Positions 1 through 64,000 of a stretch of DNA of 64,000 bases are shown here, piece by piece. Every line of letters starts with the position of its first letter. Positions within the stretch are counted from its first letter, which is position 1. The notes beneath the pieces were generated by a model. That model searched no databases, was not told the DNA's origin, and saw only the letters and a list, made by a program, of their open reading frames with translations. Origin of the DNA: Euglena gracilis (taxonomy: Eukaryota); assembly GCA_039621445.1 (NCBI GenBank), contig CP154954.1, forward strand, positions 33,209,455 to 33,273,454, given 5' to 3'. The position numbers were made by a program, and so were the translations under genes.

Positions 1-784
1 AGCAATGAGGTGGGTGGGTTTGTGAGAAAAGGGAGGGAAGAGGCCCTTGAACCTGCAATGGGAACAGGCAACAGTGTGGTGTGGGATGCGTTGCGTTGTG
101 TGGTGTGGGGCAATGAGCTGTGGCGCGGTGCGGTGTGAGAGGTGATACAAACCCCGGTCACCCAGCGACGTCGCTTAGGCCCAGCGGGTCCAGCCAGCCA
201 GCAGCTTTTTTTCCAGCCTCGGAACCTCCATGAACTAATTTTGTTTTGCTTTCCGTTTGCTTTGGGGTGGCTGGACAGTGACAAAATTTTTTTGCTTTCG
301 GCAGGAATGGACCAAAAACGGGCAAAAAATTGCCAGTCCAAACCTGCAAAGTTGGCAGAAATTGCAAAGTTGGCAGTTTGGGGGGGGGGCGCTTTTAGTT
401 TGCATTTCTTGGTCCCCTGTTCAACCCCTGGTGACCAGTTCCAGCCAGGGACCCCATGGGGTGGTGGGTTAGCCAGCAGCCTTTTTTTCCAGCCCGCCAT
501 AATTTTCCATCCTGTTAGCTGGACCTTCGGGCACCAAGCGACGCCCAGGTTGGAGCAGCAGTTGGGGCAGCAGAGTTGGTGTATATCAACAACCTCTTTA
601 CCAATCACCACAAGTGAACAGTGCATAAAGTGGGTGCCCTCCATCATGACCCACAATGTTGCCTTGGGTTGGTTGTCCATTGTCCTTTGCAGTGATAAGT
701 TGCTGGGAACGAACGGTTTGGCAGTTGGCCATCCTTGGACTATGTCCACCGCAGACACACAAATGCCCACCCGGATGCTGTAGG

Positions 785-3700
785 ATGGCGTTGACTGCTG
801 CACAGACCATCACCGACGGCTTGATGAAGGACATCATCACGCCAGGTGAGCAGGAACGATTTCCTTTTTTGCTGCTTCGCGGTTCCTTTTTTGCTCTGCA
901 CAATAAACACAGGAAACAGTTCGTTGTGGGGCCAACCCCAAAAAAACAACACCCACGAACCCAAGGATTTTTTTGCATGACATTGCAAACCCTTTTGTGT
1001 GGGAATAAAAAAGACACGTCGTCTGGGGCAAACCCCAGGCTCTCTTTGGCAGTTGAGGAAGTGCAGACCCCCATAGCCCAGAGGGAGGATCTCTTGGCAC
1101 CTCCCCCGAAGTGGGCTGGGTTTTAGGTTGGAGGCACATCACACAGCCGGTCCAGGGGCTCGAAAGAAACCACTTCCAAGAAGGGGAATTTCTTTGGGTC
1201 AGATCCAGTGTTGACCCAACCAGGCGGCCCACATGGGACGAGCTTTTTTTTCTTGCCAAGGACCGCGCCTCAAAAACACTTGGACTTTTCAGGCCAACAG
1301 CTGGTCCGGGCGTCGAACGGGGTCGAACCTTAAAATGTCAAAGATATGCACGATGCATTCCTTGGCAGTTTGGGGAGGGGCGAAGGTTCAAGGATGCCAG
1401 AACTCATTTTTATCCCGAAGTGGACCTCTCTAAATGGGCATTTTTCCGCCATTTTCCCCATGGATTTACATTGCATACGGTGGGACGGGAAATTTCCGTT
1501 GCGCTCAAGGACCGCCCTGGACTCAGCCCGATCCCTCCCCCATTCCTGCTGTGAGCAGGGCCAGAAAAGCAGCCCCCTCCCCCAGACCAGGGGGTGACCC
1601 CACCATGTGCCAACCCTCCCCCCAAGGGTATTCCACCGGCCCCCCTGTGTCCCAGGGGACGGCGCGACGTTCCCCACCGCCGGGGAGACCGTGATGGTGC
1701 ACTACACCGGCACGCCCACGGAGCGCTCTGCGGGCCTCCGGACGTTCGGGTTTCTGCGAACCGCCGGGGACCGGGCGGCGCAGCTCGCACGGCCCCCGCC
1801 CTGCCCGCTGCTGGGGCCCCCCGGCCGGGACCGCCGCCCGCCTGCCCGGAGCGCGCCGTGGCTCAACTGGCGGCTGACGGGTCCACCTTCGACACGTCGC
1901 GGGGCGAGTGGGCCGACACCTGCAACGGCATCACCGTGTTGAAGAAGAAGAAGCCGTTCACCTTTGTCCTGGGCCAGGGTATCTTCTGCTTTCCCTCCTG
2001 TGGCATGGTGCTGCCAGCTTTTGAACCGAGTACTGAATGAATGGAGTGGTGTATGAGAGGCCGCTCAGTTTGAAAGGAAGAAACAGACCTTTGTAGAACA
2101 TCCCCTTCTCGCCATTTTGTACCTTTTTTTTATTTATTGTAAGCAGGGAAGAAATACGTTTCGCATGTTTTTTGCATGTTTGTGAAATTTTTGCGCATTT
2201 TTCAAATTTTCCAAAAATCTGCATCTTTGCTGAATTTTTTCGATTTTTTCAGCGTATTTTTTTGCTTTTTGGCACATTTTTCGTGACTTACCCAATTTTT
2301 TACATTTTTGGGCATTTTGCAAATTTTTTCATTTTTTTGAAAGTTTTTCATTTTTTAGGAACTCAGATTTTCCTTGTAAATCCACATAACTCTTGTGAAT
2401 TTGGTGCCATTTTTGCATGTTTTCAGGTAAGTTCTGTATTTGCATCATTTTTGCGCTTTCCCCTCAGATTTTGCATATTATTGCGCATTTTTTCCAAAAA
2501 TGCATCTTTGTTTTCCCAAGGCCAGACTAGCGCAATTCCACCCCCCTGTGTAAGCGACAGCTGGGATTTACACCCACTCGCCCAGCTGAATTTAGTAAAT
2601 AAGTTAAGACTCCGTTTTTCTGGAAATTAAAGCGATGGAAAATCCTTCAGCGCCAAAGCGCTTTATGTGGAGCTCGATAAAAAATTAGCTAACTTTGGGC
2701 CTGAATTCGTCCAAAGGTGCCCAAGAACGGAAATGCAAACCCTAGCTTAAGCCCCACTCCTGTGATTAACCAAATCTTTCCCGAAATGGTGGTGAAAACG
2801 GCACATCCAATGTCCTCGTGTCACATGCCACCAGATCATAGATCATGTATACATTGTACATGTATGTGTGTACATTACATGTATTAATGAATATATTCAT
2901 TACATATCCATATATACAGGAGACACATGTTATAAATGAATACACATGTATATGTATATGTAAACCTCCCCCCAAATAACCTGTCGGGGCCCTTGCTCCT
3001 GGCAGAATGACTTGGCAGGGGGTGAGGGGAAAAAAAGATGGTTCCAGTAACTTGGCACCCCCCTTTTTAGGCAAAATTCCTTTACGACGCTGAAAAAAGT
3101 GCCCAAATAACCTGGCGGGGGGGGGCAGGGCCAAAAGTTGGTTCCAATAACCTGGCACCCTGCCAGGTTATTTGGGGGGGAGTTACATATTATATTGTCT
3201 GTCCCTCGTGGCTTCCAGGTCGAGGTGTGGGGCTGCCAAATAATTTTAAAAGGCATTGTCTACCTCTTCAGAAATTTGTTTCCTTAAAAAAAAACACGAC
3301 CCCCAGTTAACAGAGGAACGCCTCAAACGGGGTTAAGCGTTTGGTGTTGACAACAACTGCCGGTCGTACGACCATGTGCCAGCCTTTCCGTTCCCATTCC
3401 GGGGGTTGTTGGCTGGCTGGAGATGTGGGTCGCCCCTGTGGGTGTCGCCACCCACCTCCCACAGGGGCCGTCATCGCGGGCTGGGACCAAGGCATCCCCA
3501 CCATGTCCCTCGGGGAGCAGGCGCGCTTCCACATTCGTGCCGACCTCGCCTACGGCGACAAGGCAGCCCAGGCCACCAACGGGTGTAAAAATTTGATGAA
3601 AATTCAAGAAGTTGCAAAAAAGCGCCTTTTTGGTGAAGTTCACCGTTGGTTTAGGCAGGGGACCCCCGGCTATCAAGAAAGATCCCCCCTCACCAGCTTG

Positions 3701-4040
3701 TTACCGGCTGTGTCCGAAGGACAAAGCCGGTGGAGACAAGGCAGTACAGATGGCCATCGGGACCCCTCCTCCCCCCTGTACAAGACTGAACCGGCCTTTC
3801 CTGAATGAAGCTCCTCTGGCCGTGCGCCACTTCCGTTTTGAGCTCAGGGGCAAGTGGAGATAAAGTCCTGGGCGTGTCTTGGGGTTGCTGCGACTGCCAA
3901 ACGCTGGGGGGCCGGCTCTCCCCGCTGGCCTGCCCCGCGTCACATGCGGCGGGGCCACCATCAGCCCCGGCTCCGACCTCATCTTCGACATCGTGCTGCT
4001 CGCGGTGGGGAAGCACTACGCCCATCGCTCCCTGTGGTAG
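785..4040 (+). CDS. FKBP-type peptidyl-prolyl cis-trans isomerase (FKBP12-like), 5 exons: 785-845, 1656-1713, 1866-1978, 3465-3565, 3939-4040
   Basis: Joined exons read MALTAAQTITDGLMKDIITPGDGATFPTAGETVMVHYTG(T/K)LAADGSTFDTSRG...KPFTFVLGQGAVIAGWDQGIPTMSLGEQARFHIRADLAYGDK(A/G)VTCGGATISPGSDLIFDIVLL...*, containing the FKBP motifs HYTG, FDxS, VIxGW, AYG and LIFD. Introns 1 and 3 are GT-AG and phase-compatible. Introns 2 and 4 are non-conventional, with boundaries uncertain by 1-2 nt. Confidence 0.93.
1221..1519. mobile_element. hAT-type MITE, family A, older copy
   Basis: Ends CAGGCGG...AAGGACCGCCCTG, with flanks GACCCAAC / GACTCAGC (6/8 match). Confidence 0.75.
1714..1865 (+). other. Non-conventional (euglenid-type) intron 2 of FKBP
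   Basis: No GT-AG. The 5' arm CCACGGAGCGCTC..GGGC pairs with the 3' arm GCCCGGAGCGCGCCGTGG. CAC lies at +4..+6 and GTG at -8..-6. Removal restores HYTGTL in frame. Confidence 0.85.
2960..3187. mobile_element. MITE family with TGTAAACCCCCCCAAATAA-type TIRs
   Basis: Inverted ends. Related copies lie at ~13829-14060 (reversed), ~45705-45900, ~7749-9400, ~14700-15035 and ~42899-43523. Confidence 0.7.
3566..3938 (+). other. Non-conventional intron 4 of FKBP
   Basis: CAGGCCA (3569) pairs with TGGCCTG (3926-3932) and there is no AG acceptor. The frame requires 373 nt to be removed, 1 nt more than the +4/-8 rule predicts, possibly because of a C-run indel. Confidence 0.8.
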
Positions 4041-4563
4041 CACGCTGCCTCCCAGCAAACCCCGTTCCTCCCCTTACCCGTCTCACGAAGGCAGCATCGG
4101 GGTTCCATTCGCTCACCTGCTGCTCACCCCCGCGCAGCAATGCGAATGTGATCCGGAGGTGATGGCAAGTTCTTGCACAGTCTGAACCAACCCCAGTGAT
4201 GGGTGAACACAGAAATGCTTATTTATGAACAGGAAAAAGACAACAGAAACAGTTTCAAGAGATTCCAGCAAACCCTTTTTTGGCAAACGACACCACCATA
4301 TTCTTTGGTGGAGCAGTGCTGTTACCAGGGTCCGGTGTTTGACAAGTTGACAAGTTTAACCTTATGATTATGATTATGATTGGTCATTTGGGTGAGAGTT
4401 GATGGTTTGCCAAAAATGAACGCAAATTTCCTCGCCCCAATCGTTCTTTTCATTCCCTCCCCAAGTTTAACAGAAAATATCGAAAAACGTCGGCAAACCC
4501 CCCATTCAGATTCGGCTAAGTGAACCTCCTCCTCCCCCCCCCCCCGATTCCCAGAGCAGGCCC

Positions 4564-6110
4564 CAGGGTTGTATGGGAAGCTCACTCTTATCTCTTTAGA
4601 GTAAGAGCGAAGCTTACCACCAGGGAAAAGGGGGGTGGAACCCCCCCCTCCCCCCCCCGCCCCTGGGTAGACTGTGAAAACCGCGGATTATCACCATGAC
4701 CCCCGCCCGGTTCCCAGAATTTTATTTCAGTCGCGAGAGACTGGATTTCTAGTTTCCGAATCACCGCCATATGACCCCTAACTCCCCGCCAGGCCCGAGT
4801 TATTCACGTGCGAAGGGGTCCAAACTGGGTAGAATTGGCCACCCCCCCCCTCTTCCGAGTCTGCCATTTCGACGGGGTCCAAAAATCAGTCAAAAAATCG
4901 ATTCTTCGAAAATATCTCGAGAAAATGTACATTATTTCCGGAAGTGTCCCACTGACGAAATGTATCCCTGGAGGCCCTCTATCACCCCCGTTCGCCGTTT
5001 TGGCCACCGACAGGCCTGGCTCGTGTTCCGGCGTGCTTTTGCGGCCCAAAACGGCCATTTTGGGGCGTTTTTCGGGCCATTATTTTTTTTGGGCCAAAAA
5101 AATAGGTTTTTTCAAAATATCTTAACAATGAAGCAAAATCAAAGAAAATGTCCGCAAAAATGAAGCCCTTGGAATGCCCTATCCAACCATGGTTTACTTT
5201 TCCCCCAGCTGTTCGTGTAGCCCGAGTTACGGCCATTTTTCGGCCAATTTTGGCCCATTTCAGGGGCTGTTTTGGGCTGTTTTCGGGGTCAAAAAATCGA
5301 TGTTTTCAAAATATGTCGAAAATGAAGCATAATCAAAGGAAATGTCCAGAGACGTAATTTGAAGCCCTTAGAACGCCCTATCTAACCGTATTTTGATTCC
5401 CTCGCAACTCCCCGCCAAGCCCGAGTTACGGCCATTTTTTCGGCCCGTTTTGGCCATTTTGTATAGTTTTAGCCTGTTTGACTTGACCGTTTTCGGCCAT
5501 TTTTTGGGGTCAAAAATCGAGAAGTTCGAAAAAAACCCAAAACCATGTTTTTTGGCTTCCAGGACCCGGAAAAACTGTTTTTGAGCTGAAAATGAGCATT
5601 TTTCAGCCCCCCCCCCCCCGGTCCCCTCCTCTGCCTAGCGTCCGAGCCACGTTTTCCGTTTTACAGTCTAAATCTGCGCAAGGTAAAGAGCTCAGCACTA
5701 TTCAAAACCTGGTTTCGGAAGGGGGTCCCCCACCCCCCTCCCCCTCCTCTGCGGGGGCAAAAAAATTTTCCCGCGCTTCGCACCGGGTGTGTATTTTTAG
5801 GACCCTCTTGAGGCGTAAGATGAAATTTTGGCAAAATGGCCAAAAATGGCCGTAACTCGGGACAGGTGGGGAGTTGCGTGAGATGGGGCATTTTGAGGGC
5901 TTCAATTTGATCTCCTGACATTTCCTCTGATTCCTCACCATTTTTGAGAATTTTCAGAAAAATTGTTCTTTTAAATTGTTCAATAAACGGCGGAAATTTT
6001 CGGCCACCGAAAACTGGAGCTAATGGAGGTAGGAGGGGGGGGTCCCCCCACCCCCCCCCCCTAGTTTCGGAGGGGGGTCCCCCCCCCCCAGAGATTCCCA
6101 TCCAACCCTG
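4564..6110. mobile_element. TIR element with CAGGG...CCCTG ends and internal repeated modules
   Basis: CAGGGTTGTATGGGAA / TTCCCATCCAACCCTG inverted pair with inverted subterminal segments. No TSD is visible. Confidence 0.6.
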
Positions 6111-6975
6111 CCGAACATGAAACCAGTGGTGGACCATGGGTTGGTTGTGGTGGGTCATAGATAGTCATAACGCATTGGTGGCTTGGGGGGGACCTCCCTG
6201 GGTCATTTTCCTCTCCTTTGACAGATCCAGTCGTTTCTCGGGGGGGGGGGGATCCGAGGGAAAACGTTGCCTTCCGCCGTCCAACAACATGGGATGGAAG
6301 GGCGGTTGTTCAGAAGCCCTTGCCGCAGGGTAGGCCATGGTGTCAGGGCACCGGCAATCAACAACTTTGCACCACCTGATCTGTCCTCGCTGAGTTTTTC
6401 GGCGTTTGAATAAGGTTTTCAATTAAAAATGTCCATTGCCATGTCCATTACGTCCAAGGGAAATTCTGGACAATGTGTGTTGGAAGCAGGGCGGCCCCTG
6501 ATGGCTTTAATTGATGTGATTTCGCCTTTTTTTTCCATAAGGACAAGGGGCAGCCAACGGCTGCTCCGGGGTCTCAAACAAGATCAATAAACAAAAGAAG
6601 CCGAAAAAAAGAAGGGTAAATGGCGGATGGTCCAAGGATGCCAGAAATACCTTTCCTTTTTTTGCCAAAATATGGCCATTTTGTGTGTGTGTATCTTTCA
6701 TGGGAAGGGTGGCAATTGACACATAGTTGTGATTGAACTGAATGTGCAACAGACTGCTTTCACAGCTCCGCAGGGCAGTCCTTAAAAAGAATAATTTTGT
6801 CCCAGCATCTCTCTTGTTTGCATCGGCAAGGCAGAATTGTTCTGGGATGTGTGACCTTTTGAAAGCAATGCACTCTTTTTGCACCCTACGTCCATGACGC
6901 CTGCATGGTGACAGGACAGAAGAACGCACAACCACTGTTGAGTATCCTGTGCTGGCCCACCACAGGCAAACCACC

Positions 6976-8804
6976 ATGAAAATGAATATGCCCGTCGACG
7001 CGGACACCCATGCCGCGTCCAGGATTCTTTTCGTGGGACCAGATTTGCATTTATTTAGCTTGCTGAAGGGAAGGGCAGCTGGTCGGTTGTATAATTTTGA
7101 CCCCAAAAAATGGCAAAAACGGGACACAACAGGCTCTCCAGCTCGAAGATGGGGTTAAAACTCATTTTTTTACATAATTCGCATTTGTTTGCATTTTTGG
7201 TGAGTTGGGCGGCCCAAGGTTGGGTTTTGGGTTTTGGGTCCCCCCCCCAAATTTTTGTTTTTTGGGTACCCCCCCCAAAAACACCAAAAATTTGTATTTT
7301 TGGGACCCCCTCTTTGAAAAATTTTACCCCTAACCCCTAACTACCTAAAAAAGGCCGATTTTGGCCAGGAAAAGCCATTTTTTTCAAAAATTTCTGCGCC
7401 TGCGGCGCCAAAAAGTATATCTCACCCCCCTCTGGGCCCTCCGGGGGAGTCCGGCTGGACCCACCCTGGGTGATCCCTGGGGCTGCAGCCGGGATCGAAC
7501 CACCGACCCCGCGTGCAAAGCAGGATTCCTGTCCAACACGTCCAAAAGGATGGAAGCGCACCGGGGGGGGGGGGGGCAGTGCTTATACAAGGCCAGTGTT
7601 TATACACGGGGGGGGGGGAATGGTACAACAAAATTGTGGATTCTGATAAGGGGTGACCGTTGGAATCCAGACTGTTATTTTCGGAGGGAAAATCATGCCC
7701 TCCAGAATTGTGGCCTCTGATTGGGGGGGGGCAGGGGTGTGATCATTGTAAACCCGCCCCCCAAATAATCCCCCCCCCCCAAATAATACCCCCCCCTCGG
7801 AGGTATTGCAAAAACTGGCCCCTACACTAGACATTTACCCCCACACCCCCCCCCACACCCCCCCCCCACCCCCCCCCCCACCCCCCCCCCCACACCCCCC
7901 CCCACACCCCCCCCCCCCCCCCACCCCCACCCCCACACCACCCCCCCACCCCCCCCCACACCCACCCCCACACCCCCCCCCCCCCCCCCCCCCCCCACCC
8001 CCCCCCCCCACCCCCCCCCCACACCCCCCCCACACCCCCACCCCACACCCCCCCCACACCCCCCCCCCACACCACCCCGCCCCCCCCAGGTGCCCCCCCC
8101 CCCCCCCCCCTCCACCCCGGGTAGCGTTTCCCCAGTGGGGTTTCGGCGGCGGGGGTATTTTTTGGACCCTTTTGGGACCCTATGTTGGCAAATTGGAGGT
8201 CCGTCCAAGACCGCATTTTTTTCCACACCGTCCAAATTTCACAATTTTCTGAAAGGTTTGAATGTCGTAGGTTTTTAAAGCAAAAAAATGGGTGAAATAC
8301 CAAAAATTTGCCAAGAGAAAAAATGTCAATAAAATTTGAGTGTGCCAAAATTTGGGGCAGTTTTTTTGACTTTGCAGTTTTATCACCACTCCTGAAAACA
8401 ACTGAAACCTGAAAATTTTGGTACCTTTTTCATGAAAACGTATGTTTTTTCCGTGAAAAATTGGAGCCCAGACAGACATTACCCAGGCCCACGGCCACCG
8501 ATGAGGGGTCCGGTGGCCTACGGCCCCCGCGGCGGGGGGGAGGGGGGGCTGCGCCCCCCCCTCCCCCCCCGCACCCCCCCCTCCCCCCCCGCCCCCCCCA
8601 TTATCACTGCGCATTGTTGCAAAAAATTGATCCCGATGAGGGGTCCGGTGGCCTACGGCCACCGCGGCGGGGGGGGAGGGGGGGGCTGCGCCCCCCCCCT
8701 CCCCCCCCGCACCCCCCCCCCCCCCCCCGCCCCCCCCATTATCACTGCGAATTGTTGCAAAAAATTTACCCCGATGAGGGGTCCAGTGGCCTGCGCCCCC
8801 CCCC

Positions 8805-8835
<31 letters not shown>

Positions 8836-11800
8836 ACACCCCCCCCCCCCCCCCCCCCCCCCCCACACCCCCCCCCACACCCCCCCCCCAGCCCCCCCCA
8901 CACCCCCCCACCCCCCCCCCCCTCACCCCCCCCCTCCCCCCCCCCACCCCCCCCCACCCCCCCCCACACCCCCCCCCCAACCCCCCCCCACACCCCCCCC
9001 CCCCCCCCCCCCCCCCACCCCCCCCCACACTTGTCTAGTGTAGGAGCCAGTTTTTGCAATATATGCCCCCTCGGGGTACGACTTCGGCCACCAAAATAAT
9101 ACCCCCCTCCCCCAGTTTCGGGCCGAAAGCCCGGATTTTTGACCTGAAAATGTAGGTAAAAATCACAATCTCTGACGATAAATTTCGAAAAAAATCGATT
9201 TTTCTGGATTATCTGGCCTCCAAGAAATGCTAAATTTCATGAGAAAGTACAAAAAAAATTGATCCCAAAGGGGGGTTTTGGCACTATTTTTGCTCCTACG
9301 GAACTTCGAAAAATTTCGAAATTTTTTGGGAAATAATGCCCCTCGGGCCGGGACTTCGGGCGAAAAAATATTACCCCGGGTATTATTTGGGGGGTTTTAC
9401 ATGTCTCGAACAGAAAATTGCATTTTGGTGCATTTTGAAAGGGCTTGTGGCCCCAAAAAATTTCAGGACCCAAAATTGTACTAACTAAACTAACTGGACT
9501 AACTGGGTGGGGGATGGTCTGACTACTGAAAAGTAAACCGCCAGAAAGTGTTTCAAGCAGGCGGGGAGTGTTCAGGACAACTCTGAGCGAAAGCCCCTTC
9601 GTGACTTTGCGGATGTCGACCATTGTTTGCCATGGTTTTCTCTCATCGTCAATGGAGACCCAAAAATTTGATTTTTGGGTACCCCCCCCAAATTTTTGGG
9701 CCGATTTTGGGACCCCCCCAAAAATACAAAAACAAAACCCAACCTTGTTGGGCCAATTCCCACCCTCCCATGGGGGTGGTGGGGAGGGATTCTTAAAAGG
9801 TTGGTCCGCAAACCCGCTCCACGGTGGGGGCACCCTTAAAGGCCTTGTGGGTCCACAATCACTTAGTCACTGGCTGACTCCCCCTGGGGGGGTGGGTGAC
9901 TGATTTTTTCAGCGTGACTAACTGGTTTTGGCCCGGACCTCCCTCCCCCCCCCCCAGTGGGTCAACAGAAAACCCCAATTGACTTGGTACCGAAGGCGCC
10001 GGGAAAAAAGGTTTTACTTTTTTTTTCAAGTTTGTTGTGAAATTTCTCTTGGGTTCAGGAGTATTATTTCTTAAGAAATTTTCAATTTTCTTCAAGGTTT
10101 TAAGGCGTTTTTTGAATTTTTAAGGCGTCCATTTTACAAGGGAAGTCCAGGTCCATCCTGGCATCGAACCGGGCACAAAATCAAAATGTCGAAAATTCCA
10201 TTATTTCGGGTTTGGGTGGGCGGAGAATGTGAGAATGTTCCAGCGAAATGCCAGAAATCGCCTTTTCCTGGAATTGGTTTGTTTCTTGCCGAGATTTTTG
10301 CGCCCTTCATTTTAAGCTCGAATTTCAAAAGAATTTCCCAGAATGATTTTTTCAGATTTTTTAAGGGAGTTCGGCCAAATATTTTAAAGGCACCATTAAA
10401 ATGGTTATAATTTGAAAACTAATGAAAACAATACCCCTTGCTTGGATTCCAGACAGGGCGGTCCTTAAGGGACAGGAAAGTTTTTATTTTTAATTTCCTT
10501 AAGGACCGCCCCCCCCCTTTCGGCCAAAGAGCCGGCTAAGGGCCAGACTAGGACTTGAACGGGGGCAAAAATTAAACAGTCGAAAGACACAGTTTTTGAT
10601 GATTTGGGTGGATGGACGATGGTCCAAGGGTGCCAGGAATCAATTTTTTTCCTGATGTCGACCTGTTCTTGCTGAAAAATGCCAAAATTTCTTGCCCATT
10701 TTCCAGTATATTTTTCACTGAGTGTGCTGGGACAGCGGAGGTTTTTTTTTTTTATTGCCTTAAGGACCGCCCTGATTCCAGAGTGGCCGACCCCCCTTGG
10801 GGAGGGTGACTGGTTTTTGGAAGCCCCCCTGGCGGTTGTCATATGTGCAGGATACTCCGGAGAAGATTCCATGAAACATTTTTTTGACCGGTGGGTAACA
10901 GTCAACCTTCAAGGAGGCTTGGGGACACTTGACGCCCAGAGAGCTTTGGCGGAACCTCACCGGATCAATAGCCCAAGGGGTGGGCAATGGGCAGTGATCT
11001 CTTCCCATATCTTCCCATATTCCCATATCATATATAGGGACGCCGGTTTTTGGTCAATGTTTTCCTTCAGCGCCAGCAGATTTTTTCTCTGCAAATTGCA
11101 ACTTTGGTGGGTGGGCGGTCATCCTTCCCCGCACCTCTTGGGTGTGGGGAGAGGTCGACCAGCCCCCCCCCCCCCCGGCCTTCCTACCCAGCCCCACCCG
11201 CCTCCCCGACGTGGACCCTGGCGCCGTTCCAGCAGCAGGTGGAGCAGCAACAGCTGCAGCAGGAGCAGCAGCAGGAGCAGGAGGAGAAGCGGAAGTCCAT
11301 GCTGCTCCCCAGGGCCCCCGCCTCCGCTCGGCGGTGGGTAGCTTTCGTTGCACGTTGCATTCAGTCTGGGGTCGGGACAGTGCAAGCCAGCTCCCAAGGC
11401 TGCGCAAATTGGCACGAAGTGTTTCTTGGTGCGGTGGTGCTGGCAGGGATATTAAATTTAGAGGGACAGCTGCCTTCGGCGGTGCAGTGAGGTGTTGCAA
11501 AAATTGGCGCCTCTTCTAGCAAATTCGCCCCCACACCCACCACACCCCCCACCCACATCCCCCCCAACACCCCCCCTACACCCACCGAGGCTGGTGGGCC
11601 CCAATTTTTAGAGTATGATGATGGTCTGACGTGTCCAAGGAAGTTTATTTTTAGTCTTTTTTGGAGGAAGTTTATGGAGTCTTTTTTAATAAGTTTATGG
11701 AGGAAGTTTATTCTTTTTTGGATAAAACGATGGTATTCTGGGCCCGGTCGGTCGAGAGAAAATGCACGATACAATGTACAACGTAAGTCAGAAAAGGCAA

Positions 11801-12903
11801 ACTAGGCCCCAAAAGGCAAGACTCCTACAGGTTCTAGCAACGAGCCCAACAATAAAACCCAATTTTTGGAGAACCCATTTAGATCGACCCCGACTCCCCC
11901 TCATTAATGCCGACCACAGAAAAATCAGAAGAAATCCATCTACACCGACCCCCTCTTTTGCACCGGTGCACAGCAAGGCAAGGTGAGGCAAGCACAAGAA
12001 AAACACAGGGATAAACACAAAAAAGCACTCAGGCTCACCCCAATGTCTACTTTGGCAAAACGCAAACCGATGGACTTTTGTTTATTGGGGACAGGGGACA
12101 GGATGAATGCACGCTGCCTCGTCCCTTCCCCCCCCTCCAGTCGAGTACCTTGACCAATTTTTCCTGACCCCCCCTCCCCAGGATTTCAAGAAAGAAAGGT
12201 GACATACCGACCCGTCAGTGCAAACGATGGGGGTTTATTAGCAACGCTTACGTTTGGCATTAGTACAGTTCAGTTGGTGAACGGACCTGGAATGCCATTT
12301 GAAACACACTGCGAGGCCGCCCTGACATTGGCCGTCCTCTCCCCTGAGGCTCGAGAGCGGCTCGGCCGCATTTCCACCGTGAAGCCTGACAAGGCCCGGC
12401 AAGTCGAGAACCTCCTCCTCCAGGCCGTCTCCCGCGGTCAGCTCCGCCCAGCCCTGGCTTTGTTTTGGGTGGCGGTATGGCGGCGACCATGTTTGCGGTG
12501 CATCGATGGATGGAGCTCGCCGCCACCCCAAGTGACATCGGCATCCCAAGTTTGACCCGGGCAGGATGCCAACGTGGCCAGGCCAATGAGCCGGAGGGGG
12601 TGGTGTGTGTGCTATTTTATATTGTATATCACATATGTTTTTTTATTCTTACTATTTGTTTACTATTTTATATGTAATAATATTTGGGGTTGGGGTTGTA
12701 TGGTGCGTTTGGGTCTGTGCGTGTGAACCGGAGGGCGATGCATCCGTGCCCTGGCGGCAGCGGGGAGTGGGGGCTGTCAGGGCCCCCCGGTGGAGGAGGA
12801 CCAGCTCATCACCCTCCTGGAGCAGATCGGCGGCGGCGGCGGGGGCTCCACCGGCCCCAGCATCGTCGTCAAGCGGAAGGTGGCGGAGGACGACGACTGG
12901 TGA
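6976..12903 (+). CDS. PDCD5: Programmed cell death protein 5 / dsDNA-binding domain protein, 4 exons: 6976-7016, 11226-11306, 12330-12445, 12782-12903
   Basis: Joined exons read MKMNMPVDADTHAAFQQQVEQQQLQQEQQQEQEEKRKSMLLAVLSPEARERLGRISTVKPDKARQVENLLLQAVSRGQLRPPVEEDQLITLLEQIGGGGGGSTGPSIVVKRKVAEDDDW*. LSPEARERL, VKPDKARQVE and EEDQLITLL match the family pattern. Exon 1 is inferred from intron-end pairing and frame. Confidence 0.9.
7481..7546 (-). pseudogene. tRNA-Ala(TGC)-like relic or tRNA-derived SINE head
   Basis: The minus strand has an anticodon-like hairpin CCTGC-TTTGCAC-GCGGG and a B-box GGTTCGATCCC, but no convincing acceptor stem. Confidence 0.35.
7806..9059. mobile_element. Foldback-like element with TTGCAAAAACTGGCTCCTACACTAGACA TIRs and C-rich tracts, nested in another MITE
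   Basis: Inverted termini flanked by TA. Fragments recur at ~16416-17050, 19470-20090, 21640-22005, 24380-25760 and 39616. Confidence 0.7.
10454..10774. mobile_element. hAT-type MITE, family A (321 bp)
   Basis: Perfect 17-bp TIR CAGGGCGGTCCTTAAGG and perfect 8-bp TSD ATTCCAGA. Confidence 0.92.
11307..12329 (+). other. Non-conventional intron 2 of PDCD5
   Basis: CAGGGC..GCCTC.GC pairs with GCGAGGCCGCCCTG. The register is exactly +4/-8 and gives the in-frame join SMLLAVLS. Confidence 0.88.
12446..12781 (+). other. Non-conventional intron 3 of PDCD5
   Basis: CAGCCC pairs with GGGCTG. The exact +4/-8 register gives QLRPPVEE in frame, whereas a GC..AG reading (12446-12780) is out of frame. Confidence 0.8.
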
Positions 12904-12935
12904 GGTCAGCAGTGCGGCGCAGCATCTCCCAATGA

Positions 12936-15900
12936 CGTTTCCCGACTCTGGCCTCACACGGCTCGCGTCTGCCTGGCGGGGCCAAGATTCGCATTCTTGT
13001 GCCAGTTGAGGCGGCCGCCTTCTATGACCTGGTCTCCGATCCACTGCACCGCAGCTCTGTAACCATTGATGACCCGGTGCGATTTTCAGGTCCTGGTTCG
13101 CAGTGTTTTTTGGCACTCACTCACCACCAACCTGTATTGGTGTACTCTATCCGGTTCCCTGATGCTGGGGCCAGCATTGTCCACACCAGTTCTCGTTTGC
13201 TTGTTTGGTCGACTGACCCCCCGGGGGGTGTGCCATCTGTGGCAGGCGCCCCCCAGCACAGGGCACCTCCCCGGGTTGGTAAAGAAGCCTAAACCCAACT
13301 GTTTCGGCTGAAATGCCAACCGCTGTTCTTCAAGGCCCTCCCGAGCTATTGTGTTTCGAACCATCACTGGTCCGTGGTCTGCAGCTATTCGTTTTTTCTC
13401 CGGAATTCGTTTGTTTTTGCCGAGATTATGCGACTTCATTTTTGCTTGGATTTCGGAAATTTTGCCAGGAGTGTTTTTTCCAGGCTTTTAAGGGTTTTTT
13501 ACCTTTTTAAGGCATCTTGGCCAAAAACCTCAAGGTCTTTTTTAAGGTTTTTCAGGGGTTTTAAGGCGCCCCTGAGTCCAGCCCGCCGGAAGGGTGGCCA
13601 TACGACAACTGATTTTTCGTTTTCAGGTCTGCAAAAAAATGGGCCAAGAATGGGCAAAATGGGTCAGATTTAGGCTGGCCTGGGCAAATTTGGGGCCAAA
13701 AACAATATTATGTCCCCGGTTCGACCCCTTTCCCCCATTTCTCACCCCCCCCCCGCCTACCCCTACACAACGACCACCCCCCCCCGGTCGGGGGTTGCAG
13801 GTAAGGGGTGTGTATGACCACCCCCGATTGCAAGCCCCCCCAAATGCCATGGCGGGGTGCCAGGTTATTGGAACCAACTTTTGGCCCTGCCCCCCCCCCG
13901 CCAGGTTGTTTGGGCCCTTTTTGCAGCACCGTAAAGGAATTTCGCCTAAAAGGGGGGTGCCAGGTTGCTGGAACCATCTTTCTTGCCCCTCCCCCCGCCA
14001 GGTTAATCGGCCCCCGCCAGGAGAAAGGGCCCCGCCAGGTTATTTGGGGGGGGGGTTACAGCTGGACAACATCCCTTGCATTTTCTCCAGATGTGCCTTC
14101 ATGGCAGACTAGGGCGATGAACGTCCCTGGGTCGGACTTCGTCGGGCAAGAGGTCTTCCGGTACCTTCGCCACCATCCCCTTCCCAGTCGCATCGCAATC
14201 CAGCCTGGATTCTTGTCTGGTGGGGCTGGGAGTGGTGCACTGTGGGCACGTTGGTGATCCAGGAATTTCTAAGCCGGAGGGCGCCCCCCCCCCCGGGGTT
14301 CAACACCCATTTTCCCACCAGCACCTCCCTGCCAGGCATCATTTTAAGGCGAAGATTTTCAAATTTTGAACAGTTTTTTTTTTCAAGGCATTTTGAATTT
14401 TTCAGGATTTTTAAGTGGTTTCGTTTCAAGGGTGATCGAAGAGCCATCTGGGCATCAAACCAACGTCGGTCCCAGGTTGAAAATCAAACAGTTCAAGAAC
14501 ACCTTCTTTTTGAGTGTTGGTTTCAGCGATGCCAGAAAGCATTTTATACTGGAGTGGGAGTGGGCTGTTTTTGCCGAGATTTTGCAACTTCTTTTTTGCT
14601 CGAAATTCGAAACAATTTTGCAGGACGAAAATTTTAAGGCGTTTTAAGGGTTTTTTTTAGGCCAAAGTTGATTCGGTTCCTTAAGGTTTTTGACCCCAAA
14701 TAACCCCCCCCCCTCGGGGTCCGACTTTGGCGACCGGGTTAATACCCCCCCCCCCGATTTCGGGCCGAAGGCCCGGATTTTGACCTGAAAATGTAGGTAA
14801 AAATCACTATCTCTGACAACAAATTGCAAAAAAAAATCGATTTTTCTGGATCATCTGACCTCAAAAATTGGCCCCAAAGGGGGTCAAAAGTCGCTATTTT
14901 TGCTCCTGCGGGACTTCGAAAAATTTCGAAAATTTTGGAGTGCTATTACCCCTCCCAAATAATACCTCCCCCCCTCGGGCTGGGACTTCGGGCGGAAAAT
15001 AATACCCCGGGGGGTATTATTTGGGGGGGTTTACAATAATATCATAATGTTGTAAATTGTAATTATAAAAATGAACGTTGATAATGCCTTTTTTCGTCCG
15101 CAGCAGGTGGCAGAGGGTTTTAGGGCTCTAGTGATTTTTTTTATTCCCACCATATTCGAAATATTTTTGAACAATCACAACTGTAAAAAACCAAAAGGAA
15201 ATGTCCGGCTATCTCAAATGAAGCCCTTGGAAGTTCCCATCAAACCATGATTTAGTTTTCCGCTGACCCATTCTCCGCAGATTTTGGCCCAGTTTTGGCT
15301 CGTTTTGTGGAAATTTTTCAGCGATAAAACGAATCGATATTCTGGCAGAAAAAAGTCCCAAAATGTCCGCTACACGAGCCACAACATAGAGTCGCCCCCC
15401 CCCCCCGGTTGTCTGGAAATGCCCTCTCCCAGAGGGCCCCAGAGGGCCGCATGGTGATAATCCACAGTTCTCATGAGGCGGGTCCCCCCTCATGAGAACG
15501 CGGGGGGGGGGGGCGAGGGGGGCCTGCCAAAAGAGGTGCTGGCTGAACCCTCCCTGGGGGGGGGTTGTTGGGGGGGGGACTTGTTGTGGGAAAAAATCTG
15601 CACAAAATTTTGTCCACAATTTTTCCCGGCGCTTTGAGAAAGTCCAATTTTCTCCAGTTCCTTTGCACCGATTTTGGAATAGGCGCATCTTGCAAAAATT
15701 GGCGCCCCCATTGGCCTCAGTGGGGGGTGAACCCAAAAATTTCTTCCTGTTCCTGAGATCCCGGCTTTCCGAATCCCCTCCGTTTGGGGACCGCCAGGCC
15801 AGCGCTATTCACCCGACAAAGGGGAGCAAAGTGAAAGAAAAAAAAGTGCAAAGTGGATGAACAAAACAGTTCTGTGTTTGCACTGCAAACTCAGGATTGG

Positions 15901-17640
15901 CCAACCCCACCTCCTGCGTTCTTTGACTCTGTTTCTCACCAAGGAACATCTCGAAAAGCATACATCGTTTTGGAAAGTGACAGCCAAACCAGTCCCGGCC
16001 CAGGGGGTGGTGCAGGGGACCAGCTTGCAGCCAGCAGCCCAGAGGAGTACCGTGCGTTTGTGAAGGGCTCGCTGGAGGTATGCTTTCGATCACCGTGTCT
16101 CGTTCGCTGCTTCGTCAGTTCGCAGGACGGCGTTTGCCTGGAATGACTGCGTCGTTAAAACCGGCCCAAACTGGTGCATTTGGGGCTGTGCTAACAGAAA
16201 ATGTCCATAACTCAGACCAGGGATGTATGGGAAAATCAAAACGATGGTTTCAGAATACCTTGGAAATGAGGCAAAAATCAAAGCAACTTTCCGACGGCCA
16301 AAACAGGAATCCCCTTGCACAGCCTTTTAACACCCCCAAAATGGTCTGCCCATCCACGTCGAATTACAGCAGCAAGTCAATCAGGGTTCGGTTCATGTGT
16401 TCATCTGGAGAGGCATTGCAAAAAACTGGAGCCCACACTAGATATTTACCTGCACACCCCCCCACACCCCCCACCACACCCCCCCACACCCCCCACACAG
16501 GGCCCCACACACCCCCAGGGCAGAACGGGAATCGGCCAAACAGCCAGGGTGGTCGGTGGGGGCCACCCCGTGCATGATGGGTGGGGCCCTCCACCACCCC
16601 TTCCCATTGTTCGTTTTTGGACCCCCAAAAATTTTCCCGGCGCCAAAGGCGCCGGGTGTATTTTGGACCCATTTTGGGACCATGTACGAGGTCCCCCCAA
16701 AACCCCCCCAACCCCGCATTTTTTCACACCGTTTTGGTTTTGAAAGGTTTTTGAAGCAAAAAAAAATGCTTTTGAAAATCCAAAAAAATTTCCAAGTGAA
16801 AAAATGTCATTAAAATTTGACTGTGCCAGAATTTGGTCCAATTTTTTGACTTTGCTTTTTTTCACCCCCTCCCCCTAAAAACCACTAACACAAAAACCTG
16901 AGATTTTTGATATTTTTTTGTGAAAAACTGGAGCCCAGACAGACATTATCAAGGCCTATGGCACCGATGGGGCCTTGGTGGCGTAGGGCCACCCGGGGGG
17001 GGGGGGGCTGCGCCTCCCCCCCCCCCCCGCACCCCCCATCATCACTGCCCATTGCTCACTGCAGGGTGGCAGAGACTTTCTCAAGAATTCGTCGCAGAAC
17101 TCCCCGCCAGCGGACAACGCTGATATCACCCCTGACCGGGCTGCTTCGTTGTCTGGACGTTCACAGACAGCCGCAAAGTTTTGTTCGCGTTCCTCGGCTC
17201 TGGAATCGTTGCTATCACATGTGTTTCGGCAAATTTTGCACAAGACTTGGTCCGTGGCCAGATGGGGCCTTCGCTGCCCGTTGTCCACCAACAAGGAGGA
17301 GTCGATCCTCATCAACGTCTGTGGATCCCAAAAGATGGCAAAGTTCAAACCCGGTGTGTGGGATGCAGGGGCTCGTCCTGGACTGGCTACGGCAGGGTGC
17401 CAACGAAGGTCCTTTCGGCCAATGCTTGTGGGAAACCCCCCCGAAAAGCCTAAAAATACCTTTTCCGGCCCTGTCTTGTTTTCGCAAATAAGTTTGGCCC
17501 CCCTGTTCAAACTGCAACCTTTGTGACCTGAGTGCTAGGTGGACACGGGAGGGGGTGCATTGTGGTGGCATACGAGCCCGGCACACATGGATCGACAATT
17601 ATTCATTATGGGCATTTCCTTCTTCTTCCACAGGGGAGGG
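12936..17640 (+). CDS. Putative multi-exon gene of unknown function (exons ~12936/13006-13278, 14091-14245, 15895-16077, 17065-17353, 17539-~17640)
   Basis: Five unique, stop-free segments among repeats join in frame through GT-AG sites (one GC-AG). No recognisable domain, and the start and end were not found. Confidence 0.45.
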
Positions 17641-18909
17641 GGAGGTCCCACTCTTCATGTCCCCAATTGTGTCTGGCCAAGTGGACGTCGTGGTCCACGA
17701 CCATACCATTGCTTAACACCTGTCCTACCCCACCCCCGGGGGGGTGACTGACTGGTTTTTTCGGAGTGGAAAGCGACCCCCCCCCCCCGGGGTCGCTAAG
17801 CAATGGTATGTCCACGACGATGCGCTGCGACAGGCAGACCGTGAGCCATGGTGTGGTTTCTCCTGTGAAAAATGGTCCCAACGTGTGAAATTTTCGGCCA
17901 TGCCTTCCTCCCCACCCCCCCCAAAATTTCAGTCAAAATGCCACTTCTGTGATTTTTTTTTGCAGAAAGAAAGCTTTTACTTTTTTTTTGCCCCCAAAAG
18001 CGACCCCAATGTAGAAAACACATTTGGCAGCGATTCCGAAAACAAACAGGAACAGGAAATTACTTTCAGTTTCACCCCCACACCCCTCACCAAACATATG
18101 ATCCAAAACATCAAAAGTGGGGTTTTCAACTTTAATTTTTGACTCCGTTCAATGCCCAGGCCTGCTTTTGGCCAGCAGTTAGCCTAGAGGAGGTCTTTGG
18201 AGGGTCGAAGAATGCGGGGGGAGCTCCCAAATGCACCTGCACGCACGTCGGTGGGGGGCTGGTGTTTTTTTAAAGGCAAAACTTTTCAGATTTTTTTCTT
18301 TCAAAGACTTTTTCAAAGTTTTTTTTCAAAGGCTTTTTTTCAAGCACATCGAGAAACTCAATATCAGCAAAAACAAGCCAACGCCACTGGAAAATGCCTG
18401 GCATCCATATATTGCAAAAACTGGCTCCTGCACTGGTCAAGGGGGGTGTGGGGGGGTGTGGGGGGGTGGGATCAGGATTAGGATTAGAAGTGCCCCACAT
18501 CACTGCAATGCCCAAGGTCGGCAGGGCCGCTATGGCCCTGCCTTCAAGGGGCCTACGCCGCTCCGTGATGAGCGTGGTACAGGGGTGGGGTGGTGGGAGT
18601 GAGTGGGGTGAGCCACTTCCGACACCGGCTGCCCGGCAGCGGGCATGGGCAACGGCACGGGTTGGTCCCGGGTCCCAGCAGGCCGAGTGCGTTCTCGGAG
18701 GCGGTGTAGAGGGGGCAGAGGGGGTGAGGGACAGGGTGGCCCCCTGGGGCTGGGCGTGGTGGGGCTGGGCTGCAGGGTCGGCCTGCTGCCGGGGGGATGG
18801 GACGTTGGAGCCCTGGGAGGACGGGCCGCTGGCCCGCCCTTTAAGAGGGGGCGAGTAGCTGCAGCTGGGGATCGTGCAGCCGGCAGGCGGGCTGGGGTTG
18901 GCGTTGCAG

Positions 18910-19363
18910 GACCCGGGGGGAATTGATACCCACAATTTTTCCGCAATTTCCGCAATTTTCCGCAATTTTTTACTATTTTTTTCGCAGAATTTTTTCCCCA
19001 CCACTGAAGATGGAAGATGCAATGAGTTCAAGCCATTCTTCAAATGGAGCAACAGGTGTGCAATTGTGTTCTATTGTTTTTCCCCCCCTGGTGCATTTTC
19101 TCACAGGTGCATCTGCCAACAAAAGAAAGAGAGGGAAAGGGCGTGGGGGTGAAGCAGCAAAGTGTTGTTCAATGCCAGCGTCAAGACGCATGTTGCAATT
19201 CAAAGGTTTCTCCAAACCTCACAATTGAAAATTTTCAAAGCCCCCTCAAGAAGAAATGTGTATATTCCTGATATCAGTTTTTCTGCAATTTTTCCGCAAT
19301 TTCCGCAATTTTTCCGCAATTTTTCCGAAGGCCTCCGATATCAATTCCCCCCCCCCCCGGGTC
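18910..19363. mobile_element. TIR element inserted into a dispersed GC-rich repeat
   Basis: GACCCGGGGGGAATTGATA / TATCAATTC(n)CCGGGTC inverted ends. The uninterrupted host sequence is present at ~26800-26830. Confidence 0.75.
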
Positions 19364-22300
19364 GGGGGCGGGGTGTGGAGTGGGCGGATGAGGAGGTTGC
19401 AGAAGGTGGCCTCCTCATCGGGGCACTGGGGGGGGGGGATGGTGTCGTGGGGGGTGGGGGGGGGTGTAGGTAAATTTCTAGTCTGGGCTTCTGTTTTTTT
19501 TTACAACAATGGGTAGTGATAATGGGGGGGGGCAGGGGGAGGGGGGCGCAGGACCCCTCCCCCCCCTCCGCGGTGGCCATAGGCCACCGGACCCCCCATC
19601 GGTGGCCATGGGCTTTGATAATGCCTCTCTCTGGGCTCCAATTTTTCACGAAAAAAAACAACAATATTTTCACAATAGAAATATCAAAATTTTCCGGTTT
19701 AAGTGTTAGTATTTTTTAGGAGTGGTGGAAAAAAGTGCAAAGTCAAAAAAATTGCACCAAATTTTGGCGCACTCAAATTTTATAGAATTTTTTTGTTTTG
19801 GAAAATTTTTGGATTTTCGATGGCATTTTTTGCTTCAAAAATATTCAGAATTTTGAGAAAATTGTGAACAAATGGAAGGTGTGAAAAAAATGCGGTTTCG
19901 GGGGTTTTGGGGGGACCTCCTTTATGCCCATATGGGTCCCAAAGCAGGTCCAAAATACACCCGGCGCCGAGCCCAACACTGGTCAAGTGTGGGGGGGGAT
20001 GGGGAGTGGGGAGGGTGGTATGGGGGGGGAGTGTGGTGGGGGGTATGGGGGGGGGGTGTGGGGCGGTATGGGGGGGTGTGGGGGTGGGGGTAAACGTCAG
20101 TTTTATACCTCGTTTAAAATGTGTTTGAGTGCTTTTAGGCATTCTGGCATTCTTTGAGGTCTTTAATGGCTTTTTGAGGGACCTGCCGCGCACCTGGTTT
20201 GCCATGGCCATTTTTTTGACCATTTTCGTCGTGGGTTGCTTATCGAGTGCTGCAAAAGAGATTTTTTTTTCCTTGCTCAAAGATCGCCCTGGTGCATGGT
20301 TGTGATGTCGCCTCGGCCTGTCTGCCGGTGATCTCAGCCAACACAACTGCTCATTAAACACCACCAAACCAAAGCAGGATTGTCACAAAAGGAGCATGTG
20401 GTGCAAGGTATCGCAAAAAAATTGCACTAGCAAATCCCCTCACCCCCCACCCGCCACTGAGGCCAGTGGAGGCGCCAATCTCTGCCCACTGGGCAAAATG
20501 CCCTCCATCAGGTTCAAGCAAGAGTTGATTGAATTGTTCACCTCGACACTCACGGAGCAGCATGCCGTTTCGGTCATCGCGAAGGCTTGCCGCCTTGCTC
20601 CAGCCCGCAGCCCAGGCTTGGGGAAGTCCCCCCAGCAGGTATCCAACATGGTCGTTTTGCACTTTTTGTGGTGCCTCAGCACACTGAGGTCCTGGATCTG
20701 TGGCTCACAACAGAGAGACCCAAACAAAGTCTGTGAATGCAAAGTCCACAAAGTGCAAACTTTGGCACACCTTGCCTGAGCTGGGAACCCGAAAAATATT
20801 CCTTTTTTTGTGTGTTTTTCACTGTTCAGAATCGCTCCAAAATTTTTTTCTCAATTGGGTCATTTCTTGGTTCAGGGAGGGGAAGAATATTTGCCCCTGA
20901 AAGTCCAACAGTAGAGATTTGATTGTCACGAGGGGGTGCCATAGGTTGCAAAACTGGCACTTTCACCAGCCTTGGTTTGGTGGGGGGGGCGGGGGGGTGT
21001 GCATTTTTGGAATCGCTGTGAAATGGGCTTTTCTATGGTTGAATCGTGGGGTGAAAAAAAGGTGAATAATTCTTTGCACAGAAAACGACAGCAAAATAAA
21101 ATTTTTTGGGGCGTCTGTTTCTAAAGTGGTATTTTGCACCTCTCGGGCAGCAACTGCTGCGTTTTACGCACGCCTGCCACGCCAAAATTGTGCCTTTCCG
21201 CCTGCCGCCCTTCGCAGCACTCAGATAAAGGATAAAGGATCGCCGATATCAAGCGTTATTTTTTTGGAGCGCCGACGCGGCCGATTGCTCCAGAAAATGA
21301 CAAAAAAAGACGTTTTTTTCAAAATGTTCGAAAGTTGCGTTTTGACTGTTGTTTGCGGGGTGGGGGCAGGGGGGGGGAAATGCAACTTGCATAATTTGCA
21401 TTTTTTTGCATAATCGGCTTTTCCTGAAAATTGCATTTTTTGCATTTTTTTGCATTTTTTTGCATTTTTTTGCATTTTTTTGCATTTTTTTGACTTGCAT
21501 AATTTGAAGGGCCCAGTTGCATTTTTTCCCCCCCTGGTGGGGGTGCCCCCCCCCCCTACGCACAGCCAACAATTCGCCCACTTTCGCCATCTCTTTTGGA
21601 GGTGGGGGTGGGTGGGGAGGTGCCAATTTTTTGAGGTTTTGCAAAAACTGGCTACACCAGACATTTACCCCCACACCCCCCCACAACCCCCCACACACCC
21701 CCACACCTCCCCCACATGTGACCAGTGTGGGCTCCAGTTTTTGCAACACATGGGGGTTTTTAAACGTCAATTGGTCGTAATCCGCCAAACCTCCCCAATT
21801 GGCCATTTGGCAAAATTTTTCAAAAGCTCTTTCGATCATGGTCGGTCACAAATTGCCAACGATCGGTTTTTGCACTTTTTTCCATCATCATTGCTCATTA
21901 TTGCAAAAAAAACTGTAGCCCAGACTTGAGATTATTATAGCCTACACCCCCCACCCCCCACCCCCCCCCCGACATTTGACCAGTGTGGGCTCCAGTTTTT
22001 GCAATATATGTCTTGGGGGGTCCTTCCTGGGGGGGTTCTGGGAGGTCTTGGGGAGTCGTCAGGGGACGACGTGCTCAATACACAAGGGCTCAAAAAAGTG
22101 AAAACACCCACATTTTATGATGTTGGCACCACAACATTCACACCCCCACCACACCCCCCAGGCATTTCTTGGAAGCGCCTGAAAAAAGCTCAAAGAACCT
22201 TGAAAAATGGAAAAAGTTCCCTTGCAGTTAAATTGCAATGCAATTAAATTCAAATTCAAGTTCAAGTTGAATTTAAAAAGTTTTATGTTTGAAAACCTTA

Positions 22301-23823
22301 AAAAAACTTAAAAAATAATTTGTGGGAAACTTGCCATGGCTCGCATTTTTTTAAAGGTTCCTTAAGGTTTTTAAGATTTCAAGGCATTATTCTCCAACCC
22401 GGCATCGAACGGGGTCCAAAATCAAAAAGTCGAATTGCTCAGCTTTTCGCCAGAAATGGTTTTTTTCCTTTCGAGTTAGCTCCTTTTTGATTTTGCGGTT
22501 TCATTTTTGCTCAAATTTCGAACCCCGCCAGGGCCCAGGACCCATTCGCCGGGAGTTCCGAGCAACTTCGGCACCCAAAACCCCTGTGGCAAAAATCAGG
22601 CTTTTATTTTACAATCCCGCGGGGTTTTGCCTTTGTGCCATGGAGCCGCACGACATCAACTGGGGAAAGGTTTCAGCAACATTTGACCCGAAGCACATGA
22701 TGGGTTTGCCAAGAGGCAAGGATAAAACACACCGCCCACCCCGGGTTTTATTCCTTTCAAGGCAGGGGGGTCCGGGGGGGATGGTCCCCCCCCCCAGTGT
22801 TGTTAATTTGCTCTCCGTCTGCCCTGTACCAGAGCCAGTCGGTGCTGGGGAGTCTGACCAACATAGCCACCCAGACTCCGTCCCATCCACAGCCTGAGCA
22901 ACAAACCTGGATTGTGGGTGTGTCCATCAGAATGGTGAAAACACAAGCAATGAGAGCGAAAAGACTACAGCAAACTGAAAAACCTGTGTTTGATTAAAAT
23001 TGTTGCAGATATGTGACGTAGATCATTTCGCAGGTGACGGAAAAATTGGAAACCTGTCCAATGTCTGTTGAAGAAGCCCTAGACCCCCCGAACCCCCCCG
23101 TGGGAATTTTTACTTTTTTGAGACTCCTTTGCTGTTTGGATTGAGGACTGTCCTCCAACACCACCCCCAAGGCCCCCCGGAATCATCACCCTTAAAAAAA
23201 AAGACCCATTTGGCAAGGAAGGCACCTGAAGTGTCAATGACGAGTTTTTAAGGGGTTTCAGAACACAATCCAAGTCCGACCTCTGTGGGGAATTGCTGTG
23301 GAATTGTGGAAATTGCTTTCTCCACTGAGCACTTGCTTTTGGCATTGGGGTCAAAGAAAGGAAAAATCAGCACCTTCACTGTTTGGGCCCTCTAAAAAAA
23401 CAGTGCATCAGGGGTCGGGGGGGATTTGAAGGAAATTCTCTGTTCTTTTTTTGCATTTTCAGAAAGGTCTCTGGGTCCAAAAAAAAAAACCGAGGGCAGG
23501 GTGGATTGGCCAGAAATGGCAAGGCTGCACCAGTCCTAAACCTAAATGCTTGTCAGATCGGGGTTCAAAAGTGAGACATTCATGGTGAAAAAAATTCCAA
23601 AAAATTGTCTTCTGTCTCTTTTTGGTCACCACAGTTTTTCTAAACAACGGATTCAACTGCCAACATAAACATAAATCGTTCATGCAGATGCGAAGCAGCC
23701 AACCACGTCAACATTGATGAAAGAAGTTTCATCAAAACCACTGATCAAGGAGGTTTGCGGGTTTGCTTGTGTGCATCATGTTGTCGTTGTCCGCTTCGGT
23801 GATGTTTCTGAAACTTCACAACG

Positions 23824-23894
23824 GCGCCGGTGGTGTAGAGGTATCATGCATCCCTGCCACGGATGCGACCCGGGTTCGATTCCCGGCCGGCGCA
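23824..23894 (+). tRNA. tRNA-Gly (GCC)
   Basis: Acceptor stem GCGCCGG/CCGGCGC, anticodon arm CATCC-CTGCCAC-GGATG, T arm CCGGG-TTCGATT-CCCGG, followed by a TTTTT Pol III terminator. Confidence 0.96.
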
Positions 23895-26480
23895 TTTTTC
23901 GTCTTTCCTGTGTTGTGCCCAAACCAAAAAGTTTTTTGCCCAAATTTTTTTCCTGCTTTTTGGACCCCACAAGTGACCCCAATGTAGAAAGTGCATTTCA
24001 CAGCGATTCCGAAAATACACACAGGAACTGGAAATTTTTTTTGGGGTTCACCCTGCCGGGGGGGCAGCATTTTTATCTCTCCCAGCAGAAATCAGGCCGA
24101 AAGGAAGCCAATTTCTGGGCTGGGGGGGTGGGGCAGCATTTTTATCTCTCTCAGCCCGAAATATGGCTGAAAGGGGCCAATTTCTAGGCTGGGGGGGAGG
24201 CAGCATTTTTATCTCTCCCAGCCAAAATATGGCTGAAAGGATGCCAATTTCTGGGCTGGGGGGGGGCAGCTCTTTTGGTCTCTTTGCCTCCCCGAACCTG
24301 GGTCGGCTGATGGCAGGTCGCCCACATCCAAAATTTCGTCCTTTTTGCCATCCTGTTGGAAAAAATCATATATTGAGAAAACTGGAGCCCACACAGGTCT
24401 CGGGGGGGTGGGCAGGGAATTGTCCAGTCTGGGCTCCAGTTTTTGCAACAATGGGCAGTGATAATTGCAGAGGATTGCAGAGGGGGTGTTGTTAAATGTC
24501 TAGTCTGGGCTCCAGTTTTTTGCAACAATGGGCAGTGATAATTGGGGGGGGAGGGAAGTGGGGATGCAGCCCCCTCTTCCCCCCGCAGCAGCGGCCGTTG
24601 GCTACCGGACCCCCCATCGGTGGCCGGGCTCCAGTTTTTTTTGCAATAACCGGACCATTGGGGGCCGCAGGCCATAATCGCTTGTTTCGGTGTTCGGGGT
24701 GGGGGGGGGGGTAGGAAAATGTGTGGGCTGCAGTTTTTGCAAAATCTCAAAAATTTACCTCAAAAAATAATTCCTCTGGGAAGAAAAATGCAAGATGCCA
24801 GGGACGACTTTTTCGGCCGGGGGGGGGGTGGGAAGGTGGTTTTGGGGGGCCCCCTCCCCCCGCAGCGGTGGCCATAGGTCACCAGACCCCCCACCAGTGG
24901 GCCTTGATAATGTCTGTCTGGGCTCCAATTTTTCACAACAAAATCTCAAGAATTTCGGGTTTAAGGTGTTTTTTAGGAGTGGTGAAAAAAATGCAAAGGC
25001 AAAAAAATTGCACGAAATTTTGGCACAGTCAAATTTTATTGACACCTTTTCTCTTGGAATTTTTTGGATTTTCTCTTGGAATTTTTTGCTTCAAAAACCT
25101 GTGAAAATCAAAACTTTGAGAAAATTGTGACAATTTTGGAAGGTGTGAAAAATGTGGTTTTGGGGGTTTTTTGGGGGACCTTCAATATGGGTCAAAAATG
25201 CACCCGGCGCCGACCCGCACTGGTCAGGTGGGGGGGGGGGTGGGGGGGGGTGGGGAGTGTGGGGAGTGTGTGGGGGGGAATGGGGGGGGTATTCAGGTGA
25301 ATGTCAAATGTAGGCTCCAGCTTTTGCAACACCTCTCTTTCTGAGTTTGGGTTGAAGAGACAATGGTCCAGCGATGCCAGAAATCGTTTTTTTGCCTTGA
25401 ATTTTTCCCCGGGCCCCCCCGCACCCCCCATTATTACTGTCCATTGTTGCAAAAAAAAAAACGGAAGCCCAGTCTGCACCCCCCCATACCATATATTGCA
25501 AAAACTGGCTCCTACACTGGCCAAGTGTGGGGGCCATACACCTGGCGCCGAGCCCACACTGGTCAAGTGTGGGGGGGGGGGGCGGGGGGGTGGGAAGGGT
25601 GTGGGGGGGTGTTGGGGTAAATGTCTAGTGTAGGAGCCAGTTTTTGCAATACCTCCCCCACACCCCCCATACCCCTCCACACCCCCCATACCTCCCCTCA
25701 CATCCCCCCACCCCCCCCACATTTGACCAGTGTGGGCTCCAGTTTTTGCAATATCTGCAAAAAGATGAGTCGATTTTTTTGGGCGGGATGGGGGAAAGGG
25801 GGGTCCGGGGGGGGGGGAGGTATTGCAAATACTGGAGGCATTTACCCCCACACCATATATTGCAGAAACTGGTGGGTGCCATGACTCGCATTTTTTTCAG
25901 CTTTCTCAAGTTTTTTAAGATTTTAATGCATTATTTTCCCTAACCCTAACTCACCCCTCCTCCCCTTTTTTGAAAATTTTGCATTCTCAGATGTTTTTTC
26001 CCGAAAAATAACCCTAAAATGTGAAATTTTTGGCTCATTTTGAGAATTTTTTTGTGCAAAGAAATTTTTAACGTTGTTTTGTTGTTGTTGTTGTTGTTGC
26101 TTTTTGACCCCACAAATGACCTCAACATAATTCCGACAGAAGAGAAAGCGAAGATGCACACAGGAACAGTGAATTTTTTTCAGGTTGACCCCCACACCCT
26201 CCCACGCCCCCCCACCCCTCGAACCCCCCCCCAGGACCCCTCTCCCAAGACTCACTCTCCACAACGCCCGGCACCACACGGCCGGGCAGCGGATTTGCCG
26301 ACTTGACTTTGGTGGACATGGGCGTCGGGAGTCCGGCTCTGGGCACGGTGCCCAAGGCTCAGAACCCACGGCACACCCAATGAAGGACGACTTTCACCAC
26401 ACCGAAACACCCCCCCTCAGACTCACCCGGTGGGGACCCCACCTCCGAATCCCTCACATATGGCACGAAGTGGGGAATGG

Positions 26481-26582
26481 CTAGGGGGGTTAGGGGGGGG
26501 TTAGGGGGGTAGGGGGGGTTAGGGGGGGTTGGGGGGGGGGGCTGGGGGGGTTAGGGGGGGTTAGGATTAGGATTAGGATTAG
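26481..26582 (+). repeat. Interstitial telomere-like array (TTAGGGGGGG)n grading into (TTAGGA)n
   Basis: Read directly. Similar arrays occur at 38057-38165, 38634-38680 and 39315-39388. Confidence 0.85.
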
Positions 26583-27429
26583 AAGCGCCCCACTTCACTG
26601 CAATGCCCAAGGTCGACAGGGTTACTATGGCCCTGCCTCCAAGGGGCCTACCCGGGGCCCGGATGCCGCTCCATGATGAGCGTGGTACAGGGTGGGGTGG
26701 TGGGAGTGAGTGGGGGCTGGGGGCCGCTGGTCCACCCTCCAGGGGGGGGGCAAATGGCTGCTGCCGGGGATCGTTCAGCTGGCTAGCGGGCTGGGGTTGG
26801 CATTGCAGGACCTGGGGGCAGGGTGTGGAGTGGGCGGATGGGGGGGTTGCAGAAGGTGGTCTCCTCATGGGGGCACTGGGAAGGTCCAAACATGGATCCA
26901 CAGCTAGTGCTGTGGAGGTACAGTTTGCTGGGTGTTCAGCATTAGGGGTACCAACCCTGCGGCCCTGGTCCTCACACGGCTGACGGCCTCTTACAATTGA
27001 GGGCCTGCTACCCCCCCCCCCCCGAATCTATCCACCAAACTATCCAACGCCATCCTAGGTCTCTGTGAGGGTAAGACATGGCTGAGAGTGGTGCTGGTGA
27101 AATGGGGCGAGAAGGAAAGCCGGGTCACCAACCAGCTGCTGGGCCTCAAAAGCCATTGGGGGTGGGGATGGTGGGTATAAAAAACAGCGCCACCCCTGGA
27201 CAGTCCATCATAGGGAGGTTATTTCCAATTTGATCAGATTGCAGAACCAGAAAGCGGATGGAGGCTCATGGACTCAGAAGGATGCCGGCGGCAGCATGAC
27301 AGAGAACGAACAGAAGGGGGGAGACAGAGATGATGGCAAGGGCCGGCACAATAAATTGTGTGGGGTTCAATCAGGCCGCTGGGGCCCGAGAGGAGCTCCG
27401 GGGTTGATGGCGGGGTGAGAACAGCAAGA

Positions 27430-27610
27430 GGACGACGGCCGCGGTGGACCGAGGAAGAACAACGACAGGTCGACGGCCGCGGCGGACCGAGAGACAACAA
27501 CGACAAAATGACGGCCGCGGTGGACCAAGAGAGAAACAACGACAGGTCGACGGCCGCGGTGGGCCGAGGGAGAAACAACGACAGGTCGACGGCCGCGGTG
27601 GACCGAGAGA
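27430..27610. repeat. 36-bp minisatellite, ~5 units (CAGGTCGACGGCCGCGGTGGACCGAG core)
   Basis: Tandem units read directly. Confidence 0.9.
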
Positions 27611-27961
27611 GGACGACGTAGAAAACAGAGGAGGAGGTATGTAGGCAGGCCAAGGGCTGGGGTGGGGGGGGGGCTGAGAGACGTCTCGGCGATATTAGGT
27701 TGGTTCTTCCAGAAACACTGCTCACCTGCTTCGAGAGGCTTGGGTGTGTGTGCACGTTGAAAAGTATCCAAAGGCCAGGGGGGGATCAGTTGGTGTCAGT
27801 GGTGCAGGCTGGGGGGGGGGAGGGCATCCAATGTGCAGCCGTCTGTGTGGGGAGGGGTCGTGGTGTGCTCAATGGTATCCCTAGAACCGGGGTTCTGGCA
27901 GCCTGCAAAAAAAAAATATAGAAAGAAAATAATTAAATGAAAAAAATAATAAATAAATAAG

Positions 27962-28120
<159 letters not shown>

Positions 28121-28879
28121 ATCAAAATAAACTAAAACAATCAAAAATCAGGTCCATGGGGGCATGGGGGCATGGAGAGGAAAGCTCGAGCTTGTATTGT
28201 CCACATACTTCCCAGCTGCCCTGGTTTCTCTTTACCACTGCCAGCTGATGTCCCCTTCAGAAAGGCAAACACCTCCTGTCGGACACCGAACCCTCACAGG
28301 CAGGCATGGTCAAGCACATTGCCCCCGAGGTGCCATGCGCAGTACCAGTCCAGTCCCGGCCCCGGCCTATCAGTGGACCACGAACCAGGCCAACGGAGGG
28401 GTGGGGGCCGTGCGCGCAGCCGGGTGATACAATGTGCAAGTAAGGGGGGGCCTGTATGACATTTCCGACATCTCGGGGGGGGGGGGGGGGGTGTGGCGAC
28501 CACGTCCACTCCGCAGGGTGTGATCCAGGATTTCAAAGCCGGAGTGGGTGGCCAGCACGCTCCGTAATCAAGAGGTACATCCAATCTGATAATGAGCCAC
28601 CCGTCAAAAGGGAGTCAACAAAAAAAACCTGGACATGCCGGTTGGGATTGAGTTGGAAAAAAAAAGGACGGATGGAGACTCTTAACTCACACCTGCTGGG
28701 ATCCGCTCGCCTTGCTGTCATCACATTCTCCAACCATGGTAGACAGTGCCAGAGATTTTCTGCACCAAAGGCTGCATGCAGGCTTACAATCCACCAGGGG
28801 ATATTCAGTTCAGGGGTCAACACTCATCAACCCTCAACAACACTCGTCGTGAGGTTATCGGAAAGATCAGTGTGCCATG

Positions 28880-31130
28880 GCTATCCGGAAATTTAGGTTA
28901 CTCCGGAAGTGCGGTGGGTTGGTCACCACAGGGTGGTTGGTGTGGTGGTTAACACCGTGGGGTGGTTGGGATGGTCCGGGAGCTGAGGGTGTGCACGACG
29001 GGGTACGAGATCTGTGTAGTCGGTGTCTAGAACATCAGGGTGGTGGAATTATTAAGAAATTCCATTGGGAAGACCTTGGTGGTTTTGGGGAACACCACCG
29101 TGGGGTGTTGGTAGTTTGGTGGATTTAGTTTTCTGGAAGAGTGTGCGGATTACCAAGGGGCAGTTGGGTTATCCAGGAGTTAAAGGGTAGAAACATCTCG
29201 GGATGTTATGGTTATCTGGAAAGTCAGATGGTAGGACACCATGGAGTGTTTGGGGTGGTCTGGAAATTGAGGGTAGAAACATTGGGGGGGGAGTCCAGGC
29301 AGTCGGTGTGTGGAACACCATAGGGGGGGGGGGTTAAATTGTAGAGAAGTTCAGCAGGTAGGAAACCTTGGGTTGGTTGGAAGTTTGGTGGTGGGGTTGT
29401 ACCGAAATTGGGATAAGACACCATGGGGGGCTCCACATGTTCGGCAGGTTGAACATCACGAGGTGGTTTGGGACCAGAAATTATTCATCCAGAAATTTAC
29501 AATGCATTGAGCATCATGGGTGTTCGAAAGGATCCAGAAACTCAGAGGGTCGGACAGCACGGGTCACATGGGTGATTCACCGTGTGGGCAAAGGGTAAGC
29601 CAGAGTTGAGAGGGTCCAATGCCAAGGGGTGATGGGTTTATTTGGGAGTTGGGAGGGTAGAACACCAATAAGTTATTGGGAAGTGGGGTGAGTTGTGGAT
29701 TATCCAAAGATTTAATGGGTAAAAAGCCATGGGGTGGTTGAGGTGGTCTAGAAATTCAGGTTGGTCACCATGGAGTGGTGGTGGCGGTCCAGAGGGATGG
29801 TGACTTAGATGCCAAGAGACTATGGAGGGTGGTGTGGCAGTTCAGTTGGCAAGACACTTAGGCAATTGGGTGGGGGGAAACACCTCGAAGGAGTGTTTCT
29901 CATGCGAAAATTTTGGAATTTTGGGTGTCTTTTCTGCGGAAATTCAGGAAGATGGGTGTGTGGAACATCAATGAGTTATTATCAAATAATTCGAAGTGAA
30001 GACACACCATGGGGTGATGTGGTAATCCAGAAACTCAGTGGGTAACACCACAGGGTGGTTGGGACGGGCAGAACGTTGGGGGTTTCTGGGCAGTCGGCAT
30101 GTACAACACCATGGGGGAGGGTTACATTGTACAGGCGTGCGGCGAGTAGAACACCACGGGTTGCTTGGGGTTTTTGCTTGGGGTCTGGAAGTTTGTTGGG
30201 TTGGACACCACGGGGCGGTTGGGTTGTTTCGAAATTCGATGGGAAGAAACATCACAGGGAGGAGGAAGGAAGGCCTTCAAAATACGTTGGGGTGGAAAAC
30301 AGGGAGTATTTTGGGTGGTCCAGAAGACTTGAGGGCACGAGGTGCTTGGGGGCGAAAACTCGGTGGGTGGATTTAGTCGGGGTTGGAAGGGTGGAACAAC
30401 ATGGGGGGCTGAAATAACGTGAAATTTGATGAATTTGAACGTGAATTTGACCCGGAAAATTACAGGTAAAACACCACAGGGTGGTTGCAGCATCAAGAAA
30501 AACAGTGGCATCCAGAAAGATGGTGGGTAGGACACTAAGTGAAGGTTGGTATGGGCCGATAGCTGAGGTTGCACACCACGTGGGGTGGGGTAGTCTGGGC
30601 AGTTGGTGCGTAGTGCACCATGAGGATAAGATCCTCTGGAAATGTGTTTTGTGGAATACTGGTAATGGGTCGGGAGAAACACCAGGGGGGGGGGGTCCTG
30701 GTTATGCGGAAATTTGGCGCATTGGATTTCTGGCAGTGATATGTGTCGAAGACCACGGGGTGTTAGGTTTTCCAAAAATTCAGCAGGTAGAGTAATGGGT
30801 TGGTTGGGGTTATGCGGCATATTGACAGGTTGGACTCCACAGGGTGGCTGGGGTTATATCGAAACCCATGGGGAGGCCTAGAATGTCACAGGGTAGTCGG
30901 AGTGGTCCGGGAGCTCGGTGGGTAGGACACCATCTGGGCAAGGGTGTTATCCGCAGTTCGGGGGGGGGGGGGTAGAACACCAATGGGTTGTCAGGTTTAT
31001 TCAGGAATTGGAAAACAGAACATCATGGAGGTTGGGATTATTGGGAAAATTCCGCGGCTTGTGGTAATCCGAAACGTTGGGGAGGTCCAGGCAATCAGTG
31101 TGCAGAAAACCACGTGGGGGTTAAAATTCT
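28880..31130. repeat. Highly diverged ~43-bp minisatellite (GAACACCAYGGGG ... CCRGAAATT motif)
   Basis: Variants of ACACCATGGGG recur at roughly 40-45 nt spacing over more than 2 kb. Confidence 0.7.
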
Positions 31131-31404
31131 CAGGGGAGGGTTCAAAATTGCGTGAGGCAGCAGAGGAAACCATGAATTGGATGGTGCATGCAAAAAGAAA
31201 AACGATGGCATGTGATTTTGGGTCGTGAGGGAAACCAGCACAAATTCAAGCTGCGGAGAGAGCTGTGACCCACTGCGGCCCGGAGGGGGCAGGGGGCGAG
31301 GAAAATGGTCCGAATGTCATGAGAATGGAGGATGGGCTGGGGGTGCAGGAGGCGTTGAGGAAAATTCGCTTCCCCGGCGTGTTCCCGCTGGGTACGCCTG
31401 TACG

Positions 31405-31560
31405 CACACACACCCCCGCCCAATCCACACCCACACCCACACAACACCCACACCCACACACACACCCACACCCACACGCAACCTGCACGCACACACGCAC
31501 GCGCGCGCGCACACACACACAAACACACACACACGCACACACACACACACACACACGCAC
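31405..31560. repeat. Imperfect (CA)n microsatellite
   Basis: Read directly. (TG)n runs also occur at 32627-32657 and 63476-63496. Confidence 0.9.
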
Positions 31561-32624
31561 AATTTCTCCGTTCTTTGGAGAGTTGGCAATGGTGTTCTTC
31601 ATATTTTATTTGGGTTTCTATCACAATGGGGTTATCCTCGGAATTTTGGGGGTTCGCAGCGAAGAGCACTTGTGCTGCCGACTGGTGAGTCAATGTGATA
31701 TGACTGAAATGAGCTGCAAAATAAATTCTGGTGAAATTTATGGGCGAAAATTAAGAGAGTGTTCAAAGGACGGTTGCAGTTAGGTGGTTGCACTTCAGCA
31801 GCCTGAACGAAATTTAGACAAAGCAGGGGAAGAGTTTCCCACATACTTAAAGGATGGGTGGGTGGGGTGGGTAGTGGGTGGAGGCAGAACCGGGGCAGGG
31901 CTCCTGGGTGCTGGGCGGGGGTGGCGGAGGGGGAGGGTCGGCCACCATGCTTGCGGGAGGGGGGTGGGTGAGCTGGGGGAGAGGGGGCGGCGGGGCTGGC
32001 AGGAACACGGTGTCAGGCCCATGGTGACTGGTCCAAGATTAAAGGTCCAAGAGGCAGCAAAAAGAAACCAGGAATTATGAATTGGCCTGTGCACACAAAA
32101 TACATTGGTATGCGGATATCAGGCTTGAGATAAAACAGCATATGCAATGCGACAAACCATGGAGAGAGCTGTGCCTCACCGCGGTCTGGAGGGAGATGGG
32201 GGCATGCACAGCTGCCACATATGAGCGGATGGGAGAACATGGGCCCCGTGTGCTTAAACCAGGGAGCAGGCTGGGGGGCTGGGAGGCGCTGAGAAAATTT
32301 AATTTCCCGAAAAGGTTTCTCCCCCCTTTCTTCTTTCCCGGTATCCAGGAGATATTTTCTTTGTTTGTTTTTTTTTGTTTCGTGTGGGGTTCCACCACAA
32401 TGGGTTTCTATTCAGATATTTGGGGGATCAGAGTGCAGAGTGAAGTGGATTTGGGCTGGTGTGTAAATGTGAAATAACTGAAATGAGCAGCAAATTAAAT
32501 TTGTGTATGAAAATTAAAGAATGTTCAAAAGGTGGTTGCAGATAAGTGGTTGCACTCAAGCAGCTTGAACAAAATTTAGACAAAGAGGGGGGAAGAGGTT
32601 CCCAATAACTTAAAGTGCAGGGTA

Positions 32625-32659
<35 letters not shown>

Positions 32660-32890
32660 ACTGGGGTGGGAAATGGGTGGACAGAACCGGGGCAGGGTTC
32701 CTGGGTGCCAGACGGGGGGGGGGGAGGGGAAATCGGCGGACACCAACCATCCTTGGCGCCGGGGGGATTAGGATTAGGATTAATGGCACTCCACGTTCCT
32801 GCATTGCCGAAGGTCAGAGCCAAGGCAGGGCCGTAATTGCCCTGCCTCCAAAGGGCCTACCCCGGGCCCGGACAAGAATCTGTGGGTCTT

Positions 32891-35800
32891 CCGGCTGGGG
32901 AGGGATGGGGCGGGGCCAGGGCTGCCGGCTGGAGTTGGTAGGGGGCGGGGCCGGGGCTGCCAGTCGGAGTAGGTCGGGGGCGGGTCGGGGATGTCGGCTG
33001 GGGTTGGTAGGGGGCGGGGCCGGGGCTGCCGGCCGGGGTAGGTAGGTGGCAGGGTCGGGGATGTAGGCTGGAGTTGGTAGGGGGCGGGGCCGGGGTCGCC
33101 AGTCGGAGTTGGTCGGGGGCGGGTCGGGGATGTCGGCTGGAGTTGGTAGGGGACGGGGCTGGGGCTGCCGGCTGGAGTTGGTAGGGGGCGGGGCCGGGGT
33201 TGCCAGTCGGAGTAGGTAGGGGGCGGGTCGGGGATGTCGGCTGGAGTTGGTAGGGGACGGGGCTGGGGCTGCCGGCTGGGATAGGTTGGGGGCGGGGCCG
33301 GGGCTGCCGGCCGGGGGAGGTAGGGGGCGGGGCCGGGGCTGCCGGCTGGGGTAGGTCGGGGGCGGGTCGGGGATGTCGGCTGGATTTGGTAGGGGGCGGG
33401 TTGGGGGTGTCGGCTAGATTTGGTAGGGGGCGGGTTGGGGGTGTCGGCTGGAGTTGGTAGGGGGCGGGGCCGGGGCTGCCAGTCGGAGTCGGTAGGGGGC
33501 GGGGCTGGGGCTGCCGGCTGGAGTCGGTAGGGGGCGGGGGCGGGGCTGCCGGCTGGAGTCGGTAGGGGGCGGGTCGGGGCTGCTGGCTGGGGTAGGTAGG
33601 GGGCGGGTCGGGGATGTCGGCTGGAGTTGGTAGGGGGCGGGTTGGGGGTGTCGGCTGGATTTGGTAGGGGGCAGGGCCGGGGCCGCCGGCTGGAGTCAGT
33701 AGCGGGCGGGGCCAGGGCTGCCAGTCGGAGTAGGTACGGGGCAGGGCCGGGGCTGCCGGCTGGGGTAGGTTGGGGGCGGGTCGGGGATGTTGGCTGGTTT
33801 GGTAGGGGGCGGGTCGGGTGTGTCGGCTGCAGTCGGTAGTGGTCGGGGCCGGGGCTGCCGGCTGGGATAGGTAGTGGGCGGGCCAGGGGCTGCCAGTTGG
33901 AGTAGGTAAGGGGCGGGTTGGGGATGTCGGCTGGAGTCGGTAGGGGGCGGGACGGGGGTTGCGGGCGGGGGGAGGGCGGGGGGGGGTCGGGGATGTCGGC
34001 TGGAGTGGGGAGGGGGCGGGGCCGGGGCTGCTGGCCGGGGGTGGGTGGGGGGCGGGACGGAAATGTCGGCTGGAGTCGGTAGGGGGCGGGCCAGGGGCTG
34101 CCAGTCGGAGTAGGTAGGGGGCGGGTCGGGGCTGGCGGGTGGGGTAGGTCGGGGGGGGGGCGGGGATGTTGGCTGGTTTGGTAGGGGGCAGGGCCGGGGC
34201 TGCCGGCTGGGGTAGGTCGGGGGCGGGTCGGGGATGTTGGCTGGTTTGGTAGGGGGCGGGTCGGGTGTGTCGGCTGCAGTCGGTAGTGGTCGGGGCCGGG
34301 GCTGCCGGCTGGGATAGGTAGTGGGCGGGCCAGGGGCTGCCAGTTGGAGTAGGTAAGGGGCGGGTTGGGGATGTCGGCTGGAGTCGGTAGGGGGCGGGGC
34401 CGGGGCTGCCGGCTGGGGTAGGTCGGGGGCGGGTGGGGGATGTCGGCTGGTGAAGGTAGGGGGCGGGGCCGGGGCAGCTGGCCGGGGTAGGTCGGGGGGG
34501 CGGGACGGAAATGTCGGCTGGAGTCGGTAGGGGGCGGGCCAGGGGCTGCCAGTCGGAGTAGGTAGGGGGCGGGTCGGGGCTGCCGGCTGGGGTAGGTAGG
34601 GGGCGGGTCGGGGGTGTCGGCTGGAGTCGGTAGGGGGCGGGGCCGGGGCTGCCGGCTGGGGTAGGTCGGGGGCGGGTCGGATATGTCAGCTGGAATTGGT
34701 AGGGGGCAGGGTCGGGGCTGCCGGCTGGGGTAGGTCGGGGGCGGGTCGGGGATGTTGGCTGGTTTGGTAGGGGGCGGGGCCGGGGCTGCCGGCTGGGGTA
34801 GGTCGGGGGCGGGTCGGGGATGTTGGCTGGTTTGGTAGGGGGCGGGGCCGGGGCTGCCGGCTGGGGTAGGTCGGGGGCGGGGAGGGGAGGTTCGCTGGGT
34901 TAGTAGGGGGCGGGTCGGGTGTGTCGGCTGCAGTCGGTAGGGGTCGGGGCCGGGGCTGCCGGCTGGGATAGGTAGTGGGCGGGCCAGGGGCTGCCAGTTG
35001 GAGTAGGTAAGGGGCGGGTCGGGGATGTCGGCTGGAGTCGGTAGGGGGCGGGGCCGGGGTTGCCGGCTGGGGTAGGTCGGGGGCGGGGCCGGGGATGCCG
35101 GCTGGGATAGGTAGTGGGCGGGCCAGGGGCTGCCAGTTGGAGTCGGTAAGGGGCGGGTTGGGGATGTCGGCTGGAGTCGGTAGGGGGCGGGACCGGGGTT
35201 GCCGGCTGGGGTAGGTAGGGGGCGGGTCGGGGATGTCGGCTGGAGGCGGTAGGGGGGGGGCCGGGGCTGCTGGCCGGGGTAGGTCGGGGGCGGGTCGTGT
35301 ATGTCAGCTGGAGTGGGTAGGGGGCGGGGCCAGGGGCTGCCAGTCGGAGTAGGTAGGTAGGGGGCGGGGGTAGGGGGGGTCGGGGCTGCCGGCTGGGGTA
35401 GGGGGCGGGGCCGGGGATGCCGGCTGGGGTAGGTGGGGGCGGGCTGGATATGTCCGGCTGGAGTAGGTAGGGGGCAGGGTCGGGGCTGCCGGCTGGGGTA
35501 GGTCGGGGGCGGGTCGGATATGTCGGCTGGGGTTGGTAGGGGGCGGGCCAGGGGCTGCCAGTCGGAGTAGGTAGGGGGCGGGTCGGGGATGTTGGCTGGT
35601 GTTGGTAGGGGGCGGGTCGGGTGTGTCGGCTGCAGTCGGTAGAGGTCGGGGCCGGGGCTGCCGGCTGGGGTAGGTAGTGGGCGGGCCAGGGGCTGCCAGT
35701 TGGGGTGGGTAGGGGGCGGGGCGGGGGTGTCGGGCTGGAGTATGGTAGGGGGCTGGGCCGGGGCTGCCGGCTGGAGTTGGTAGGGGGCGGGGCCGGGGGT

Positions 35801-36303
35801 GCCGGCTGGAGTCAGGTAGGGGGCGGGGCCGGGTTTGCCAGTCGGAGTAGATAGGGGGCAGGGCCGGGGCTGCCGGCTGGGTAGGTCGGGGGGCGGGTCG
35901 GATATGTCGGGCTGGAATTGGTAGGGGGCAGGGTCGGGGCTGCCGGAGGGGTAGGTAGGTGGGCGGGTCGGGGGTGTCGGCTGTGGTTGGTAAGGGGGTG
36001 GGGGCGGGGCTGCCGGGTGGGGTGGGTGGGGGGGTGGGTCGGATATGTCGGCTGGAGTCGGTAGGGGGCAGGGCCGGGGTTGCCGGCTGGGGTAGGTAGG
36101 GGGCAGGGCCGGGGAGGTCGGTTGGGGTCGGTAGGGGTCGGGGCCGGGGCTGCGGGGGGGGGGTAGGTGGGTGGTTCGGTGATGTCGGCGGGGGTTGGTA
36201 GGGGGCGGGGCCGGGGGCGCTGCCGGCCGGGGTAGGTCGGGGGCGGGTCGGGGTGGTCGGCTGGAGTCAGTAGGGGGTGGGGCCGGGGTTGCCAGCTGGG
36301 GTA
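32891..36303. repeat. 3.4-kb G-rich satellite with a ~33-34-bp unit (GGGGCTGCCGGCTGGRGTNGGTAGGGGGCGGGKCC variants)
   Basis: About 100 tandem variant units with extreme G skew. Confidence 0.95.
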
Positions 36304-37384
36304 GATAAACCCCCCCTCACCTGTAACCCCCCGGGGGGTCATAGGATCCTGTTTATTGGTTGACCCCGAGGGGGGGCTATAAGTGGGGGTTTTTAGCCTT
36401 GGCGGTTCTCTTTGCCTTCTCATGGCTTCCGGGGGTGGGATGATAAATCACGGTTTAGTGGTTGGGCCCGAGGGGCGGGGTTATGAATAGGGGGGGGTAT
36501 AGGATGGGGGGTTATAAGTGGAGGGTGGGGTTTAGGGGGCGACTTGGGCGGAGGGGTGACCGGGGAGTGTTGGTGAGTTTCCGGCGGTGCCTTGAATCGG
36601 GGGGGGGGGGGGGCCTGGCTACCCCCTCTGGGGCCCTGGTTCTGCCAGACGGCAGGACAAGCGTGTTGTCTTGGGTGCAGCGAGAAAAACCAGGCCGCTG
36701 CGGGGCCTGGTTAGTCAGTCCTAGTCCCTGGTCTGTCGACACGGGTTGGGGCTGGGCCCGGACGTCGTTACATACACGGGCGCCGCTGGATGGACAAGGC
36801 CAGTGTGGACAGGGTGGAAACTGCACTGGGGAGGGGTCTTTCTCGCTTATATTCAAAAAGAATCCAGTGCTTTGTCCCCCCAGGGGGATTCTAGCCAGCT
36901 GGCTGGAAAAAATGCCGGCTGAATTAGTCTTTGTAGATGTGCGCCGTATAGTGCGTTTCAATTGAGGGATCTGGAGGCTCATATTGAACCAAAAGTGCCC
37001 CACTGGTGTACACTGGCTGACCTGTGTATGTGACTGAGAAAATGGGATATCATTTGTAGGTAAAGTTCGGGCCAGGGATGCAAATAAATGGTCATATGCG
37101 TGAGGATGGTCACACGGAAACAACAAGAAACCAACCAGTGATGCGGGGAGAAAAAGTTTCCCAACTAATTAGAAAAGCAGGGTTCATGGGTGGTGGGTGG
37201 GTGGGTGGGCGGGGAGGGCAATAGGTGGAGGCAGAGCCGGGGTAGGGTTCCTGGGTGCTAGACGAGGGGGCGGGCAGGGGGTGGGGTCGGCGGCCAACTC
37301 ACTGGTGGGGGCTGGCCCCTAGGGTGAGGGGAGGGGGGGGGGGTCCCGGGGGACCCACCCACTTTTGCCCAAGGGGAAGGGGGA

Positions 37385-37630
37385 CAGGTCGACGGCCGCG
37401 GTGGACCGAAAGAACAACGTCAGGTCGACGGCCGCGGTGGACCGAGGGAACAAGGCCAGGTCGACGGCCGCGGTGGACCGAGGGAACAAGGCCAGGTCGA
37501 CGGCCGCGGTGGACCGAGTGAACAAGGCCAGGTCGACGGCCGCGGTGGACCGAGGGAACAACGCCAGGTCGACGGCCTCGGTGGACCGAGGGAACAAGGC
37601 CAGGTCGACGGCCGCGGTGGACCGAGTGAA
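37385..37630. repeat. 36-bp minisatellite, 7 units, same core as 27430-27610
   Basis: Unit CAGGTCGACGGCCGCGGTGGACCGAGGGAACAAGGC. Confidence 0.93.
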
Positions 37631-38681
37631 GACAGCGCAGCACAACCACGAGGGTGCGTGCTGGCGGGATAAAGGCCGGGGGGGGGGTCGCTGGTTTCTG
37701 AGAGCCGTCTCGGGGGTAATGACGTTACAGGGGTTGGCGCATTTCACCCCTTATGATAAGCCAGGGTGTGGTTACGTATTTTGAAAAGCAGCCAAGAGAC
37801 TGAGGGGATTGAAGTGATGTGGGCCGGGGAGGTTCACCGGACAAAATAGCTGACCACGTTGGGGGGTCATAAAATATTATACAACATCGGGTGAACTTGT
37901 CGTCTCGCGCATTGTGTCGTGCGGGGGGGGGGGGCACAGGAGGAGACGTGTGAGGAGTAAAAGGTTTGGGCGTCACACTCTTGGCCCAGCCCTGTCAAAT
38001 GTAAGGGCTGGTTCACCCTGGCACCAACTCTGAGGTGAGTGTGTCCGACTTCGCCAGGGGTTAGGGGGGGTTAGGGGGGGTGGTTAGGGGTTAGGGGGGG
38101 TTAGGGGGGGTTGGGGGGGTTAGGGGGGGTTAGGGGGTAGGGGGGTTAGGGGGGGTTAGGGGGGGCAAGGGGGTGGTTCGGGGTGTTGGTTTGTTATCAA
38201 AGACCGTTAGCCCTCACAATAATTGTAGAATTAAATGTTTTTTATTCAGTTTTCTTCTCACAACGATGCCTAGTACTATCAACTTCTTCGTATTCTCCAT
38301 TTTGGCGCGGAATTAGGAACGAAAGAAGCCCCTTTTTGCAAGCAGCATGCCTGAATGTCCAATCAATGCTTTGCTCTCTGATGTGAAAAAAAAAATACCA
38401 CTTTGGGGTTTGTGTTTTTTTGGTTGGGGGGGGGGGTTGGGGGGCCCCCCCCCCCCCGCCGTGCCGGACAGTTGCATACGAACAGCTCTTTCCTCAAAAA
38501 AATTTCCCACTTTGGGATTGTGTTATTTTGGTTCTGGGGGGGGGGGGTTCGGGGGGGGGGCTCCGCCCCCCCCCCCCCGCCGTGCCGGACCGTTGCATAC
38601 GACCCGCTCTTTCCTCAAAACGACTCACCTGCGGTAGGGGGGTTAGGGGATAGGGGGGTTAGGGGGGGTGGTTAGGGGGTA

Positions 38682-39314
38682 CAGTGCGGCTAAAAATTAC
38701 AGAAGACAGAAATTTTGGCAAAATACCCAAATTTTGCCATAATTTTTTCTCTCGTAATTTTCTCACTCCGTCGGTTTCCGACGCCCTCTTCCAGCCCACT
38801 TCCGGTTTGTGCCCAAAAGAACACAATGCTCATCCCAATTGAATGTCAGTTTCTTCAATGGTATATGCTCAGCCAGCTCCTTGAAAAACGGGCGATCGGC
38901 ATCAAGCACCTGGGGAAAATCACAGCAAAAATCGCTCTGCATTAGAAATTACTGACACCTGATCAGTGGCACAATTCTATCAGAAGTTGCAGCGAACGGC
39001 CTCCATTCTGTTTTTGCCAGCGAATATTTTGCCCATGCCTGACCGATCTTGAACGTTCCCCCATTTTTTTGCAAGCGTTGCTGGACGGGCACGTGCCACA
39101 ATACCTCGAGTGATTGTGGCCACTGGGGGACAGAAAAATACGTTGAACACACAATTAGGACAAAAATGTCGCTCACCTGTGCCAGAGGTCAATCCTTCAC
39201 GGGGACCAGATTTTGCCAAAATTAATTTTTCCAAAATAAAAATTTTGCCAAAATTTTTTTCTCGTAATTTTTTTTTGCCGTAATTTTTGTCTTCCGTAAA
39301 TTTTGGCCACACTG
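38682..39314. mobile_element. Tc1/mariner-type non-autonomous element within a telomere-like array
   Basis: TIR CAGTGCGGCTAAAAATTAC / GTAAATTTTGGCCACACTG, with TA on both sides. Confidence 0.75.
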
Positions 39315-39965
39315 TAGGGGGGTTAGGGGGGGTTAGGGGGGGACTAGGTGGGGTTAGGGGGGGTTAGGGGGTAGGTTGGGTTAAGGGGTCCCGGCTTTGT
39401 GCCATTTCTCCCTCCATCACATCCCTCCATCACATCTGAAGGTCCGGTATTTCAGTACCTCGTGCGAAGTTTACCATGTGCCACCATGCCACCGTGCCAC
39501 CATCCTATCTCCCTTGGAAGTCCAAGGACTCTGCCCAGGGCCGGACTCCCGACGCCCATGTCATTAGCACACTGCGCACTTATTAGGGGGTGTTCACCCA
39601 TTTGGGGGAAAACATTGCAAAAACTGGGGCCCACATTAGACATTGACCTACACCCCCCCACCCCTGGGGCGAATTTGCTAGTGGGTGCGCCAATGTTTGC
39701 AACCTTGGGGGCAGGGACAATCGCAGGCACTCCAAAGCACTCCCGATCCGACCCCCCCCCCCGTGGGGGTAGGGCACACGGCCAAAAGTGCCCTGGCACA
39801 GACCCCAGCGCCAAAGCCGCCGGGGAGCCAAAATTGGCCTATTTCCAAAGGAATGTGCCTGGGCACAGGCCGAAATCCGACCCTCCCATGGGGGCGTAGT
39901 GCCTGCCTGTGCAGGCACCCCAAGGCACTCTGGACCCCAGGGTTGGTAAAAAACAGCCTGGCTGT

Positions 39966-42900
39966 GAGTCCAAAGTTCCAAAATTGCTCGCAAAGGATTT
40001 CACTTACCTGAAGTTGCCAATCGAAGCATTTCGAAGCATTTCACATCACGATGAAATTTTCCAGTTTTGCAGAATTATGACAGTAGCAAGTGTCCACGAA
40101 GAATCAGATCAATTCTCGTTGCTCAACGCCCTTCAGGTTGATGCTTTACCCAGCATTCTTGAAACTGCCACCCACGTTCTTGTTGACATCTCTGCGGAAT
40201 GTGAAAGTGTGCAGGTGTGTTGTCAGATGCATTGAATTTTGGGCAGAGGAACGATTGGACAACAAGATCCTGATGGTGATCCACTTCCCCTGCTGCAGTC
40301 CGGACAAAAAGACGGGAAAGAAAATGACAGGGAGGGGGTGATGAAAATTTTTTCGATTTTTACAATTTTCAGAAATTCCAATGATGGGAAAACTCAACAT
40401 TTCAGGGAAAATGGTGGGAAATTTTTCCAAAATTTCAAAAGCTGGTCAAAGTAACCCCTTGACAGTTCCAGTCCAGGATAAATTTATGTATTATGTATTT
40501 ATGTAATTTATATAATCAGATTTGTACACTGTTTGCCAGCTTGCCTATGAAAAATGGAATTCCCCAAAATCTGGAAATTTGAAAAAAGCAAGTCTCAATT
40601 CAATCTGGCAAATCTTTCTGGAAAAATCAATCTCAAATCTGGCCACGCACACACTCCCCTTCCAAAAAGCAATTACCATGCAATTGCCCAAAACGTAAGT
40701 TTTGGGCAATTGCAAAACGTAAGTTTTGTAAGTGAAATTCGGGCTGGAGATCAAACTCGCAAAAACAAACACAGCTGCGGTATTGTGAAGTGACAAATGG
40801 CACTTCTCAAAATTGAACTGTGAAACCTTCAAACAAATAATCGTAAAAATAATCAAACCCACAGATAAATGCCATGTGGGGCCCTCCCTTCATTCTTGTT
40901 TCCCATGACCCCAAACACAAAGTCGCCCCCTCCCCAGGGCAAGAAAAAGCGGAAAATTTTTGGGTGGAAAAAATTGTGCATTTTTGCATTTTTGGTGGTG
41001 GGAGAAAACACAACCAAAACTTGGGATGGATTTGGCAGTGGGGCCGCCAATTTTTGCAGTATATCTAGGGAATGTCGAAAACCCAAACGTCCATGAAAAT
41101 GGATGGGGGAGAGTGAGGGTTAGTTGGGAGGGGGTCCGGTGGTCCGAGGGGGGGGCACAGCCCCATTTTCCCCCCATTTTTCCCCCATTTTTTTGTGGGG
41201 ACTGTTATGCGTCCCCACAACGCATAACAGTGGGGATTTGCGGTGAAGTGTGGGGGGGGGTTGAAGGGTTGGGGGGTGGAGGGGGTGGGGGCGGATTTGC
41301 TAGTGGGGGTCGGGTTTTTGCAATACCTCTTCAAAGTCCAATAGCCCAATAAGGAACGATGTGAAAAGCACATATTGAAAAATACTCCCGCAGGTTGCTG
41401 CTCGGATGCAGCTTCTGAAGAGGGCGTAATTTGTGTTTTTTTTTCTGTTGAGGATTGCCCCTTCAGGACAGCCACTGGACCCAAGGGTCAGCCAAGGGCC
41501 GGACTGGGGCTCAAGCAGGTTTAAAAAAAAGGTTGAAAAGCCAAAGGTTGAAGAAGGCATTCTTTGACGTTTTGAGAGGATTCGAGTATCACAAAAATCA
41601 CTCTTTTCCTGAAAGTCGACCCACTTTTGCCAAAGTGTGGCCATTTTTCCAGACGTGTTTCCTGTGCAGTTTGCACTGAATGTGCTGGGACAGAGGAGTT
41701 TTTTTGCTGCCCTGACACAAACACGGCGGTCCATATGTGACAGGAAGTTTTATCCCCCTAAAGGAATGCCCTTGGACCGCCCTTGGGCAGGGTTCAATAT
41801 CAGGAGGGCGCACCACATTCAGATGGGGGTGCCCCCCACCCCCTGGACCAGAAGGGGTCTGGACCCCCCCCCCCCCAGCCAGGTGGGTCCGGACCGACCC
41901 CGGGGGGTACCCAGGCACTCACCACACAAACTGGGCCAGAAGCGAAGTCAGCGCCGGCCATGAACAGACAAGAAGCCTTAGTGCAATTGAGGTCCGGCGC
42001 TTTGCGCCAATTTTTTTGCATTTTTGACAAATTTTTGCCCCAAACCTGCCCCAAAATGCACCCATGGCCGTTTTGAGGGTCAAAATTGCAAAGCGCCGAG
42101 CCAAACAGCAGTCACCTGGGACCACTGTTTAGGGGGGGGGGTGTCCCCCCCTTCCCTGCTGTGCGGAGGGGTGGGTCCGACCCCCCCCCACCTGCTCTGA
42201 CATCGAACCCTGCCCTTGGGCTGGAGGGCCACTCAAGTGCCACTCTGGAGCTTGAACCGGGTCAAAAACTGACATACAAAAACAACAGTTTTTGCCTCTA
42301 AAATATTGCTATTTCTTGGCCATTTTTCATCCTTCTGTCATTGAATGTGCTCCGACAGGTTTTTTGTTGCTCGAGGACCCTTTGCTTGTTGTCGTTTTCG
42401 AACTTGCAAGCTCCTTTTCCCCCACAGATTTTAACATTTTTTGCTGAACAATTTTTCGATTTTAAGAATTGGCAACCTAGGATGCCTCTCTCGTTGGGAT
42501 TTTCCAATCGAGGAGTGCAACATGGACCTCAAAAAATGGGACACCAGAACCCGCAAACAAGAACCAGGGCGATTCATGAGGGACGAGAAGTTTCTTTTCT
42601 TTTTCCCTCGAGGACCGCCCCCTGAGGACTGCCCTCATGCCCAAGGGATCCGGGGATCGAATGGGGTCAATCAAAACGTTAAAAAGCCATTTTTTGACAT
42701 TTTAGATAGATAGGCGATAACCCAAGAATGCCAGAAATCACTTTTGTTCCCTGAAGTCGACCCATTTTTGCCAAAATATGGCCATTTTTTTGTTCCTTTT
42801 TTCTATGCATTTTGCATTGAATGTGCTGGGACAGGAATTTTTTTTCCACGTCGAGGACCGCCCTGACAAGAACAAACGAAACGACAAATTCGTTTTGATG

Positions 42901-43847
42901 TAAACCCCCCCCAATTAAACCGACCCATTGGTTTAGGACTTTTGGGTTGGCGGAAATCGTGGAGGGGGTCAGTTTAGACGAGGGGTCGGTTTCAGGGGGA
43001 GCACATGGCTGGCCGACGGCGTGACGGAAGCGGGTTGATGTTAGCATGGCAGTTTCAATGGGTAAATGCCAATTTGGTCGGGCAATTCCTAACTTTGAGT
43101 GACAAATGCCTAATTTGGGATGCAAGTTCTGAATTTTCGGGGGCAAGTGCTGAATTTTGGGTGTAATATCCAATTTTTGGTGTCAGACTGCCTAATTTTG
43201 GGTGCAAACTTCAAATTTTAGATGGCAAACACCTAATTATGTAATTTTTGGGTTCCAACCCCAAAGTTTCGGAGGAAAATGCCCAGTTTGAGGTGCAAAC
43301 TCCAAAATTTGGAGGCAAATGCCTAATTTTGGGTGTAAAATCCTAATTTTGGGTCATCAATACCAACTATTCAATTAGCATGGACGCTCTTTCCTTTGGC
43401 GGCTTCCATTATGTTGTGCATGTTTGTCATCCAACTTGCCATGGGTCGGTTTATTTATTTTTTTGGTTGAAATTCTGCAATGGGTCGGTTTGGAAGGGTG
43501 GGTCGGTTTAAACGGGGGGTTTATTTTGGAGGAGTCAAGGGCTCTTTAAAAAAGGCCCAACTCAACTGTGAGTCCTGAGGATCAAGAGCTGGCCAAAATT
43601 ATCTACCAAAATGATGGCTGTTGGTTTTGATTGTGTGCTCTACTACATCATACGTGATTTTTATCAGAGTATTTTGCATCTGCAGGATATTGACCTCACC
43701 ATTAAGTCCAACGTGCTTCGTCTACAAGTTGGCTCGTCAATCAGAGAGATAAATCTTCCCTCAGTGGTACGGGACGTGGATTACACTGCAAAGTTCTTGA
43801 AGAAGAAACAACTTTTGAAGCTGTGCTTTGAGAAACTCCAGCTGTGA
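39966..43847 (+). CDS. 3' part of a gene with a C-terminal CS (PIH1-CS / p23-like) domain; exons ~39966/39996-40214 and 43686-43847
   Basis: A phase-0 GT-AG join gives ETATHVLVDISAECESVQ|DIDLTIKSNVLRLQVGSSIREINLPSVVRDVDYTAKFLKKKQLLKLCF, showing the LP..V....AKF.KKK..L pattern of PIH1-type CS domains. Upstream exons were not found. Confidence 0.65.
40523..40882 (-). mobile_element. Diverged fragment related to the mini-LTR element (part of the LTR, PPT and adjacent interior)
   Basis: Colinear similarity to 54852-55185, for example TGTACACTGTTTGCCAGCTTGCCT, AATCTCAAATCTGGCC and CCACAGAT.AAT.CCATGTGGGGCC. Confidence 0.75.
41788..42212. mobile_element. hAT-type MITE, family B (425 bp)
   Basis: TIR CAGGGTTCAATATCAG / CTGACATCGAACCCTG (14/16) and perfect 8-bp TSD CCCTTGGG. 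Confidence 0.9.
42565..42865. mobile_element. hAT-type MITE, family A (301 bp)
   Basis: CAGGGCG...CGCCCTG ends, perfect 8-bp TSD ACAAGAAC, and an interior similar to 10454-10774. Partial copies start near 46783, 49192, 50008 and 52442. Confidence 0.9.
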
Positions 43848-46800
43848 TGATTCTATTGTGAATGGTTGGCACTTTTTTTGCAGTTGAGCTGGTGTTTTCA
43901 CCTGAACGTGTTGCATTTGTGCCAGGTCACCGTTGGTGTCTTTCACCTGTTTCACCAGAGTTGTCTGATATGCACAACTGCTGCGACGCTTGGGAAGTTG
44001 CAGGCAATGCAAACCATAGGCAAAATGTTGCCTGCTTTTTGAAGTTGCAATGTCATCCCACACCAGACTTGTGACAGGGTGAGGAGTCCTCCAAGGATGG
44101 CATGGAAATTGCTTCACCATGAACCCCTCCCCCTACTTTTGCAAAAAGTGTGCACCCCAAAACTTTCTCCCTAAACGATGCCCGACTGGGTGCCCGACTG
44201 AAGGATGCCCAACTACGATGGTTTATGCTCTGGTTTTGACCGCGTTGGACAAATTGGGGCTTCAACCCAGCGAACACATCAAAAAAAATGCATTTTTTTT
44301 ACCCTTTCACCCCTTCGTGGACTTCGACCCCCTTCGTGGACGAGGCCGCCCTCAGGGAATCAAAAAAAAGCTTTCCTGTTCCTTCAGCACCGCCCTGCTG
44401 AGGCCAGATGCTTTCCCCCCGCCAGTTTTGGGGGGGGTTTCCTCAAGAGGGGAAAAATGGACCTTATGAACTGCCCTGTGTTTTTCCCGTCATTTGCCAC
44501 TTCCTTTCCAAGGGGGGTTATATTCGGGGAGGGGGGTTAGTTAGGCGTCAGACACCCGAGCTCCCCCGGGGGAGGTCCTAATGTGGGCGGTCCACAAGGG
44601 ACGGGCTTTTTTTCCCCCTTGAGGACTGCCCCTTGAGGACCGTTGGGCAGGGCTGGACGCTGGACGGGAGTCCCCGAAACCCCATCGGTGGTGGGTGGGG
44701 AGGGGGACGACCACCCCCTTCTCCACATCCTGGTGGGCGGGGGTCCACCCCACGTCAGGCATGTCGCTGTTTCTAGGGGCACCAACTTTTCGGCCAAAAT
44801 TTCCTTTGGCGGCACCGAAGGCCTGCTTGGGCCGCTGGCCAACGGCTGGTCCAGGGGTTGAATGGCAAAAAAACAAAAATTTTGACGTTGACGGATATTG
44901 CTTTTTTTGCCAAAAATATGTCCACTCCATTCTTGTGCATTTTCGTCGAATGTGTTGGGATGGGAAACATTCTCCCGCCCAGAACTGCCCCTAAGAATAC
45001 CCGGAGGTTTATCTTTATCCCCAGCTGGTAGTATGCCTTGATTCTGGCACATCTTTGAACGAGGTTTTCCCCACCTGTCTTTCATCACAGATTTTTTCTA
45101 AATGTCCTTTTGCAGACAATTGGCTGACACACTCACCAGACAGGTATGATGCTGCCCTCCCCTGCAGGTGGTTGCTCCACTGCTTTTCCACTCCCAGTTG
45201 CCCCATAGGGTTATCTGCACTCATCTGACACCTTTTCCCTCACCAGAACCCGTTGTGTTTTTGTCTTTCAATCTAAGGTATTCATCATGCTCTGTTTTAT
45301 CCTACGTGCGTCAAACAATGCATCTTCATGAGTATTTAAGTCCGTTGGGCAAGAGGGCAGGAGGATTTGCTCACCCCCCAAAATGACAACCCTAAAGGGC
45401 GTTTCAGGAAACAATGGGGTCCTCAGGGTACCATATTTTGGTGGCCATTTTGTTTTATGCACCTCTGGAAAGGGTTCGGGTGTGTCTTTGGGACCATATC
45501 GAGATAATTCGGAACCTGCTGTTTTGAAGGTGTCATGGTCCTGTCAAAGGTGGCCTTTGTGAACCTACACCTGGTCGGGACCCATCAGGGGTGCATTCTC
45601 CAGTCCGGACAAGAATTACGGGAGACAAAAATTTTGTGAAACCGCCTAAAGTGCACTGAATTTTCTTTTCTCGTAGTTTTTGGTTGGTTCTGGTGTACCT
45701 TTCCTAACCCCCCCCCCCCAAATAACCTGGTGGGGTGCCAGGTTATTGGAACCAACTTTTGGCCCTGTCCCCCCCCGCCAGGTTATTTGGGCCCTTTTTT
45801 TCAGCGTCGTAAAGGAACTTGCCTTAAAAAAGGGGGTGCCAAGTTACTGCAACCATTTTTTTTGCCCCTCCCCCCGCCAAATTATTCGGCCCCTCGCCAG
45901 GAGCAAGGACTCCGCCGGGGTTTACGTCTTTTTGGGGAGCTCGAGGGAAGTCAAATTTCAACATGAACTTTGAACGATTTTGTTTTGGAGTTAAGTGTTG
46001 GCTTTTTGCCCCAAGAATCTTAATTGCAACTAAAAGCTACTACCATTTCCACCAAATGTTTGATGATTTTTTTCATAACTGTCATTATTTGCTTTCAAAA
46101 TCAAAAATTCGAAGCATTTTTTTCATCATGTTTTCCAACTTCAGTCTCCCATAGTTTTTGTCCGCACCGTATATCATTTCACCTCCTCTGTTCATTGGGG
46201 ATGGAACGATGTTTGGCATCCTTGTGGCATAAGAATTTTGTTTTGGGCCCCTCTCGCATCTGCAAATGAGCTGAAATTCCAATGGCCACCGGTGGAGTGG
46301 ACGGATGCAGCAACACTTTTGAACTGACACTGCCAGATACCCAGAGGTTGGGTTTTGATACACCACCACGTACCATCCCACCCCCTGCAAGCCCTACCTG
46401 GTAAGCTTGGGCCCCTGATCTGTAGCAAACTACACGCTAGGAATACCATGTTAATGTCTGCATTGAGCATGGCTTGAGCAGCACTGAAATTATTTTTCAG
46501 ATGCTGCTTCCAATCTCCTTCCTCCAGGCTGCCAGCGCCAGACAAGTGCGCCGTTTCCGACCACACAGAATCCCTCTGATGCCAATGAGTGTGGAGGGTT
46601 TTGACCCGGCATTGGCTAAAATGTCGTCGTCGAGGTGGGGTGGACAAAACCCAGTTATCTTTCTTTTCTCTGGCTTGCTGTGCTTTTCTGTTTTCTTACG
46701 CGCAGAAAAACTTTAAAACCTTTTTCCAAATCCCTCAAAAAGCCTCAAAAATTCAGTTTGAAAAAGCAGGCCCTTTTCCCGCCCAGGGCAGCGCTCAAGG

Positions 46801-47616
46801 GATAGGTTTTTTTCCCACCAAGGACTGAGGGCCGGCCAAAAGCCGGTCCGGGTCGAAAATCAAACAGCTGGAAAATGCATTTTTGAACTTTTGAGTGGAT
46901 GGGCGATGGTCCAAGGATACCAGAAATCACTTCCTGCCCAAATATGCCATTTGTTTGGCCATTGTTTCTGTAGATTTTGCCTTAAATGTGCTGACACAGA
47001 TTTTTTTTTTGTTGTCCAAGGACTGCCCATTGTGCCAAATGTTTGCCAGTAGTCGAATATTTCCGTCATTTCCTCGAAGAACAAAAGTTTTCCTCATTGT
47101 TTCAAGATAAAAAAGGAGTGAGTCGCTTGCTGCCTGTTTTGTTTTCCATCATTTTGTCCACAGTCAAACAGAATAACACATCTTTTCGAGCTTTAGATGG
47201 ACAGACAATGTTCCAAGAATGCGAAGAAAAAATGTTTTCCTGGAGTTGGTTTGTATTTGCCGAGATTTTGCAGCTTCATGTTTGTTTGGTCAGAGGTGAT
47301 TCTGCCAGAATGTATTTTTAATGGTTTTTTCAAATACATTTCAGCAAAAGTTTTGGCAAAAACGGGTCAACCGCGGCAATGAATTCGGGAAACAGTGAAT
47401 TCAATGGTGGATGTTTTTCAGTCCTTTCCCCAGCAAAGATTGCTTCAGTTTCCACGTGAACAACAACACATACAACCTTTTCCACGTTTTGCACATATGC
47501 AAAACAACAATCCCCCAAGGCAAAAGAAGATTTCGAAAGAATCGAAGTGAATATCTGTTGACCGAAAACTGAGTCTTTGGAACGCCCCATCCAACCACAT
47601 TTTTATTTTCCTGTAG

Positions 47617-48047
47617 CTCCATGCCTTGCCCGAACACCTTGCCCGAATTATGGCCATTTTAAGTTGGTATCTGCACCAGTTTTGGCATGTTTCAAATGAA
47701 CCGTTTTCCAGCCATTTTCAGGTGAGGATTCTGATTTTTTTTTCAAAACATATCTCAAATATGATCGGGAGTTAAAGTATCACTGGACCTTTTAAATAAA
47801 GCCCATCACCCTATGCAAGCTCCAGGGCCTCTGCACCTGGCCCGAAAAATAACACATTTTGCTTTATTACTTATTTATTTTGTACAACATATATATCATA
47901 TTTTCTGATTTATTGTGTGCTTATTTATTTGAATTTTGTATATTTATAATTATGCATATTTTTTTTTATTGCATTTTTATTTATAAATTTGATTTATTAA
48001 TATAATATTATGTGTATATCTGGTAGAATAATAATGTGTAATTCTCC

Positions 48048-48111
<64 letters not shown>

Positions 48112-51100
48112 CAGTTTTTTTTTAAGGCGAAAATTCTCAATTTTTTTTCAGGGTTTTAATGCAATTTTTATGGTTTTTTAATGTTTTTTAAGGCACTTTG
48201 AAAAGTTCAAGAACTTTTAAGGCGGGCAGTCAAAGAGCCACCTGGGCATCGAACCAACGTCCGTCTAGGTTGAAGATCAAAAGTTTTAAAACTTATTTTT
48301 TGAGTTTTGAGTGGATATACACTGATGCCAGAAAGCATTTTTTCCCCCAGAGATGGCTTGTTTTTGCCGAGATGTTCCAAGTTTTTGTTTGAAATTCGAA
48401 AAATTTTATAGGACGAATTTTTTAAGGTTTTTTAAGGGTTTTTAAGGCGGGTTGGCAAAAAGAATTTTGAGGTTTGAACGGTTTTAAGGGTTTTTCAGGC
48501 GCCTTCACAAAATAATGCCTGAATCTAACTTTTTTAATTTCTAACTTTTAAATTATTGATTAATTAATTAATTAATTAATTTCTTTGTTGTTCTGTTTTA
48601 TTTTCCTAAATTTTCTCGAGTTGAACCTAGGCATTGTTATCATTATTTTTTCAGGTGAAAATTTTCAAAAATTTTAATATTTTTTAAGACTTTTTAATGT
48701 TAGGGTTATTTAATTTAATTAGGGCGTCTATTTTCCAAGGGCAGTCAAAGATTGAAAGAGCCATCTGGGCATGGAACCAACGTCGGTCAAGGTCGAACGT
48801 CAAAAAGTTGAAAAACCCATTGCTTTGAGTTTTTGGGTGGATAGACCATGTTCCAGCAATGCCAGAAATCAACTTTTCCCCTGCAGTTCCCCCGAGATTT
48901 CTTTTTGCGCACATTTTTGCGCACACATCGAAAACTTTGCAGAACGAATTTTTTAGGGTTTTCAGGTTTTCAGGTTTTTAAAAGCATTTTGGCAAATTTT
49001 TTCAGTTTTTTAGGTTTTTTAAGACTCTTTTAAAAAAGAATGCCTGCTCGAACCCTCGTTGTACGTCTGAAAGGTATGTTTTTCTCCCACTGAGCTCTGG
49101 CAATGTCCAACGACCTCATTGTGCTCCATCATGACCCCGAATTGTTTTTCATCCAAAGAGCCCAGCAACCCTGGTCATTGTCTGGGGATCGGCAGGGCGG
49201 TCGAAAAGGGACGGGAAGTTTTTTCCTCTCTTAAGGACCCCCTCTCAAGAACCGCCCTTGTGCCCTTGGGACGGCCAAGGGCCGAACTGGGGCTTGAACG
49301 GGGTCAAAATCAAAAAGTAAAAAACGCACATTGCGACGGTTGGGGTCGGACCAAAAGGAGGCAATACAGGTAATACAGGTTGACCCAAAATCTTCGGGTT
49401 ATGCTGCACATCTAGAGACACAAGTGACCTTGACCAATACCATTATTGACATTGTGGGTGGAATGTCACGAGCAGCCACAGTATGGTCGGGCATCCCTGC
49501 TCTCTTCACAGCAGGTCAGTTGCAAAACCCACACTTTGAGAAAATGACTCGTCCACAGATTTTTAAGTTAATGGGACCTGTTACACATGTTTTTCTGCTC
49601 TGACACAGATTCTTTCCCTTTTTCTCAGAGCCTTGCATCCAAAATGACACATGGCAGTACAATCAATGCAAAATTGATGCACCTAGGAATGTAACTGATT
49701 TGGAATCAAGCTGAGCCGAGGACAATCTTTAAATGGGCCAAAAATTTCGAAAAAAGAGAGGGCAATCTGGTTGGCTGCAAGGGCTGGTGCTGGAAAGGAA
49801 AAAAACTTTTTTCTTATGGGTGTTAGGCGACTTCAGACAAACAATCACTTCAAATGGAATCGTTCGCTGGTCTGAATAAAAACCCTTTTAATGAGAATAT
49901 CCAGTCCAGTTTTTTGGGGGGCAACCTGTATTAGGCCTGGTTTTTGCCAGAATTAGGCCAGAGTTTGGCCTTGCATAAATCCGAACCCCAACCCTATCCC
50001 TATCCCCCAGGGCGGTCCTTCACAGAAAAAAAAACTTCCCTTCCCTGCACATCCAATGAAAAATGCACAGGAAAAATCGACCAAAAAATGGCCATATTTT
50101 GGCAAAATTGGATCGACTTCAGGGAAAAGCAATTTTAATTAAATTAAAATTTATTTCCGGCATTCTTGGACCATTGCCCATCAGCCAACCCCTAACCCTA
50201 ACCCTGTCCTCAACGACACTCCTAACTTTCGCAACCCCAACCATTTGCCTCCTTGAAGCCAGTCATTCATTCATTTATTTGGCCCCCCATGGGCGACCAG
50301 TACATCAAGGATCTTGCTTCTACCTTTGTTATGCATCTGGTATACAGTTGCCACAGCCTGCCTCCAATGTTGCGATCAAGTCAATCAGCCTCGTTCCAGA
50401 TCATTGGGAAGCAGCGTTCCTGTTGAGACAGGAGATGGATAAAGGTCGCTTGTATGAATGGTGTTCTGTTTCGATTCTGAAAAGTTCTGAGAAATTCTGA
50501 AAAGACGGGGTTCCCAACGTTGGGAAATGTGGAAAGTTGGAAATTTCCAGGAAATTGAGGAAATTGTGGAAAATTGCGGATATGTGGCAAATCCCCGTCC
50601 AACAGAGAATTATTCATCTTTCCAGCACGGCCCACATTCTTCTGTTGCTGAATGCAAAAAGGGCGGTCTCAAAACAAAAAATTTTCATCCCAGTACACTT
50701 AATGCGAAATCCAAGGAACATGGTCAAACAAATTTTTTTACTTTTGGGGAAACATGTCGACTTAGGCCATTTCAAGGATTGATGTGCTCACCAAGAAAAC
50801 ATTGTGTTCACCTTATTTTTTTTCCACCAGTTTTGTAAATTGCCTGAAGTGATTAAAAAAAAGCATTTTTTTCACAGAGGTGCTTGTTTTTGGATCTGGT
50901 CTGACGAAATGGGGGTTGTTCATGTTTGCAGTTATGGTTCTAACAGATGTGTCTGCTTGATGTCTGATAAAAGATGTTTCTGTTCAGGATTTTTTTGTTT
51001 TCTTATGTGTTCACCACAGGGATTTGCTTAAGCTGGACCCCCCCTACCCCCCCGGGGGGGTCCAGCTAGCTAGCACCTTTTTTCCCAGCCAGCACCTCCC

Positions 51101-52365
51101 AGCTGGGCTGCGGACCCCCCCCCCCCCAGGAGGTCGAGTGGTAATAAAGTTTTCGCAGCCTGGCGAAGCCCGGCTGGACCAAATGGGTCAAAAATGGCAA
51201 AAATGGCCATATTTGGGACTTTTTTTCACCTCAAAAATTTAGCTGAAAAAATGCATCCCGGCTGGATTTGAACTGTTTTCCTTGTTTTTTGGGTCCCAGC
51301 GGGCTCGAACCACCTCCTTGGACCCCCACCCCCTGGAGGGGGGGTCCAGCCATACCCTTTTTCCAACTAGCACTTTTTCCAGCTGGCCGGCAGGACCCCC
51401 CCGGGGGGTCCTTAAGAAATTCCCTGGTTCACCAGCGGAAATATCTGTTGGATGTCTGGTTGGTCTTCTCATTGTATTGTCGTTTTTGCAGAAGGAGTAG
51501 TGGCAAGTGCAGGAACATACGATGGGCTTATGGCAGTGTGCCTGACGTCAGGGCAGTACACCAAGGCTTTGCAGGTATGCAAATGCATGGCATTTTCTTT
51601 GATGTGATTTGTTGATGTTCAACTGCGACTTTGTATTTCAGACCTCCAAACAAGTTCTAAACAACCCTGTTGCGCTCCATCAAGATTCCCTGGAAGAAAG
51701 AATTTGACCATGGAGACGTTTGTTTTGCGTTTTCTGCCAATGTTGCACGCTGTGCTGATTTTGGTGCATTTTATGGCCGTTGATACGGCGTATTTTGTTG
51801 CTGCATTGTCACCTGTAATGTGTAGCTGCACCGTCCAAGCATATCGCTTTTGAAAAATTTCAAAGATAGTTGCTGTTAGTTGGTCTCATTCTTTCAAAAA
51901 GTTTAACCTAAAACCTTTTGGACTGAGTGTACGGTATTCATATTTTTACAGAAACCCATGGCAGATTAAATCACCCCCCCCCCAAATGATATCCCTACGG
52001 GTTATTTTTGGGACAGTTCTCCCCCCAAAACACCATCGTTTCCTATTCTTTTTTTTGAGTGTTGTGGCCGGATCTGTGTTTGGAAAGATTGGCTTGCTGT
52101 TTCGTTTGCAACAATGGCAATGAATTGTTGGCATTGTTGAGTGCAGCCAGCGATGTAGTCGGCGTTTTTTTTGGACAATTCGATGGAATGGTGGTGGTTG
52201 TTTGACGGGTGGCAGGTGTGGGAAGAGTTCGTGAACTCCGGACTTGAGCCGTCGGGGGCCACCTTTGACCTGGCCTGGGAGATTTGCCACCGCACTGGTG
52301 ACTGGCGGAGGGCATGTGAAGTCATTGCCCACATGAAGCGCTTTGCGAACCTGGATGCAGAGCCG
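47617..52365 (+). CDS. Pentatricopeptide-repeat (PPR) protein, partial; exons 47617-47721(?), 49052-49073(?), 49416-49513, 50345-50444, 51492-51574, 52216-~52365
   Basis: In-frame joins give ASNVAIKSISLVPDHWEAAFLLRQEMDKEGVVAS / AGTYDGLMAVCLTSGQYTKALQVWEEFVNSGLEPS / GATFDLAWEICHRTGDWRRACEVIAHMK, three consecutive ~35-aa PPR-like repeats. The first two exons are tentative. Confidence 0.75.
48049..48111. repeat. (TAT)n microsatellite
   Basis: Read directly. Confidence 0.97.
48628..49046. mobile_element. hAT-type MITE, family D (419 bp)
   Basis: Ends TAGGCATT...AATGCCTG with flanks GTTGAACC / CTCGAACC (6/8). Related sequence occurs near 14333-14690 and 48110-48521. Confidence 0.7.
49514..50344 (+). 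other. Probable non-conventional intron in the PPR gene
   Basis: CAGTTGCAAAAC pairs with GTTATGCATCTG at 10 of 12 positions. The +4/-8 register is in frame, while the adjacent GT..AG reading (49515-50347) is out of frame. Confidence 0.65.
51017..51426. mobile_element. hAT-type MITE, family C (410 bp)
   Basis: TIR CAGGGATTTGCTTAAG / CTTAAGAAATTCCCTG and perfect 8-bp TSD GTTCACCA. Confidence 0.9.
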
Positions 52366-53859
52366 GTGGTCAATTTGCAGGGTTTTTTTTTATTTAGAGT
52401 TGGTTTTGGAAAGATTTTCATCTTTTTGGTGGGGTTCCCGGCAGGGCGGTCCTTAAGGGACAGGAAAGTTTTTTTTTTTTTTTTTTAAGGACCGCCCCCC
52501 TTTCGGCCAAAGGGCCGACCAAGGGCCGGACTGGGACTTAAACGGGGTCCAAAATTGAAAAGTCCAAAAAACACACTTTTATGATTTGGGTGGATGGGCG
52601 ATGGTCCAAGGATGACAAGAATCAGTTTTTTTCTCTGATGTCGACCTGTTCTCACCGAAGAATGCCAGATTTCTTTGCCCATTTTCCTGTATATTTTCAT
52701 TGATTGAGTGCCAAGAATTCTTGAGATCCAGCGGTTTGATAACTGAGGGATGGGAATTTTCTTCATCGTCTGGGGCTTCAAGTGTGAAGCTGACCACCGT
52801 CAAAGACCAATCCCTCAACCAACTCCGAACCACCCCGACATCAAAGCCAAACTCAGCCACTCCGATAGCCCCGAGCGCGTGGCACAGTTCCGAAAGCGTT
52901 TGGGTGAGTTTGTTGCTGACATCTGAGCGCTCTCTTGTGGCGATTTGGAACTTTTGGTTTTATGTTCTGCATCGACATCATTTTGGAATCCTGGGGTGTG
53001 CAAACGTGGCAAAATGTTCCTGCCCGCCGACTTTGTGCAAAAATGGGTTCCACAGACCCCAGGGGCGGTTGGTTCCCCTGTAATTCAAGGGAAATCGGCT
53101 TTGTGAAGGAAATGAGCCACAGGAATGTAGGAATGTGCAGGAAAAACATTGGCCAACAATTTCCGACGCCATCGGCTTCACTGCACAGTTTTTTATCAGT
53201 GGGTTTGGGGGGGAAAATCTCCTTGCCCACCCGCGGCAGTAAGACTGCTTTTCCTTCCAAAGATCAGAGCTCAGCAGCCGCGCCCGGTCGTCGCCAGCCC
53301 GCCAGGCGGGGTCCACCTTCATTTCACCGAGCCGTCATACCTTTGCTGGCACATCAGGTTGGGGGGGAGACCTCGGAGTTGCAGGGAGGGGTGCTTTGGA
53401 CTGCTCGTGATGTCAAAAATTATTTGGGTAAAGGGAACAAGCAAAACAGCCGGGCACACTCGTACTCCCTCGAGGAAAACCGACAAGGGAGGAATGGACA
53501 CCGAGGGCGAAGCACAAAGACAATGTGAGGCCATGCCTTGCTCGCCGGCGGTGCTGTTTGGATTGCTCGTTGCGCTGGGTTAGGAGGTCCCGCTTAGTGC
53601 CGCCTCGCCGGACTTGGCTGACGATGCTGCTCCGACTGGGCGACGTGACTTCTTGCCCCTGGGGGGTGTCCCCCCCCTCTCCGCCCCGGCCCCCACTCTC
53701 TGACCGAGGGCTTTTGAACACAAATTTTCTTTTACGGGTGGGGGGGTCGGGCTCACAAGGTCTTTGTGCTTCGCCCTCGGTGTCCCTTGCTCCCTTGTCG
53801 GTTTTCCTCGAGGGAGTTCGAGACACCTCGGGCTCCGCACTTTGCCCTTGTGAGGCCAG

Positions 53860-56500
53860 ATTGTGCACTGAAATTAGGGGGGCCAGGGCATTTTCCAGGG
53901 CACCTTGGGCACCAAGTCGTTGATAGTGGGCTGTAAAAGCCTCCACCCCCCTCCACTGACCAATTTCACAAACTTCTTGGGCAGAAAGGCCCTATTTTTT
54001 GAGTAAACCAACCCCTGCCCCTCTGGTGGAGTGGGCCCCCCACACCTGGGGGGGTACCCCATGTTTGGCCAAAAAGTCTTTTGTGATGGAAGCAATGGTG
54101 TCAGCACTCATGGCCCTGAAGGGGGGTTTTAATGAAATCTGGAGGGGGCCCCCAGGTCTGACAAATAAACGTGTGGAAGCCACATAACTCATCATTAAAT
54201 GAAAGGGGCTTATTTGGGGACATTGCGGAATGGACACAACCCTTTCCCACTTATGGAATTTCTGTCCTTTACGCTTAATCTTGATGTAGGGTGCCCTACC
54301 CAACACACTGGTGGTTCGTTTGACTTGCGATAAGTCTGAGGATCGGTATAAACAGAGGATTCGTGAGCAAAAAATCAGTTGTGTACGCAATGTACAAATA
54401 TCAGTGGGCATGGGCGCCTTTGCTAGCACCAGGAGGATTGGGAGGGGGTCCTAAAATGCCCCATACTTCTCCAGGTTTTGGTTCCATAGCCTCTGGTAGG
54501 GGATTAACAGAGTGTGGAATGTCAGCCCACCAAACCCAGGAATCAAAAGCATAGCACTGTAGGCATTACGGGCTTGGGCCTTGGAAAATTGGAATAATTG
54601 AATTAAAGCGTCAGCCACTTGGTCTGTGGTGGCTTCAGGGGGGGGGGCACCCCCATGTGTTCCAAAATCACCCTGCAAGTTGGTGCAAGTTGGGGGATGG
54701 TCCAGTGTGTCCAGATAATTTCACCACATCAGACTTCTGGCCAATTCCAACTTTTCAGCCTTCAGGGGTCTTCTTCCCAAACTTCCCTACACAGCACCCC
54801 AGAAGACAAGACTTGATACTTTGAATCCAGTTCAGAGTCCCACGCAAACTTGTACACTGTTTGCCAGCTTGCCTGTGAAAAATGTAATTCCCCAAAATCT
54901 CTGTGAGGCAATGCCTAATTTCTGCTGGCATCTCTTACCAAAATAAATCTCAAATCTGGCCCGCGCTCTCACCCCCCTTCCCAAAAACAATTGCCAAGCA
55001 ATTGTCCAAAACGGAAGTAAAAACATTAGCGGGCCGGAGATAAAAATTCAACACACAACACACACACACGCAGCAGCGACATGGAAAGTGACGAATGGCG
55101 GTTCTCGAATTTAAATTGTAAAATCTTCGAATCCACAGATAATTGTAAACATGTCCATATCCACAGATGAATACCATGTGGGGCCGCCTACCTCCACCCC
55201 AGCCTTTCCACCTTAGAGAGCCATGTCGTACGACCTACCCCGTACAACATGACCCCCCATGGGGTCCAGCCGGGGCTTCGGCGACCCCCGCCGAGCCAAA
55301 CCGGAGCAGAGCCCCCTTGAAGCGGCCCAGCACCGAACGGGGAGGCGGCACACACCACAGCCATCACAGCAGCAACAGGTTGACGAACTTGAAGATGTCC
55401 ACCAGATGTGCATTTGTAGGGCTGTTGCACAACCCTGATCACTGTTTTTTACGAGGTCAGGCTCCTCGCGCCGAAATCTCCAGGGGGACCTTGACCAATG
55501 ACATTGAAACTTGACATCTTGAACTTGGGAACTTGAAATCTTGGACATCACACCTTCGATCCTCCACGGATTGACCTTGGGAACTTGGAATCTTGGAAAT
55601 GATGACAGAACTCCTTCACAGATTGACCTTGGGAAATTGAAATCTTGACATGACAACTTTCTTCCACCACAGATTCCTTGGGATCTTTAAATTGAACTTG
55701 ACATCTTGACTTGAACTTGACCCTGAAATGACATCCTGACAGACATTTTGGAGATTGAGATTATTGATGATGATGGCGGGCTGTGATTGACATTCGTCTG
55801 TCCTTCAGCCCAGGCTCCAACCAAGATCCACAGCAGCACCAACTCCAGGATCGCCTGCTGCTAGCTTGATCTGGAGAGTTGATCATGGTGGCCCAACACA
55901 GCATCTCACTGTGTGCCAACTGGTGCCTTCCTCTGCCTTGTCCCCCTTCTGCTGCTGAGCTGGCCCGCCACTTCCATGACATTTCACTTCTGAGTGTCCC
56001 CCGGCTCCACAGGTACGTTTGTACGGGGCTTTTCTGCACTGCAAATCTCATACAAGTTTGTGCAAGTTGGGGGATGGTCCAGTGTGTCCAGATAATTTCA
56101 CCACATCAGACTTCTGGCCAATTCCAACTTTTCAGCCTTCAGGGGTCTTCTTCCCAAACTTCCCTACACAGCACCCCAGAAGACAAGACTTGATACTTTG
56201 AATCCAGTTCAGAGTCCCACGCAAACTTGTACACTGTTTGCCAGCTTGCCTGTGAAAAATGTAATTCCCCAAAATCTCTGTGAGGCAATGCCTAATTTCT
56301 GCTGGCATCTCTTACCAAAATAAATCTCAAATCTGGCCCGCGCTCTCAACCCACAGAAGTGCAAAAGCACTCTGATAACGTTTTAAGCTGGGGTTTCTCC
56401 CCAGGAAATCGTTAATGGTCTCAACCTGAATTTGTTTCCCCTCCAAAATTTGCCGGAGCAAATCATGCAAACCAGGGGCCACCTGGGGGGTGGCATTTGC
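53860..56500 (-). pseudogene. DIRS tyrosine recombinase, interrupted by the mini-LTR insertion
   Basis: CLYRSSDL, IKRKG, HSTRG and GQW....F..HY supply the R-K-HxxR-W-Y catalytic set. Removing 54674-56348 plus one TSD restores AFALLWVILEHMGVPPPEATT. Confidence 0.9.
54674..56348 (-). mobile_element. Non-coding mini LTR retroelement (TRIM-like), 1675 bp, with 298-bp LTRs at 54674-54971 and 56051-56348
   Basis: Near-identical direct repeats, outer TG...CA ends, 4-bp TSD ACCC, and a polypurine tract GGGAAGGGGGG abutting the 3' LTR on the minus strand. Confidence 0.92.
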
Positions 56501-58330
56501 TCCCCTCTGCAGTTGGTGAACTTGCCCCTGTAGGGGGTGATTTTCAGGCAGGGGGTCCCTGGAACTTTCATTTTTATTAATTGCGGCCACCACGTGGCAG
56601 AATCCAAGTAGAGGGTGACCATCAAAACTTTGGTCTGGAGAAACATTTTTAACCTGGGTAGAAATTGTTGAATTATTGACCAGGGGGGGGGTTGCATAAA
56701 GATCCCCCATGTTGTCCAGTGGACATTGTAATGCATTTACTGCTGTGGCATCCCAGTGGAGCCACCTGGCCACAAAATTGGGCATTTTTTTGTTGCCTGG
56801 GGAGGCAAACAAATCTGTTTCCAGACTTATGAAATTTTTGAACTGTTGTTTGAGCCATTGAAAAGTTGGGGGTCTAAAGAATAATCCCCCCTGTCCATTT
56901 CCCATCTGCTGATGGGGTCTGCCAGGCATTCTTTTGAAGGCACCCAGTTGACTTGGAGGTGCACTTGGTGCTCCATGCACCACTTGAAAAATGGTGTCAG
57001 CATTTTGTTGAAGGGGTCCTTTCTGCCCCCACCTTTTGTTAGGTAAAAGTAAATTACCTGGTTGTCCACTGACAAGGAAACGGTTTCCCCAGGTTTGCTC
57101 AAACTTTTCACAGTGCTGACTGCTGCACTGAGCTCCTTTACATTGATGTGCAAAATGGAGTCTTTTCTCCAAAATTCCTGCACAATTTCTCCTGTGTGGA
57201 TGTCTAGCCCCCCCCAAGCATGGGTGCTGCTGTCTGAGTGCAACACTCTGGTTGCATTTTGGGGAAGGGTCTGCCCCCCAAGGTGTCCAGCAGAATTTTT
57301 ATTTCCCTTAATTGGGCTTTGATTTCCTGGGAAATGGGGTGTTTTGAGTCCCAAGGGGCTGTGCTTTTTGCCACCAAAAAATTTGCCATGGTGTCTGTAA
57401 AAGCCCTTAAAAACAGCAGGGCCATTAGGTTGCATCTTATTTGGCCCAATATGGCAGCCAATTGCCTTTTTGACATGTAATCTTTTTTCACAATTTTTCC
57501 CAGCTCCTTTTTTATGGTTTTGACTTTCTGGGGGGGCACCTGTAGTTTTCCATCCTGGAAGTTCAGTTGAAAACCAAGGTGGGTTACCACTTGGGTGGGC
57601 TGGAGGGTGGACTTTTTCACATTGATTTTGAACCCAGAATCCAGCAAATCTTTGACAACTGTTTTGAGGTGATTTTGTAAATTGTTTTGGGTGGGGGCCA
57701 CCAGCAAAATGTCGTCCAGGTAAATAAACACCTGGATGCCCCTTTTTCTCCACAGTTTTTCGAATGTTTTCGTGACTGACACGAAATTTGGGGCATTACA
57801 TTTAGCCCAAAGCAGCCTGTTTGAAATTCCCAGGTCGAAATCCCTACCTGATGCCTTAAAAATGGCCTTAGACCTGGACTTACCGGAATATGAAAATAGG
57901 CATCCTTTAGGTCTATTTTTGCTGCCCAGTGGCCTTTTTCCAAAACAGGAAAAAATGTGTTGGATATGATCCAACTGGAAGGGTTTTACTTGAAACTGCT
58001 GATTTATTTCTCTGCAGTCGCTGATCATTCTCCATTTGGTTGTTCCCCTTCTGGTTTTGAAATTAAAAACCAGGGGATCAAATGCTGGGGTGCTGAATCC
58101 CAAACTCGTTTCACTGAGCCAGTTTTTTCGTAATCCAGCAGAATTTTTTCTGCCTGGTTCAGGTCCAGGTTGGCCCTGGGTTTTGGGTGGGTGGATAATT
58201 TTGGGGGATTCACCCAGGGGGGTTGAATTACTTTTTTATCAATTGACATGTTGCTGGGGGGGGCATTTTTTGTCCACCATTTCAGACTTTTCTGAAGTCT
58301 CTGGTACAGGGGGGTGTCTCCCCATTTTTC
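56450..58330 (-). pseudogene. DIRS pol: reverse transcriptase, RNase H, DNA N6-adenine methyltransferase (frameshifted)
   Basis: Motifs spread over several frames: KIDLKDAYFHIP and IYLDDILL (RT); HSDSSTHAWGG, HINVKELSAA, VDNQ and ADPISR (RNase H); DLFASPGN and LYATPP (MTase). Confidence 0.92.
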
Positions 58331-58488
58331 CTCCATGGAATGTATTTTCCCAAATAGATGATTTTCTGGGTGCTGGGTGGGGGGTGTTGGACATTGCACC
58401 CCTGGTGCCCCTGGGGATTGAGCATTCTCTAAAAGTGGCTGGGGGGGTGTGCATGCTCTGCTCACAGGCTCTCTGATCCTCCAGTTTG

Positions 58489-59550
58489 TCATTGGTGTTG
58501 CCGATTGACATACCATAGGGCCCTTTTTTGGGTCTCCCCCTTGTTTTGGTTTGCCCCTGCCATGGGCACTGACAAAACAAAACAAAGAATGTTGAGGGGG
58601 GGTTGCCCCCTGTGTCTTCCACTGCCCCTTTGGGGGCATCCTCCTGGGGCTGCCACTGTACATTGAAACCCCCTGCTGGGGGACAGCCTGTTAGCTTCTG
58701 GGGTTTTTCCCCTTCTGATAATTGATCGCCACAATGGCCTTGAAATTGTTGATGTTGTTGGTGGTAAATCTGGCCCCACTGGTCCTCTTGATGTTGGCTC
58801 CACTCTTGAAACTTTGATAGCCCCCATTGACTTCTTTTGGATGTTGGGCGCCATGCCCATTGAAAATCTTGGGGGGCCACTGGGGGCCCACTCTGTACCC
58901 CTGATGGGGTTTGAGATGAAGAAATGACTGGGGGGGTGTTGTTGACCTGTCCTGGCCCTGCCACTGGGCATCTGTTTGTGGAATTGGCCACCCTGGCCTT
59001 GGTATTGTTGGCCACCCTGGCCTTTGTTCCATCGGCCGCCATGGCCATTGCTGTTTTGGCCGCCATGGCCCAGCTTGCTGTTTTGGCCGCCATGGCCCAA
59101 CTTGAACAAGGTATTGGTGTAACTGGCAGAATGTTGGCCCCAATGGCCCTGGCTCCAATGGCCGTAGTGGCCTGCTGGTTGTTGCTTCTGCCCCTTTCGG
59201 GGTCTTCTGACCACTGTCTGCCAGGGTCCGTGGCCATCACTTTGGAGGGTTTGGGTTTTGGAAATTTCTGTGGGGGAAATTTCTTTTGGGGAAGGGGCAG
59301 CCACGGTTCGCCACAGTTGACCCGTGCCGTCAGGTTGTCCAGCTGCTGCTGCTCCCTCTTGAAGTTTTCCAACGCTGTGCTTCTTTGAACTTGCATCTTT
59401 CATTGAACTCCTTCGAAAAATTCTACAACTTTTGATTTGAAGTTCTGCACGAGCGTGACTTTCTGGATAAATTGAATGGATTGATTGTCTTCTTCTTTTC
59501 TCAATTGGTGAGGTCTTTGAAGTTCCTTTATTCTGGGTGTCGAAGGGCAA
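58489..59550 (-). pseudogene. DIRS gag-like region (low-complexity G/Q-rich, overlapping frames)
   Basis: Long ORFs between the left ITR and RT. The call is by position only. Confidence 0.5.
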
Positions 59551-60739
59551 ATTCGGAATCAGCCAACTCCGGCGAAAAAAGGCACTAAGCGGGACCTCCT
59601 AACCCAGCGCAACGAACAATCCAAACAACACCGCCGGCGAGCAAGGCATGGCCTCACAAGGGCAAAGTGCGGAGCCCGAGGTGTCAGGTGTGCATATACG
59701 CGGACGCGTTGTCGGAGGCCCCGATCGAAGAGATTTTTAGAAATCACCTGAACGAAGTGGTCTGGGATGTGGTAAAATTAAGGTTCAAATCAAGTTCAGA
59801 AAAGAAATTCCAACATATAGCGGAATCCCTGACTGAACTCTGAGGGCTAAAACCCTTGGAACTAAAAACGTACCACTCTATTATAATCAATGACGTAAAG
59901 TAAACTACTATCCTGCTGAAAACCTGGGGCGGACCCATCCCCAAAAACTGAACAAGGGAAGTCACCTCAGACAAAAGCATCCGAGGTTTGGGGGGTTGGG
60001 CATCCACATGAAGCAAAATTGCTCAGGAACGTTGGAGTGAAAACGCTGTTTTGCACAAAAATTTAAAAGAACATTACGCAGCAATTAGCACAGGAAAAGG
60101 GCTTCAGAGAGCCAAGGGAAACAGTGACTTAGTCAGTAAACAACTGGGCATTTTACAATCAGTGGCCAAAGGGGGGGGGGCAGAAAAGTCGAACGTTTGG
60201 AATCTTTGGGTCTTGGGGCTCCACCTCGCCCCAGGTGAACTGGGTGTCCTATGGCTTGTGGTCCTTCGCTTGGTTCCTTCCAGGTGACTCCTCCCAGTCT
60301 GCGGCCCACGGCCGTCGCAATGCCGAAGGGGCCTTGGCCACCTGAGGTGCGGCGTCCAACTTTGGGAACTCAATGTCATGCGCCACGCGTTTCGGTAGGT
60401 TGAAAATTCCGCCTTCAAAAAGGATACAAACCTGATCTGGAGCAGCCTCTTTGATGCTTTTCTTGCTACCAACCGCGGTTCCAGTACACTTCAACCAAGC
60501 TTTGAAGATGGTGATGATCATTTTTCGCGTTTGTTTCTTTGATGCTTTCAGTGTTTCGCAATCACCACCCCTGAATGTTGGTGAGTTGGATCATACCGAC
60601 CGTGTGGGAGCCGATACGGCTTTTCTCCATACTGCTGATAGGTATCACCGTTCTTCCCCCCCCCCTATGGTTGGTATGACCCATAAACAGGTTTCCGCTG
60701 TAATTGAAAGTGCAGGACAGTACCTGAATTCAGCAGAAT

Positions 60740-61030
60740 TTTGTACACAAGTCCAATTTTGAAACCATTCCGCTTCAGGTTTCACACGCACGAGTAATGC
60801 GCCTCGCGCTTGATCCTGGAAAATCTTATCTACAACAAGCGGGATAAGTTTCAGTGAGGGTGCATCTATTGGATGGTGTCTCTCCAGAACTTGTCAAAAG
60901 CGTTAGAATGTTGCGACCAATGTCGCGGTAAGCACGAATGCGCGTTGGAAGAGAATGCATCAATTTCTAAGGTCAAATCAAAGGAATTCCCCTTGTCGGC
61001 CGTTTTAAAAAACCAATGTTTCGGAATTCC
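60740..61030 (-). pseudogene. Second DNA N6-adenine methyltransferase-like domain (relic), outside the DIRS element
   Basis: Reads EIDAFSSNAHSCLPRHWSQHSNAFDKFWRDTIQ*MHP/(frameshift)LKLIPLVVDKIFQDQARGALLV...EWF, which follows the transposon Dam pattern DxFAS..N.....AF...W....NPP..LI..V..KI.....LV....W. Confidence 0.7.
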
Positions 61031-63349
61031 ATCTTGACCAAACTGAAAAGCATTCCAAGTGTCCTTGACGTACTTGGAGACCTGCTCAACATCCTGAAGG
61101 GGGGGAACATGCCGTAAAACAGAACGACGTATTTGTGAGTCACACGTCCATAGGACTCGATCCAGGCTGGGCATGGGTGGGTTGGGCATATACCCAAACG
61201 TCGGCGATGCGCGATAGCGCGCGATTCGCACTATGTGCGTGAAGCGCGATATGCCCAGGGGGTGTGGACAGCGCCATTGGCGCATGGGGAGCGCTATGCG
61301 CAAATCCGAAGAGGGAGGCTATGCCTTTGCACTGAAGTGTTTGATTCACCTTCGCGAATTGCGAAAAACTGCTAGGTGTAGTTGTGAAATGTGAAAAATA
61401 ACCAAGTGTACCGATGGGTGTATCACCCGTTGTACCCTGCCTATGCCGTTGTACCATGGCTATGGACCGTTGGGTTATCTATCAAATTCCGTTCTTCCTT
61501 AGGGTCTGCTGGAGGCTATGGTCTTTCCGCCGTTGGCGGTGCCGAAACTGCGGGTTTGGCAGGAGATGGTTGCACTTCCGCCGTTGGCGGCAATTTTGCC
61601 GCTGGTTTAGCTGCTGGGACATCCAACTCCATTGGAGTTGTGACCACAGCCTGTACGGCTGTTCTGTTGAGCTGCTATCAGCAGCAGGAACCCGTTGGGT
61701 CTCTGGTGGGGATGCGGCAGGTGAGCCGCGAGGGGTCAGCACTGCTGATACTGCGGACATTGCCGCGGTCAGACCCTGTAACACACCACCTAAAACACCT
61801 GTAGTTATTGTCGGTGATGCGACTGGCTCTGTCGGTATTTGTGTCGTTGGCACTGCGGGTAAGGAGAGGGGTGGTACCAGAGGTACCGCTGGCTGTTCGG
61901 CCTCAGACGGTGGGGATTCAGCCTCTGAGCTTACATCTCCTTCAGCAGCAAGGGGTGTTCTGGAGCCCATTGTGGCTGGTGCAACAGCTAGATGCTGAGG
62001 TTCATCAGCACATATTTCCTCCAGGCCTTCCATGCAGTATTCACCGCTCTCTCCATCGCCCTCTTCACTGCCCTCCACCGTTTCTAGTGAAGCGGCAGGG
62101 GCTGCTGGCTGTTCCGCTATAGCGGTAGGCACAGTATCTGCTTGCGCAGTGACGCCAGTGGGTGCCCCTGTAGCGGGCTGGGGAGAAGAGGTGGCGACAG
62201 AAGATTGGCTCTGCTGGGGTCCCTTAGGGACAAAAGGTCCTGCCGTAGCCGATAGGCTTGATCCCAGGTAACGCCGACCACGCCCGAAGGTGGTTGGTGA
62301 TGACTGACCAGGAGTTCCCCGGGGTTTTGGCGTTGCCGATTGCGGCTGAGATGTAACTGATGTTGCCGGTTGCGGCTGAGTTGAGCGTTCTGATGGCGTA
62401 ATTTCGGTAGGCGATTGCGGCTTTGGGCGGTGTGCCTTTGGCACATGTCGTTTCCGTAATCGGAAAGTTTTCCATGGCTTCCATTCATATTCAACCATCG
62501 TGTGGTTGAAGCGCAGTAGGGGCAGGGCCATGCCTTGATCATTCACTCTGCCGCCTTGGAAAAAGGGCACGAGTAACGCTCTATCGAGCGTATCGCCGAA
62601 TCGGCGTTTGACATAATCGTCAATGCTTTACTTCTCGAACCGTGGCCTGATGGGGACAAAGTCCGGGGGAATTTCCCTATCGCGGTTGAGATAAAAATAT
62701 ATCTACATGATCTTGTACGTCCAAGCCCTGAACCAGAACCGCTGCAAAAACAGCGGGAGCTGACGATGGTTGCGACTGTAGGTCACTGTAGGTCACTACT
62801 AGGTGTAAAGGTACCACTACCAAGTGCCGGGCGGTAAAATTCCCGGGTTGCGGGATCCAATTGGATTATTTTGTAAGGTTCAAAAAGACATCCACAATAA
62901 AAATCATGGTGAGCATAAATTCTCCGACAGTGAGCGCATTGGTAGGAGGGTTGGCGCTCGTGGTGCGCGTTTGTGTGGGTGTCAGTGCATAAATTGGTGT
63001 CGGTTGGGGTAGCGGGGGGGGGGGGTACAGGGGTGTCTGAAGTTGACACACCTGGTGGAAAACGTAACAGTTGTGCAGCTGGGCGGCTACTCGACACCGT
63101 AATTACTTCCGGCCTTTTGGGCTTTCGCCTGGGAACCCAGCGCAACGTGCAGGGTTAAGATACTAGCTTCCCCTACTGCGTGGGAAACAAGCAGTAAACG
63201 TGCGGTGGGTAGGGGGGCAGCTTTCTGTTTACCCCTAGGGTAGGAAACATTTTTTTCGGTTGTGGAAAACGGTGTGAAAATGCAGGGGGACGTTCTGGGT
63301 GACGTCATGGGGGACAAGTTTGGGGTGTGGTGTGTGTGCGGGGGGTAGT

Positions 63350-63730
63350 GCGTAAACCGTGCGAAGGTCAATCCACCACCAATCGGTGTTGCCGTAGGAA
63401 TGGAAAACCCAATATGAAATCTGACAGGCGGTATTCGCCTCGAATGCCCAAGTACCAGAAATTTGGGAATTGTGGTGTGTGTGTGTGTGTGTGTGTGGTG
63501 CTTCAGGATAATGGGAAGAACTATGTCCAAAATGCATTCCAAGTCGCCACCGCACGTGGGGCTATTGTCAGCGGTCATAATTTTGATGGGCTTCTTGGCA
63601 TGAGCCAACAGGGGGGTGGGTATAAGTCCTTTGCGGAAAAGAAGGGGTATTCGACACCATGTGTCGAATAAATTTTTGGCTTGTTCACGGAAATTTTGAG
63701 TATCGATTTTCAGTTGGACCAAAAGTTTAA
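63350..63730 (-). pseudogene. Retropepsin-like aspartic protease relic
   Basis: Reads IKLLVQLKID....AKNLFDTWCRIPLLFRKGLIP...KPIKIMTADNSPTCGG. DTW (63657-63665) is one base change from the catalytic DTG. Confidence 0.55.
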
Positions 63731-64000
63731 TGGGGGGTACGCAAAGCAAAGGGTCGGGTGTAAAATTGTTGTCGGGCCAACTGTCCCATGACCCTTTGCT
63801 TACTTTGCTCAACATTCTAAGTAAAAATTTGGTGCGGGGAGTGGGGGAATAAAAAAATTTTCCGGGTACCGACCAGAAAGACGGATGGGCAGGGGCTACA
63901 GGGGTGATCAGTTCCTCCTCCATCTGTTCGTCAGCCCAGAGGTCCGTGCCATCAGACCTCGGGCTGGAGTTGGCTGATCCTAATTCTGCCCTTCGACCTC

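Follow-up and report, generated by a model that had tools for sequence, protein, structure and literature searches.

The nonconventional introns of euglenids follow an experimentally defined code, N3-CAG...CTG-N5, and synthetic inverted-repeat introns are spliced (PMC12501133). A 5′ spacer of 3 nt is required, together with a 3′ spacer of 5 nt, for which 6 nt is tolerated. Five of five fully artificial 50-bp introns comprising N3-CAG, 12 complementary bp, CTG-N5 and a purine were spliced, and removal of the complementarity abolished function (PMC12501133). The same 2025 study leaves open both the origin of these introns and the reason why the sites lie 3 nt and 5 nt around a CAG/CTG helix. Sequence comparisons add a G/C at +7/-9 in 31/55 sequences, extending the ends to CAG(G)/(C)CTG, and a pyrimidine|purine pattern shared by the two junctions, which is what duplication of the target would produce (PMC4770533). 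One recent gain is documented: in E. agilis, gapC intron 4 is strain-specific and carries 8-nt direct repeats that Milanowski et al. 2016 ascribed to double-strand-break repair (PMC4770533). A 2024 review already treats CAG/CTG as a TIR, describes the repeats at the junctions as TSD-like, and also reports that the introns are released as full-length circles (PMC11282704); a MITE-like origin has thus been put forward more explicitly than "in general terms", as had been assumed in the original prediction for this locus.

The hallmarks of hAT transposons are TIRs of 10-25 bp and 8-bp TSDs (PMC3942097), the latter forming part of the hAT definition elsewhere as well (PMC10368747), and the Ac/Ds end has been printed as C/TAGGGATGAAA (PMC3260210). 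Our search of the literature outside subscription journals found nothing tying hAT elements or an 8-bp TSD to euglenid nonconventional introns, nor any equation of 3+5 nt with an 8-bp hAT TSD. Here we describe actual MITE families, together with one intron that has an intact TIR and TSD.

Inverted-repeat elements with 8-bp duplications

Perfect 8-bp TSDs and CAGGG...CCCTG inverted ends define four short non-coding elements in the 64-kb window, by which we mean the whole stretch of DNA analysed. MITE A1 spans 10454-10774 (321 bp; 10446..10782 with its TSDs, ATTCCAGA on both sides), B spans 41788-42212 (425 bp; 41780..42220; TSD CCCTTGGG), A2 spans 42565-42865 (301 bp; 42557..42873; TSD ACAAGAAC) and C spans 51017-51426 (410 bp; 51009..51434; TSD GTTCACCA), each with no strand assigned. 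The predicted presence of three unrelated families with these ends and perfect 8-bp TSDs was confirmed: A1 and A2 are members of a single family, with 71% identity across 160 bp, and the similarity of B and C to other elements is confined to the ends. Family A is represented by two full copies and at least eight further fragments, with B, C and a fifth element, D, present as single copies. A truncated family A copy on the plus strand at 52442..52706 is 85% identical to A1 and is without its 3′ end; other fragments lie at 1389-1519, 41592-41705, 42289-42379, 44354-44397 (minus strand), 46850-47008, 48800-48887, 49193-49318 and 50008-50128 (minus strand). A 27-nt end of family A gave 0 matches in metagenomes, and a homologue search with a PPR-like exon in the region around MITE C (52162-52374) found none.

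To gauge chance, we considered all CAGGG/CCCTG pairs spaced 60-3000 nt in the whole window (n=710), with shuffled partner flanks as the null. Flank identity of 8/8 was found in 4/710 pairs against a mean of 0.21 expected, and the best inverted repeats among the 710 pairs were those of the same four elements (16, 14, 11 and 14 of 16). The A1 repeat is 17 bp long and perfect (CAGGGCGGTCCTTAAGG), and over the first 16 nt B and C match at 14 positions and A2 at 11. Unbroken end pairing, with wobble allowed, extends over 17 bp in A1; in B it covers 8-16 bp, the value varying with the strand. In its predicted RNA fold, the 17-bp ends of A1 are paired and the 8-nt flanks unpaired (z -3.68). In two of the four elements the direct repeat cannot be extended either way; in the other two, counting the element's own end bases would lengthen it to 9 or 10 bp. 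Because the longer readings apply to only these two, 8 bp is the TSD length shared by all four.

Two older copies retaining 6/8 flank matches had also been claimed, and these we could not reproduce. Flank pairs at 6/8 numbered 7 in the 710-pair test against 5.8 expected, and their inverted repeats were poor; other 6/8 pairs proved to be members of a CAGTTTTTGCAA repeat, and their constant GTGGGCTC flank belongs to that repeat. A scan blind to end motif (22,675 8-mer direct-repeat pairs) recovered all four CAGGG elements and a fifth at 17702-17810, element D, which was absent from the earlier list. Two further candidates were rejected. The CAG...CTG pair at 12758-12971, with an 8/8 flank, encloses the final coding exon of PDCD5 and is a chance match, and the supposed TSD of 53476-53805, CCTCGAGG, is a palindrome extending an inverted repeat.

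A1, A2, B, C and D all have the size (109-425 bp), TIR and TSD of MITEs. As to the hAT assignment, the 8-bp TSD is perfect in 4/4 CAGGG elements and in D, and all four CAGGG elements have a short TIR with an Ac-like C/TAGGG start; the C end, CAGGGAT, is identical to the maize Ac/Ds end over the initial 7 nt of its printed sequence (PMC3260210). The Hermes target preference nTnnnnAn is matched by T at position 2 in 2/4 TSDs and by A at position 7 in 1/4, a comparison of four sites only. As to the proposed hAT-based intron-generating system, no transposase was matched among the 20 window ORFs scanned against Pfam, and D, which starts CATACC and has CAT/ATG ends, falls outside the hAT end motif. 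A hAT transposase may mobilize these elements.

Nonconventional introns in three genes

We rebuilt three genes (FKBP, PDCD5 and PIH1-like), all on the plus strand, and compared them with transcript-derived proteins, defining seven nonconventional introns. The source names of the closest such proteins are those of Euglena gracilis. The FKBP gene (785..4042) has five exons, and its model is 141/144 identical to P0003 (EG_transcript_28360, from the same species). Besides GT-AG introns at 846-1655 and 1979-3464, it contains nonconventional introns at 1714-1865 (CAC/GTG, 3+5) and 3566-3938 (CAG/CTG, 3+6), whose absence from the same-species transcript-derived protein is an indirect sign of removal from mRNA. 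The PDCD5 (dsDNA_bind) gene, at 11226..12903 excluding its first exon, aligns gaplessly to the Eutreptiella transcript-derived protein P0001 and holds nonconventional introns at 11307-12329 (CAGGG...CCCTG, 3+5) and 12446-12781 (CAGCCC...GGGCTG, 3+5). The one candidate 5′ end that would supply a first exon, at 4326 with a 9-bp stem, was rejected for an N-terminus unlike that of the Eutreptiella protein. The 3′ end of PDCD5 intron 1 resembles the family A end (CAGGGCGG with one deletion, then CCTCG), a likeness that is suggestive only, because that 12-mer has ~22 loose matches in the window.

The PIH1/CS-domain-like gene (14117..43850) has 11 exons separated by seven GT-AG and three nonconventional introns, the latter at 14168-16017 (CAC/GTG), 17134-17259 (CGG/CCG) and 17699-17815 (CAT/ATG; element D). 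Its 296-aa model shares 189 identical residues with P0005 and aligns without a gap over residues 1-162, spanning all three nonconventional junctions, and 19 RNA reads have a loose end at 17852, which joins 20514. The gapless homologue alignments suggest that the PDCD5 and PIH1-like nonconventional introns, D included, are absent from mRNA. Among the joints listed for positions 1-20000 (three RNA runs and one DNA-contig run, at low RNA depth), none was a read-level junction of a nonconventional intron, D among them, or of a MITE.

The helix begins at +4/-6 in 7/7 nonconventional introns, none of which has GT-AG ends, and a purine starts the next exon in 7/7, with FKBP 3566-3938 counted at N6. 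Three introns have CAG/CTG motifs, two CAC/GTG, one CGG/CCG and one CAT/ATG. The earlier count, in which five of six introns fitted 3+5 and one was CAC/GTG, needs amending to seven introns and two CAC/GTG; the offsets outside the paired motif sum to 8 in 6/7 and to 9 (3+6) in 1/7. The CDG...CHG core (PMC12501133) is kept in 4/7 introns and absent from D and the two CAC/GTG introns; the CAC/GTG introns are nonetheless missing from the FKBP transcript protein and the PIH1-like homologue. In the 8-nt register, flank identity in the seven introns is 2, 1, 2, 4, 1, 1 and 8 of 8, against a null mean of 2.08. Since the six older introns have 1-4/8 matches (mean 1.8 versus 2.08), the window provides one positive case and no trend.

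These values bear on the view that the resemblance between MITEs and introns is a coincidence, in which hAT ends happen to start with CAG, splicing independently needs a CAG/CTG helix, the MITEs are ordinary transposons and the nonconventional introns have some other origin. Chance-level flank identity in 6/7 introns fits that view, as do the agreement of the TSD with the spacer sum alone rather than its split and the latitude of the 3′ spacer, which tolerates 6 nt (PMC12501133) and does measure 6 nt in FKBP 3566-3938. The locations of the MITEs also fit, as B and A2 are housed by a conventional intron and the definable exons contain no family A-C MITE. However, coincidence would need three separate chance matches, to the end trinucleotide, to the spacer sum and to the requirement for ~12 complementary bp, and two nonconventional introns do carry a duplication, namely D and gapC intron 4, whose 8-nt repeats are published (PMC4770533). 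On balance we consider coincidence unlikely.

Element D in the PIH1-like gene

Element D occupies 17702-17810 on the plus strand (109 bp; 17694..17818 with its TSDs) and has a 14-bp perfect inverted repeat, CATACCATTGCTTA, and an 8-bp perfect TSD, TCCACGAC. Within the PIH1-like gene it sits inside a coding exon and corresponds to nonconventional intron 5, 17699-17815, of 117 nt. Reading through D gives ...VVVHDHTIA and then an in-frame stop (TAA, 17714-17716); with the 117 nt removed, the sequence matches P0005 with no gap at that point, and all nine offset pairs summing to 8 yield the same P0005-matching peptide. The junctions are pyrimidine|purine at both ends, the next exon begins G-A-C, and every published junction rule is fitted. 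The end motif, CAT/ATG, is outside the published CDG/CHG code. We infer that D is a nonconventional intron still resembling a fresh insertion. The original prediction had placed all TSD-intact copies inside introns, which is true of those at 41788 and 42565, both within PIH1-like intron 10 (GT-AG), but not of D, which is itself the intron. Its expectation that young nonconventional introns would keep 8-bp direct repeats is borne out by D (8/8) and by E. agilis gapC intron 4 (PMC4770533).

D could instead be a recent, unspliced and disabling insertion in one PIH1-like allele, with the 8-nt repeats of young introns arising from break repair and not from transposition. The break-repair idea is already in print (PMC4770533), the joints listed include no D junction reads, CAT/ATG ends are outside the tested code, and several SNPs separate the window from the RNA runs, which means that alleles or strains differ. 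Against this stand the perfect 14-bp inverted repeat abutting the direct repeats, which break repair does not predict, the conformity of the junctions to every published rule, and the removal of third-position CAC/GTG variants in FKBP 1714-1865 and PIH1-like intron 1. RNA read depth is ~27-32 at 17665 and 18-30 at 17823, flanking D, and bin depth near D is closer to the spliced than to the retained expectation, by a rough estimate that we treat as weak. An unspliced D therefore seems quite improbable to us, and we favor D, like fresh insertions of its kind, being spliced.

Cut geometry, proposed mechanism and known systems

A cut 3 nt 5′ of CAG and 5 nt 3′ of CTG gives the exact empty site in 8/8 computed cases (four elements in two orientations), which upholds the prediction that such a cut removes the element plus exactly one TSD in either orientation. 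MITEs A1, A2, B and C have all features of the experimentally defined code, namely N3-CAG, CTG-N5 and end pairing (PMC12501133). After CAG, 9-12/12 positions are paired in the four MITEs, compared with 7-11/12 in the seven nonconventional introns, and a purine opens the downstream exon in 6/8 MITE/orientation cases. Two parts of the predicted geometry need qualification. The TSD was held to explain the asymmetric offset, but it sets only the sum of 8 and not the 3/5 split. Removal was also to be scarless, as it is in the 8/8 computed MITE cases; the FKBP intron 3566-3938 uses 3+6, and N6 is tolerated in print (PMC12501133), so removal may not always be scarless. Taken as a whole, the original interpretation is partly supported.

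The four elements are probably non-autonomous DNA transposons of the hAT kind, a transcribed copy of which is by structure a nonconventional intron, with D as a case within an actual gene. Our direct observations are the structures and their arithmetic, together with the gene models and their collinearity with transcript-derived proteins; to these we would add the following mechanism. The inverted ends of a transcribed copy would pair into a helix with CAG/CTG as its first pairs, and a splicing activity would cut 3 nt upstream and 5 nt downstream of it. The 3+5 unpaired nucleotides would draw on both TSD copies, on the inner portion of one and the outer portion of the other; therefore the element and exactly one TSD would leave the RNA, and the exon would be restored in either orientation. 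D would represent the early state, with perfect inverted ends, perfect 8-bp repeats, a conserved coding exon interrupted and a stop codon, and the six other nonconventional introns, of the same geometry, would have lost the repeat with age, as expected. The 3+5 offsets may in this way have been shaped by an 8-bp TSD. More tentatively, and with somewhat less confidence than would favor it outright, nonconventional splicing could be an RNA-level clean-up tuned to 8-bp-TSD transposons, in both origin and present use, that measures 3 and 5 nt from the helix.

The direction could also be the reverse, the MITE-like elements descending from nonconventional introns that turned mobile, for instance via circular RNA. 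The ends common to MITEs and nonconventional introns are compatible with this, as are the reported full-length intron circles (PMC11282704). Yet perfect 8-bp TSDs that differ per copy and abut the inverted ends are characteristic of cut-and-paste DNA integration, and an excised intron would bring its N3 and N5 along, whereas the copies are without such common flanks. This descent strikes us as very improbable, and we retain transposons as the source of introns.

If splicing does act as such a clean-up, exon insertions of hAT-like MITEs would be nearly harmless; D is the only exon-borne element visible in the window. The same activity could explain the reported 72% share of nonconventional introns in E. 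agilis, the 'slidable' repeats often present at their junctions and the pyrimidine|purine rule that mirrors itself between the two junctions. Were the spacers two parts of an 8-bp TSD, one explanation would suffice for the code, the junction repeats and the shared base rule, and would also cover the 8-nt repeat at the only dated gain and the high nonconventional share. The idea is directly testable with the published knock-in assay, existing genomes and RNA-seq. If true, it would provide a second, non-spliceosomal case of transposons making introns genome-wide.

Overall, the window elements share with maize Ds1, which acts with Ac, and with other hAT MITEs an 8-bp TSD, short inverted ends and a CAGGG start, and both groups consist of small non-coding copies with several unrelated interiors under one end motif. 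They differ in that no transposase partner is seen here, target preference is not evident and D has CAT ends. Giroux et al. in 1994 are said to have found that Ds is removed from maize transcripts by the spliceosome, usually imprecisely. Published euglenid nonconventional introns (Milanowski et al. 2014, 2016; Nomura et al. 2025) and those of the window have in common a helix at +4/-6, usually CAG/CTG, a 3-nt 5′ spacer, a 5-nt (sometimes 6-nt) 3′ spacer, a purine-first exon and no GT-AG. Earlier authors have suggested that the former arose from MITE-like elements and have described their junction repeats as TSD-like; the accessible sections of those reports give no transposon family, no 8-bp TSD length and no equation of 3+5 with one TSD. 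Introners of Micromonas and Aureococcus and the noncanonical introns with TIR/TSD of Amoebophrya and Fritillaria likewise involve a DNA transposon inserted in an exon and, as we propose here, the loss of the element and one TSD from RNA restores the coding sequence (PMC11282704). Those systems rely on the spliceosome, with splice sites drawn from the element and TSD and with TSDs of 3-5 nt (PMC11282704). In contrast, cuts in the Euglena elements are apparently measured from the RNA helix of the inverted ends, with no splice-site dinucleotides required and with an 8-bp TSD.

Target-site duplications of the CAGGG elements

Reading of the window sequence confirmed and extended the earlier observation of four short, non-coding, MITE-like elements, each beginning with CAGGG, ending with CCCTG and flanked on both sides by a target-site duplication (TSD) of 8 bp: A1 (10454-10774, TSD ATTCCAGA), B (41788-42212, CCCTTGGG), A2 (42565-42865, ACAAGAAC) and C (51017-51426, GTTCACCA), all located where originally noted. 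Among the 710 CAGGG/CCCTG pairs spaced 60-3000 nt apart in the window, four had flanks identical at 8/8 positions versus 0.21 expected with shuffled partner flanks, and the inverted ends of these four are also the best of all, matching at 16, 14, 11 and 14 of 16 nt in A1, B, A2 and C, respectively. Because the direct repeat cannot be extended either way in two of the four, 8 bp is the TSD length common to all. A1 and A2 belong to a single family, of which eight or more additional fragments occur in the window; B and C have only the end motif in common with it. The suggestion that two older copies retain 6/8 was not reproduced, as 6/8 pairs numbered 7 versus 5.8 expected and had poor inverted repeats. 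The remaining 6/8 'TSDs' were rejected as members of a CAGTTTTTGCAA repeat, in which the invariant GTGGGCTC flank belongs to the repeat unit; this repeat occurs at least eight times at 21700-25900, always adjoined by GTGGGCTC-like bases. A looser search for CAG/CTG ends returned three additional 8/8-flank pairs, which were taken as chance; one (12758-12971) extends across the final PDCD5 coding exon.

The knock-in experiments of Nomura et al. (2025) in E. gracilis describe an obligatory 3-nt 5′ spacer, an obligatory 5-nt 3′ spacer with 6 nt tolerated, and the importance of CAG/CTG and of a purine at the next exon (PMC12501133). In the same report, 5/5 fully artificial 50-bp introns built from N3-CAG, 12 bp of complementarity, CTG-N5 plus a purine were spliced and an artificial intron lacking complementarity failed. 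Such a design amounts to an inverted-repeat pair with spacers. This code fits all four MITEs in both orientations, with 9-12 of the 12 positions after CAG paired and the sixth TSD base being a purine in six of eight element/orientation cases. As originally proposed, a 3+5 cut (3 nt before the CAG-type arm and 5 nt after the CTG-type arm) removes the element plus exactly one TSD in either orientation, returning the empty site in 8/8 cases. The first 60 nt of A2 (42565-42624) constitute a self-contained hairpin, CAGGG...CCCCTG, approximately as long as the shortest nonconventional introns. In A1, too, the end sequence recurs internally in similar form, at 10469-10511. Hairpin deletion derivatives of this kind could give very short introns.

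Nonconventional introns in three gene models

Gene models were built from the window and tested against transcript-derived proteins, revealing seven nonconventional introns in three genes. The offsets around the paired motif sum to 8 in six of the seven and to 9 in FKBP intron 3. The FKBP gene (785-4042; five exons, two GT-AG introns) yields a model identical at 141/144 positions to a protein with a source name beginning EG_transcript, which places the window in Euglena gracilis or a very near relative. Its CAC/GTG intron (1714-1865) is 3+5, and CAG/CTG intron 3 (3566-3938) must remove 9 nt, readable as 3+6. With 3+6 the next exon begins with a purine, versus a pyrimidine for 3+5, so that intron 3 naturally exemplifies the N5-6|R rule in print. 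In PDCD5, intron 1 (11307-12329, CAGGG...CCCTG) and a second nonconventional intron (12446-12781) both fit 3+5, and the spliced product gives a gapless alignment with a transcript-derived protein of Eutreptiella; a search of the window for the first exon did not find it. Protein P0002 (source name EG_transcript_43545) runs from 12154-12329, the 3′ part of intron 1, straight into exon 2, and transcripts retaining this intron therefore occur in a public transcriptome.

The PIH1/CS-domain-like gene (14117-43850, plus strand), modeled from a representative-library match, comprises 296 codons in 11 exons over ~29.7 kb, with seven GT-AG and three nonconventional introns mixed within one transcript. 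The 296-aa model shares 189 identical residues with the library match and aligns gaplessly over residues 1-162, and one GT-AG intron is backed by 19 RNA reads with ends continuing at 20514. Its nonconventional introns lie at 14168-16017 (CAC/GTG), 17134-17259 (CGG/CCG) and 17699-17815 (CAT/ATG). MITEs B and A2 are inside GT-AG intron 10, and a 16.4-kb GT-AG intron (23753-40136) contains a G-rich minisatellite (32884-36304; 35-bp unit, ~98 copies, ~75% G+C) that creates very long spurious minus-strand open frames.

Hundreds of RNA reads stop at homopolymer C/G tracts (4641-4663, 6044-6061, 15522 and 17016) and continue as long C/G runs; depth peaks in those bins are therefore no evidence of exons. 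A weakly PPR-like open frame (E 0.05) at 52159-52378 (plus strand) extends to just short of ttgCAGGGTTTTTTTTT, a sequence resembling a nonconventional intron 5′ end, and searches for a partner 3′ end and a homologue found neither. A decayed retroelement occupies 53400-59600 (minus strand), with an RVT_1 domain (E 2e-12) at 57207-58235 amid overlapping frameshifted ORFs. Apparent tyrosine-recombinase motifs in nearby ORFs (53416-54450) hint at a possible DIRS-like element; a Pfam search of these ORFs gave no match.

Element D in the PIH1-like gene

A scan blind to end motifs, in which an exact 8-mer direct repeat had to abut an inverted repeat directly, recovered A1 and a new 109-bp element, D (17702-17810), from 22,675 repeat pairs. 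In D, both the 14-bp inverted repeat (CATACCATTGCTTA) and the TSD (TCCACGAC) are perfect; by our calculation from the pair count, ~0.001 inverted repeats of 12/12 are expected. The element lies within a coding exon, where reading through it gives ...VVVHDHTIA followed by a stop. Removal of D plus one TSD (117 nt, the intron at 17699-17815) instead gives ...VVVHDDALRQADREPW, agrees in length with the homologue residue for residue, and continues the frame into the RNA-supported next exon. All nine offset pairs summing to 8, and no other sum, afford this product. Since the inverted repeat and TSD are perfect, the location is exonic, and removal restores both frame and homologue match, D appears to be a nonconventional intron still resembling a fresh transposon insertion. 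We infer that D, like fresh insertions, is spliced.

Alternatively, D could be an insertion that disables one allele. Its CAT/ATG ends conform neither to the hAT motif nor to the nonconventional code as tested. Differences between the RNA runs and the window, in majority or mixed proportions, occur at 12387, 12911-13065, 17062, 17665 and 17823; they reflect differing alleles, paralogues or strains and have a bearing on whether every gene copy contains D. On the side of an intron, two CAC/GTG introns of the window, third-position variants like CAT/ATG, are absent from protein products (the FKBP transcript-derived protein and the PIH1-like homologue). The D junctions also obey every printed junction rule, in that each end reads pyrimidine|purine and the downstream exon opens with G-A-C, and the predicted RNA fold pairs the ends and leaves the TSD flanks single-stranded save for a few weak pairs (z -4.74). 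Read as an intron, D (8/8) bears out the expectation that young nonconventional introns keep 8-bp direct repeats. The other six match at 1-4 of 8 flank positions (mean 1.8 versus a null of 2.08), and shifted registers are no different.

Transposons as a probable source of nonconventional introns

Transposons that make 8-bp duplications, mostly hAT-like, would be the raw material of nonconventional introns, and the 3-nt and 5-nt spacers would represent two halves of one duplication. This account is the simplest, and we regard the causal link as reasonably probable. It would explain why the offsets total 8, why orientation is immaterial, why the junction rule is mirrored and why junction repeats are frequent, as well as both known intact cases: D, and intron 4 of gapC in E. 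agilis ACOI 323, described as the only strain-specific, hence recent, nonconventional intron, with 'eight nucleotide direct repeats' (PMC4770533). The 3/5 split is left unexplained. The 2016 gapC paper ascribes these repeats to break repair and raises CAG(G)/(C)CTG as a possible 'fingerprint' of the source sequence (PMC4770533). As for hAT elements, the hallmarks are TIRs 10-25 bp long together with TSDs of 8 bp (PMC3942097); Hermes makes 8-bp TSDs at nTnnnnAn targets (PMC10368747), and the Ac/Ds end is C/TAGGGATGAAA (PMC3260210). No transposase was detected among 20 window ORFs scanned against Pfam. Overall, the original interpretation finds partial support: its core gains from D and from independent published experiments, but neither the hAT label nor the claim to explain the asymmetry is established.

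In 2014 a MITE-like origin was put forward (PMC3935182), and a 2024 review labels CAG/CTG as TIR and junction repeats as TSD-like, with neither 'hAT' nor '8 bp' occurring in its text (PMC11282704). The 2025 paper states that the origin 'remains unclear' (PMC12501133). Full-text searches of open-access main texts found no paper tying nonconventional introns to hAT or an 8-bp TSD. The transposon-origin idea is now cheaply testable, and it is a new synthesis within the known theme of transposon-derived introns and a proposed MITE origin rather than a new category.
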